DNA of 32,000 nt, taken from contig NC_010296.1 in NCBI RefSeq assembly GCF_000010625.1, positions 2,010,001 to 2,042,000 of the forward strand. The letters are read 5' to 3'. The notes below the pieces were generated by a model. It ran no database searches, was not told where the DNA came from, and saw only the letters and a list, made by a program, of their open reading frames with translations. Every line of letters begins with the position of its first letter. The first letter of the stretch is position 1. The translations under genes were made by a program, and so were the position numbers. The DNA is from Microcystis aeruginosa NIES-843. GTDB lineage: Bacteria > Cyanobacteriota > Cyanobacteriia > Cyanobacteriales > Microcystaceae. Shown here piece after piece: positions 1 through 32,000 of this stretch.

Positions 1-234
1 TGCTTTTTTCCGCCCCTTAGCTGAATGATTATCAACACAAATAATACCTCTTTTTAGTTCTTTAATTCCTTTACGAATAGTAGTTCGATTCCAGCCTAAC
101 TCCTGTGCAGCAAGGGTTTGTCCCCCATAGCCTAATTCTAAGACTGTTTGGGCCATGAATCTTCTTTTAGCTGCACCTTTTAATTGAAGTGCAGTTTCAC
201 TGAGCAATTTCTTGAGGGAATCAGTTAATTCCAT
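1..234 (-). CDS. ISAzo13-like (DDE) transposase, N-terminal 78 aa only; gene runs off the window start
   Basis: Absent from the ORF track because it is edge-truncated. Reverse complement from ATG (234-232) reads MELTDSLKKLLSETALQLKGAAKRRFMAQTVLELGYGGQTLAAQELGWNRTTIRKGIKELKRGIICVDNHSAKGRKKA with no stop down to position 1. The LKG..RR.FMAQTV..LG.GGQ..AA.ELGWNR.TIRKG..EL..G..C.D..SA.GRK pattern matches what I recall of ISAzo13-family transposase N-termini. Confidence 0.55.
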   Translation of the reverse strand, partial: MELTDSLKKLLSETALQLKGAAKRRFMAQTVLELGYGGQTLAAQELGWNRTTIRKGIKELKRGIICVDNHSAKGRKKA

Positions 235-385
235 ATACACTTACAAAGAAAAACTTGATTAATAATGTACAGGATTAATTCTACTACAAAATTGGAAGGA
301 GGAGGCAACCATCGACCCCTACCTCCTACACTCCGAGAATGATTATTATTCTTGAGCATGAATAGTTTATTTTTTGGAAGTCCCT
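1..385 (-). mobile_element. Partial IS (ISAzo13-like). The inner terminus is only approximate, placed where methyltransferase-like homology stops.
   Basis: Transposase N-terminus at 1-234. The neighbouring ORF 326-589 loses family-like sequence after ...EYVYRNRPSGI (about nt 386) and continues as low-complexity read-through (RDFQKINYSCSRIIIILGV). Confidence 0.35.
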
Positions 386-589
386 AATGCCGCTGGGACG
401 ATTGCGATAAACATACTCTAACATGACTCCTGAATCAAAGCCGTATTTCAAGCCCAGACGAATTCCGTCTGAAAGTTGCCCGATGGTTTGAAACAGCAAT
501 CTTACAAGGCTGTAGTAGATGGCTTTAGGATGCCAAATTGGCAGCGGACGACTTAGTGAATCATAGCTAGGTAAGGTTTGAGAATTCAT
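326..589 (-). pseudogene. 5' fragment of a SAM-dependent methyltransferase-like gene, truncated by the IS
   Basis: 87-aa ORF. The first ~67 aa (..DGIRLGLKYGFDSGVMLEYVYRNRPSGI) resemble N-termini of ~300-aa methyltransferases that I recall follow CDP-alcohol PT/CdsA/acyltransferase clusters. The SAM-binding core is absent. Confidence 0.35.
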
Positions 590-630
590 GGTTAATTCCT
601 TCGTTTAATCAAGAAAAATCAAGAACTTTT

Positions 631-1272
631 TTATTGCCAAGCAGAAAAATTTCCTGATGATGCCAACTCTTGTATTGACTGATTTAACAAATCCATAAAG
701 CTTTGTTTATTGCCAGTCCAATGGAGAGGATTACCAAGCCAAACATCACAAAAGAAAGGGACTAATAAAGCTTCACCTTTGGGAAGTGTCTTGCCTAAAC
801 CATGCAAGAAAATTGGATAGATGGGGATTTCTGGATGCCGTTTCGCTAGATGGGCAATGCCACTCTTAAAGCTAGTTAAAGATTCAGGATTGCCGCGAGA
901 GCCTTCAGGATAGATTAGCAGAATTTCTCTCCGCACTAATGCCTGAGAACAACTGTCTAGAGGATGCTCGCGAACATTCCCCATTTCGCGTCTTAAGGGA
1001 ATGATACCAATAATATTTAGAGAAAACCAAGTCAGCCAGGGATTCTTTAACCAATAGTCCGCCGCCGCTACTGGACGCAATTTGTCTAATAACCTTAAGG
1101 GAAAGAGTGTCATCAATACCAGGGTATCGAGATGGCTGTTGTGGTTGGCAACAATTATCGCTGGTCCCGATTTTGGTAGCCTCTCTTTGTGACTGATTCT
1201 TAGTCCGATAATGACCAAGACAATCAGTCTAACCACGCAACCAAAAAACAACAATCGCAGTAACTTATTCAA
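631..1272 (-). CDS. 1-acyl-sn-glycerol-3-phosphate (lysophospholipid) acyltransferase, PlsC family
   Basis: 213 aa. HX4D acyltransferase motif (ANHNSHLD), YPEGSRG block, N-terminal TM helix. TTG start overlaps the cdsA stop by 4 nt. Confidence 0.8.
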   Translation of the reverse strand: MNKLLRLLFFGCVVRLIVLVIIGLRISHKERLPKSGPAIIVANHNSHLDTLVLMTLFPLRLLDKLRPVAAADYWLKNPWLTWFSLNIIGIIPLRREMGNVREHPLDSCSQALVRREILLIYPEGSRGNPESLTSFKSGIAHLAKRHPEIPIYPIFLHGLGKTLPKGEALLVPFFCDVWLGNPLHWTGNKQSFMDLLNQSIQELASSGNFSAWQ

Positions 1273-2225
1273 GCTAACATCCCCCGGAAATAAAAGTAAA
1301 CAGTAAAATGGAAAAATAGGGGAGCAGTATAAGTTAAACTGTCAATACGATCAAGAATACCACCGTGTCCTGGTAAGAGATTACCGCTGTCTTTAACTCC
1401 TAAGTCTCGCTTCAGAGCCGATACAGTAACATCACCAATAAAACCGGCAATTCCCAATAGTAACCCCAGCCAGAATGCGTGAGTTAAATTAAACGGAGTT
1501 AACCAAGGAGCCAAAATTACTGCCAATACTATTGTCGTTATTATCCCTCCTAGCAAGCCTTCCCAGGTTTTGTTGGGGCTAACTGTCGGTAAAACTTTAT
1601 GTCTTCCCAAACTTTTTCCCCACAAGTACTGGGAAATATCATTCAGAGCCGTCAAAAATAAAAGATACAGTAACAATCCAGCACCGCCAGCTATGGGATT
1701 ACCTGCGGGTGGTAGCCTTAATAAATAGGCGACGTGACTGATGCTAAATACTGTCAGCATCAATCCCCAATGTAGAGTTCCTATTGCCTTGAGAAAACCG
1801 TGTATTTCTCCTAAAATTACCATCCGCATCGGCAAGATAAGGAACATATAAACTGGGATAAATACTAAAAACATTCCGTACCACCGACTGTAAATCCAGT
1901 AATATTGTAAGATGATTGCTAAATAAGCCCAAAACAAGACGCGACGGTCTGCCCGCCGTGTCGGAATTAGAGATAAATATTCTTTCAGGGCCAGAAAACT
2001 GACAAAACCAAAAAAGATCACAGCTATTCCAGGACTGAGGATGAGAGAAGTTGAGAAAAGAAGGGTAATTGCCCACCAAGATTTGACTCGTTGCTTCAGT
2101 TCTGTATAATTTCTCTCTGGCAAAGTTAGGGAGAGAAGCTGAATTATGAGAGTCGCTAGTATTAATAGGATAAATACCCCTGCTAACCCCCAGATAACAT
2201 TAATTGCTGGCTTCGTCCAAACCAT
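1269..2225 (-). CDS. cdsA: Phosphatidate cytidylyltransferase (CDP-diglyceride synthase)
   Basis: 318 aa polytopic membrane protein. SPNKTWEG and the C-terminal signature SALKRDLGVKDSGNLLPGHGGILDRIDS match the CdsA family signature. Confidence 0.85.
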   Translation of the reverse strand: MVWTKPAINVIWGLAGVFILLILATLIIQLLSLTLPERNYTELKQRVKSWWAITLLFSTSLILSPGIAVIFFGFVSFLALKEYLSLIPTRRADRRVLFWAYLAIILQYYWIYSRWYGMFLVFIPVYMFLILPMRMVILGEIHGFLKAIGTLHWGLMLTVFSISHVAYLLRLPPAGNPIAGGAGLLLYLLFLTALNDISQYLWGKSLGRHKVLPTVSPNKTWEGLLGGIITTIVLAVILAPWLTPFNLTHAFWLGLLLGIAGFIGDVTVSALKRDLGVKDSGNLLPGHGGILDRIDSLTYTAPLFFHFTVYFYFRGMLA

Positions 2226-2949
2226 GATACTCTAATTCCTTTAAGCTGCTGTAAGCCCGATTGATAATTGTCGAAAATAGCAGTAAGATTGTGGTAATCC
2301 AAATATAATCTAACCACTTTCCTGCTGTCAATCCTAATCCTAATAATAAAGCAATTATACCAAATAAAAAAGCACGATCACTTTTGCCCATTGGCCCTTG
2401 ATATTGTCTTTTTCCACTCACTGTAACCCCGAGAACTCCAGTCATTTCACTGATGATTGACAGTAAGACAATTGGGACAACCAAAATACTAGAAACTCCT
2501 GGTATTAAGGCAAAGGGAAGGTAGAGGGCAGTATCAGAAATTACATCTCCTAGTTCATTTAAGATAGTACCTAACGATGTTTTCTGGTTGTAGTCTCTGG
2601 CTAACATCCCATCAATCGCATTCAGTGCAATTCGCATAAAAAGTACCAAAGGCATCAGCAACAGTAGCCAGCGCTGACAATGCCAAAGGACAATTGCTAT
2701 TCCCATCAATACTGATAAGACAGCAGCAGATGTGGTAATTTGATTCGCCGTGATTCCTTGTTTCGCTAGTTGCTTGACTAGCGGACTCAATATCTTTTGA
2801 AAAGCTGGCTTTAATTGATAGATAGTAATCACGGAATTTAGATCAACTTTTATAAATTTAAAAATTTTTGTCCAGAGATATGGAACTATAAATATATCAT
2901 ACCAAGAGATAGGCGTAATCGCCAGAAGTTTTCCCCATATCACGTCCAA
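2200..2949 (-). CDS. CDP-alcohol phosphatidyltransferase family protein
   Basis: Polytopic. DGMLAR-x8-G-x3-N-x3-D-x3-D is a variant of the DGx2ARx8Gx3Dx3D signature. The track start is TTG at 2949; GTG at 2832 (MITIYQLKP...) is an equally plausible true start. Confidence 0.75.
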   Translation of the reverse strand: MDVIWGKLLAITPISWYDIFIVPYLWTKIFKFIKVDLNSVITIYQLKPAFQKILSPLVKQLAKQGITANQITTSAAVLSVLMGIAIVLWHCQRWLLLLMPLVLFMRIALNAIDGMLARDYNQKTSLGTILNELGDVISDTALYLPFALIPGVSSILVVPIVLLSIISEMTGVLGVTVSGKRQYQGPMGKSDRAFLFGIIALLLGLGLTAGKWLDYIWITTILLLFSTIINRAYSSLKELEYHGLDEASN

Positions 2950-3001
2950 AAGCGTGTTAGCCAGATTAGCCTATTGCCAAAAACCTTGGTTAACTAAATT
3001 C

Positions 3002-3124
3002 CTGACAATTAGGCTCATTCTAGCGATGATTCTTCGATCTGACCGCACCCATTGACAAAAATTTACAATTATTAGACCTTTAGCGATCGCTATCGGGAGA
3101 TAGTTGTTTTTTGTTACAGCAGTG
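3002..3124 (+). repeat. 122-bp direct repeat, left copy (partner at 4736-4857)
   Basis: The first 49 bp (ctgacaattaggctcattctagcgatgattcttcgatctgaccgcaccc) are identical in both copies and the remainder is about 90% identical by eye. Contains a HIP1 site and the hairpin CTATCGGGAGATAG followed by a T-run. Confidence 0.9.
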
Positions 3125-3189
3125 GGGAGAAGGGAGCGGGTTTTTCAAGTTGGATTGGGAGTTAATCATACTATTAAAAACCGATTCAG

Positions 3190-3645
3190 TATAAAGACCC
3201 CGTTATGCCGTGTCCCTACAGATAGACTTCAACGGCCCTAGCATTCGCCGCGTCACGGAATGAATATTCGCCTTGCGCCTCGATAGGTATCAATATCAAG
3301 CACAATTTCAACAAGACTTTCAACACACCGACCTCGATATTCGGAATCATCGGAAATTTTGGGTCTGAAACCCCGCCGTTCTAGGTTGGCTTTACGTTAG
3401 AATTAAAAGGCCAGTCTCGAAAACCAAGTGGACGGCGCAGCACCTTGAAAACTCGGCTTAGGGGGTTCCGACCAGAAAAGCTTGGCCGGGTAAAAAGTCG
3501 CGCGCAACAAGTACAAGAAGCTATAGGCGGTCAACGTACCGTGGGACACACGGAATCGGGCTTCTGAAATGGGGCGAAAGTCTGTGGACTCTGTGTAAGA
3601 CAGTACATGGTTTTTTAACTGTGGTATGCGACGGTGGTGGAAGCA
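3190..3645. other. ORF-free, G+C-enriched, stem-rich segment; candidate structured RNA or relic of one (class unknown)
   Basis: No ORF of 60 aa or more on either strand across ~700 nt (2950-3650), although the segment is visibly richer in G+C than its flanks. Local hairpins include CCGTG-GGACA-CACGG and GGC-GAAA-GTC, and CTGT-GTAAG-ACAG contains a GTAA (GNRA-type) tetranucleotide. CCGTGTCCC (about 3208) is complementary to GGGACAC(AC)GG (about 3543). Confidence 0.2.
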
Positions 3646-3650
3646 GAAAC

Positions 3651-4001
3651 TTAAATCGTGAGGTTTAGGAATCGCCGCACTTTTAGGGCGGCGAGGATGT
3701 CAATCAAAAGCCGATCAGCATTGCTAACGGTGATCACAGGCAATGACTCTGAGGTATTTTCTTCACGCAGGACCTGCTCTAGGGAATCTTTCCCTTCCAT
3801 ACTGTGATTAGCGGTAAGCAAAATCATCTGATTCTCTTGAGCAAGTCGCCAAACCGTCCTGTCATCACTGTTGATCGACAAATCCATCTCTGCAAAGGTG
3901 ACGAACTGCATCGGGACGATATCAAGCCAGCCCTGAGTTGCGATCGCACCCAAGAAAACCAAGGCATGACCTTTGAGATTGTGATCAATCAAAAAAATCA
4001 T
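3651..4001 (-). CDS. PIN-like (DUF5615-related) putative toxin
   Basis: 116 aa starting MIFLIDHNL.., size and acidic pattern typical of small PIN-like toxins. 4-nt overlap with the upstream DUF433-like gene. Confidence 0.45.
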   Translation of the reverse strand: MIFLIDHNLKGHALVFLGAIATQGWLDIVPMQFVTFAEMDLSINSDDRTVWRLAQENQMILLTANHSMEGKDSLEQVLREENTSESLPVITVSNADRLLIDILAALKVRRFLNLTI

Positions 4002-4372
4002 ACTTTCGACTCACGCTTTGCCTTAGCCACTCGAAGCTTTTCCCAAGCAGCCTCGGAGCCTGGCTTAGGTGGTTGCGCAGCAATACGGGCAACTCGCTCA
4101 CGATTTTGCTCTTCGTAATACTGTCGGAGTTCTTCAGCTTCTTTGAGAACTTGCTGGTACTCAGCTTCCACATCCGCACGATGAGCCTCAATATAAGCCA
4201 GGGCAGTGTTAATTTGCTCTTCCGTCAGATCAAATAATCCCTGAATGAACTTAGGTGGATATTGAGCAGTCACATAATCCATTACATCATAGAGGGTGAT
4301 GCGGGTTCCTGCGATTGTCAGTCCTCGCTCTGTACGAATGATAGCGGTTTTTCCATTAGATGCGAGCGTCAT
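3998..4372 (-). CDS. DUF433-like putative antitoxin with a charged coiled C-terminal tail
   Basis: 124 aa. IAGTRITLYDVMDYV....EEQINTALAYIEAH resembles the DUF433 homeodomain-like fold. Translationally coupled to the PIN-like gene. Confidence 0.55.
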   Translation of the reverse strand: MTLASNGKTAIIRTERGLTIAGTRITLYDVMDYVTAQYPPKFIQGLFDLTEEQINTALAYIEAHRADVEAEYQQVLKEAEELRQYYEEQNRERVARIAAQPPKPGSEAAWEKLRVAKAKRESKV

Positions 4373-4735
4373 AGCTATAGTCTCAGTCTTTCACCATCTC
4401 ATTCCATATTACCGCATGAAAAAGTAAGGTGAGCAAACGCCCACCCTGACTACTAATTCGCAAGCTCTTTAATCCTCGACCCAGACCTTCAAAATGTATT
4501 TCAGCCTCGTTCCTGCATCTAGCCAGTAGTGAACTCCAATATCTGGCAATTCAGTATCATTTGTGTGAGCATCACCAGGCCCCGTACTACAAGATCGGCG
4601 ATCAAATTTAGACCACAGCTTCAATCAATGGGTGTGGTGCGTTCCCCAAAATCGATCAGTGGAGCAGTAGGAGCCACATTAGGGAACGCACCCTACAAGA
4701 GCGGCGATCTGCTATGCAGTGCCTTCGGCATCGCA

Positions 4736-4857
4736 CTGACAATTAGGCTCATTCTAGCGATGATTCTTCGATCTGACCGCACCCCTTAACAGAAACTTAC
4801 AGTTATTCGACCTTTTGCGATCGCTATCGGGAGATAGTTGTTTTTTGTTAGAGCAGT
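4736..4857 (+). repeat. 122-bp direct repeat, right copy (partner at 3002-3124)
   Basis: See the left copy. Same orientation, 1611 bp apart. Confidence 0.9.
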
Positions 4858-4878
4858 ATGGAGCAGTCTAACTGATGG

Positions 4879-5343
4879 CTATATTTCCAGATTATCGCCC
4901 GCAGGAAACCAATCTTCATCGAGAATTTGTTCAAGGGAACCAATGGGAATAACGGGGAAAGTATCGAGGGGTAATTGAGAGCGGTCACTGGCATTTTTTC
5001 GGGCTGAAAGATAACATTCATCAAAAATTTCCAAAAGATAAGGTTTCAGACTAGGACTATCTTTAAGTTCATCTAATATATCGAGACGAAAAGTTCTAAT
5101 CTCTCCCTTCCAGTGACCTTCGTTTCTCTCTCTTTCTGCCGCCCAATATTTGAGCTTAAGTAAATGTTCTAATAATCGGGTTAACAGACTTTTAATTGTG
5201 CGCTTTTCACTCCTTCCCATACTTGCTAATTCCTCTAGTAAATTCTCTAAATCTACCCGCTCAAACTGTCTGGCTTGCAGTTGATTAATAGTAGTTCTAA
5301 TCCAGAGATAAAAGTCTTCTTCGTACAGGGTTTTATTATCCAT
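4879..5343 (-). CDS. DUF29 domain protein, paralog 1 (most diverged)
   Basis: 154 aa. LYE.DFY.W......L.....E.VDLENL.EE..S.GRSE+R, ...W.GEI...R..I....KDSPSLKPY and a ...DEDWFP end are the classic DUF29 pattern. Confidence 0.8.
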   Translation of the reverse strand: MDNKTLYEEDFYLWIRTTINQLQARQFERVDLENLLEELASMGRSEKRTIKSLLTRLLEHLLKLKYWAAERERNEGHWKGEIRTFRLDILDELKDSPSLKPYLLEIFDECYLSARKNASDRSQLPLDTFPVIPIGSLEQILDEDWFPAGDNLEI

Positions 5344-5359
5344 AATTTACCTCTATATA

Positions 5360-5818
5360 TTACTCGTGGTTATTAGTGGGAAACCAATCTTCATCGAGAA
5401 TTTGTTCAAGGGAACCAATGGGAATAGGGGGGAAAGTATCAAGAGGTAATTGAGTTCTAACTTGAGCCTCTTTTCTAGCAAATTGATAGCATTCCTCAAA
5501 GATTTCCAGAATATAGGGTTTTAAACTAGGGCTATCTTTAATTTCTTCGATTATTTGTCGGCGAAAGTTGATAATTTCCCCTTTCCAGTGACCCTCATTT
5601 CTAGATTTTTCTCCTGTCCAGTAAGTTAGTTTCAGCAAATGTACCAGTAATTGAATCAAAAGATTTTCGATTTTGCGCTTTTCACTCCTTCCCATACTTG
5701 CTAATTCCTCCAGTAAATTCTCTAAATCTACCCGCTCAAACTGTCTCGCTTGCAGTTGATTAATAGTAGTTCTAATCCAGAGATAAAAGTCTTGTTCGTA
5801 CAGGGTTTTATTATCCAT
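5360..5818 (-). CDS. DUF29 domain protein, paralog 2
   Basis: 152 aa, same pattern. 16-nt spacer to the neighbouring copies. Confidence 0.8.
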   Translation of the reverse strand: MDNKTLYEQDFYLWIRTTINQLQARQFERVDLENLLEELASMGRSEKRKIENLLIQLLVHLLKLTYWTGEKSRNEGHWKGEIINFRRQIIEEIKDSPSLKPYILEIFEECYQFARKEAQVRTQLPLDTFPPIPIGSLEQILDEDWFPTNNHE

Positions 5819-5834
5819 AATTGACCTCTATATA

Positions 5835-6293
5835 TTACTCATGGTTATTAGTGGGAAACCAATCTTCATCGAGAATTTGTTCAAGGGAACCAAGGGGAAT
5901 AGCGGGGAAAGTATCGAGGGGTAATTGAGAGCGATCACTAGCATCTTTTCTAGCAAATTGATAGCATTCCTCAAAGATTTCCAAAAGATAGGGTTTGAGA
6001 CTAGGGCTATCTTTAACTTCTTTGATTATTTGTCGGCGAAAGTTTCTAATTTCCCCTTTCCAGTGACCCTCATTTCTAGCTTTTTCTCCTGTCCAGTAGG
6101 TTAGTTTCAGCAAATGTACCAGCAATTGAATCAAAAGATTTTCGATTTTGCGTTTTTCACTCCTTCCCATACTTGCTAACTCCTCCAGTAAATTATCTAA
6201 ATCTACCCGCTCAAACTGTCTGGCTTGCAGTTGATTAATAGTAGTTCTAATCCAGAGATAAAAGTCTTGTTCGTACAGAGTTTTATTTTCCAT
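5835..6293 (-). CDS. DUF29 domain protein, paralog 3
   Basis: 152 aa, same pattern. Confidence 0.8.
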   Translation of the reverse strand: MENKTLYEQDFYLWIRTTINQLQARQFERVDLDNLLEELASMGRSEKRKIENLLIQLLVHLLKLTYWTGEKARNEGHWKGEIRNFRRQIIKEVKDSPSLKPYLLEIFEECYQFARKDASDRSQLPLDTFPAIPLGSLEQILDEDWFPTNNHE

Positions 6294-6336
6294 AAATACT
6301 CACTTAAACTAAATAAAACGGGGATAATCATAAAAC

Positions 6337-7320
6337 TTAACTATACAAACTAGCCACATATTCACCATAGCCATTATAGGGCAGAGTTTCGATAATTTCC
6401 CAAGATAAATCACTTCTACTGCCGATAAATTTCTCCGTTGCTTGCGACCAACGGGGATGGGGTTTACTAGGGTTCACATTAGCCTCAAAATCGTATTCGT
6501 GAGCGTCAATTGTGTTCCAGTAGGTGGCGGGTTGTTTGGCGGTAAATTCAATTTTTACTATCGATTTTGCTCCTTTAAAACCGTATTTCCAAGGAATAAC
6601 CATTCGCAAGGGTGCGCCCTGTTGTTTCGGTAAATCATGACCGAAAATTCCCACAGCAAAGAAAGCTAATTCGTTGGCCATTTCTTCAATTCTTAAACCT
6701 TCTGTATAGGGCCATGGTAAGGCTCCTAAATGTAATCCTGGCCCCTGGGTAATTTCTGGATTATAAAAGGAAGTAAAACGGACGAATTTAGCTTCTGGTT
6801 TTGGTTCCACTGCCGCAATTAAAGCACTCATGGGAAAACCCAGCCAAGGTAAGACCATTGACCAAGCTTCCACACAACGAAAACGATAGATTCTTTCTTC
6901 GAGAGGAAAGGTTTTTTTTATAGTATCTATATCGTAGGTTTGGGGATTTTTTACCAATCCTCCCACTTCTACCGTCCAGGGATTCGTCGGTAGTTTCTGC
7001 GCTTTTAACCAGATATTTTTCCCCCCTCCGAACTCATAAAAATTATTATATCTCCCCGCTACAGTTTCGGCAGCTATGGGGCGATTTACCGTTAAAAACT
7101 GCGGATTCTTGCTGAAACCTTCAATTTTAGGTAATTGCAAACTTTTTTCTAAAGCTTCCGAGGAGGAGGATTTACCACAAGCAGTTAATAATAGGGAACT
7201 CCCCGCAATTCCTGTCCCGATTAACCCCTGTAAAAAGCGACGACGGTTAAAATAAACACTTTCGGAAGTGACTTCATTTTCGGAAATTTGCCAGGATTTA
7301 GCTAAACGAATTAAGACCAT
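6337..7320 (-). CDS. msrP: Protein-methionine-sulfoxide reductase catalytic subunit MsrP (YedY-type molybdoenzyme)
   Basis: 327 aa. Twin-arginine leader (NRRRFLQGL) and long collinear similarity to E. coli MsrP as I recall it (YNNFYEFG, EERIYRFRCVEAWSMVLPWLGFP, GAPLRMVIPWKYGFKGAKSIVKIEF, HPRWSQATE+FIGS). Confidence 0.85.
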   Translation of the reverse strand: MVLIRLAKSWQISENEVTSESVYFNRRRFLQGLIGTGIAGSSLLLTACGKSSSSEALEKSLQLPKIEGFSKNPQFLTVNRPIAAETVAGRYNNFYEFGGGKNIWLKAQKLPTNPWTVEVGGLVKNPQTYDIDTIKKTFPLEERIYRFRCVEAWSMVLPWLGFPMSALIAAVEPKPEAKFVRFTSFYNPEITQGPGLHLGALPWPYTEGLRIEEMANELAFFAVGIFGHDLPKQQGAPLRMVIPWKYGFKGAKSIVKIEFTAKQPATYWNTIDAHEYDFEANVNPSKPHPRWSQATEKFIGSRSDLSWEIIETLPYNGYGEYVASLYS

Positions 7321-7566
7321 AATTAGGATTTGCTGAAAAAGTTTGTTGGTGGGGTTAGGAGTCGGTCGTCAGGAGTCAGTAGCCGGTCGTCGGGAGTTTC
7401 AGGCTTTGTTGCCCTCTCTTTTTTGTACCAACTTATGTACTACAACAAGGATAATGCAAGGTTTTTGATGGTCCCAATCCGATTTTCGCAGCATGAACAT
7501 CGGATTTTAACAGGTCAAAAGCCTTATTTTAAAAGGGTTTTCCCATTATTCAGCAAGCCCTAATTA
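7320..7566 (+). mobile_element. MITE, family with TIR TAATTAGGRYTTGCTGAA (copy A)
   Basis: Terminal inverted repeats taattaggatttgctgaa / ttcagcaagccctaatta. Near-full-length inverted copy at 31178-31414. Carries GGAGTC-type short repeats internally. ORF 7330-7563 lies entirely inside it. Confidence 0.8.
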
Positions 7567-7583
7567 TTCCCAATTTTATTGAC

Positions 7584-7621
7584 AAAAAAACAGAGTTATG
7601 ATATGGGATACCACAACTCTG
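7584..7621 (-). terminator. Rho-independent terminator candidate downstream of the P450 gene
   Basis: On the minus strand: CAGAGTT-(17 nt loop)-AACTCTG followed by T7, 26 nt after the P450 stop. Confidence 0.45.
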
Positions 7622-7646
7622 ATTGTACAATAGTTTGTCAGTTTTT

Positions 7647-9032
7647 TTAAGAAATTTCGGCGAGCATGGGGGCAGTCACCAGAGGTTCCCGTCGTCCTTT
7701 TAAGACCATGGGAACTCCTCGCGAGGGAGCAAGGGTGACACCGCGACGACTGGGTTTTTCGGGGGTATTATTAACTAGAGTTAACTGATAATTAGCCAAA
7801 ATTGTGGCGATAGCGATTTTCATCTCGTAGATAGCTAAAACTTCCCCGATACAACGACGCGCCCCACCACCAAAAGGCATATATTCATAGGGGGTGAATT
7901 GTTTTTCTAAAAAGCGTTCCGGTTTAAAAGTATGGGAATCGGGGAAAGTTTGCTCGCGGTGGTGAGCTAGATAAATACAACCCATAAGAATTGTCCCTTT
8001 TTCTAAAGGATAACCATCTAGTTCTACCGGTTTTTCCACTACTCGCGGAAAAGTTAACATTCCCACGGGATGAATGCGTAAAGTTTCCGAACAAACCGCC
8101 GAAAGATAGGGTAATCGAGTTATATCAATGGGGTTAGGATTATCTCCTAAAGTGGCTATTTCTTGCAGAATTTTTGCTTGAATTTCTGGATAGCGATGAG
8201 TCCAGTAGAGCGCCCAAGACATAGCGGTGGCGGTGGTTTCATGACCGGCGAATAATAAGGTCATTAATTCATCGCGCAATTCCTTATCGCTCATCGGGTT
8301 GCCTTCTTCGTCCCAGGCCGACATCAGGAGTGATAAAATATCGGTACGATTGGGGTTATGATTAGCTTTTCTTTCGGCAATTTCTGTATAGATAATATCA
8401 TCAATTTTTTCTTGGTAACGCTGGTATTTTCCCCAGGGACTCCAAGCACCAAAATCAGCCCGCAAAATTGGGAAAAATAACAAAGAAGCCATCACCGGAG
8501 AGTTAAAAATATCGAGCATTTCAGCGAGAGTTTTTTTCAGGGTTTGATAACGTTCCCCTTGACTAATTCCAAAAACTGCCTCCATAATTACTTGTAAAGC
8601 AATCGCTGTGGTCGCTGAACGGGCCTTAAAAGGTTGATTTTGGGGCAATTCTGCCATTACTCTCAGGGTAATATCGCGGATTAAATCGCCGTAGAAACGC
8701 ATTCTTTCCCCGTGAAAAGGTGGCAATAAAAGCTGACGGCGTTTTTTGTGGATGTCTCCGTCTAACATGACGACGGAATAATCACCAATAATCGGGGCAA
8801 TAATCCGATTGGCTTCCCCCGGTGCCGAGAATTGTTTACGGTCATTAGTTAAAATTTGTTGTAGGGCCGAAGGACTACTGACAAAGATAAAATTATCTAC
8901 AGTTAAACCCACTTTTGTGCTAAAAATATCGCCATGCTTGCGGGCGGCATTTTCCATAAAAGCTACGGGATTAATGATCCATTGTGCCATTTGCAGGAAG
9001 GTAGGGGCTTTGACCTTGGGGAGGATTTTCAT
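7647..9032 (-). CDS. Cytochrome P450
   Basis: 461 aa. Heme-binding loop FGGGARRCIGEVLA, I-helix FAGHETTA, ExxR (SETLRIHP). Confidence 0.9.
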   Translation of the reverse strand: MKILPKVKAPTFLQMAQWIINPVAFMENAARKHGDIFSTKVGLTVDNFIFVSSPSALQQILTNDRKQFSAPGEANRIIAPIIGDYSVVMLDGDIHKKRRQLLLPPFHGERMRFYGDLIRDITLRVMAELPQNQPFKARSATTAIALQVIMEAVFGISQGERYQTLKKTLAEMLDIFNSPVMASLLFFPILRADFGAWSPWGKYQRYQEKIDDIIYTEIAERKANHNPNRTDILSLLMSAWDEEGNPMSDKELRDELMTLLFAGHETTATAMSWALYWTHRYPEIQAKILQEIATLGDNPNPIDITRLPYLSAVCSETLRIHPVGMLTFPRVVEKPVELDGYPLEKGTILMGCIYLAHHREQTFPDSHTFKPERFLEKQFTPYEYMPFGGGARRCIGEVLAIYEMKIAIATILANYQLTLVNNTPEKPSRRGVTLAPSRGVPMVLKGRREPLVTAPMLAEIS

Positions 9033-9372
9033 AGATTAATTGCTATATCGAATGCTAATTATTTCTAATTGTGACATTTTTTCCCCAGAGACGGCAAGGT
9101 GTAATAAGCTGCCCGCGCATTTAAATTGCTTATTGAGATGAGGCAAGAGGCACTCTTGCAAGGGGCAAGAGGCAAAAGTAAAGGGATTAGGGGAGATTTA
9201 GCTAATCTAAGGATAGGCAGTTAAGATACCTCTTAGCTTATCAAGTAAACAGCAAAATTTACCGGGCTGTTGCTTGTCCTATCTTCTCCCAGAGAGGGGG
9301 ATTTTCTGGGAATTTTCAGGATTGGCTTTCTGGTCTAAACAATGATAACTACGGTAGAATAGCCCCTAGTTC

Positions 9373-9596
9373 TATTTAGGGTTTGCTGAAAAAGCTTTTC
9401 CTAGGGGCAGGGTGTGGGGTGTGGGGTGTGGGGTGTGGGGTTTTACCGATTTTCAGGTGGTCAACTACCTAATTTTCAGGGAAAAAGTACCTGAATTTTC
9501 CCCCGATCCCCGCAATGGCTGGCACTTTTTGAGGGGAAAAAAGTCCAAAAGTCTTATCCAACAAGGTTTTTAGATTTATTCAGCAAACCCTATTTA
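9373..9596. mobile_element. MITE with related TIR (TAGGGTTTGCTGAA ... TTCAGCAAACCCTA) but a different interior; contains (GGGGTGT)4
   Basis: Inverted termini at about 9376-9390 and about 9579-9594. Internal GGGGTGT run at 9404-9440. Confidence 0.65.
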
Positions 9597-9647
9597 ATTC
9601 GCTTTTATAGTTTAATCTCTCTTTTATTCTCTTTTTAGGGACTTGTG

Positions 9648-10403
9648 ATGATTATTTCCCAGTCCAGCAACTGGAAAAAGCTGGTTATTTGCCGTTATTT
9701 GCCGCTGCTAATCGCCTTTAGCGGCACTTTTCTCCTGATTACTCCCCCCGCTTTTGCCCTCGAATCCAGTGCCTCCACCGGTTTTAATCCTCAAACTATT
9801 CTTTTCAATGCCTTAACTTGGGTGGATAGTTTGGGGTCTGTGGGAGCGATCGCGTTTATAATTATCTATATTCTAGCTACTGTGGCCTTTTTTCCAGGTT
9901 CAATCCTGACTTTAGGGGCTGGTGTGGTTTTTGGCCTGGTTTTAGGCTCTTTTTACGTCTTTATCGGGGCAACTATCGGCGCTACTGTCGCTTTTCTGGT
10001 GGGACGTTATCTGGCTAGGGGTTGGGTGGCGGAAAAAATTCAAGGTAATAGTAAATTTCAAGCTATCGATGAAGCTGTGGGGAGAGAAGGCTTAAAAATA
10101 GTGCTTTTAACCCGTTTATCTCCCGTATTTCCCTTTAATCTGCTCAATTATGCCTATGGTGTCACCGGGGTTTCCCTGAAAGATTATCTACTAGGTTCCG
10201 CGGGCATGATTCCGGGGACGATAATGTATGTTTATATTGGCTCTTTAGCGGGTAATCTTGCCACTATCGGCACCTCAACACCAGCTACTAACCCAGTTTT
10301 ACAATGGACTATTCGCCTGATCGGTTTTATCGCTACCGTTGCCGTCACCCTCTACGTCACAAAAATTGCCCGTCAGGCCCTGGCATCAGTTATCAATGAA
10401 TAG
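9648..10403 (+). CDS. TVP38/TMEM64 (DedA/SNARE-associated) family membrane protein
   Basis: About 251 aa, multi-TM. LTRLSPVFPFNLLNYAYGVTGVSLKDYLLGS is typical of the family. ATG at 9648 preferred over the GTG at 9645 used in the track. Confidence 0.75.
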   Translation: MIISQSSNWKKLVICRYLPLLIAFSGTFLLITPPAFALESSASTGFNPQTILFNALTWVDSLGSVGAIAFIIIYILATVAFFPGSILTLGAGVVFGLVLGSFYVFIGATIGATVAFLVGRYLARGWVAEKIQGNSKFQAIDEAVGREGLKIVLLTRLSPVFPFNLLNYAYGVTGVSLKDYLLGSAGMIPGTIMYVYIGSLAGNLATIGTSTPATNPVLQWTIRLIGFIATVAVTLYVTKIARQALASVINE

Positions 10404-10420
10404 TAATCATTTATCAGTCA

Positions 10421-10554
<134 letters not shown>

Positions 10555-10667
10555 CAAAACCTAAGACTCTGCACCTCACAACTATGGGAATTGCTATAAC
10601 TGCTTTAATAAACCTCTTGCATAATTAATTTTTCAGGGTTCAAAAACGGCAAAAATAAGAATTAAAT

Positions 10668-10854
10668 GGCTCTTCGGGACTTGGTATGGTTCGATATGGG
10701 GGCATAAATCGACTGAATCCTTATCTGGCAAGAGATTTAATTGATTAGTTCGCTCTAGAGCAAAAACAATTGACAAAAATCGCTAAATGCCTTTCTATAT
10801 AAGGGTTCCATCCCTTATAACCCCCGTCCATTGCATAACACAAACCGAAGAGCC
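10668..10854. mobile_element. 187-bp MITE (TIR GGCTCTTCGG / CCGAAGAGCC) with 8-bp TSD AATTAAAT
   Basis: Same element as 17100-17287. Identical 8-mers flank it at 10660-10667 and 10855-10862. Confidence 0.85.
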
Positions 10855-10987
10855 AATTAAATTGCATAAAATCTGTAAATAGACCATTTAACTGATTATT
10901 ATTGATTCTTAATTATCCTGACTACTGACTACTGGCTACTGACTCCTAACCCTAACAACAATTTTTGATTTTTACAAGAGGTCTAAT

Positions 10988-12535
10988 ATGTTTGAAAATA
11001 GCTCTAGGGAAGTTAATGTTCTCCCCATGGACGAACATAATCAAAAATTAGTTAATTATGTTCATCCTGCCGATTGGGTCAATCCACAACCCCAAGATTG
11101 TTATGATTTAGTCGTCATTGGTGCGGGTACTGCGGGTTTAGTCGTAGCGGCGGGAGCGGCGGGTTTAGATATAGGTTTAAAAGTGGCTTTAGTGGAAAAA
11201 CACCTCATGGGGGGAGATTGCCTCAATTTCGGTTGTGTTCCTTCTAAATGTCTGATTCGTTCCTCTAGAATTATCGGGGAAATTGAGAAAGCCAAAAAAT
11301 TAGGAATTAATATTGGGGATACTAGGGTAGATTTTGCCAGAGTCATGACCAGAATGCGGCAAATTCGCGCCGATATTAGCCCTAATGATTCGGTGCAACG
11401 TTTCCAAAAACTAGGTATCGATGTCTTCTTGGGTAGCGCTCGTTTTTTAGGACAAAATGCTGTGGAAGTGACGGGAAAAACCCTCGATTATAAAAAAGCT
11501 GTCATTGCCACTGGTGCTGGGGCTTTTCATCCCGATATCCCCGGACTAAAAGAGGCTGGATTTTATACCAATGAAACAATTTTTTCCCTAACAGAATTAC
11601 CTCCTCGATTAGCTGTTATCGGTGGCGGGCCGATTGGTTGTGAATTAGCCCAAGCTTTTCAACGGTTAGGCGCGCAGGTGATTTTATTTCATAATCATTC
11701 CCATCTTTTGAATAAAGAAGACCGAGAAGCGACCGAAATTATTGAGAATACTTTCCTGCGGGAAGGAATGCAATTGATTCTCTGCTGCCAAATTGAACGG
11801 GTGACAAAAAATGAGCGGGGTAAAACCATTGAATATACAAGCAACGGTCAAGGAGCAACTATCACCGTTGACGAGATTTTAGTCGGTGCGGGCCGGGAGC
11901 CTAATGTGTCAGGATTAAATTTAGAAGCGGTAGCCGTGGAATACGATACTCGTCGGGGAGTCAAAGTTAATGATTATCTGCAAACTACTAACCCGAAAAT
12001 TTATGCGGCCGGTGATATCTGTATGGATTGGAAATTTACCCATGCCGCCGATGCAGCCGCCCGTATTGTGATTAAAAATACTCTCTTTTCTCCCTTCGGT
12101 TTCGGACGCTATAAGCTCAGTAATTTAGTTATGCCTTGGGTCACTTATACCGACCCAGAAATCGCCCATGTGGGCATGGATGAAACCCAAGCACAAGCCC
12201 GGGGATTGGCCACTAATACTATTAAAATTCCTTTGAGTATAGTCGATCGAGCTATCGCTGATGGGGAAACAGCAGGTTTTTTAAAAATTATTCACAAACA
12301 AGGTTCCGACCAAATTTTAGGAGCCACTATCGTCGCCGCTCACGCCGGTGAGATGATTTCTCAAATTACCACCGCTATGGTTGCTAAAATCGGACTGAGT
12401 AAACTCTCTACTGTTATTCATCCCTATCCTACCCAAGCGGAAGCGATTAAAAAGGCCGCCGATGCCTATCGTCGAACTCTCTTGACTCCTAATAGTCAAA
12501 AATTCTTGGAATTGTTGGCTAAATTATCGGGTTAA
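10988..12535 (+). CDS. Pyridine nucleotide-disulfide oxidoreductase (MerA-like / dihydrolipoyl-dehydrogenase family flavoprotein)
   Basis: 515 aa. FAD GxGxxG (VIGAGTAG), redox-active disulfide GGDCLNFGCVPSK, NAD(P)H site IGGGPIGCE, C-terminal HPYPTQAE dimerisation motif. No C-terminal Cys pair, so probably not a true mercuric reductase. Confidence 0.85.
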   Translation: MFENSSREVNVLPMDEHNQKLVNYVHPADWVNPQPQDCYDLVVIGAGTAGLVVAAGAAGLDIGLKVALVEKHLMGGDCLNFGCVPSKCLIRSSRIIGEIEKAKKLGINIGDTRVDFARVMTRMRQIRADISPNDSVQRFQKLGIDVFLGSARFLGQNAVEVTGKTLDYKKAVIATGAGAFHPDIPGLKEAGFYTNETIFSLTELPPRLAVIGGGPIGCELAQAFQRLGAQVILFHNHSHLLNKEDREATEIIENTFLREGMQLILCCQIERVTKNERGKTIEYTSNGQGATITVDEILVGAGREPNVSGLNLEAVAVEYDTRRGVKVNDYLQTTNPKIYAAGDICMDWKFTHAADAAARIVIKNTLFSPFGFGRYKLSNLVMPWVTYTDPEIAHVGMDETQAQARGLATNTIKIPLSIVDRAIADGETAGFLKIIHKQGSDQILGATIVAAHAGEMISQITTAMVAKIGLSKLSTVIHPYPTQAEAIKKAADAYRRTLLTPNSQKFLELLAKLSG

Positions 12536-12556
12536 AATCAATGATTGCCACCGGAG

Positions 12557-14776
12557 AACTGCGGCAGAACTTTGAACCCACATTCCGCACCCTCAACTGT
12601 CACATAATACCAAATTTCTAAATCCATGACAGACATCCACGCTCGAATGCTTGCCAAGCCGGTGTTCGTTGTGACGCGAATAAAGAAAAATGGTGTAAGC
12701 TGTCCCCCTCCAGAGACTTGAGTAAAAATACCTAGCTGGTGAAGGTTTTCTCGGTGGCCGCTAGGGGGGTCTTGAGACCCCTAATTATGAAAAAATAGGA
12801 ATTGTTGGAAAACTGAGGCGAGTGGACTGTTCGACCATGAATCAATCAACAGAAATTGAAGTCAAAAATCTAGACCATCTGGGATTAGTAGCCGGAATTA
12901 TCGATGAAATAGGAATCGTTGAAATTATCAACGAACAAGTCTCAATTGAGCGAGGAGAAATTGTCACAGCGGGGCAAGTAGTGAAAGCAATTATCCTGAA
13001 TGGATTGGGATTTGTCTCCCGAGCCTTGTATTTATTTCCTCAATTTTTTGAAGATAAAGCAACCGAACATCTGCTGGGAGAGGGCATCGAACCCAAGCAC
13101 TTGAATGATGATAAAATTGGTCGAGTAATGGACAAACTTTATCAACTGGATGTTTCGGGTATTTTCCTACTCATCAGTTTAGCCGCCGTGAAAAAATTTG
13201 GTGTAGCAACCGAGAACTCCCATTTAGATTCGACTTCTCTATCAGTAGAAGGAGAATATAAAAAGGAATACCCAACAGTAGAAATCCTGAAATCAGGAGC
13301 AGTGGGAGAAGAAATTGAAACCAGACAACAGCCAATAAAAATTACCTACGGATACTCCCGCGACCGACGACCTGACTTAAAACAATTTATGATTGACTTA
13401 ATCGTAAGTGGGGATGGAGATGTACCTTTATTCCTGAAAGTAGGGGACGGAAATGAAGCGGACAAAGCGGTTTTTGGTCAAATCGCCCGAGAATTTAAAA
13501 AACAAGTTGACTTTGACAGTTTAATAGTCGGCGATAGCGCCCTCTATAGCAAAGAGAATTTAAAACTAATGAAAGAAATGCGTTGGTTGTCTCGAGTACC
13601 ATTAAGCATTAAAGAGGCTCAAGAGTTAGTCGATAGCATCTCAGAAAAAGAGTTAACCGATTCAGAAATACCGGGTTATTCCTGGCGGGAAACAAGCTCT
13701 AACTATGGGGGGATAGAACAAAGATGGTTGCTAGTTGAAAGTCAAGCTAGACAAGAATCAGACTTGAAAAAATTAGAGAAAAAAATCGAGCAGGAAAAGA
13801 ATTCTGCCCAAGAAAAAATCCGGCAACTATCCCGAAGAGAATTTGAGAATAGAGCGGTGGCGTTGGCGATAGCCAAAGGATTATCTGACTCCTTAAAATC
13901 TCATCAGTTAACGGAGATTAAAGTCAATCTCATTCCGCCTGAGTCCCAGGGGTCAAAACTCAAATCAAAAGACGATTTACCCTCTCAAAGCTATCAAGTT
14001 CAAGCCAAATTAGAGTTGAATTTGACCGCCATTGAGAGGCTAAAGAAACGAGCAGGACGATTCGTTTTAGCAACTAACGATTTGGAGAAACAACGATTAA
14101 GCAGTGAGGATATACTCAAAAAATATAAAGGGCAACAAGCTCCGGAAAGAGGATTTTCTTTTCTCAAAGACCCCTGCTTTTTTGCCCACAGTGTCTTTCT
14201 CAAATCTCCCCATAGAATCGAGGTCATGGCCATGCTCATGGGCTTGTGCCTGCTGGTTTATACTATTGGTCAAAGACAACTTCGTTTAAGTTTAAAACAG
14301 CAGGAGACGGGACTGAAAAATCCGTTGGGTAAGTTAACTGACCGACCGACGTTACGCTGGATATTTCAGTGCTTTCAAGGGATTCATCTCGTCCGTATTC
14401 AAGACAATCAAAAGATTAGCAACTTAACGGATGAGAGGCGCAACATTTTGAGATTTTTTCCCAAACCTTGCCAGGAATATTATCTCTTATCTTGACCAGA
14501 TGGATTGACTTCAAGGGGTGACAAAACAAAGCGAGCAACTGGAACATCTCCCCCTAGATGTTAAGTCTGATTGCCTAGTCATTCTCAACAAGCACTGTTT
14601 ATTGAGAATGACCGGGGGAACTCTGAAATTTTCGGCTTAGTTGCCGGCAGCTTGCCGCCAACTCACTCCTCTAGATAAGTATTTTGACTCACGCCCCTTC
14701 CTCTTTTGAGACGTTGTGACACTTAGGGTGCGGAATGTGGGTTTGAACAATTCTGGCGGGAAGCTGCCGCGCAGTT
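12557..14776 (+). mobile_element. IS1634-family (IS4 superfamily) insertion sequence; ends approximate
   Basis: Imperfect inverted termini: aactgcggcag...ttgaacccacattccgcaccct (12557-12593) versus agggtgcggaatgtgggtt...ctgccgcgcagtt (14725-14776), enclosing one transposase gene. Confidence 0.7.
12837..14495 (+). CDS. IS1634-family transposase
   Basis: About 552 aa. The N-terminal NLDHLGLVAGIIDEIGI motif and overall length and architecture are typical of IS1634 transposases. ATG at 12837 preferred over GTG at 12822. Confidence 0.75.
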   Translation: MNQSTEIEVKNLDHLGLVAGIIDEIGIVEIINEQVSIERGEIVTAGQVVKAIILNGLGFVSRALYLFPQFFEDKATEHLLGEGIEPKHLNDDKIGRVMDKLYQLDVSGIFLLISLAAVKKFGVATENSHLDSTSLSVEGEYKKEYPTVEILKSGAVGEEIETRQQPIKITYGYSRDRRPDLKQFMIDLIVSGDGDVPLFLKVGDGNEADKAVFGQIAREFKKQVDFDSLIVGDSALYSKENLKLMKEMRWLSRVPLSIKEAQELVDSISEKELTDSEIPGYSWRETSSNYGGIEQRWLLVESQARQESDLKKLEKKIEQEKNSAQEKIRQLSRREFENRAVALAIAKGLSDSLKSHQLTEIKVNLIPPESQGSKLKSKDDLPSQSYQVQAKLELNLTAIERLKKRAGRFVLATNDLEKQRLSSEDILKKYKGQQAPERGFSFLKDPCFFAHSVFLKSPHRIEVMAMLMGLCLLVYTIGQRQLRLSLKQQETGLKNPLGKLTDRPTLRWIFQCFQGIHLVRIQDNQKISNLTDERRNILRFFPKPCQEYYLLS

Positions 14777-14869
14777 GGGAAACGCCCAATCCCTCACCGA
14801 ACGGGGGTCGGGGAAATGGCAGGAGTACCAGTTGGAGAAATACCAACCCCTGACGTAGCTCTGCCCTTT

Positions 14870-15268
14870 TTAGAATACAAGTAAACGGTGAAAACCTTCT
14901 TGCTCAAAATGGCGATCGGTGGTTAATGCTTCATTAATATTGAACTGACGCATCAATAAAAAGCTAACTGCATCACACAAGGAATAAGTCTTATCTTGCC
15001 GTGCCATCAATAGTTTGACCGCAGCACGATGTAAAGGCTCATCTATCCAAACTGTCTCGATATCTGGATTTTCTAGCAAATCGGTGATAAATTCTAGGGT
15101 AGCTAAACGCGGGTAACGCCGAACTTGAGCTAGAGCAACTAACTCTGCTAAAACGTAACTGTGGGTGATGCTTTTACCTGCACTATCTAACAATTGGACA
15201 GCTTCTTCATGTCCTGGTTGATCACGATAGACATAGCAAAGTAACCCAGAAGTATCGAGGAGTATCAC
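14870..15268 (-). CDS. vapC: Type II toxin VapC (PIN domain ribonuclease)
   Basis: 132 aa. PIN acidic residues in the usual places (ILLDTS, LAEL, LCDAVS, TTDRHF). 4-nt overlap with the upstream small gene. Confidence 0.8.
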   Translation of the reverse strand: MILLDTSGLLCYVYRDQPGHEEAVQLLDSAGKSITHSYVLAELVALAQVRRYPRLATLEFITDLLENPDIETVWIDEPLHRAAVKLLMARQDKTYSLCDAVSFLLMRQFNINEALTTDRHFEQEGFHRLLVF

Positions 15269-15561
15269 CGATTTGATGTCTCCTCATGAGTATCTCCATA
15301 CTCTCTCCCTAAGTCAGCATCAATGCTTTCATTATCTGCTCCTGTCGGATAGCCGCTAATTGAGCCAGCGTGCGCTCGAAAGCGTTGACGTGCTGCTTCT
15401 TTTTCGGCTTCCGTGCGTTGGTCTTTAGCTTTTGTTAAGCGATACTGTCGTTCGAGGGAAGTTGTTACTAATTCTGACAGGTCGATACCTAATATTTTAG
15501 CTTGCTGTTGCAAGGCGGCATAGACTTCATCGCTCAATTCTAGGGTTAAGACTTGACTCAT
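15265..15561 (-). CDS. VapB-type antitoxin (family uncertain)
   Basis: 98 aa, coupled upstream of vapC, with a charged and probably disordered C-terminus. Confidence 0.55.
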   Translation of the reverse strand: MSQVLTLELSDEVYAALQQQAKILGIDLSELVTTSLERQYRLTKAKDQRTEAEKEAARQRFRAHAGSISGYPTGADNESIDADLGREYGDTHEETSNR

Positions 15562-15741
15562 TTGGCTGTACCTTCATTGTGGCTATTGATTAGATTAATT
15601 TCTTTTTTAACTCTTTGACCATTATAACCTCGGACATCAGCTTGTCTCTTCACAGTAGCACTGTAGGGTGGGTTAGCGACAGCGTAACCCACCGAATATT
15701 AGGAAATTGATGGTGCGTTACATTAACATTAACGCACCCTA

Positions 15742-16989
15742 CTGGACTGTTTCAGCTAAAATAGGGCAATAGCTCGAACAAGCAGAGGACATCAATCATG
15801 GGAAGAGGTCGGCGAGATAAAGTCAATCTAACAGGGGAACAAAGAGAAAACCTCGAACAAATCAGTCGTAATGGCTATGCACCAGCTAAAAAAATTCTCC
15901 ACGCTCGGATTTTGCTGATGTGTGACGAGGGAGAACAGGCGAAAAGGAAATGGACAGATGAAGAAATAGGCGAAGCTTTAGAAGTTCATAGAAATACAGT
16001 GGGACGTATTCGTCAAAGATTTCTTCAAAAAGGCGAAAAACCAGCATTAGAACGGAAATCGAGAAAAACTCCCCCCACTCCGGCAAAAGTTGATGGAGCC
16101 GCCGCCGCCCAAATCATTGCCCTGTGCTGTTCGGAGCCACCATCTGGCCGAGCCGAGTGGACAATCCGACTATTAACCTCGGAACTCAAACAAAGACAAA
16201 TTATCACCGAGATTTCCAGTCCAACGGTGTGGCGTACTCTAAAAAAAACCAATTACGCCCTTGGAAAACCCAAAGATACTGTATTCCGGAACAGGATTTA
16301 GCCCGATTTGTTGCCCAGATGGAAGTTGTCCTTGACCTGTATGGCACTCAGCCATCGGAAGAAGAACCGTTAATCGCGATGGATGAAGCATCAAAGCAAC
16401 TACTTGGAGAAGTTTACCCTCCGATACCCATGCAACCTGGACAAGATAAAAAAGAAGACTATCACTATAGTCGTGAAGGGGTTCAAGCCTTGTTCATGTT
16501 TTTTGACCCCCATCGAGGATGGAGACGGGTGAGTAACCGAGATAGTCGAACCCGAATAGATTGGGCAGAAGAAATTCGTCAATTATTGGATGTGGACTAT
16601 CCAAAGGCTCGAAAAGTCAAGCTCGTCTGTGATAATCTCAACACTCATAACATAGCCTCGCTTTATGAAGCATTTCCAGCACCCGTTGCTCATCGTTTAG
16701 CTAGAAGACTGGAAATTTATTACACACCTCGTAATGGTAGCTGGTTAAATGTAGCCGAAACTGAACTAAGCGTCTTATCGAGGCAATGTTTAGATAGAAG
16801 GATTTCTAGCAAGGAAGAACTGAAAAGGGAGATAGAAACCTGGCAAAAAGAACGTAATCAGACTGCATCTACAGTAATATGGACGTTTACGACCAGCGAT
16901 GCTAGGGTCAAGCTGAAACATCTTTATCCTGTGTTTGAGGAGGAGGAATCGGGAGAATCTATTGCACCAAATTAGCTGAAACAGTCCAC
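15742..16989 (+). mobile_element. IS630-family insertion sequence, 1248 bp, flanked by TA
   Basis: TIRs CTGGACTGTTTCAGCTAA (15742-) and TTAGCTGAAACAGTCCAC (-16989). TA on both sides (15740-41 and 16990-91), the IS630/Tc1 target duplication. Confidence 0.85.
15798..16975 (+). CDS. IS630-family transposase in two frames (orfA 15798-16301, orfB 16124-16975); needs a -1 shift on A8 at 16241-16248
   Basis: orfA ...VWRTLKK then orfB NQLRPWKTQRYCIPEQD... restores the family-typical LKKN.L+PW...+.WCIP junction. orfB carries the DDE region. Confidence 0.75.
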
Positions 16990-16998
16990 TACGAAAGC

Positions 16999-17401
16999 TT
17001 ATAAGTCATCTTCCGATAATCGAGCTATTTTCATAATTGATTTTAAAGTTCCAATTTTTAAGTCCTGATTGCGGTGTACAGGAATAGATAGAATTTTATG
17101 GTTCTTCGTTACTTGGTATGGTTTGATCGGGTGGCATAAATCGACTAAATCCTTATCTGGCAAGAGACTTAATTGATTAGCTCGTTCTAGATCGAAAACA
17201 ATTGGCAAAAATCGAAGCAATGTCTTTATATATAAGGGTTTCATCCCTTATAACCCCCCTCCATTGCATAACAAAAACCGAAGAACCAATTTTATCTTCA
17301 TCCTCCTTTTCATAAATATGGTGACTACTGGTAATTTTTTTGAGTATCCAACCTTTTTTTTCGACAATTTTACAGAGTTTTTTCCCTGATATTGATTTCA
17401 T
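16999..17401 (-). pseudogene. hicA: hicA toxin gene interrupted by a MITE
   Basis: Track ORFs 17177-17401 (N-terminal part, MKSISGKKLCKIVEKKGWILKKITSSHHIYEKEDEDKI) and 16999-17244 (C-terminal part, LSIPVHRNQDLKIGTLKSIMKIARLSEDDL) are two halves of one HicA. Removing 17100-17287 plus one 8-bp TSD leaves 207 nt, an intact 68-codon ORF. Confidence 0.85.
17100..17287. mobile_element. 188-bp MITE (TIR GGTTCTTCG / CGAAGAACC) with 8-bp TSD AATTTTAT, inserted in hicA
   Basis: Collinear with 10668-10854. Identical 8-mers at 17092-17099 and 17288-17295. Confidence 0.85.
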
Positions 17402-17601
17402 ACAGCAATTTCAATCACTTCTGACCTAGATTCAGGTTGTTTGCTTTCATTGGCAACTTCTAACCAGCCTTGTATGGCATCTTGGAGGTTATCGACAACT
17501 TCGTCCATACTATCTCCTTCTGTTATACAACCGGGCAGAGCGGGAACTTCAGCCCAGTAACCGCCTTCTTCGGCTGGATGAATAATAGCTTTGATTTTCA
17601 T
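17398..17601 (-). CDS. hicB: HicB antitoxin (UPF0150/HicB-like)
   Basis: 67 aa from the internal ATG at 17601 (MKIKAIIHPAEEGGYWAEVPALPGCITEGDSMDEVVDNLQDAIQGWLE). ATGA overlap with the hicA start. The 57-aa N-terminal extension in the track ORF has no family resemblance. Confidence 0.75.
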   Translation of the reverse strand: MKIKAIIHPAEEGGYWAEVPALPGCITEGDSMDEVVDNLQDAIQGWLEVANESKQPESRSEVIEIAV

Positions 17602-17840
17602 CAGGTTCAGAATTTTTGAAAACTTATCTTTTATTTTAATATGAATATGGAAGTTGGGTTTCCTTGCGTCAACCCAACCTACAGGCGATGCGATCACACT
17701 ATTAGATATGTAGATATGATTAGATAAGGTACAATGAAAGATGTAGATGCACCTACTTAAGCCATGAAACAAGTTCTCAAAAATATTGAGGTATCAGAGA
17801 TTCCCACACTAATCGATACATGGATAGATATTCCTGTAAA

Positions 17841-18212
17841 TTAATCGATAGTAAAAAATGTGGGATATCCCGAACGATCAGCCCCTATGGAATAATATGT
17901 ATTGACTGGAACACCATGTAAAGGTGGTATGGCTAAATAACAACGCCGGAAAGTTTTATCCAAAATAGTTTTTTGCATACATCTTTTTACCAATTTTGCG
18001 GGGATCAGGCAACTAATCCTACTAAAAGTTGCACCAGGAATACCTGGCACTATCGAAAATCTGTCATGATCATTTATACACTTATATACTTGACCAGATT
18101 GAGCTATTAAAAAGTCTTTGTTTTCACTTAAGTTAAATGTTTTAGCTTGTCGAGACACAGTTAGTCCCAATAAAGTTAATACAGCCGTTATGTATATTAC
18201 ACTTGTTTTCAT
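17841..18212 (-). CDS. Hypothetical small secreted protein
   Basis: 123 aa, N-terminal signal-like helix (MKTSVIYITAVLTLLGLTVS), 4 Cys. No family recognised. Confidence 0.4.
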   Translation of the reverse strand: MKTSVIYITAVLTLLGLTVSRQAKTFNLSENKDFLIAQSGQVYKCINDHDRFSIVPGIPGATFSRISCLIPAKLVKRCMQKTILDKTFRRCYLAIPPLHGVPVNTYYSIGADRSGYPTFFTID

Positions 18213-18249
18213 TAATGTATCTCCTCAAAGTGCGATCGCTCCCCCTCGC

Positions 18250-18380
18250 AGCCAGATTAAGCAACAACCCAACACCAAAGGCGGACAAAACAACAATACA
18301 CACTCACCCCCCCACAACTGTATTAAAAGTTACAAAATAATAAATCTTTACATTCCTCTCCCTAGCAGCGATTCACTGGG
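18250..18380 (+). repeat. Cassette-boundary repeat, copy 1
   Basis: Shares ...acaacaatacac..cacccccc..., the identical 16-mer AATAAATCTTTACATT (18339-18354) and ...ctccctag..gattcac with copies at 19203-19335 and 20225-20315. All are in the same orientation. Confidence 0.8.
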
Positions 18381-18390
18381 GACAATTGAG

Positions 18391-18579
18391 ATATTGGGAC
18401 TTAGGCGTTTTCGGTCAGCAAAAAAGGCTCAAACCATTACGGGACAAAGGGTTAACCTCGATTTATGATTTTCCTTGATATATCTGGGTTTCAGCGATTT
18501 TGGGCTTCTCGAAGTAAATCCCAAGCGGGGATTGGAGTTGAAGCTTTTCTCGATTTGTTTTTTGTCTAAGTCCCAATAT
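18391..18579. mobile_element. 189-bp MITE-like element with perfect 14-bp TIR ATATTGGGACTTAG
   Basis: atattgggacttag at 18391-18404 and ctaagtcccaatat at 18566-18579. No credible ORF inside. Confidence 0.6.
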
Positions 18580-18607
18580 TTCCTCTTTGCGAACTATAAT
18601 CCAAAAA

Positions 18608-18928
18608 TTAGTAGTGAAAAAATTCAACCAAGCGATCAGCCACTAACATTGCCATTTGTTCGTCAAGACGGCTAATTTGAGCGACGATTCGGGTTTTGTC
18701 GATCGCTCTAATTTGGTCTAAGGCAATACTACCTCGCACATTTTCTTGGTCAATCGGGATTCTGGTGGGGTATTTTTTGACTGTGCTGGTGATGGGAGCG
18801 ACGACTACTGTTCTCAACCGAGCATTAATCTCGCTAGGGGAAACAATAACACAAGGTCGGGTTTTTTGCAGTTCGGAACCCCTAGTCGGATCGAGTTCCA
18901 CTAGAACCACAGCAAATCTTTCTACCAT
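18608..18928 (-). CDS. mazF: Type II toxin MazF/PemK family endoribonuclease
   Basis: 106 aa from ATG at 18928 (MVERFAVVLVELDPTRGSELQKTRPCVIVSP...LDQIRAIDKTR), a classic PemK pattern. Overlaps the mazE stop by 7 nt. The longer track ORF start is less likely. Confidence 0.8.
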   Translation of the reverse strand: MVERFAVVLVELDPTRGSELQKTRPCVIVSPSEINARLRTVVVAPITSTVKKYPTRIPIDQENVRGSIALDQIRAIDKTRIVAQISRLDEQMAMLVADRLVEFFHY

Positions 18929-19164
18929 AGATTTTCTTGCTCGAACTCGTTTTCCACTCCTAACCAATCCTGTAACTCTGCTTCGAGCGGTTCGTCATCA
19001 AATAATTCAGCCCACCCCTCTCTCACCTTCTTTTTAGCACTCAGAATAATTTTTTTACCTTCGACTATCGCTTCGACTTCATCAGTGAGTTCGCACTGTT
19101 CCATAATCGCTTGAGGAATTGTAATTCCTTGAGAATTGCCGATTTGTACGATTTTCAGCAACAT
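18922..19164 (-). CDS. mazE: MazE/AbrB-fold (SpoVT-AbrB) antitoxin
   Basis: 80 aa. KIVQIGNSQGITIPQAIMEQ is the swapped-hairpin AbrB/MazE motif. Upstream of mazF. Confidence 0.75.
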   Translation of the reverse strand: MLLKIVQIGNSQGITIPQAIMEQCELTDEVEAIVEGKKIILSAKKKVREGWAELFDDEPLEAELQDWLGVENEFEQENLW

Positions 19165-19202
19165 TTTTGACTGCTTGGTAAATACATTGTCATTATATCA
19201 AT

Positions 19203-19335
19203 CAACCGCTTAAACAGCCCCACCCAACCCCAAAGGCAGACAACATAATAATTCACACTATCCCCATAAAGAAAGTATTTTAAGACACAATTTAATAAAT
19301 CTTTACATTTTTTCCCTAGCTTAGGGATTGACAGG
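19203..19335 (+). repeat. Cassette-boundary repeat, copy 2
   Basis: 16-mer core at 19294-19309. A 23-nt identity (ACAATTTAATAAATCTTTACATT) with copy 3. Confidence 0.8.
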
Positions 19336-19534
19336 GAAAGTTGTTTTCTCCTGTTTTACCCCTTCTTAGGCGACCTATCCTCATTCCGTGAGATATTGTG
19401 ACGCAGTATGTCCTATTCGCCTTTGCCTTCTCCCTTGACGGACTCTCAACTCGATCGCTAACCAAATTAAGCCCGATTACCTCCCATCAACCAGATGATA
19501 AACTGGGGATAAGAGACCTTATCAAGGCATCAGC

Positions 19535-19834
19535 ATGACCACCAACGTAGCGAAAACTCAATGGCAGTATTTAGAGAAACGTCCTCATCCTTGGCGACAA
19601 CAGCTTTGTTTTCAAGGCAGGAGGCTGAAAGCTTTTGATGTCTGGTCAGATATGATTGTCAATGACATGACTCCTCAAGAAGCAGCCCTTAATTGGGAGT
19701 TACCCCTGGCTGCCATCTACGAAGCAATTGACTACTGCGAGGCTAATCAGCAGCTACTCAAGCAAGAAGCGGAAGAAGAACGCCACCGTCTGGAAGCAAA
19801 GGGGATTAGTATTGAGCCTAAGATTATTGCTTGA
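19535..19834 (+). CDS. DUF433-like putative antitoxin
   Basis: 99 aa. GRRLKAFDVWSDMIVNDMTPQEAALNWELPLAAIYEAIDYCEAN resembles DUF433. Directly precedes a DUF5615 gene. Confidence 0.55.
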   Translation: MTTNVAKTQWQYLEKRPHPWRQQLCFQGRRLKAFDVWSDMIVNDMTPQEAALNWELPLAAIYEAIDYCEANQQLLKQEAEEERHRLEAKGISIEPKIIA

Positions 19835-20171
19835 TGAGGACTCGCAATCCCAACTTCTGGTTAAGTTACTTACGGCTGCTGATCATGACGTACTGACGAT
19901 CAATGAAATTGGTTTGGCTGGCTGCACAGATAATGTCGTACTTGACTATGCTATACAGGAAAATCGGATTCTGCTAACTCATAACTGCGATGACTTTGAA
20001 GAGTTGCACCAAGCGAATCCAAACCATTCGGGGCTCTTCGCGGTTTACCGTAACGCTAACCTCTTAAAAAATATGGGCTTCAAGGCAATTGTCAAGGCAA
20101 TCGCCAATCTCGAAACTGCTAACGTCCCCCTTGCTAATCAGTTCATCTCCCTGAACCACTGGAACTATTAA
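19827..20171 (+). CDS. DUF5615 PIN-like putative toxin
   Basis: Family-like sequence begins at LLDEDSQSQLLVKLLTAADHDV...ILLTHNCDDF. I place the start at TTG 19827, overlapping the upstream stop. The track ATG at 19728 would overlap the antitoxin gene by 107 nt. Confidence 0.6.
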   Translation: MLDEDSQSQLLVKLLTAADHDVLTINEIGLAGCTDNVVLDYAIQENRILLTHNCDDFEELHQANPNHSGLFAVYRNANLLKNMGFKAIVKAIANLETANVPLANQFISLNHWNY

Positions 20172-20224
20172 TTCTGGTTTGTCTCGATCTTGTCACAAAT
20201 CTTAACTTAATCTCTCCCTAACTA

Positions 20225-20315
20225 TTGAAAACAACAATACACTCTACCCCCCGCACAGTATCCTACGCTACAATTTAATAAATCTTTACATTATTCTCCC
20301 TGACTAGGGATTCAC
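20225..20315 (+). repeat. Cassette-boundary repeat, copy 3
   Basis: 16-mer core at 20277-20292. Same orientation as copies 1 and 2. Confidence 0.8.
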
Positions 20316-21019
20316 ATCGGATTTACACATCCTCACCCAATATTTCGTCAAAACTTACCGAAAAATTGGGTTTAAAGCCTCGCTCTTTTAGGGCGACTTT
20401 ATATGATGTATGCTATTAAGAATAGCGGGCAGGGTAAGCAACCGCTTAAAAAACCCAGTCATCGCCGGATGAACGCACCGTTCGGATCTCGGCGTGAGCT
20501 TTTCTCGAACGCTGAGCTCAGGGCAGCGCGGTCAAAAACGACATCGGTAAGATTGCCAACCAAATTATGATGGCTGTCACCTTGCGTTGGGAAACCATTT
20601 TGATGCCAGAGGAAAGAAAAGAGGGTCATCAGTCATCAGTTATCAGATTTGCGTTTTCAGTCCACTGATTACTGGAAATACTCCTCAACTCCCACTCTGC
20701 AATAACTACTGGCAGCCAGAAATACGTTGGTTACATATCATGCTTTGTGCTTTTTGTCAAAAAAACTTTTTTTTTGCAATAAAACTACACAAAAAAAAGA
20801 TCATCGTTGTGGGTGAAATTGACTGATTTACCCGTCTTAATTAGGATTACCTTGTAGGTGTGGCAAGGGTTTCAACCATTGCTGTTCAAAAAAGCACATA
20901 ATAACCCACTATGAAATTCTATCAAATCGCTGTAACCATTGTAAAATCGTTGTTAAATAAAAATCTTTCTCAATTAATTCTTAAGAATTTATAAATATTG
21001 CGGAATGTTAATTTAAATA

Positions 21020-21048
21020 TTCTCAAGTTTTTGGAGTCAGTATATAAT
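21020..21048 (+). promoter_or_regulatory. Weak sigma70-type promoter candidate for the 21271 operon
   Basis: TTCTCA (21020-25), 17-nt spacer, TATAAT (21043-48) in an AT-rich region. Sequence match only. Confidence 0.2.
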
Positions 21049-21115
21049 GGTTGCTTATCTTTGTTGAAAAATAGAACTCCTGCAAAAATCCAACATCTAC
21101 CATTGGGTTAGAAGT

Positions 21116-21263
21116 CAGTTATCAGTTATCAGTTATCAGTTATCAGTTATCAGTTATCAGTTATCAGTTATCAGTTATCAGTTATCAGTTATCAGTTCAC
21201 TGAGAAAACTCCCCACACCCCACACCCTACACCCCACACCCTACACCCCACACCCTACACCCC
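21116..21263 (+). repeat. STRR-type heptamer arrays: (CAGTTAT)11 at 21116-21192 and (CCCYACA)~7.5 at 21211-21263
   Basis: Perfect tandem 7-mers ending 7 nt before the ATG at 21271. The complementary strand reads (GGGGTGT/AGGGTGT)n. Confidence 0.95.
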
Positions 21264-21270
21264 AATTCTT

Positions 21271-22605
21271 ATGAGAGATTCCCTATCGAGCCATCTAAGA
21301 GTACAACAACATTGCCTCAATCAAGTTAAATTAGCCGTGAGAAAGCAGGGCTTTAGCAGTCAACGCTCCTTAGCTAAAGAAGCTGAATTTAGTCTGGCTA
21401 TTGTCAGTAACTTCCTGACCGGTAAACCGGTAGAAAAAGCCACTTTTGCCCAAATTTGTCGTCGATTATGCCTCGACTGGCAAGAAATCGCCGCCCTGAA
21501 TGTTCAGCTAACAGCACCCCCTCAAGACAAAATTCTGGTTAATTCTCCATCCAAGAGCGAAAAATTGGACACATTACCCCCCTATCCCAATGGGGCAGTT
21601 CCCCTTGGTTCCCCATTTTATTTAGAACGTCTTCCCCTCGAAGAACAGATAAGGCAGGAAATCAAGAAACCGGGGGCTTTAGTGCGGATAAAAGCCCCGA
21701 AAGAAATGGGCAAAACTTCCCTACTTTTGAGAATGCTCGATTTTGCCAAACAGCAAGGCTACCGCACGGTGAGTTTGAACTTAGAACAGGTGGACCAGAC
21801 GATTTTGGCTGATTTAAACCAATTTTTGCGCTGGTTGTGTGCCAATGCCGCCCGTCAACTACAGTTAAAACCGCAATTAGATGAGTATTGGGATGAGGAT
21901 TTAGGCAGCAAGATTAGCTGTACGGTTTACATTCAAGACTATCTGCTTGAATCGATTACCGCCCCCATTGTCCTCGCTCTCGATGAACTTAATCAGATTT
22001 TTGAACATCCCCAGGTGGCCAAGGATTTTTTACCGCTGCTGCGTTCTTGGTACGAAGAAGCCAAAACCCTACCTATTTGGCAAAAACTCCGTCTTATCGT
22101 CGTCCATTCCACGGAAATTTATGTTCCCCTGCAGCTCAATCAATCCCCCTTTAACGTGGGATTCCCCGCACAGTTAAGTCATTTTAGTCTTGAGGAGGTA
22201 TTGCAATTAGCCCAACGTTATCAACTCACCTGGGAAAATCAGGAAAAAGTCAAACAATTGATGGAGTTAGTGGGAGGACACCCGGCTTTGGTACAAACTG
22301 CCCTCTACTATCTCAGTCGGGAGGAAATAACCATGACGCAAATATTAACCAGTGCCACCTCCGTCACGGGGATTTATGCCCATCACCTGCGACGCCATTG
22401 GGCGGTATTAGAACAACAGCCTGAACTAGCAAAAGCCCTCGATCGGGTGATGAGCGCGGTGGAACCCGTACAATTAGACCCAATTCTCGCTTACAAACTC
22501 AGCAGTATGGGGCTGCTCAAACAATCAGGAGATAAAGTAGTACCAGGCTATGAATTGTATCGACGCTATTTTTTAGAGGTGAAATCCTCTATCAGTTATC
22601 AGTAA
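21271..22605 (+). CDS. HTH + AAA_35 (AAA-like domain) STAND-type P-loop NTPase
   Basis: 444 aa. N-terminal HTH-like segment (SQRSLAKEAEFSLAIVSNFLTGKP). Then SPFYLERLPLEEQIRQEIKKPGALVRIKAPKEMGKTSLLLRM (Walker A at nt 21706-21720), Walker B IVLALDELNQI and GGHPALVQ, the pattern I associate with Pfam AAA_35. Confidence 0.7.
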   Translation: MRDSLSSHLRVQQHCLNQVKLAVRKQGFSSQRSLAKEAEFSLAIVSNFLTGKPVEKATFAQICRRLCLDWQEIAALNVQLTAPPQDKILVNSPSKSEKLDTLPPYPNGAVPLGSPFYLERLPLEEQIRQEIKKPGALVRIKAPKEMGKTSLLLRMLDFAKQQGYRTVSLNLEQVDQTILADLNQFLRWLCANAARQLQLKPQLDEYWDEDLGSKISCTVYIQDYLLESITAPIVLALDELNQIFEHPQVAKDFLPLLRSWYEEAKTLPIWQKLRLIVVHSTEIYVPLQLNQSPFNVGFPAQLSHFSLEEVLQLAQRYQLTWENQEKVKQLMELVGGHPALVQTALYYLSREEITMTQILTSATSVTGIYAHHLRRHWAVLEQQPELAKALDRVMSAVEPVQLDPILAYKLSSMGLLKQSGDKVVPGYELYRRYFLEVKSSISYQ

Positions 22606-22840
22606 ACAGTAAACAGTAATCAGTAATCAGTGAGGGTGTGGGGTGTGGGGTGTAGGGTGTGGGGGGAGTGGGAATTATGAATTATGAATTATGAATTATG
22701 AATTGGGGAGGTGGGGAAGTGGGGAAATTGAACTAAAACCCCAAAACCCCAACACCCCAACACCTAAAACCTGTCTCCTGGCTCCTGAATCCTGACTTCT
22801 GAATCCTATCTCCTGACGACCGACGACCGGCTCCTGACCC
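22591..22840 (+). repeat. Patchwork of heptamer/octamer tandem repeats: CAGTWAW, GGGGTGT, GAATTAT, GGGGAAGT, CCCCAAMA, CTCCTGA-like, CGACGAC
   Basis: Directly visible. It begins inside the last codons of the 21271 gene (atc agt tat cag taa). The 3' flank (caccaacaaactttttgccgcaaaccctac) resembles the TIR of the 7320 MITE family. Confidence 0.9.
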
Positions 22841-22872
22841 CACCAACAAACTTTTTGCCGCAAACCCTACTT

Positions 22873-24705
22873 ATGAATATGTCAATCAAAGATACTGTCC
22901 AAAATACTGTCAACGTTAGTAATTTTAGTCGCTCGCAACTAGGTCAACCGGATGAGAACAATTTATATCAAGCAGTCGCCACAATTACCGAGGGACGTTG
23001 GCCAGAAAATCTGTCGGGATACGTTTTTATCGTCTGTCCTTTTCATAGAAAAAATGACCGTCATTTGTTCTCTGGCGAGGGTGTAATTATTAAATGGGAC
23101 TTGCAAGGGAAAAATAATCAAGTTAATGTTTACAGTAAGAAACTGAAAACCTGGGATAGTTTTTGGCGAAAAGTTTTACCGATATTTAATATTAGTCAAG
23201 CCACTTTTCCTGCCGTGGTCAGCATTTTGGGTTGTTCAGAAATAGCGAATACTGCTATGATTAAACTAGAAAAAGTTGCCGAAGATCAACAACTAGAAGA
23301 AACCAGATTAATTCTCACCGCCGATGCGGGACGTTACTGGGAAGTGGACCCCGTTTCCCTTGATACTATCACTCCGATTGGTTATTTTGACCAACATATT
23401 GTTTCCGTGCCTTTATCTTTTTTCCCAGTCCTAGAAAATACCGCTCATCCCTTCTACGACAAAAAAACCAAAGAATTTATCACCTGTGAATTAAAGCTAA
23501 AACTTGTATCGGGAGGTATGTTAAAAGACTTAGATAAATCGGCGTATATTGTTCTTTGGGATCAACAAAAACAACTTAAACCTTGGAAACTACAGGGAGC
23601 TATCCTCGATGGTAGTCCCCATTCGGTCATCGTCACCGAGGATTATATCATGATTCCCGATATGCCTTTTCAGATGGGAGTAGCCAAACTATTAGGTATC
23701 AGAATTAAGCCGGAAGAAACCTATCCGAAAACTCAAATTTATCTGGTTAAACGTCAAGACCTCAAGGAAGAAGAAACCACCGTTCCCTCGCAATTAATTA
23801 CCTTCAATGGCGACAGTTATCACTTCCTTTGTAATTACCATAGTACCAACGGTCAAATTCAGCTGGTGGCCATCCAAAACGCCACTATTAGTTTAACCGA
23901 AGCGATCGAAAAAGACGATATCCAACATTTTACCGGTCAGGGTTATCCTCCCGAATACCACGGCATTCCCTGGATGTTTTCCTTTGACCCCGGAGTGCTG
24001 CGCAAAGTGGTTATCGAAGATGCCAGGGTGATGAGCGAACAAGCTTTCATCCATCCGGGGTGGTTCTCTACCACTCTCTACACCGCCGACCCGCGGGAAT
24101 CGGAACAGGGATACAGCGCTATTTATCAGGTTTATGCCGGTTATGTGCGCGAATTAATCTGTCGTCGTCAGTATATGGATTTTCGCGACCAAAGTAATCG
24201 CATCCTCAGGGATGCCGAACTTCCCTGTCATGACTTGCCCTCGGTATTAGCCAAGGTTTCCTTCGATAAGGATTGGAATCAGTTAACTGAACAGATTAGC
24301 CAAGAAAAAAAAGCCAGTAATACTCATGTATCACATTTAGGTCGGGGACTACTGGATTTTTATGTTTGTCCCGATGGCTATATTTTAGATAGCATTCAGT
24401 TTATTCCCCAAGAACAGGGCTATCTATTTACGACGGTTTTAACCCCGACCAGAGTATTAGAAGCTTGGTTATTTAACCCTGACAATCTCAAGGACGGACC
24501 GATTGCTAAACTGAGTTTGCCGGAAGATGTTCACTTTGGTTTTACCTTGCATTCCGAGTATTTCGAGCAAGTGCTGCCTTCTCCCCGTCCTTCCGTCTCA
24601 CAGGTAAATCGAGTCCTGTCAGCCTTGCGGAGTCTTGTTTTAGTTCCCGTAGAATTTTTCTTGGGGAGACCCGCAGCCATTTACAATCGCCAAGTAAAAA
24701 AATGA
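22873..24705 (+). CDS. Divergent carotenoid oxygenase (RPE65/CCD) family-like protein
   Basis: 610 aa from ATG 22873; the track uses TTG 22855, which lies in repeat-derived sequence. Candidate iron ligands: H192 (TAHPFYD), H250 ([16 protein letters not shown]), H317 (SYHFLCNY), H560 (FTLHSEY). Motif contexts and the 58/67-aa spacings resemble AHPK.D, HDFAITENY and FHH.NA in known CCDs. Confidence 0.6.
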
Positions 24706-27700
24706 TTGTTCTCAACGGATACGACATTCTTGCCCAAATCTACGAAAGTGTTAACTCAGAAGTCTATCGGGCCATTCGCATCGCCGATAATCAACCGGTT
24801 ATGCTCAAAATCCTCAAGCAAGAATATCCAACCGCACAAGAACTAACCCACTACAAACAGGAGTATAAAACCATCTGCGGCCTGAACTTCGAGGGGGCGA
24901 TTAAAGCCTATGGTTTAGAAACCTACCGCAGAACTCCCGTGATTATTTTGGAAGATTTCGGGGGTATATCCTTAAAAAAATGGCTAGAGGGCAAACCCCT
25001 GGCCTTAAGGGACTTTTTAAGCCTTGCACCCCGAATAGTGGCTAATTTAGAGAAAATTCACAACGCCAAGGTTATTCACAAAGATATTAATCCTGCCAAT
25101 ATAGTTCTTAACCCCGAAACCGGACAAATTAAAATCATCGATTTTGGCATTGCCAGCGTCCTGCGGCGGGAAAATCCGGGGCTAAAAAATCCCAACGTCC
25201 TTGAGGGGACTTTAGCCTATATTTCTCCGGAACAAACCGGACGGATGAATCGCAGTCTCGATTACCGCACGGATTTTTATTCCTTGGGCGTTAGCTTCTA
25301 CGAACTTCTCACCGGACAATTACCTTTTCGGGCTAAAGATGCTTTGGAATTAGTTCACTGTCATCTGGCAAAACAACCTCTGGAGATTAATAGTCTCGTC
25401 AGGGAGAAAATTCCCCCGGTGGTGGAGGCAATCATCAGGAAACTGATGGCTAAAACCCCCGAGGAACGATACCAAAGTGCCTATGGTATTCGGGCAGATT
25501 TAGAAGAATGTTTAAGACAACTAGAAACAACGGGTAAAATTGAGGATTTTGTCATCGCTGGGCAAGATCTAGCCAATCAGTTCCAAATTCCCCAAAAACT
25601 CTACGGTAGGGAGGCGGAAATCGCCACTCTCCTCACTGCTTTTCAACGGGTAGCCACCGCAGATAAAAACTCCTCTCACACCGAACTGATGCTAGTTACG
25701 GGTTATTCTGGCATGGGTAAAACCACCCTGGTTAGGGAAATTTACCAGCCAATTACTGAAAAACGCGGCTTTTTTATCTCCGGTAAATTTGACCAATTTC
25801 AGCGCGATACTCCCTACGCTGCCGTGGTTAGCGCTTTGACTCATCTCGTCAAGCAACTTTTGGGGGAAAGTCAACCACAACTGGAACTATGGCGACAAAA
25901 ACTCCTCAAGTCTTTGGGGGCGAATGCACGGGTTATTATTGATGTGATTCCTGAACTAGAATTAATTATCGGTCCACAACCAGAGGTGTTACAATTAGGA
26001 GCGATCGCTACTCAAAATCGCTTTAATTTAGTCTTTAAAAATTTTATTCGGGTCTTTTGTTCCCCGGAACACCCCTTAGTCATCTTTCTCGATGATTTGC
26101 AATGGGCAGACTTGGCTAGTCTCCAGTTAATAGAATTAATTATGCTCGATGGCGATATGGACTATTTGTTTTTAATTGGCTCCTATCGCAGTAATGAAAT
26201 TAATTCCACCCATCCCCTAACCGCTACTCTCGATAAATTAGAGCAGGGGGGCATAATTATCAATCAAGTTATTTTAAGACCTCTAGGTCCTGCACAGGTC
26301 AATCAGTTAATTGCTGACACCTTAAATCATTCACCAGAATATGTGCAATCTTTGGCCGCTTTAGTCTGGCAAAAAACCCACGGTAATCCTTTTTTTGTCA
26401 ATGAATTTCTCAAAACTATCTACTGGGAAAATTTGCTATTTTTCCAACTGGAGCAGGAAAAAACCACTAAAACCGACAATAATAGGGGTTATTGGCAATG
26501 GCATCTCGGTCAAATTCAAAGGATTGGTAGTACCGATAATCTGATTCAATTTATGGTCGGTAAAATGCAGAAATTGCCCCCCGAAACCCAGGAAATTTTA
26601 AGTTTAGCAGCTTGTCTTGGGCCAGAGTTTAATTTATATAGTCTGGCAGTAATCTCTGAAAAATCACCTCCAGAACTTTTACCAATTTTAACTTCTAGTA
26701 GCGAAGCTGGTTTAATTATTCCCCTCTCAGAATTGGATGAACAATTACTGATTCAAGAATATAAATTTGCTCATGATCGCATTCAACAAGGAGCTTACGC
26801 TCTCATCGAAGACAGCAAAAAATCTTTAATTCATTTAAAAATTGGTCGCCTCCTTTGGCAGCATACATCTGTCAACGAATTATCGGAAAAGATTTTTAAA
26901 ATAGTCGATCATCTCAATCTTGGTTATCGACTAATTAGCGAGGAAAAAGAACGAGAGTCAGTGGCTAACTTGAATTTACTAGCAGCCCAAAAGGCAAAAG
27001 CCGCTAATGCCCAAACTGGAGCCTTAAAATATATTAAAATCGCTCAAAAACTTCTCAAAAAATCCAGCTGGAAAAATAACTATCAACTGACTTTAAATAT
27101 TTATTCTGAAGCCACAGAAATCGCCTATTTAAGTGGGAACTTTGAGCAGATGCAACGCTGGGCTAATCTCGTATTAAAACAGGCAAAAACAACCCTAGAT
27201 AAGGTTAAAGTTTATGAAGTCATCATCGAAGCCTATCACGCCCAAAATCAAGAACTAAAAGCGGTAGAAATTGGTTTATCCGTCCTCAAAAGCCTAGATT
27301 TCGAGATTCCTGAATCCTTACAATCATCAGATATTCAAAAAGAACTAACTAAAACCAGACAAAAATTAGCGGGTAAAAATATCAAAGATTTAATTAATTT
27401 ACCGCCGATAAATGAAGAAGAAAAATTAGCAATCATGAAGATAGCAAGTGCCATATTTTCTCCTGTTTATATTGCCGCCCCTCATCTCTTACCCATCCTA
27501 GTATCAAAACAGGTTAACTTATCAATTGAATACGGCAATAGTTATCTAGCGGCTTTTACTTATGTCAATTATGGCTTAATTCTTTGTGGTCTTTTAGAAG
27601 ATTGGGAAACGGGTTATCAATTTGGACGATTAGCTTTAAACATTGCTGATAAATTTCATGCCAAAGCCCTGATGCCGAAAATAATTGCCGTCTTTTCCGC

Positions 27701-30700
27701 CACTATTAGTATCTGGAAAGAACCGATTAAAAATTCCCTGTCCTTGTTAAAATCTTCCTATCAAACCGGTTTAGAAATGGGCGATCTCTACTACGGAACA
27801 ACCTGCGCCTATCTTTACTGTTTTCATTCCGCCTTTATCGGACAGGAATTAACCGAATTAGCCCAAGAAATAGCTAACTATGATCTGGCTTTTGTTAAGC
27901 TCAAACAAGAAAACCCCCGCAACTATCTAAAAATCTATGGTCAAACAGTTTTAAATCTGCTGAGGCACTCGGAAAATCCCGGTCATTTAGAAGGACAGTA
28001 CTATCAAGAAACTCTTATGTTACCGTACCATCTAGAGGCTAATGATCTCTTCGGTCTCTGTGCTTTATTTGTTAATAAATTATACCTTTGTTATCTATTT
28101 GGACAGTACGAACCAGCCATTGAAAATGCTAACCAAGCCCAAAATTATCTAGGGGGAGCTACCGCTACTTTATTGATTCCTCTGCATAATTTCTATGATT
28201 CCCTCGCCCATTTAGCTATTTATAATCATCTGGATAATGACCAAAAACAGCAAGTATTAGAACGGGTGACGAATAATCAGAAAAAGCTACGGGAATGGGC
28301 TAATCAAGCACCCCCTAACTATCTCCATAAATTTTATTTAGTGGCAGCGGAAAAGGATCGGGTGCAGGAATCCTATCTAGAAGCCATAGAAAACTACGAT
28401 CTAGCCATCGCTAAAGCCAAGGAAAATGAATACATTAATGAAGAGGCACTGGCTAACGAACTAGCGGCGAAATTCTATCTCGATTGGGGTAAAGTAAAAA
28501 TTGCCAAAACCTACATCAATGAAGCTGCTTATCTCTATTCTCTTTGGGGAGCAACAGCTAAAGTCAAAGATATAGAAAGCCGTTATTCTCAGTTAATGGT
28601 CAATAATTATGGTTCCAATTCCCTGACCGAAACTAGGAGAACTTCCACCAGAAAAAATTCAGCTAGTCATTCGGGAGAACTGTTAGATTTAGCCACGATT
28701 ATGAAGGCCTTCCAAGCCATTTCTAGCGAGATAGTTTTAGATAAATTACTCGCCACCCTGATGAAAATTCTCATCGAAAATGCTGGGGCGCAGCTGGGCT
28801 ATCTTATCCTAGAAAGCGGCGGACAACTATTGATCGAAGCCTCCGGTTCGGTGCAGGAAGATGGGGTGACAGTCTTTAAATCTAATGCCATCGAAGAACA
28901 TCTTCCCGTCTCAATTATTAACTATGTAGCCCGGAGCGGTCAAACCGTTCTTAATGACGATGCTGCCCATGAGGGCAATTTTAGCAATGATTCCTATATT
29001 AAAACCCATCAAACCAAATCCCTGCTCTGTTCGCCCCTCCTCGACCAAGGACAACTGCGGGGAATTGTCTATCTAGAAAATAATCTCACCGTCGGGGCTT
29101 TTACCCAAGAAAGATTGGAAGTGCTGCAACTGCTCTCCAGCCAAGCGGCGATCGCAATTACTAACGCCAAACTCTACGCCGAAATCAAAGCCAAACAGAG
29201 ACAACTAGCGCAATTTTTAGAAGCGATGCCAGTGGGGGTATTCGTCCTCGATGCTGGCAGTCAACCCTATTATGCCAATCAAACCGCCCAAGAGATTTTA
29301 GGCAAAGAGATAGTTAATATCACCACGGCTAATCAGTTGGGGGAAACCTATCAGTTATATCAAGCTGGAACCGATCGATTGTATCCCACAGAATACCATC
29401 CGATTGTCCGAGCTTTAAGGGGGGAAAAAAACACGATGGATGATCTAGAAATTCACCAAGGAGAGAAGATTATTCCCCTAGAAGTGTATGCCACGCCCGT
29501 TTTTGACGAAAAAGGAGAAATTATCTATGCGATCACCGCTTTTACCGATATTACCGAACGAAAACAGGCGGAAGCGGAACGGATTCGCTTTACCGAAGAA
29601 TTAGCCGAGTATAGCCGCACCCTAGAACAGAAAGTGCAGGAGCGCACCCTAGAACTCAGCCAAACCCTAGAAATTCTCAAGGCCACCCAAGCAGAATTAC
29701 TGTTTGAAAACGAACTCCTCAAAACTAACGAACAATCTAGCACCTTTGACTACCAAGTGGGGGGCAGTTTACCCATGGATGCCCCCACCTACGTGGTCCG
29801 CGCCGCCGACCGTTATCTCTATAAAGCCCTCAAACGGGGCGATTTTTGCTATGTTCTCAATCCCCGTCAAATGGGTAAGTCTAGTTTAATGGTACGCATG
29901 ATCGACCACCTCCAACACGAGGGGGTCTGTTGCGCTCCCATTGATTTAACCCGCATCGGCAGCGAAAATGTCACTCCCGACCAATGGTACAAGGGGATAG
30001 CCTTCGAGTTAGGGCGACGTTTTGGACTGCTCAAAAGGGTCAATCTCAAAGCTTGGTGGCAAGAACGGGAAGATGTCTCGGCAGTACAGCGCTTGGGCGA
30101 ATTTATCGAAGAAGTGTTATTGCTGGAAGTGGGGATCGTGGAAGGTTCTCCCCCGAAACCGATCGCGATTTTTATCGATGAAATTGATAGCGTTTTGGGC
30201 TTAAATTTCGCGGTTAATGACTTTTTTGCCCTGATTCGTTCCTGCTATAACCAGCGTGGTTTTAACCCGCTCTATCGGCGTTTGACCTTCGCTTTCTTCG
30301 GTGTTGTCACCCCCTCCGATTTAATTACCGACCACCAAATCACTCCTTTTAATATCGGTCATTCGATTCAATTGGAGGGTTTTAAGGAACACGAAGCCCA
30401 GCCTTTACTGCGCGGATTGGCCGAGAAAGTTAGTAACCCGCAAACTGTCTTAAAAGAAGTCTTTGCTTGGACAAACGGTCAACCTTTTCTGACCCAAAAA
30501 CTCTGTCAGTTAATTCGCACCGCCGCCTCGCCGATTCCCCCCAATGGTGAGGCCTCCTGGATTGAGGACTTGGTACAGAAGAAGATCATTGACAATTGGG
30601 AGGCTCAGGATGAACCGGAACATCTGCGGACTATTCGCGATCGGCTTCTCAACAGTCATCGCTCCCAGTTGCTCCTGAAACTCTATGAACGGATTTTAAG

Positions 30701-30854
30701 GGAAAAAGAGGTAATTTCCGAGGATAGCCCTCCAGAAAAAGAGTTACTTTTATCGGGGTTAGTGATCAAAGACCAAGGCCGGCTGCTGGTCCATAATCCC
30801 ATCTATCAAGCAATCTTTAACCCCCATTGGCTGGCCCTGGCAAAATCAACCTAA
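24702..30854 (+). CDS. 2050-aa multidomain protein: Ser/Thr kinase + AAA_16 NTPase + helical/TPR-like region + GAF + PAS + coiled coil + C-terminal AAA_35 NTPase
   Basis: Kinase: [12 protein letters not shown] (H126/D128), DFG (D147), SPEQ. AAA_16: Walker [10 protein letters not shown] (nt 25701-27), Walker [15 protein letters not shown] about nt 28680-29190. PAS about 29215-29560 (..[14 protein letters not shown]). Coiled coil to about 29740. AAA_35: [50 protein letters not shown] (Walker A nt 29871-82), Walker [16 protein letters not shown] overlap with the upstream gene. Confidence 0.75.
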
Positions 30855-30946
30855 TACTAAATCCTGTTTAAAAGGCATAGGATAGTGGGAAGTTAAAGTT
30901 GGATTGGGAGTTAATCAAACTATTAAAAACGGATTTGCTAAGTAAT

Positions 30947-31059
30947 GGAGGTAATATAGCGTTTTTCAGTCTGCTGAGGTACAAAAGTTATGGGTTTTAG
31001 GCAAAAGGGAAGAAAAATATGTGTACCTCACTAACTTAGGAAACGCTATATATTACCTC
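30947..31059. repeat. 113-bp long imperfect palindrome (hairpin MITE-like)
   Basis: ggaggtaatatagcgttt (30947-64) pairs with aaacgctatatattacctc (31041-59). Inner arms are tgaggtaca / tgtacctca. Confidence 0.65.
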
Positions 31060-31177
31060 GTTCTTAGGTTCTACTGGGGAACGCTATGGGGAGCATCTCA
31101 CTCTTGTAACCCCTAAATCAGGTTTCATGTCAAGCTATTTTGAAAGCCTTGCTAGAAACCAGTTTTAGAGACAAGTA

Positions 31178-31414
31178 TAATTAGGACTTGCTGAATAATG
31201 GTAAAACCCTTTGAAAATAAGGCTTTTGACCTGTTAAAATCTGATGTTAGTGCAAGAAAATAGGATTGGGACATTCAAAAACCTTGCATTATTCTCCTTA
31301 TAGTACATAAACTGGTACAAAAAAAGAGGGCAACAAAGCCTGAAACGACCGACTCCTGACTCCTGACTCCTGACTCCTACCCCCACGAAAAACTTTTTCA
31401 GCAAACCCTAATTA
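31178..31414 (-). mobile_element. MITE, TAATTAGG.. family (copy C, inverted relative to 7320-7566), nested in a second IR pair
   Basis: Its reverse complement aligns end to end with 7320-7566. Flanked by ggggagcatctca (31088-31100) and tgagatgctccc (31429-31440), i.e. probably inserted into another small IR element. Confidence 0.8.
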
Positions 31415-31549
31415 CTAGCTTGCATAAATGAGATGCTCCCTGGAGATTCGTGCGATCGCTCTGTATAATCAATGATCCCGAACCTTGGTGATTAAAAAAG
31501 CGTTAATTGCTTTTTTATCACTGTTCTCTGCTTGAGAGAGAAAAAAACC

Positions 31550-32000
31550 TTAACCGAGTAGTATTGACTCCCCCCTCATCACCCCAGCAATTTGTCGGTC
31601 TAACTGTTCTAAATTTTCCGCTGGTTCAAGGCAGCATAACCCTTGACAAATTAACCCAAATGTGCTAGAGGGCAAACTGGCATCGACTCGATACACCGCA
31701 GTGGGCAAATAGCGACTTAACAGCGACTCGATCGAGCTTTCCGGGGCGCGCAGACAGAAACCGTGACGATAGTGATCGAGGGCAACAAATAAACTGGGGC
31801 AAGCGGTGGGGGACTCTTCTAGGATGGTACTAAAAGATTGCAAGGCCTTTTCGGCCCGATCGAGATATTCTAGATTTTCCGTCAATCGCGACAGACGCAA
31901 TAAATTAGCGATCGCAATTCCGTTGGCCGAAGGGGTGGCATTATCCGTATAACCCCGTTCTCGCACGATCAGATCGAGACTATGATCAGAAGCAGTATTA
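31550..32000 (-). CDS. Thioredoxin-domain (DUF255/YyaL, SPATA20-like) protein, C-terminal part; gene continues past the window end
   Basis: The frame stays open upstream of the track start, to position 32000 (..NTASDHSLDLIVRERGYTDNATPSANGIAIANLLRLSRLTENLEYLDRAEKAL). The PSANG...LLRLS..T.....YL..AE+ pattern is typical of the C-terminal six-hairpin glycosidase-like domain of this family. Confidence 0.6.
   Translation of the reverse strand, partial: NTASDHSLDLIVRERGYTDNATPSANGIAIANLLRLSRLTENLEYLDRAEKALQSFSTILEESPTACPSLFVALDHYRHGFCLRAPESSIESLLSRYLPTAVYRVDASLPSSTFGLICQGLCCLEPAENLEQLDRQIAGVMRGESILLG

Follow-up and report, generated by a model that had tools for sequence, protein, structure and literature searches.

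R, an apparently undescribed promoter-like repeat family that bounds exchangeable toxin-antitoxin cassettes in Microcystis

In a 32,000-nucleotide stretch of the Microcystis aeruginosa NIES-843 chromosome (NC_010296.1, positions 2,010,001 to 2,042,000; hereafter the window), three co-oriented copies of one repeat, which we call R, are interspersed with small gene modules, raising the question of whether this locus is an integron-like cassette array and, if not, what R is. A preliminary description made from the sequence alone had proposed that it may be an integron or an integrase-less attC cluster (CALIN), or else a different modular recombination system. The three repeats on which it was based are real and not a chance likeness, since the same element recurs, clustered and co-oriented, across Microcystis genomes and metagenomes. 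They share the identical 16-mer AATAAATCTTTACATT, which lies on the plus strand each time and has no further occurrence in the 32 kb, and the core-to-core distances of 955 and 983 bp and the constant repeat orientation were as described. When copy limits were placed by a profile built from full-length relatives (Table 1), all three copies stood but the left ends given for R1 and R2 did not, as both reach further left; likewise the short palindrome attributed to every copy is found in R2 and R3 and is missing from R1. The mean column identity of the three-way alignment is 74%, and pairwise identities of the profile-aligned copies are 73-79%.

Table 1. Positions of the R copies and neighbouring features in the window
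Feature	Position	Strand	Remarks
Small secreted-protein gene	17841-18212	-	123 aa, signal peptide, no family match
R1	18241-18376	+	complete copy, profile positions 2-143
R1 leader	18241-18292	read on -	
R1 -10-like TATTGT (ACAATA on +)	18293-18298	read on -	
R1 spacer			21 bp, C7 tract at 18307-18313
R1 NtcA-like box TGTA-N8-TACA	18319-18334	read on -	
R1 core 16-mer	18339-18354		plus-strand TACATT at 18349-18354
MITE	18396-18575		just right of R1; inverted ends GGGACTTAG / CTAAGTCCC, 5-bp duplication ATATT
mazEF cassette	18608-19164	-	mazF 18608-18928, mazE 18922-19164
R2	19199-19332	+	diverged copy, profile positions 10-143
R2 degenerate box AGTA-N8-CACA	19274-19289		box to -10 spacing 24 bp
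R2 16-mer	19294-19309		palindrome CCCTAGCTTAGGG at 19314-19326
Terminator-like hairpin and U-run	19334-19361	+	immediately after R2
Second dispersed repeat, ~175 bp, unrelated to R	19341-19516		in leader between R2 and DUF433-like gene
DUF433-like and DUF5615 two-gene cassette	19535-20171	+	19535-19834 and 19827-20171
R3	20230-20315	+	5'-truncated, profile positions 55-143
R3 ACAATA	20234-20239		C6 tract 20247-20252
R3 NtcA-like box	20257-20272		spacing 18 bp
R3 16-mer	20277-20292		palindrome 20298-20309
Strongly structured stretch	20296-20405	+	downstream of R3 plus-strand -10-like box

A profile search recovered 79 copies of R from genomes, at 45 loci and the window, and 166 from metagenomes, spread over 102 loci, and the exact core pattern was present at about 42 Microcystis loci, several per genome; note that many of these loci are orthologous between strains and that the counts are of non-independent events. 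Literature searches on the 16-mer, on mobile and PEP-CTERM promoters, and on NtcA or transcription starts in Microcystis gave no earlier account of R, and it apparently represents an undescribed Microcystis family of ~130-145-bp promoter-like elements. Copies in multi-copy loci are co-oriented in 67 of 67 cases (23/23 genome, 44/44 metagenome), and the R-R spacing is bimodal at 80-175 bp and 650-1200 bp. The typical interval between copies is occupied by one toxin-antitoxin (TA) pair in either orientation, with inter-R ORF families that include PIN, ParE, YoeB/Phd, PemK/MazE, DUF6888/6887, HigB-like, DUF5615 and similar. The metagenome-assembled genome W13-11 has at least 11 copies, and diverged copies within a genome keep an identical core. 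No R was detected among viral contigs or in the phage and plasmid records searched, and descent from a phage or plasmid was rejected, as was an att site; 54 17-mer matches in IMG/VR are chance matches among which the profile detects no R. Rfam returned nothing over the window at gathering thresholds and two chance-level matches only at E<=10 over 17.6-20.8 kb, so a known RNA family was rejected as the identity of R. A tRNA-linked island was also ruled out, as the window contains no tRNA.

A recent tandem duplication of the array was rejected, given that its copies are ~79% identical to one another and that the closest relative of a copy never lies in the same array. The latter observation also weighs against ordinary paralogy, where R would be the leftover of segmental duplications of genes plus their upstream regions and would not function as a unit. 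Both TA and PEP-CTERM genes do form multi-copy families and the repeats are diverged, but the genes that flank R are mostly non-homologous (at least 18 PEP-CTERM clusters and many TA families), conservation ends sharply at the R ends, and a near-invariant core stands against unrelated flanks. We consider paralogy very unlikely.

The integron proposal makes more specific predictions. An attC site is a 55-140-nt imperfect palindrome that folds as a single-strand hairpin with R'' (RYYYAAC) and R' (GTTRRRY) at its ends, attC sites conserve structure and not sequence, and in a complete integron the array adjoins attI, Pc and an IntI integrase. We know of no attC family in Rfam. The organisation that had suggested a CALIN, co-oriented repeats separating TA modules, holds up and generalises to other loci, with three copies in 2.1 kb at this one (the co-orientation criterion being at least two sites within 4 kb), but the assignment to integrons fails on fold and core sites. 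Specifically, DNA folding of both strands of the three copies gave minimum free energies of only -3.6 to -6.0 kcal/mol, with z values of -1.0 to +0.8 versus shuffles, indicating that the attC-type hairpin is absent. There is no RYYYAAC/GTTRRRY pair 40-130 nt apart on either strand of 17800-20400, in agreement with the earlier reading by eye, and the ACCCAAC seen in R1 and R2 is without a GTTRRRY partner. An integrase is also absent from the window as first noted: Pfam-scanned window ORFs contain no recombinase domain (the 2050-aa ORF at 24702-30854 was judged via precomputed matches of its L104 counterpart, among which kinase, AAA, GAF and PAS domains are listed and four further families go unlisted), and no recombinase occurs among recurrent protein clusters or top Pfam families around 45 loci. 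The attC reading was rejected on the failed folding and core-site tests. A classical chromosomal integron remnant composed of attC sites would account for the spacing, co-orientation and TA content of the array, which resemble those of CALINs, but with neither the fold nor the R''/R' pair, no IntI in the scanned ORFs or the top Pfam families near arrays, cassettes in both orientations and a repeat well conserved in sequence, unlike attC sites, it is extremely improbable.

The gene modules around the copies also required some revision. One module per interval is correct for mazEF and for the DUF433-like/DUF5615 pair, and is incorrect for the secreted-protein gene, which lies left of R1 and between no copies; its start is 29 bp from the R1 left end, and the gene is found together with the same R1 in 10 further contigs. 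Among the protein calls, MazF (PemK_toxin, 8e-27), MazE (MazE_antitoxin, 2e-7) and DUF5615 (1.9e-17) are solid Pfam matches, while DUF433 for 19535-19834 (E=0.018) is below the Pfam cut-off. The mazEF cassette has, by eye, its own TATAAT at about 19190, lies in another context in L006, L025 and L042, has ragged deletions in L020 and L047, and is missing from L207 and L189. The reported MITE proved genuine, with inverted ends and a 5-bp duplication; it is outside the R family and is polymorphic, as are two IS elements in the window, being missing from near-identical contigs (L001, L104, L110). L108 was discarded as a different R1 neighbour, since it connects via the MITE and could be a misassembly. 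The hairpin after R2 gave folding energies of -16.3 and -19.2 kcal/mol and exists in an intact form, CAGGGGAAGG..CCCCTGTTTT, in L207, L189, L035 and L037, where the ~175-bp repeat is missing; copies of the latter occur in L004, L021, L005, L019 and L048. Finally, the stretch downstream of R3 folds at -31.3 kcal/mol (z=-5.1) with a terminator-like site (20380-20396) at its end, and is a candidate short transcript; it is kept in 13 orthologues, whose sequences are too invariant for covariation.

The anatomy of R is that of a promoter when read on the minus strand, where TGTA-N8-TACA is followed by ~21 bp (often with variable poly-G), TAnnnT and a conserved leader. The GTA and TAC half-sites have 1.1-1.4 bits with a variable N8 of low information between them, and a box of this type is present in 57/79 genome copies. 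The distance from TAC to TAnnnT has a mode of 21 bp and is 20-22 bp in most copies, and it is also 21 bp in copies with a spacer unrelated to the poly-C type. Class II NtcA promoters have ~20-23 bp between the box and a downstream TAN3T -10 box, and are without a -35 box by design. NtcA-activated promoters have GTAN8TAC centred near -41.5 (PMC5714215). The minus-strand geometry of R matches that of a canonical NtcA-activated class II promoter and NtcA binding is predicted; promoter activity and NtcA dependence are what we infer from it. Within the window this spacing is 21 bp in R1, 24 bp in R2 and 18 bp in R3, and the degenerate box of R2 and the short spacing of R3 speak against the promoter reading. 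A simple sigma-70 -35/-10 scan gave no match in R1 or R3 and a single one inside the R copies, a 9-of-12 match on the plus strand of R2 (19252-19281); this match is not kept across the family and a canonical sigma-70 promoter was rejected. Structured minus-strand RNA was rejected as well, since RNAalifold on 28 copies recovered only the palindrome of the box plus a weak leader hairpin rich in G-U, and a single covarying pair.

What lies beside R is congruent with this directionality. Of the 131 complete copies, 94 (72%) have their promoter side facing a gene start no more than 250 bp away, and 44 of those 94 genes have a PEP-CTERM motif, these 44 falling into at least 18 protein clusters. TIGR02595 is above cut-off, and PEP-CTERM heads the Pfam families of the large ORFs next to R. 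Against the promoter reading, this side meets the 3' end of a TA operon in about 25% of the complete copies. C tracts reach 13 C across the family, with some copies tractless, and their length differs within orthologous sets (4/6/6/9, 8/10/5 and 7/8/8; 4, 6 or 9 C among R3 orthologues), where homopolymer assembly error is possible. The most conserved part of R is the ~30-bp core ACAATTTAATAAATCTTTACATTCCTCTCCC, which carries a plus-strand -10-like TACATT and is conserved more than the promoter elements, a conservation beyond a promoter role that could mark a recombinase or regulator site.

Variation of cassette content and order between strains, which the preliminary description had named as a check, was confirmed by a cross-strain comparison of loci at fixed chromosomal anchors. 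Three anchors were recognised, asnS, the ccmK operon and the window's AAA_35 gene, and among 62 copies of R, 43 far-left and 36 far-right contexts are paired in 53 ways. For example, arrays adjacent to asnS have at least six cassette orders in nine contigs, one ParE cassette at the ccmK locus faces five different PEP-CTERM genes, and the locus of the window itself has mazEF together with one R in some strains and lacks them in others. At the ccmK locus a TATATT core variant tracks the right flank while N8 differs, and crossovers there are therefore located in the core. Half-copies are of two types, the core and right part joined to an unrelated left flank, or the left part up to ACAATTTAA joined to an unrelated right flank, and one left flank meets at least four different right flanks at the core break. 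An inserted ParE+PIN block is bracketed by a ~27-bp core duplication. Where half-copies end at the core or close to it, site-specific cleavage would fit as well. Other junctions in R fall at profile positions ~55, ~84 and ~128, and copies are mosaic, with L015 and L008 matching in both flanks and differing in the middle 35 nt. Precise cassette excision was rejected, as two mazEF-less ccmK loci are ragged internal deletions. The mosaic copies, the ragged mazEF loss and the divergence of copies that share an array may be signs of homologous exchange.

These junctions also bear on a possible integron analogue, in which a dedicated site-specific recombinase, encoded at some other place in the genome, would use the core for crossover and so take up, cut out and rearrange TA and PEP-CTERM cassettes, with the promoter features secondary. 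Strict co-orientation at 67/67 multi-copy loci, permutation at fixed anchors, the exceptional conservation of the core, and the half-copy breaks, ~27-bp duplication and ccmK-locus crossovers located there are all in its favour. However, there is no integrase or resolvase among the scanned window ORFs or among the recurring clusters and top Pfam families around 45 arrays, the dyad symmetry of the core is weak by eye, mazEF is lost through ragged deletion, the internal mosaicism of R is typical of gene conversion, junctions occur elsewhere in R too, and a perfect 30-bp core would equally focus RecA-mediated crossovers. We regard such an analogue as unlikely, and think it similarly doubtful that an integron-like system, permuting TA and PEP-CTERM surface-protein cassettes beside housekeeping anchors (asnS, ccmK), combines core crossover by a recombinase with a nitrogen-regulated promoter that is phase-variable via its poly-G spacer. 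The evidence fits both site-specific and homologous exchange at the repeat, so that the other modular recombination system named in the preliminary description may still apply, and the recombination route given below is inferred. RecA would work poorly on 79%-identical repeats in which perfect identity extends over ~30 bp, a point against the homologous route that we prefer.

R could also be a non-autonomous mobile element, MITE-like or a 'mobile promoter', with arrays arising because it inserts preferentially into TA islands. In support, R forms a discrete unit whose ends recur (profile ~1-4, and ~128 or 143) against many unrelated sequences, there are many dispersed copies per genome, and IS elements and MITEs abound in Microcystis genomes (PMC2442094), with the MITE and two IS elements polymorphic in this window. 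Nevertheless, terminal inverted repeats and target duplication, both present in the adjacent MITE, are absent for R: no inverted repeat pair surrounds the copies in the searched interval of 16000-22500, and neither a target duplication nor, among about 150 loci, a clean empty site was seen, with R always varying together with adjacent modules or decaying. The copies are also old and diverged (73-90% identity) and not recent bursts, and independent insertions would not predict strict co-orientation within arrays. A mobile element is thus an improbable account.

The reading that we favour, and to which we give about an even chance, is that R is a portable two-way promoter/leader that also provides portable homology through which cassettes are gained, lost and permuted. 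What the sequences show is the anatomy of R with its pattern of conservation, the clustering and common direction of the copies, and the shuffling of cassettes from strain to strain. R would be a Microcystis-specific, directional intergenic module. Leftward (the minus strand here) it would act as a class-II NtcA-type promoter followed by a G/U-rich leader of about 70 nt that mostly enters a gene start, chiefly of a PEP-CTERM or other secreted protein; within the window, the predicted target of R1 is the 17841-18212 gene and that of R2 is mazE. On the right side, the near-invariant core with its -10-like TACATT would feed short hairpin/terminator-like leaders, after which a TA operon often comes. 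Predicted R1 transcription starts, ~7 nt downstream of the -10 boxes, are near 18286 (-) and near 18361 (+). Circles or donor fragments that contain R would recombine with a resident R, by Campbell-type insertion/excision or by double crossover after DNA uptake, and small accessory modules would be added, removed and permuted. The necessary outcome of such recombination would be direct repeats, all in one orientation and separated by a single module.

Microcystis is the main toxic bloom-forming freshwater cyanobacterium. Its genome plasticity has been ascribed mostly to IS elements and long repeats (PMC2442094), and R would supply a specific architecture for this plasticity, a conserved promoter-like joint at which strains could swap TA modules and variable PEP-CTERM surface proteins at fixed positions of the chromosome. 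If R is a promoter, then secreted and surface proteins that may bear on colony formation would be tied to nitrogen status through NtcA, possibly with a length-variable spacer switch. If there is a dedicated recombinase, then R would define an integron analogue that works through a novel type of site, in a phylum for which little is known about cassette systems. In both cases the 30-bp core, the three anchor loci and the predicted transcript starts provide a testable handle.

Several known systems resemble R in part. Phase-variable promoters with homopolymer spacers include Bordetella fim (poly-C) and the Neisseria porA and opc tracts, and R similarly has a poly-C/G tract between the activator site and the -10 box; tracts of 4-10 C among orthologous copies give spacings of 18-22 bp and putative phase switching, although, unlike in fim, porA and opc, some R copies are tractless yet at the 21-bp spacing. 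Like NtcA class II promoters (PMC5714215), R has a palindromic TGTA-N8-TACA box with TAnnnT 20-22 bp downstream of it, and beyond that a gene start on the same strand. Unlike them, the R promoter and leader form a dispersed repeat before many unrelated genes, with some sites lacking a downstream gene, and an extra ~30-bp invariant block lies beside the predicted NtcA box. Matus-Garcia, Nijveen and van Passel reportedly described putative mobile promoters, or promoter propagation in prokaryotes, in 2012, and R shares with these the very similar ~100-bp upstream sequences before non-homologous genes of one genome, but differs in being clustered in co-oriented arrays that bound exchangeable cassettes and in having no evident transposase. 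In contrast to integrons, R is conserved in sequence, is without a hairpin, RYYYAAC/GTTRRRY pair, IntI, attI or Pc, is itself promoter-like, and separates cassettes that lie in either orientation with their own promoters. As in integron arrays and CALINs, copies of R are co-oriented 0.6-1.2 kb apart with one small, TA-rich module per interval, and the content and order of the array vary between strains at a fixed chromosomal site.

The repeated element reported in the preliminary description is real. The window contains the 16-mer AATAAATCTTTACATT at exactly three positions (18339, 19294 and 20277), always on the plus strand, and a three-way alignment of the surrounding regions has a mean column identity of 74%. 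The bounds of these three copies (R1, R2 and R3) of a ~135-bp promoter-like repeat, here called R, were set by a profile made from full-length relatives and are listed in the table below. The modules of that description hold for the intervals occupied by mazEF and by the DUF433-like/DUF5615 pair, where the DUF433 assignment is weak (E=0.018, under the Pfam cut-off), but not for the secreted-protein gene, which does not lie between copies. The array is surrounded by a toxin-antitoxin (TA) island containing VapBC, a broken HicA with HicB and two IS elements, both of which are absent from the syntenic loci HE973754 (L104) and AP019314 (L105), indicating that they are strain-specific insertions. 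The hicA toxin gene (16999-17401) is present as two overlapping ORFs, an apparent frameshift, beside an intact hicB, and an intact 68-aa HicA is found in the compared loci L106 and L109. Some TA-like modules of the region do not use R, since no copy flanks the additional DUF433/DUF5615 pair or the DUF29 paralogues, three in tandem, at 3651-4372 and 4879-6293.

Repeat copies, genes and mobile elements of the array region
Feature	Position	Strand	Remarks
R1	18241-18376	+	complete copy (profile)
R2	19199-19332	+	near-complete, most diverged of the three (profile)
R3	20230-20315	+	lacks left 54 profile positions (profile)
Secreted-protein gene	17841-18212	-	left of R1
mazEF	18608-19164	-	fills R1-R2 interval
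DUF433-like/DUF5615 pair	19535-20171	+	fills R2-R3 interval
MITE, 180 bp	18396-18575		adjoins R1; inverted ends GGGACTTAG/CTAAGTCCC, 5-bp duplication ATATT
IS4-like transposase (DUF4277 + DDE_Tnp_1)	12822-14495
IS630-family transposase	15798-16975		frameshifted

The core of R also recurs well beyond the window. A core-pattern scan of one genome per species returned 47 stretches, ~42 of which are from Microcystis with several per genome, and the few records from elsewhere are either Microcystis-like contigs or chance matches. In these core-pattern loci, a profile of 143 positions recovers 79 R copies; a metagenome scan adds 102 loci with 166 copies, and a single metagenome-assembled genome, W13-11, carries at least 11. 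R was not found in IMG/VR or in phage and plasmid records, and no prior description of it was found in the literature searched.

Copies of R are co-oriented in all 23 genome loci and all 44 metagenome loci that have two or more of them. Spacing values cluster at 650-1200 bp, and partial copies in tandem make up a second class at 80-175 bp; classical TA pairs lie in the intervals between copies. Cassette content differs between strains at three separate chromosomal anchors. Next to asnS, one small set of cassettes (Phd-YoeB, DUF6888-DUF6887, RelE-like, DUF433-DUF5615 and others) is arranged in at least six ways across nine contigs with two to five R copies each, and Phd-YoeB is asnS-proximal in some contigs and distal in another. 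At the AAA_35 anchor of the window, DUF433-DUF5615 and R3 are constant and the upstream content is variable, the mazEF cassette and one R being absent in loci L207 and L189. Upstream of the ccmK operon, five different PEP-CTERM genes occupy the same position in five strains (L004, L006, L025, L042 and L047) opposite the same ParE cassette, with one R between them that forms the boundary on one side; by eye, their products have a common conserved C-terminal sorting domain. Overall, 62 R copies combine 43 contexts on the left with 36 on the right in 53 ways.

Other repeated sequences lie close to the array. The MITE is polymorphic, being present in the window and several metagenome contigs and missing in the otherwise near-identical L001, L104 and L110. 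A second dispersed repeat of ~175 bp, unrelated to R, is located inside the leader of the DUF433-like gene (19341-19516); copies are found in L004 and L021 (two each), L005, L019 and L048, whereas L207, L189, L035 and L037 lack it in this leader. The AAA_35 gene (21271-22605) is directly preceded by 12 perfect copies of the heptamer TCAGTTA and then ~8 of CCCCACA (21115-21264).

The preliminary description suggested that the array might be an integron or CALIN, or else a different modular recombination system; the integron identity we reject. As single-stranded DNA, R1-R3 fold no better than shuffled sequence on either strand (z -1.0 to +0.8), no RYYYAAC...GTTRRRY pair is present at attC-like distances on either strand, no recombinase domain was detected among the window ORFs scanned, and Rfam gave no match.

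The anatomy of R instead points to a promoter. On the minus strand its consensus is GGGAGAGGAATGTAAAGATTTATTAAAT-TGTAGCTTTTGATACA-GTTGTGGGGGGGGGAGTGTG-TATTGT-TCTGTTGTCCGCCTTTGGTGTTGGGTTGGGCTGTTGCTTGACCTAGCTGCGAGGGGG, in which a TGTA-N8-TACA palindrome has conserved half-sites around eight variable bases and a downstream TAnnnT hexamer keeps its three defining bases with variable inner ones (variants include TATTGT, TATCAT, TATAAT and TACTGT). The spacing between the two has a mode of 21 bp and is also 21 bp in copies with a spacer wholly unlike poly-G, which argues for a geometric constraint. This is the layout of a textbook NtcA-activated promoter, in which GTAN8TAC is centered near -41.5 (PMC5714215). 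The most conserved part of R is a ~30-bp block, ACAATTTAATAAATCTTTACATTCCTCTCCC on the plus strand, that includes a plus-strand -10-like TA(C/T)ATT. On the side faced by the predicted minus-strand promoter, 94 of 131 complete copies have a gene start within 250 bp, and 44 of these 94 genes encode a PEP-CTERM sorting signal, these 44 falling into at least 18 unrelated protein clusters. The other side has only a mild orientation bias (105 plus-strand versus 71 minus-strand neighbors) and often two hairpins, one short and one terminator-like, ahead of a TA operon. All functional statements on R are inferred from sequence.

Of the three copies in the window, R1 agrees well with the promoter model: its spacing is 21 bp, and ~74 nt separate the predicted start of the transcript from the start codon of the secreted-protein gene. 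R2 is a degenerate copy, and a separate TATAAT appears to serve mazEF. In R3 the leader is missing and the spacing is 18 bp. Downstream of the R3 -10-like box, plus-strand positions 20296-20405 have a very strong predicted RNA fold (-31.3 kcal/mol, z=-5.1) ending in a terminator-like hairpin, conserved in 13 orthologues with too little variation for covariation; this stretch could be a small RNA of ~105 nt. The poly-C tract of R3 (20247-20252), which separates the NtcA-like box from the -10 box, differs in length across orthologues, including those in L035, L207 and L189 (4, 6, 6 and 9 C), so that the spacing is 18 bp in some and 21 bp in others. This variation may mean that the spacer is phase-variable, or that the homopolymer was misassembled.

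Campbell-type insertion and excision at a shared site would produce the direct-repeat architecture whichever enzyme acts. We see about an even chance that R is a promoter module doubling as portable homology. Homologous exchange is favored by internal mosaicism (L015 and L008 have identical flanks and a different 35-nt middle), by the ragged deletions that remove mazEF, by the several junction positions within R, and by the lack of any recombinase found recurring near R arrays. In favor of a dedicated enzyme, core conservation exceeds promoter needs, half-copies end at the core, a ~27-bp core duplication brackets an inserted block, the ccmK-locus crossovers are located in the core, and copies within an array, being only ~79% identical, are a poor RecA substrate. 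Crossovers made by RecA would likewise be concentrated in a perfect 30-bp core, and these data therefore do not separate the two routes; that a dedicated site-specific system acts at R seems improbable to us.

R arrays behave like integron or CALIN arrays, but R lacks two defining features of attC sites. The length-variable poly-C/G spacer recalls phase-variable promoters, with assembly error in homopolymers being possible. Closest in anatomy is the NtcA class-II promoter, and R would be such a promoter turned dispersed repeat. R arrays would belong both with arrays of accessory cassettes bounded by repeats and with promoters that have propagated.

Follow-up and report, generated by a model that had tools for sequence, protein, structure and literature searches.

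The question raised by this locus is whether three neighbouring genes of Microcystis aeruginosa NIES-843, named here g1, g2 and g3, form a functional system and, if so, of what kind. All three lie on the forward strand of the analysed window, a 32,000-nucleotide stretch of contig NC_010296.1. A first-pass annotation had described them as an HTH-AAA_35 NTPase, a divergent carotenoid-oxygenase-like enzyme and a giant multidomain kinase, together making up a candidate undescribed signalling or conflict system. The co-oriented genes and the domains it named were found at or near the positions it gave (Table 1), and the ATGA overlap between the g2 stop and the g3 start was likewise seen in the sequence. 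Its start for g1, at 21020, had to be corrected: the site is non-coding, and the open reading frame begins at 21271. The hexamer pair that occupies the site is a putative promoter by consensus match. The intergenic regions of the Microcystis locus are near-pure tandem repeats. Transposases and repeats are abundant in the window, and both transposases and a DUF5615 toxin-antitoxin-like gene adjoin the locus. An Rfam scan of the window gave no match.

Table 1. Positions of the three genes, their domains and the surrounding features (window numbering).
Feature	Position	Strand	Remarks
Promoter-like hexamer pair TTCTCA-17-TATAAT	21020..21048	+	10/12 consensus matches; ~220 nt 5' of g1
Heptanucleotide tandem arrays TCAGTTA x11.9 and CCCCACA/CCCTACA x7.7	21115..21264		Immediately 5' of the g1 start codon
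g1	21271..22605	+	444-aa HTH-AAA_35 protein; proposed DNA-binding output partner
g1 N-terminal XRE-like HTH	21307..21489	+	Residues 13-73; five helices in the AlphaFold model
g1 AAA_35 NTPase module	21583..22575	+	Residues 105-435; Walker A GKT at 147, Walker B LDELN at 237
g1-g2 spacer	22591..22817		Nearly all of it six short tandem-repeat arrays, periods 7-8
g2	22873..24705	+	610-aa divergent enzyme of the carotenoid-cleavage-oxygenase family
g3	24702..30854	+	2050-aa giant
g3 Ser/Thr kinase	24753..25475	+	Residues 18-258; Pfam Pkinase E 4e-36
g3 AAA_16 (STAND-type) NTPase	25596..26177	+	Residues 299-492; Pfam E 1e-42
g3 long region from AAA_16 to GAF	26178..28736	+	No Pfam family; most cassette-specific stretch of g3
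g3 GAF	28737..29159	+	Residues 1346-1486; Pfam E 3e-16
g3 PAS	29217..29567	+	Residues 1506-1622; Pfam PAS_4 E 3e-11
g3 PAS-AAA_35 linker	29568..29762	+	Residues 1623-1687; conserved in all relatives; putative coiled coil in the first-pass annotation
g3 C-terminal AAA_35	29763..30821	+	Residues 1688-2040; Walker A QMGKSS, Walker B FIDEID; proposed output switch

Surroundings so rich in transposases and repeats could suggest that mobile elements brought three independent genes together by chance, with g2 being an ordinary carotenoid-cleaving enzyme. Solo g2 homologues, found without g1 or g3 in Moorena, Leptolyngbya and Prochloraceae, would agree with this. However, the gene order is conserved over several cyanobacterial orders. 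g3 follows g2 in 21 of the 27 informative non-Microcystis genomes that contain a g2 homologue, and this order is kept in Nostoc, Mastigocoleus, Hyella, Waterburya, Hydrococcus and Xenococcaceae. Linkage of g1 to g2/g3 was seen in 15 non-Microcystis loci and survives rearrangement, g1 being convergent and downstream in Waterburya (loci L017 and L035) and upstream on the opposite strand in another locus (L039). Both the ATGA overlap and the very small size of the g2 clade (15 representatives at E<=1e-30 among 1.84 billion) also speak against coincidence. Chance adjacency is already contradicted by synteny and was given almost no credence. The solo homologues show that the enzyme is not dependent on the g1/g3 pair, and in several Microcystis populations a TnpB-type insertion parts g2 from g3. 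These comparisons support g1-g2-g3 as a real, conserved multi-gene signalling locus.

The g2 reading frame is open from a TTG at 22855; the ATG at 22873, which matches a 610-aa database protein (P0001), is the more likely start. The RPE65 family (PF03055) was matched over profile positions 13-467 of 469 (E 9e-23, 81.5 bits), and this and both AAA_35 assignments of the first-pass annotation were upheld above the Pfam cut-off of 27 bits. A single-sequence search of g2 against solved structures returned only noise and found no solved structure. With the AlphaFold model (pLDDT 82, pTM 0.88), the best Foldseek match was Synechocystis ACO (E 1e-19, 16% identity, target-normalised TM 0.71), followed by LsdA, CAO1, NinaB and RPE65. 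From likeness to solved family members rather than from a count of blades, g2 is predicted to fold as a seven-bladed beta-propeller, which matches all of Synechocystis ACO (2biw), LsdA/NOV1, CAO1 and RPE65. The four histidines noticed earlier (H198, H256, H323 and H566 in 616-aa numbering; codons at 23446, 23620, 23821 and 24550) are the iron ligands, and each is invariant or at least 90% conserved across the family. The first, second and fourth fall on the canonical AHP, HxxxxxE and LH motifs in an alignment with a solved dioxygenase, the third being placed by motif only. g2 differs from the carotenoid/apocarotenoid and stilbene cleavage oxygenases in its low identity to them (~12-17%), in being ~120 residues longer, and in that the position aligned to their first second-shell Glu is an invariant Asp (D157, TADAGRYW).

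The g2 family has few members, and all named sources are cyanobacterial. The nearest non-cyanobacterial relative (P0084) adjoins another RPE65 gene and selenocysteine genes, without g1 or g3. A carotenoid link through neighbouring genes was considered and dropped: crtP-crtB lies 5' of g2 in only two genomes (L020 and L022), which are closely related and therefore represent one event, not evidence.

In g1, the AAA_35 module (PF14516) was recovered with a Pfam E of 7e-149 (495.6 bits), whereas the HTH was sub-threshold in Pfam (HTH_26, E 0.054; HTH_31, E 0.08). The HTH claimed in the first reading was seen as a five-helix bundle (residues 13-25, 31-37, 42-49, 56-65 and 70-73) in an AlphaFold model of moderate quality (pLDDT 75, pTM 0.47). 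Some g1 homologues contain PF01381 or PF13560, and the JGI label is XRE-family. DNA binding by g1 is proposed from this predicted HTH. A single-sequence search of g1 against solved structures again gave only noise, so that profile and fold searches were needed; by structure comparison, the AAA_35 fold is nearest to the archaeal AAA+ protein SSO1545, Avs4, MalT, ORC/Cdc6 and NLRs. More than 4410 clusters of g1 homologues were found, every named one cyanobacterial. In most g1 orthologues the AAA_35 part is conserved and an unrelated N-terminal domain is substituted. This substitute is probably also an HTH, because its copy in one paralogue matches PF26355 (HTH_VMAP-M9). HTH-AAA_35-AAA_35 tandem fusions occur as well.

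Pfam recovered from g3 all of the Ser/Thr kinase, AAA_16, GAF, PAS and AAA_35 domains read there earlier, the last with an E of 5e-33 (114.7 bits). The kinase contains K36, H126-K-D128, N133, DFG at 147 and SPE at 175, and K36, H126, D128 and N133 are conserved in 115-117 of 117 g3 relatives. The AAA_16 Walker motifs, GxGK[ST] and LDDLQW, are conserved, and both Walker A/B pairs of g3 are invariant or nearly so in the 117 family members. No Pfam repeat family was found in residues 500-1345; a weak TPR_CHK1 match occurs in one paralogue. The linker between PAS and AAA_35 matched no Pfam domain, and no transmembrane segments were found in g3. HisKA, HATPase_c and receiver domains were absent from g1, g2 and g3 of the window in the Pfam scan. 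One g3 paralogue (P0247) has a C-terminus like that of Microcystis g3.

In Nostoc, g3 is split into two genes (loci L034 and L117). Gene A encodes Pkinase-AAA_16-GAF-HisKA-HATPase_c and gene B encodes Response_reg-PAS-AAA_35. Residues 1 to ~1504 of g3 align to gene A and residues ~1497 to 2046 to gene B, so that the Nostoc His-kinase/receiver segment maps exactly between GAF and PAS, with the junction at about residues 1495-1505. Gene A is a bona fide member of the HstK family of filamentous cyanobacteria, also called cbSTKIII, which includes Alr2258/HstK and Alr0709/Alr0710 (Pkn40/Pkn41 in the survey) (PMC2176072). An N-terminal Hanks-type Ser/Thr kinase and a GAF domain are common to HstK and g3, and gene A adds HisKA-HATPase_c; its AAA_16 was found in the Pfam scan made here and is unlisted in the survey. 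Microcystis g3, in contrast, has no HisKA/HATPase_c, and its GAF runs straight into PAS-AAA_35. Since g3 is split in Nostoc into an HstK and a Receiver-PAS-AAA_35 protein, signal is taken to flow from the sensor half to the AAA_35 module. It had been proposed that the oxygenase product is sensed by GAF and PAS and relayed to AAA_35. The relay finds support in the Nostoc His kinase and receiver between GAF and PAS; the matching of PAS to the oxygenase does not, as PAS shows no co-variation with the cassette.

This was seen when g3 was compared by domain. g3-like giants (41-63% identity over the N-terminal domains) and a g1-like gene also flank other enzyme cassettes in cyanobacteria. Identities to orthologues beside the same cassette were 71% for the kinase, 65% for AAA_16, 60% for the middle region, 73% for GAF, 58% for PAS and 72% for AAA_35. 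Against paralogues beside other cassettes they were ~55, 49, 31-47, 53, 53-71 and 72%, respectively, PAS being as similar to these paralogues as to the orthologues. Judged by these identities, the kinase, AAA_16, helical region and GAF co-vary with the cassette and PAS-AAA_35 does not. Pairwise-distance matrices from 31 loci (465 pairs) gave a correlation of r = 0.82 between the AAA_35 domains of g1 and g3, against 0.46-0.62 for g1 with the g3 sensor domains and 0.43-0.56 for the g3 AAA_35 with its own N-terminal domains. On this measure the PAS-AAA_35 part of g3 co-evolves with g1, and the value of 0.82 could come from species phylogeny or within-genome homogenisation instead of AAA_35 contact.

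The other bracketed cassettes comprise YcaO plus amidohydrolase, with or without radical-SAM/SPASM; tandem double oxygenases; TP_methylase with TPR proteins; amine oxidase; and PhyH. The YcaO is a genuine TOMM cyclodehydratase (TIGR03604, 278 bits; TIGR03882, 163 bits). The genes of these cassettes likewise abut or overlap the giant, and three of three g1 homologues picked irrespective of giants sit in such brackets. Small precursor-like proteins of the YcaO cassettes end in Thr/Ser-rich IP[LVF]xT[TS] tails; no family for the small precursor-like proteins was found in NCBIfam or Pfam. On sequence comparison, g1/g3 is thus a widespread cyanobacterial bracket around swappable enzyme cassettes. 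Because the same bracket holds other cassettes, the oxygenase is a swappable and not a defining part: the locus of the first-pass annotation is real and is one variant within a far larger family.

The bracket also raises the possibility that g3 is itself biosynthetic machinery, its kinase and helical region binding and phosphorylating the cassette enzyme or a peptide substrate as a scaffold or activating kinase, like class III/IV lanthipeptide synthetases, with g1 alone as the regulator. The translational coupling of the last cassette gene to the giant, the middle region that co-varies most strongly with cassette type and the tailed precursor-like proteins all fit this. Large Ser/Thr kinases also accompany Burkholderia TOMM clusters, and TIGR03903, the 'TOMM system kinase/cyclase fusion protein', is a giant kinase encoded next to a fused TOMM cyclodehydratase, an arrangement shared by the paralogous cyanobacterial loci (PMC2887384, Haft et al., 2010). 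GAF, PAS, AAA_35 and an HTH-AAA_35 partner are absent from the name of that model and from its one-line mention in PMC2887384. g3 matches TIGR03903 only in part (residues 299-799, 114 bits against a cut-off of 705.75); it has no cyclase domain, and the Microcystis cassette is an oxygenase, with no TOMM cyclodehydratase in the window. To our knowledge, no function is known for TIGR03903 proteins. Against a biosynthetic g3, the oxygenase cassette has no peptide substrate, giants of the same architecture accompany cassettes of unrelated chemistry, GAF and PAS belong to the sensor domains, and the full His kinase and cognate receiver protein of Nostoc are a hallmark of signalling. This explanation is therefore held to be unlikely.

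A conflict or defence role, as abortive infection or programmed death in a colonial bacterium, would have the STAND-like NTPases sense an invader and the kinase and oxygenase act as effectors. The AAA_16 and AAA_35 folds do resemble STAND proteins such as Avs4 and NLRs, the g3 kinase domain matches PADLOC defence-kinase profiles, the transposases and DUF5615 gene lie next to the locus, and TOMM products of the sister loci could be antibacterial. However, the PADLOC match was to a generic kinase, with none for g1 or g2 and none at system level, and Pfam found no nuclease, TIR, caspase, pore or effector-associated domain in the three proteins. On the output side there is an HTH, joined in Nostoc by a His kinase and a receiver of classical type, and the cassettes consist of biosynthetic or tailoring enzymes with precursor-like small proteins. 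AAA_35, YcaO and RPE65 go unmentioned in the conflict-system literature examined, including a study of NTP-dependent conflict systems of multicellular bacteria (Kaur et al., 2020). On these grounds the conflict half of the earlier proposal finds no support and is regarded as quite improbable.

The account judged moderately probable is a signal-transduction device situated within the gene cluster, in which two evolutionary modules are combined with a swappable enzyme. The first module, the sensor half, would be the N-terminal 1500 residues of g3 (kinase, AAA_16, the region without a Pfam family and GAF), matched to the neighbouring cassette, here g2. It most likely reads the g2 product or substrate, or g2 itself. 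The second, the output half, would be the PAS-linker-AAA_35 of g3 together with the HTH-AAA_35 of g1. The separate halves of Nostoc would communicate by His-to-Asp phosphotransfer from HstK to Receiver-PAS-AAA_35; in Microcystis g3 the halves are fused without a His kinase and receiver, and coupling would therefore be intramolecular. Activation would lead to nucleotide-dependent assembly of the g3 AAA_35 with that of g1; the g1 HTH domains, placed on DNA in this way, would regulate transcription, with the g1-g2-g3 unit as the probable target. The cassette may be what is regulated, where the signal originates, or both.

Parts of such a device are familiar from other regulators. In MalT/LAL-type STAND regulators an AAA_16-type NTPase and a helical sensor region control adjacent pathway genes, and PknK of M. 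tuberculosis is MalT/LAL-like with an added N-terminal Ser/Thr kinase. Such proteins either bind DNA through a domain of their own or phosphorylate another protein that acts as regulator; here the HTH belongs to a different polypeptide, an AAA_35 protein, and the sensor terminates in a second AAA_35. NtrC-type response regulators have the order Receiver-AAA+-HTH. The Nostoc form likewise places a receiver ahead of an AAA+-like module, suggesting that phosphorylation controls oligomerisation; it differs in that AAA_35 is STAND/ORC-like and not a sigma-54 activator AAA+, that the HTH is on another polypeptide and that PAS intervenes. NisK/NisR is an autoinducing two-component system inside lantibiotic clusters, NisK being a membrane sensor of extracellular peptide. 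Its placing of sensor and regulator inside a small biosynthetic cluster is shared here and makes it a plausible model for product-sensing feedback, although g3 has no transmembrane segment and the output chemistry differs. The system appears to be undescribed, as had been supposed. No published description of the g1-g2-g3 locus was found, nor one of any HstK that has an AAA_35 protein as partner or lies within an enzyme bracket. A literature search on AAA_35/PF14516 returned unrelated strings only, and one on YcaO, kinase and cyanobacteria gave no match.

A further reading, offered tentatively and with more doubt than belief, is that the AAA_35 pair is an unrecognised kind of output, in which a sensor- or receiver-controlled AAA_35 recruits an HTH-AAA_35 protein into a mixed, nucleotide-dependent, DNA-acting oligomer. 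Cyanobacteria would reuse it with many cassette-specific sensor halves for small metabolite or RiPP cassettes, and in Microcystis the GAF or helical part would read an intracellular apocarotenoid-type signal that g2 produces or removes. Taken to its extreme, this reading would allow g2 to be the beta-carotene 7,8(7',8')-oxygenase that gives rise to beta-cyclocitral, an enzyme described as 'not identified yet' in a 2016 review (PMC5133782).

If the proposed device is real, bloom-forming and filamentous cyanobacteria would possess a widespread regulatory module that has gone unstudied, in which g1-type proteins number in the thousands and g3-type giants in the hundreds. AAA_35, for which no literature or close solved structure was found, would gain its first functional context. 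HstK kinases, whose literature examined here gives expression and phenotypes and no downstream partner, would gain an output. The cassettes (TOMM-type, oxygenase, haloperoxidase and methylase), small and tightly regulated, would be targets for genome mining. For Microcystis, an unusual enzyme of the carotenoid-oxygenase family would be tied to a dedicated sensor, making a possible intracellular apocarotenoid signal experimentally testable.

The three genes of the locus, an HTH-AAA_35 gene (g1), a carotenoid-oxygenase-family gene (g2) and a kinase giant (g3), were all located as co-oriented open reading frames, with the ATGA overlap between g2 and g3 present as the first-pass annotation had described. 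The locus start it had given, 21020, was found to be noncoding and to be the position of a promoter-like hexamer pair. The likely start of g2 yields a 610-aa protein, identical to the database protein. The earlier profile assignments were all recovered with Pfam, namely AAA_35 in g1 (E 7e-149), RPE65 over its entire profile in g2 (E 9e-23), and Pkinase, AAA_16, GAF, PAS and AAA_35 in g3. The HTH proposed for g1 fell below the Pfam threshold, but the AlphaFold model shows it as a bundle of five helices, and some homologues have significant XRE-type matches. The g1 Walker motifs are GKT and LDELN. Across 117 relatives, g3 conserves its kinase catalytic residues as well as the Walker motifs of its two NTPase modules. 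No transmembrane segment was found, which points to a cytoplasmic sensor half of g3 (the N-terminal ~1500 residues: Pkinase, AAA_16, middle region and GAF).

Coordinates of features in the window and in homologous loci (L, locus or contig; P, protein)
Feature	Location	Strand	Detail
P450, molybdopterin-oxidoreductase-domain gene, three tandem paralogous ORFs	window 4879-9032	-	ORFs ~152 aa
Two transposase genes	window 12822-14495; 15798-16975
DUF5615-domain gene overlapping an ORF	window 19535-20171		ORF 99 aa
Tandem-repeat arrays	window 21115-21264; 22591-22817; 31351-31378
g1	window 21271-22605	same as g2, g3	444 aa
g2	window 22855-24705	same as g1, g3	likely start ATG 22873
g3	window 24702-30854	same as g1, g2	2050 aa
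Long imperfect inverted repeats	window 30948-31059; 31089-31440		arms 20-37 nt
TnpB-type insertion	L010 4346-5590; L052-L058 ~3709-4950		between g2 and g3
Bromoperoxidase-like gene	L021 8017-9804; L023 8093-9784; L036 7559-9349; L017; L035; L078
Bromoperoxidase-like gene	L039 5439-7136	-
Phytoene desaturase and phytoene synthase genes	L020 872-3370; L022 6222-8716		directly upstream of g2
Double oxygenases	L050 4814-9004; L117 7-3003; L075; L110; L112; P0328; P0331		in g2's position of paralogous brackets
Small YcaO-cassette proteins	L132 11352-11846; L134 11362-11856; L045 5524-6150; L048 6507-7220; L133 15168-15845

The g2 product does belong to the carotenoid cleavage oxygenase superfamily, although it is very divergent. 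Searched as a single sequence, it matched no solved structure. Its AlphaFold model, predicted with good confidence (pLDDT 82, pTM 0.88), best matched Synechocystis ACO (E 1e-19, 16% identity), followed by stilbene and lignostilbene dioxygenases, CAO1, NinaB and RPE65. The four His residues pointed out previously are all nearly invariant in the family. In the family profile His1 (NTAHP), His2 (SPHxxIVTE) and His4 (TLHSEYF) align with the canonical motifs of a solved dioxygenase, and an invariant Asp occupies the position of the first second-shell Glu. The clade is small (~83 close clusters, with named sources all cyanobacterial), and only 15 representatives at E<=1e-30 were found among 1.84 billion proteins.

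The trio, which had been proposed to act as one system, is also found together elsewhere. Among 44 loci with a g2 homologue (one genome per species), g3 follows g2 in 11/11 Microcystis loci and in 21 of the 27 informative non-Microcystis loci, with carriers including Nostoc, Mastigocoleus, Hyella, Waterburya, Hydrococcus, and Xenococcaceae. In most loci g1 lies upstream; in Waterburya it is convergent and downstream of g3, and in the Pleurocapsales locus L039 it is upstream on the opposite strand. Since g1 was kept nearby despite these moves, the linkage outlasts rearrangement. In Moorena, Leptolyngbya, and Prochloraceae g2 also stands alone among unrelated genes, and the Prochloraceae copy has lost two iron-ligand His (H198, H566). 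A TnpB-type gene (OrfB_IS605 with a Cas12f1-like TNB domain) separates g2 from g3 in the genome of one Microcystis species and in seven metagenome contigs of Microcystis, breaking the ATGA coupling. In Pleurocapsales, loci with a g2-like oxygenase (CCD-type) contain a fourth gene of ~565-596 aa adjoining g1. It has no Pfam match, and its homology to vanadium-dependent bromoperoxidases is clear (E 9e-50 to 1qi9), which suggests a haloperoxidase-plus-oxygenase cassette absent in Microcystis. Two closely related Pleurocapsales genomes have phytoene desaturase and phytoene synthase genes beside g2; as this was seen in one lineage only, it was left out as evidence for a carotenoid substrate.

The window locus is one variant within a larger family of brackets, in which g1-like and g3-like genes surround a swappable enzyme cassette. 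The g1 family comprises >4410 clusters at E<=1e-10, the top 120 of which have 51-99% identity. The g3 architecture is found in an orthologue tier (61-95% identity) and a large paralogue tier (~50-58%) with length and domains unchanged. Bracket contexts were taken from paralogue neighbourhoods and from a search of metagenomes using the C-terminal AAA_35 module, in which 80 of 310 relatives were fetched. Both revealed that the bracket recurs around differing cassettes: a fused TOMM cyclodehydratase (TIGR03604 and TIGR03882, both above cut-off) plus amidohydrolase, in some cases also with radical-SAM/SPASM, O-methyltransferase, DyP-like peroxidase or amine oxidase; double oxygenases of 1000-1440 aa in which two RPE65-like halves lie in tandem (~24% identical to g2); TP_methylase with TPR proteins; amine oxidase; PhyH dioxygenase; and just a leader-peptide-binding protein. 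One class has g1 directly abutting the giant and its enzymes outside the pair: P450 and GNAT upstream, and genes of FAD monooxygenase or halogenase-like type downstream. Moreover, 3/3 g1 homologues picked regardless of giants lie within brackets. The YcaO (TOMM-type) cassettes encode small proteins of 164-237 aa with a common IP[LVF]xT[TS] C-terminus; no family could be assigned to them, and they look like precursors, probably for a TOMM-type product not yet described. One paralogous bracket of Calothrix sp. PCC 6303 (L048) is located on a small replicon-sized record (CP003611.1, 80,757 bp), which hints that cassettes can be plasmid-borne.

The giant itself consists of two evolutionary modules. 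Same-cassette orthologues are 71% (kinase), 65% (AAA_16), 60% (middle), 73% (GAF), 58% (PAS), and 72% (AAA_35) identical to window g3, versus ~55, ~49, 31-47, ~53, 53-71, and ~72%, respectively, for other-cassette paralogues. The sensor half follows cassette type and the PAS-AAA_35 half does not. In pairwise distance correlations over 31 non-redundant loci, r was 0.82 for g1 AAA_35 versus g3 AAA_35, 0.46-0.62 for g1 AAA_35 versus the g3 sensor domains, and 0.43-0.56 for g3 AAA_35 versus its own N-terminal domains. The g1 N-terminus is XRE-type in Microcystis and a different domain in all other CCD-type orthologues. This alternative domain has no Pfam match in the L021 copy and is probably also an HTH, based on a PF26355 (HTH_VMAP-M9) match in one paralogue. 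Giant P0247 (contig L131) is 96% identical to window g3 in AAA_35, 75% in PAS and 34% in the middle region, a mosaic which could be due to gene conversion between paralogues or to an assembly chimera. The g1 N-terminal swap and this identity pattern both suggest that the output half has been exchanged or homogenised. Fusions of the form HTH-AAA_35-AAA_35 also occur, as do g1 genes in tandem, and these are compatible with homotypic AAA_35 contacts. By fold, AAA_35 comes nearest, at low TM scores, to archaeal AAA+ ATPases, Avs4, MalT, ORC/Cdc6, and NLRs.

In the orthologous loci of Nostoc the giant is divided into two genes. Gene A (~1800 aa; Pkinase-AAA_16-GAF-HisKA-HATPase_c) is a true HstK, and gene B (~730 aa) has the architecture Response_reg-PAS-AAA_35. 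Residues 1 to ~1504 of window g3 align colinearly with A, and residues ~1497-2046 align with B from its residue 165 onward. Therefore, Microcystis g3 corresponds to an HstK and a response regulator joined together, the first minus its His kinase and the second minus its receiver. By this alignment PAS-AAA_35 would be the receiving, output-side module of the giant, and deletion-fusion would be the simplest history of g3.

Arrays of 7-8-nt tandem repeats were found immediately upstream of g1, throughout the g1-g2 spacer and in a stretch downstream of g3, with units including TCAGTTA (x12), CCCCACA, GGGTGTG, GAATTAT, and CCTGACT; the final codons of g1 reach one of them. Cyanobacteria are known to carry short heptamers in tandem repetition, which these arrays resemble. 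The inverted repeats 3' of g3 may be miniature mobile-element remnants. Two transposases (DUF4277 + DDE_Tnp_1; HTH_32 + DDE_3 in two overlapping frames) are encoded 4-8 kb upstream of the locus, and a paralogous locus of Calothrix PCC 6303 is likewise interrupted by a DUF4277/DDE_Tnp_1 transposase. Just upstream of the locus, the DUF5615 gene and its overlapping ORF look like a small toxin-antitoxin-type pair. Farther upstream, beyond the transposases, lie the molybdopterin-oxidoreductase-domain gene, the three tandem paralogous ORFs and a P450 linked to the locus by position only; P450s also flank some brackets elsewhere in which g1 abuts the giant.

Taken as a whole, the locus is best supported as a cluster-situated signalling device. 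The conflict system also put forward in the first-pass annotation is not supported, as g1, g2 and g3 contain no effector domains and the databases offer no backing for it. A role for the giant as a biosynthetic scaffold is possible. As a signalling device, the giant would have a cytoplasmic sensor half matched to the cassette and a generic PAS-AAA_35 output, with g1 as the dedicated HTH-AAA_35 partner and putative DNA binder of that output; the two AAA_35 modules may co-assemble, and g2 may be the target of regulation, the source of the signal or both. HstK kinases are among the nearest described entities (PMC2176072; PMC2442094); however, they are defined by a His kinase, which window g3 lacks. 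The other nearest entity is the group of large Ser/Thr kinases found alongside TOMM clusters (PMC2887384; TIGR03903), where a cyclase is defining, whereas window g3 has no cyclase and scores under the cut-off. No description of AAA_35, the g1/g3 pair or the g2 oxygenase clade was found in the literature searched. The locus is a variant built from known kinds of signalling; its output pair is unstudied and its modular arrangement is unusual.

Follow-up and report, generated by a model that had tools for sequence, protein, structure and literature searches.

A 2,050-residue Microcystis-type signalling protein has a C-terminal ATPase module in place of the histidine kinase of its relatives

The window analyzed here, a stretch of 32,000 nucleotides from Microcystis aeruginosa NIES-843, contains a gene for a giant signalling protein whose domains run in the order Pkinase, AAA_16, helical region, GAF, PAS, signalling helix and AAA_35 (Table 1). 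The start codon of this gene overlaps the stop codon of a divergent RPE65/carotenoid-cleavage-oxygenase-like gene (ATGA at 24702-24705). An RPE65-like gene immediately precedes the kinase in loci of Microcystis, Pleurocapsales, Symploca, Chlorogloeopsis and Scytonema. Four histidines of the oxygenase-like protein (H192, H250, H317 and H560) are invariant across 11 neighbours of related kinases, and a PDB sequence search with it gave no match at 1e-3. A second AAA_35 gene, referred to here as gene 1, encodes a small, putative XRE-like helix-turn-helix (HTH) at the N-terminus (about residues 13-73), followed by a disordered linker at residues 78-101 and, at residues 105-435, a canonical AAA_35 whose motifs include a Walker A GKT and GGHP. 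The HTH assignment is based on weak Pfam matches to HTH_26/HTH_31 (E 0.05-0.08) and on the annotation of homologues, which are called ‘XRE-family HTH’ in JGI naming and in some cases carry PF01381/PF13560. The AF2 model of gene 1 (pLDDT 80.5) has a confident N-terminal helical bundle, and its Foldseek matches are 2qen, ORC/Cdc6, Roq1, CED-4 and MalT. The window is also rich in toxin-antitoxin genes and IS elements. Promoter-like sites between 20 and 32 kb number 32 against a shuffle mean of 22.0 (sd 4.2), which is only modestly above expectation and not interpretable, and terminators in the same interval are below the shuffle mean.

Table 1 Features of the giant kinase locus, in window coordinates
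Feature	Position (nt)	Strand	Basis
Partner gene (gene 1), HTH-AAA_35	21271..22605	+	Pfam AAA_35, 495.6 bits
Divergent RPE65/carotenoid-cleavage-oxygenase-like gene, 610 aa	22873..24705	+	Pfam RPE65, 81.5 bits
Giant signalling protein, 2050 aa	24702..30854	+	single open frame
Ser/Thr protein kinase domain, aa 18-258	24753..25475	+	Pfam Pkinase, 125 bits
AAA_16 NTPase, aa 299-492	25596..26177	+	Pfam AAA_16, 146.9 bits
Helical region, ~850 aa after AAA_16	to about 28700	+	without Pfam assignment
GAF domain, aa 1346-1486	28737..29159	+	Pfam match
PAS domain, aa 1506-1622	29217..29567	+	Pfam PAS_4
Signalling helix (S-helix), aa 1626-1673	29577..29720	+	AF2 helix, BLAST alignment, ERT signature
AAA_35 NTPase module, ‘YQVGGSLP’ subtype, aa 1688-2040	29763..30821	+	Pfam match

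In the orthologue alignment the kinase domain keeps its catalytic residues (K36, HKD at 126-128, N133, DFG at 147-149 and SPE at 175-177), and in the AAA_16 domain (Walker A, GYSGMGKT; Walker B, DDLQWAD) G334, G337, G339, K340 and D464 are invariant. The original prediction held that this HstK-like protein lacks an H-box and N/G1/G2 boxes after its PAS/coiled-coil linker and has AAA_35 in place of the histidine-kinase output. HisKA and HATPase_c indeed have no Pfam match at E ≤ 0.01, either in the whole protein or in residues 1567-2050, and Pfam Response_reg gives no receiver match in the giant kinase protein. Searching the whole window by tblastn, a REC domain query found no receiver remnant, and the histidine-kinase core of a genuine HstK recovered nothing but the signalling helix (nt 29577-29717) and the last part of the GAF domain. 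A degenerate histidine kinase or receiver is thus ruled out across the window, including the degraded HisKA/HATPase_c in the C-terminal region that the prediction had named among the findings that would refute it. The signalling helix continues to ‘LKATQAEL’ (aa 1659-1666), and AAA_35 then follows where the DHp/CA core is expected. Hence, the protein is confirmed to end in an ATPase module at the position in which its relatives carry a histidine kinase.

S-helix modules have been described as helices of about 40 residues between sensor and output with a central ERT signature (PMC1592074). In the window protein this signature lies at residues 1647-1649 (nt 29640-29648), with R and T nearly invariant, within a helix predicted by AF2 for residues 1641-1673, and BLAST pairs the segment with the helix that precedes the H-box of an HstK-type kinase. 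Of the 83 proteins in the sampled loci that have the YQVGGSL motif, 74 show an ERT-like motif upstream of it and 70 show LKATQ. A simple a/d heptad count of the linker gave no clear register, and the S-helix assignment is therefore based on two other features, the ERT signature and the homology with the histidine-kinase helix.

The original prediction further called the C-terminal region a full AAA_35 module, with Walker motifs and of a subtype distinct from gene 1, and all three points are borne out. The Pfam AAA_35 match (PF14516) scores 114.7 bits against a cut-off of 27 and covers profile positions 4-330 of 331. Walker A (NPRQMGKSS, aa 1720-1728, nt 29859-29885) and Walker B (AIFIDEID, aa 1822-1829, nt 30165-30188) are both present, and their core residues G1725, K1726, S1727, D1826 and E1827 show no variation among 26 orthologues or among 44 module homologues. 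A GQP (GxP) motif follows at nt 30477-30485, with G1926 and P1928 invariant in the orthologue alignment, and from these invariant motifs the module appears to be a competent NTPase. The module has a 17-residue N-terminal motif, a winged helix is predicted by AF2 at residues 1974-2030 (nt 30621-30791), and the protein ends at residue 2050, 10 residues past the AAA_35 match, with no C-terminal WD40, TPR or LRR repeats. Compared with gene 1, the module is 23% identical and scores 114.7 versus 495.6 bits in Pfam; homology between the two subtypes nonetheless extends across the whole module (hhalign probability 100%, E 3e-69).

The AF2 model of the terminal module has a pLDDT of 81.6, and in the AF2 monomer model residues 1661-1695, which hold the nearly invariant YQVGGSLP motif, fall below 50. 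Foldseek matches of the module comprise 2qen/2fna, ORC/Cdc6, Avs4 and RPP1, and the archaeal PF01637-type ATPases and ORC/Cdc6 (E 1e-9 to 1e-6, TM 0.4-0.54) rank above Avs4 and RPP1. A PDB sequence search with the module returned only trivial RecA P-loop matches and no homologue. The STAND label attached to it earlier is plausible: the GxP motif, the predicted winged helix, the NLR/Avs fold matches and the WD40-bearing relatives speak for it, but the best structural matches are archaeal PF01637-type ATPases and ORC/Cdc6.

A frameshift, a misassembly or a recent pseudogenizing deletion could in principle create such a fusion, and the original prediction had itself raised a frameshift or assembly join. 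The only irregularity seen is a GC content of 37-38% in the middle of the gene compared with 45-48% at its ends, and we found no support for an artefact. Against it, four contigs from at least three separate sequencing runs carry this 2050-aa protein in identical form, full-length orthologues make up more than 100 clusters at 50-95% identity and 100% coverage, one cluster at 95% identity has 440 member sequences, the catalytic motifs are invariant, and the same gene stands in genome loci of many genera. We consider the probability of an artefact negligible and take it as refuted. The exact architecture is found in Microcystis, Pleurocapsales, Chamaesiphon, Nostocales and Oscillatoriales-type genomes, and Microcystis carries two such cassettes. 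The AAA_35 module itself is both abundant and highly conserved: 4,304 representative clusters match it at E ≤ 1e-30, and GTDB species genomes contain at least 593 matching stretches. The fusion is a conserved, widespread cyanobacterial design across several orders and not a one-off.

The HstK family comprises cyanobacterial dual Ser/Thr-His kinases, including Anabaena HstK, Pkn30/Pkn44 and Pkn41/Pkn42 (Phalip et al. 2001, as cited in PMC2853384 and PMC2442094). The HstK-like character proposed for the body of the window protein holds up to the end of the GAF domain, the last segment in common: residues 1-1508 are 49% identical by BLASTP to a Scytonema Pkinase-AAA_16-GAF-HisKA-HATPase_c protein, and the alignment stops at residue 1508. 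From there, window residues 1495-2046 are 67% identical to residues 166-727 of a Scytonema REC-PAS-AAA_35 protein, the window PAS being homologous to the PAS of REC-PAS-AAA_35 response regulators. In this Scytonema pair, the window protein corresponds to HstK residues 6-1533 plus regulator residues 166-727. Eight Nostocales loci (L028, L033, L034, L037, L043, L045, L050 and L052) have the split arrangement, with an HstK that ends in HisKA/HATPase_c and a REC-PAS-AAA_35 gene after it; both Pfam architectures were confirmed in L043. Judged from the alignments, the window protein is a split-system kinase minus its histidine-kinase core, joined to a regulator minus its receiver. With the pathway split in this way in some Nostocales, the window protein is apparently a ‘short-circuited’ form that skips the His-Asp phosphorelay of histidine-kinase core and receiver.

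A phylogeny of the C-terminal module had been suggested as a way to date the fusion. Neighbour-joining trees could be built, and kinases ending in a histidine kinase interleave in them with those ending in AAA_35; fused, split and other architectures are likewise intermingled, but the resolution of these trees is too weak for event counts or direction. Among other HstK variants, one with a cyclase replacing the histidine kinase was noted earlier (PMC2853384) and is also present in locus L021; for the AAA_35 variant we found no description in the literature. A third mode of coupling, in which a cyclase-ended kinase is followed by a cNMP-binding-AAA_35 gene, was considered and is unsupported: in L021 the gene next to the cyclase-ended kinase is a sensor-type AAA_35 gene, truncated where the contig stops and without a cNMP domain, and the cNMP-AAA_35 examples lie on contigs too short to give gene context.

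The S-helix and AAA_35 unit is not specific to the window protein but is a general cyanobacterial output module. It stands behind REC, GAF, PAS, cNMP-binding, HAMP and hybrid HK-REC inputs with 65-77% identity, inputs on sensor-type AAA_35 proteins also include dCache and AmtB, and in the split version it lies downstream of a histidine kinase as the output of a response regulator. WD40 repeats occur in 13 of 43 sampled representatives of the YQVGGSLP subtype; in Hyalangium, one such protein with C-terminal WD40 adjoins a TIR-AAA_35 gene. The view of the fusion as an isolated oddity is thus not upheld, given that the exact architecture is a conserved family and the helix with AAA_35 recurs behind many inputs. 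The signalling logic had also been called unusual. This is correct for the ATPase family, but the order of sensor, S-helix and AAA+ has a precedent, as NtrC-like AAA+ domains are listed among S-helix outputs (PMC1592074); hence, the protein is unusual in the ATPase family used and not in principle.

To describe gene neighbourhoods we used loci from the 79 best tblastn matches, which are not a random sample, and defined well-flanked fused loci as those with 5 kb or more on each side (n = 26). Of these 26, 21 have a canonical AAA_35 gene within 10 kb and eight have one within 500 bp, with partners found in Microcystis, Pleurocapsales and Calothrix contexts. The remaining five have no canonical partner within 10 kb, and only three of seven stand-alone sensor-AAA_35 genes have one within that distance; pairing is therefore frequent but not obligatory. 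The N-termini of the partners are output-type domains: HTH in most, CHAT in three, TIR in one and cyclase in one. Both AAA_35 subtypes also occur within single polypeptides (L067, L073, L074, P0305, P0318, P0346, P0348 and P0353). The HTH protein next to the kinase could nevertheless be merely a local transcription factor.

We favour, with slightly better than even confidence, a model in which an HstK-type sensor kinase is wired through a PAS domain and a histidine-kinase-type helix to a sensor-gated NTPase switch that engages an AAA_35 partner. A ligand or redox signal received by GAF/PAS, perhaps under the influence of the kinase and AAA_16, would change the S-helix coiled coil of a putative dimer, and this change would gate the nucleotide state or oligomerization of AAA_35, whose fold is ORC/Cdc6- and STAND-like. 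Once activated, the AAA_35 module would most likely engage an effector AAA_35 partner, here the canonical HTH-AAA_35 of gene 1, in a putative hetero-oligomer, with the N-terminal domain of the partner delivering the output. For this locus the output would most likely be DNA binding and control of transcription, with the co-transcribed RPE65-like oxygenase/kinase operon as a possible target.

Alternatively, the terminal module could itself be the effector, with its own winged helix binding DNA or another target in an ATP-dependent manner, as in ORC/Cdc6 proteins or STAND transcription factors such as MalT, and with the neighbouring HTH-AAA_35 gene as an independent regulator. The predicted winged helix, the DNA-binding ORC/Cdc6 proteins among the best fold matches, the many sensor-AAA_35 genes without a canonical partner nearby and the module identity of 65-77% across orders, compatible with a conserved fixed target, all fit this reading. 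However, it leaves unexplained the recurrent proteins that fuse both AAA_35 subtypes, the association in 21 of 26 neighbourhoods and the division of accessory domains into sensor and effector types between the subtypes, and we consider it unlikely.

The AAA_35 module might instead act on the N-terminal Ser/Thr kinase, either controlling it as an input or docking site or bringing in its substrates, among which the HTH-AAA_35 neighbour is one candidate. The presence of a nearby partner follows the giant kinase no less closely than it follows the AAA_35 module (21/26 fused versus 3/7 stand-alone), the kinase catalytic residues are all conserved, and the linker between helix and NTPase contains Ser/Thr (EQSSTF). 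Yet AAA_35 is the sole non-sensor domain in the kinase-free REC-PAS-AAA_35, GAF-AAA_35 and cNMP-AAA_35 proteins, and a position downstream of an S-helix is an output position (PMC1592074). A role in regulating or scaffolding the kinase is improbable in our view.

Extending the preferred model, paired AAA_35 NTPases may form a cyanobacterial, and in some cases myxobacterial, signal-output system in which the sensor ‘YQVGGSLP’ subtype activates or nucleates a canonical effector AAA_35; we put this forward tentatively and consider it less likely than not. Such a system would have four gates (His-Asp phosphorylation, GAF/PAS ligands, cyclic nucleotides and direct fusion to a giant kinase) and HTH, TIR, CHAT or cyclase as the effector on the canonical AAA_35, so that two-component and Ser/Thr-kinase signalling would incorporate the logic of NLR pairs. 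In the window operon the trigger could be a product of the translationally coupled RPE65-like oxygenase. We found no published description of a paired AAA_35 signal-output system.

NLR-type pairing may also be taken more literally, with the two AAA_35 proteins as the sensor and executor of an immune-type, cell-death module and the giant kinase sensing infection or damage. CHAT or TIR effector domains on partner proteins in other loci, fold matches to Avs4, RPP1, Roq1 and CED-4, WD40-bearing relatives with a classical STAND layout and the abundance of toxin-antitoxin genes and IS elements in the window are consistent with such a role. The partner carries only HTH here and in most other loci, however, the inputs belong to the classical sensors of environment and second messengers (REC, GAF, PAS, cNMP, dCache and AmtB), and the family is highly conserved and not rapidly diversifying. 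In PADLOC-DB v2, neither AAA_35 protein nor the oxygenase has a match and only generic kinase-domain matches were returned, and a known defence system was rejected on this basis. Overall, a conflict function seems rather improbable. One partner orthologue carries PF26355 HTH_VMAP-M9; the paper on vWA-MoxR/VMAP does not discuss AAA_35.

HstK-type giant kinases are a cyanobacterial signature whose downstream partners are poorly known. Here, they are repeatedly tied to one uncharacterized NTPase module: the two are fused directly, linked through an adjacent regulator that contains a receiver, or joined within hybrid kinases. For AAA_35 (PF14516) we found only a passing mention in a sigma-factor survey and no dedicated paper, and none describing the biochemical output of a Pkinase-to-AAA_35 protein. 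If a sensor-gated switch does recruit an effector AAA_35, it would add a further output class to two-component and S-helix signalling and provide a bridge between classical bacterial signalling and NLR/STAND-type assemblies. The naturally split and fused versions offer a testable pair, with phosphotransfer in Scytonema-type loci and direct coupling in the bloom-former Microcystis.

Compared with known systems, the window protein shares with the HstK family its N-terminal 1,500 residues (Pkinase, AAA_16, helical region and GAF) and the signalling helix up to ‘LKATQ’, but has PAS and an AAA_35 NTPase instead of HisKA/HATPase_c. It resembles response regulators with unusual outputs in that S-helix-AAA_35 is the receiver output in split loci and hybrid kinases; unlike them, it lacks both receiver and histidine-kinase core, and direct fusion would bypass the phosphorelay. 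As in NtrC-type enhancer-binding proteins, a helical linker would relay control from an N-terminal sensor or receiver to a downstream ATPase of the AAA+ class. However, the ATPase is from a different clade, with no Pfam or NCBIfam match to Sigma54_activat over the C-terminal module and a fold nearest to ORC/Cdc6, archaeal ATPases and NLRs; it ends in its own predicted winged helix, whereas NtrC-type proteins end in a Fis-type HTH, and its system has a second, putatively paired AAA_35 protein. ORC/Cdc6 and the archaeal PF01637-type ATPases (PAB2304, 2qen; SSO1545, 2fna) are the best structural matches of both AAA_35 proteins, and the ATPase, lid and C-terminal winged helix of ORC/Cdc6 recur at the level of fold only, with TM-scores of only 0.45-0.58, no sequence homology beyond the P-loop and a context of signal transduction and not replication. 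The putative pairing of the two AAA_35 subtypes recalls sensor-helper NLR pairs. With STAND, NLR and Avs proteins the module has in common a P-loop with an hhhhDE Walker B, a predicted winged helix and GxP in the helical domain after the NTPase, Foldseek matches of the two AAA_35 proteins that include Avs4, RPP1, Roq1, CED-4 and MalT, same-subtype relatives with C-terminal WD40 and partners with N-terminal TIR, CHAT or HTH; it differs in that the sensor is N-terminal and coupled by an S-helix, not a C-terminal repeat array.

Domain searches bear out the prediction that the histidine-kinase output of the giant kinase has been replaced by an AAA_35 (PF14516) NTPase. The 2050-residue protein is encoded in one unbroken frame and, according to Pfam, carries Pkinase, AAA_16, GAF, PAS_4 and AAA_35 domains, the last scoring 114.7 bits against a cut-off of 27 with the profile covered essentially in full, which confirms the expected P-loop match and, judged by sequence, makes the protein a member of Pfam AAA_35. 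No degenerate HisKA or HATPase_c was detected, given that neither has a Pfam match at E<=0.01 in the whole protein or in the last 484 residues alone, and NCBIfam has nothing further for the C-terminus. A genuine HstK-type protein supplied the HK core (S-helix, HisKA, HATPase_c) for a tblastn search of all six frames of the entire window, with a REC domain as second query; matches were confined to the signalling helix (nt 29577-29717) and the last part of GAF. Therefore, nt 29560-30854 consist of a signalling helix and a complete AAA_35 module. As proposed, this module is of a subtype other than gene 1, the canonical AAA_35 protein of the window (495.6 bits in Pfam): the two share only 23% identity, and profile-profile comparison shows homology over their full length (probability 100%, E 3e-69). 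GC content changes strongly along the giant kinase gene, falling from approximately 45% over the kinase and AAA_16 domains to 37-38% in the helical middle (26-28 kb) and rising again to 46-48% where PAS and AAA_35 are encoded.

Coordinates of genes and domains in the window and of loci elsewhere (L0xx, genome loci encoding the module)
Feature	Position	Strand	Remark
DUF433 and DUF5615 genes	3651-4372		adjoin DUF29 paralogues
DUF29 paralogues, three in tandem	4879-6293	-	152-154 aa each; two confirmed by Pfam
Molybdopterin-binding oxidoreductase and cytochrome P450 genes	6337-9032	-	adjacent
IS4-like transposase	12822-14495
PIN	14870-15268
IS630-like transposase	15798-16975		two overlapping ORFs
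HicB-like	17398-17772
MazF/PemK	18608-18967
DUF5615	19728-20171
HTH-AAA_35 (gene 1, partner)	21271-22605
RPE65/carotenoid-oxygenase-like gene	22873-24705	+	81.5 bits, very divergent
Giant kinase	24702-30854	+
Pkinase	aa 18-258		Pfam
AAA_16	aa 299-492		Pfam
GAF	aa 1346-1486		Pfam
PAS_4	aa 1506-1622		Pfam
AAA_35	aa 1688-2040		Pfam
L021, kinase and sensor-type AAA_35 gene	3-7049		Spirulina sp. MAG
L030, second Microcystis cassette	7878-17055		also L032; M. aeruginosa / M. novacekii
L067, dual-subtype protein	15899-18100	-
L073, dual-subtype protein	2742-5606
L074, dual-subtype protein	21580-23856
L069, AAA_35 gene pair and two giant Pkinase-type proteins	1804-23450		Hyalangium versicolor

The fusion does not stem from a frameshift or an assembly join: at least three public sequencing runs gave contigs, four in all, that encode the identical 2050-aa product, and orthologues occur in many genera. 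A search with the full protein gave 120 clusters among the matches listed, which are about 1,900-2,120 aa long with 47-95% identity and combine PF14516 with Pkinase, AAA_16, GAF and mostly PAS; the exception is P0171 (1,615 aa, no PF14516). Query coverage is 97-100% in nearly all of them and approximately 74% in three PAS-less ones. The Microcystis cluster (95% identity) has 440 member sequences, and the other named sources are Xenococcaceae, Hyella, Waterburya, Myxosarcina, Microcoleus, Phormidium, Chroococcopsis, Nostoc punctiforme and Calothrix. Matches at 94-95% identity mark the window itself as evidently Microcystis-like. When one genome per GTDB species was scanned, the module was encoded in at least 593 stretches; among the 79 best loci, full-length genes come from Microcystis, Pleurocapsa, Chamaesiphon, Symploca, Nostoc, Chlorogloeopsis, Trichodesmium, Lyngbya and others. 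Chlorogloeopsis fritschii PCC 6912 (L038) has the fused form, and an orthologue (P0201) is present in Nostoc punctiforme NIES-2108. Across an alignment of 26 orthologues, the kinase residues K36, HKD126-128, N133 and DFG147-149, the P-loop and Walker B of AAA_16, and the Walker A (G1725, K1726, S1727), Walker B (D1826, E1827) and GQP (G1926, P1928) motifs of AAA_35 are invariant or nearly so, and the C-terminal module is the best-conserved portion. Of the unusual signalling logic originally predicted, the AAA_35 in the place of a histidine kinase thus stands, but the design is widespread and well conserved, not an exception, so this single gene is of less interest than first implied; for signal-transduction specialists it is of moderate to high interest.

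The relation to HstK is seen in loci in which the same parts are encoded separately. From ORFs called in the 79 loci and searched with segments of the window's proteins, we identified eight split Nostocales loci (L028, L033, L034, L037, L043, L045, L050, L052), in which a giant kinase of approximately 1,800-1,830 aa without the module is followed, after 363-1,841 bp, by a module-bearing regulator gene of approximately 730 aa. In Scytonema NIES-4073, Pfam identifies the first gene as Pkinase-AAA_16-GAF-HisKA-HATPase_c, a true HstK-type kinase, and the second as REC-PAS-AAA_35. The window protein was correctly described as HstK-like, with aa 1-1508 sharing 49% identity with aa 6-1533 of this kinase, and its aa 1495-2046 share 67% identity with aa 166-727 of the regulator (BLASTP). 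Its S-helix (aa 1626-1672) also aligns with the pre-H-box helix of the Scytonema kinase (E 1e-6). The phospho-accepting histidine of the HstK-type kinase (aa 1577) lies 25 residues after 'LKATQ', which starts at aa 1552; in the window protein, 'LKATQ' starts at aa 1659 and is followed by the AAA_35 module instead. Thus, the window protein equals an HstK without its HK core joined to a regulator without its REC, and would constitute a short-circuited form of the phosphorelay. HK-ended, AAA_35-ended and other architectures are intermixed in neighbour-joining trees of both the N-terminal body and the module, which suggests repeated fusion and fission; the module tree was also meant to date the fusion, but these trees are too weak for event counts or direction. 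An HstK family variant with a cyclase in the place of the HK core has been reported (PMC2853384), and a cyclase-ended kinase is also seen at L021, where 205 bp separate a Pkinase-AAA_16-GAF-guanylate-cyclase gene from a sensor-type AAA_35 gene truncated by the contig end. Together with the cNMP-binding-AAA_35 proteins found elsewhere (cluster P0008), this pair hints at a possible second-messenger coupling.

S-helix-AAA_35 is a general output unit. Residues 1603-2050 alone gave thousands of matches at 63-77% identity, every named source being cyanobacterial, in which the module follows REC-PAS (approximately 727 aa, very common in Nostocales), REC, GAF, GAF-PAS, cNMP-binding or DUF3365/HAMP domains; further loci add dCache-HAMP-HisKA-HATPase_c-REC-PAS-AAA_35, AmtB-HisKA-HATPase_c-REC-AAA_35 and PAS-GAF-AAA_35. 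Whatever domain precedes it, similarity begins well upstream of the Pfam match, and all module proteins inspected share the block '...[27 protein letters not shown]...(about 15 aa)...[17 protein letters not shown]'. The helix before AAA_35 bears 'ERT', the defining signature of the S-helix, a switch element described before histidine kinases, cyclases, PP2C phosphatases, GGDEF domains and NtrC-like AAA+ ATPases, with AAA_35 not among the outputs named (PMC1592074). Among the fetched loci, the YQVGGSL motif occurs in 83 proteins; an ERT-like triplet precedes it by no more than 60 residues in 74 of these, and LKATQ is present in 70. A library of 50%-identity representatives contains 4,304 clusters matching the module at E<=1e-30, many with an N-terminal YQVGGSLP-type AAA_35 and long C-terminal regions. 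Because such proteins exist with WD40 propellers (13 of 43 sampled representatives), this subtype also occurs in the classical STAND layout; one of the 43 (P0361) has three tandem AAA_35 modules and CHASE2.

An AlphaFold2 model of aa 1640-2050 (mean pLDDT 81.6) has a long N-terminal helix (aa 1641-1673), low confidence at aa 1661-1695, where the almost invariant YQVGGSLP lies, then a P-loop alpha/beta core, a GQP-containing helical domain and, in agreement with the winged-helix-like tail originally proposed, a predicted C-terminal winged helix (aa 1974-2030, helix-helix-helix-strand-strand). Foldseek against the PDB ranked the archaeal ATPases PAB2304 and SSO1545 first, then ORC/Cdc6, then Avs4 and the plant NLR RPP1 (E 1e-9 to 1e-5, TM-scores 0.34-0.54). 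A sequence search of the PDB with the module found no homologue. The model of the partner has a similar AAA_35 fold, preceded by a small helical bundle predicted with confidence and by a disordered linker, and matches 2qen, ORC/Cdc6, Roq1, CED-4, RPP1 and MalT. On these fold matches, 'STAND-like' would therefore be a reasonable label for the module, at the ORC/Cdc6-STAND border.

In the window, the giant kinase is preceded by the HTH-AAA_35 and RPE65-like genes. Other Microcystis assemblies share this set of three genes, as does a Pleurocapsales-like genome, in which the partner is downstream and oppositely oriented. The cassette genes of Calothrix NIES-22 are surrounded by YcaO, radical-SAM, lipoxygenase and peroxidase genes. 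A second, PAS-less Microcystis cassette (L030, L032) has equal gene types: an RPE65-like gene, then the gene for a 1913-aa Pkinase-AAA_16-GAF-AAA_35 protein, followed 3 bp later on the opposite strand by a canonical AAA_35 gene. The 'HstK-like' mic1879 and mic1015 of Microcystis PCC 7806 (PMC2442094) may be the two AAA_35-ended genes. Among loci with at least 5 kb on both flanks, drawn from the best 79 of at least 593, a canonical AAA_35 gene lies within 10 kb of 21 of 26 fused kinase genes (8 within 500 bp), 4 of 7 split systems and 3 of 7 stand-alone sensor-AAA_35 genes (RPE65-like gene adjacent in 5, 4 and 0); for comparison, even 50 such genes per 7-Mb genome would place one within 20 kb with a probability of only approximately 13%, a background that is estimated, not measured. 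Most partners begin with a small HTH domain: that of the window has weak XRE-type matches, homologues are named 'XRE-family HTH' with PF01381/PF13560 in some, and one orthologue has PF26355 HTH_VMAP-M9. Effector-type N-termini are CHAT in three, TIR in one and a cyclase in one. Both subtypes also occur in one polypeptide, at L067, L073 and L074 and in five clusters of approximately 750 aa (P0305, P0318, P0346, P0348, P0353); one dual-subtype protein has a cyclase domain between the two AAA_35. In the myxobacterium Hyalangium, a sensor-subtype AAA_35-WD40 gene (1224 aa) overlaps a TIR-AAA_35 gene in what looks like a sensor/executor pair, adjoining two giant Pkinase-type proteins. Sensors lie on one AAA_35 subtype and effectors on the other, and because of this split of labour, the shared neighbourhood and the fusions we propose that the two act together.

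The oxygenase stop overlaps the kinase start (ATGA at 24702-24705), indicating translational coupling. Carotenoid-cleavage oxygenases are characterised by a four-histidine iron centre, and exactly four histidines (H192, H250, H317, H560) are invariant across 11 kinase-associated homologues; the RPE65-like protein, for which a PDB sequence search gave no match, is probably an active oxygenase, and its product as the signal sensed by GAF/PAS is a speculation. In several orders, related kinases have an RPE65-like gene directly upstream, and the RPE65-like part is sometimes found inside proteins of approximately 1,450 aa (L043, L050). Near the orthologous kinase loci L007 and L008 are P450, lipoxygenase, DyP-type peroxidase and vanadium-haloperoxidase-like genes. 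Mobile and addiction-module genes (12822-20171) lie immediately upstream of the window cassette.

Taken with what is established for S-helices and AAA+/STAND proteins, the giant kinase would be a parallel dimer in which GAF/PAS input alters the S-helix, and this change would gate the nucleotide state or assembly of AAA_35. From its context, the module may engage the HTH-AAA_35 partner, with a transcriptional output at the window locus. The protein is probably a sensor-gated AAA+/STAND-type switch with a likely paired partner, in which an undescribed NTPase family serves as two-component and S-helix output. No publication on PF14516 function, on an AAA_35-ended architecture or on an AAA_35 variant of HstK was found in the searched literature, which leaves out most subscription journals, so that absence is not proof. 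The window protein does not belong to the enhancer-binding proteins, the response regulators or the catalogued defence systems. HstK as defined does not include it either, because the required HK core is absent, and unlike proteins of the classical STAND layout it has no C-terminal repeat sensor. Its working order of sensor, helix and AAA+ can be likened to the NtrC type, and the AAA_35 pair resembles, by architecture, a sensor/helper NLR pair.
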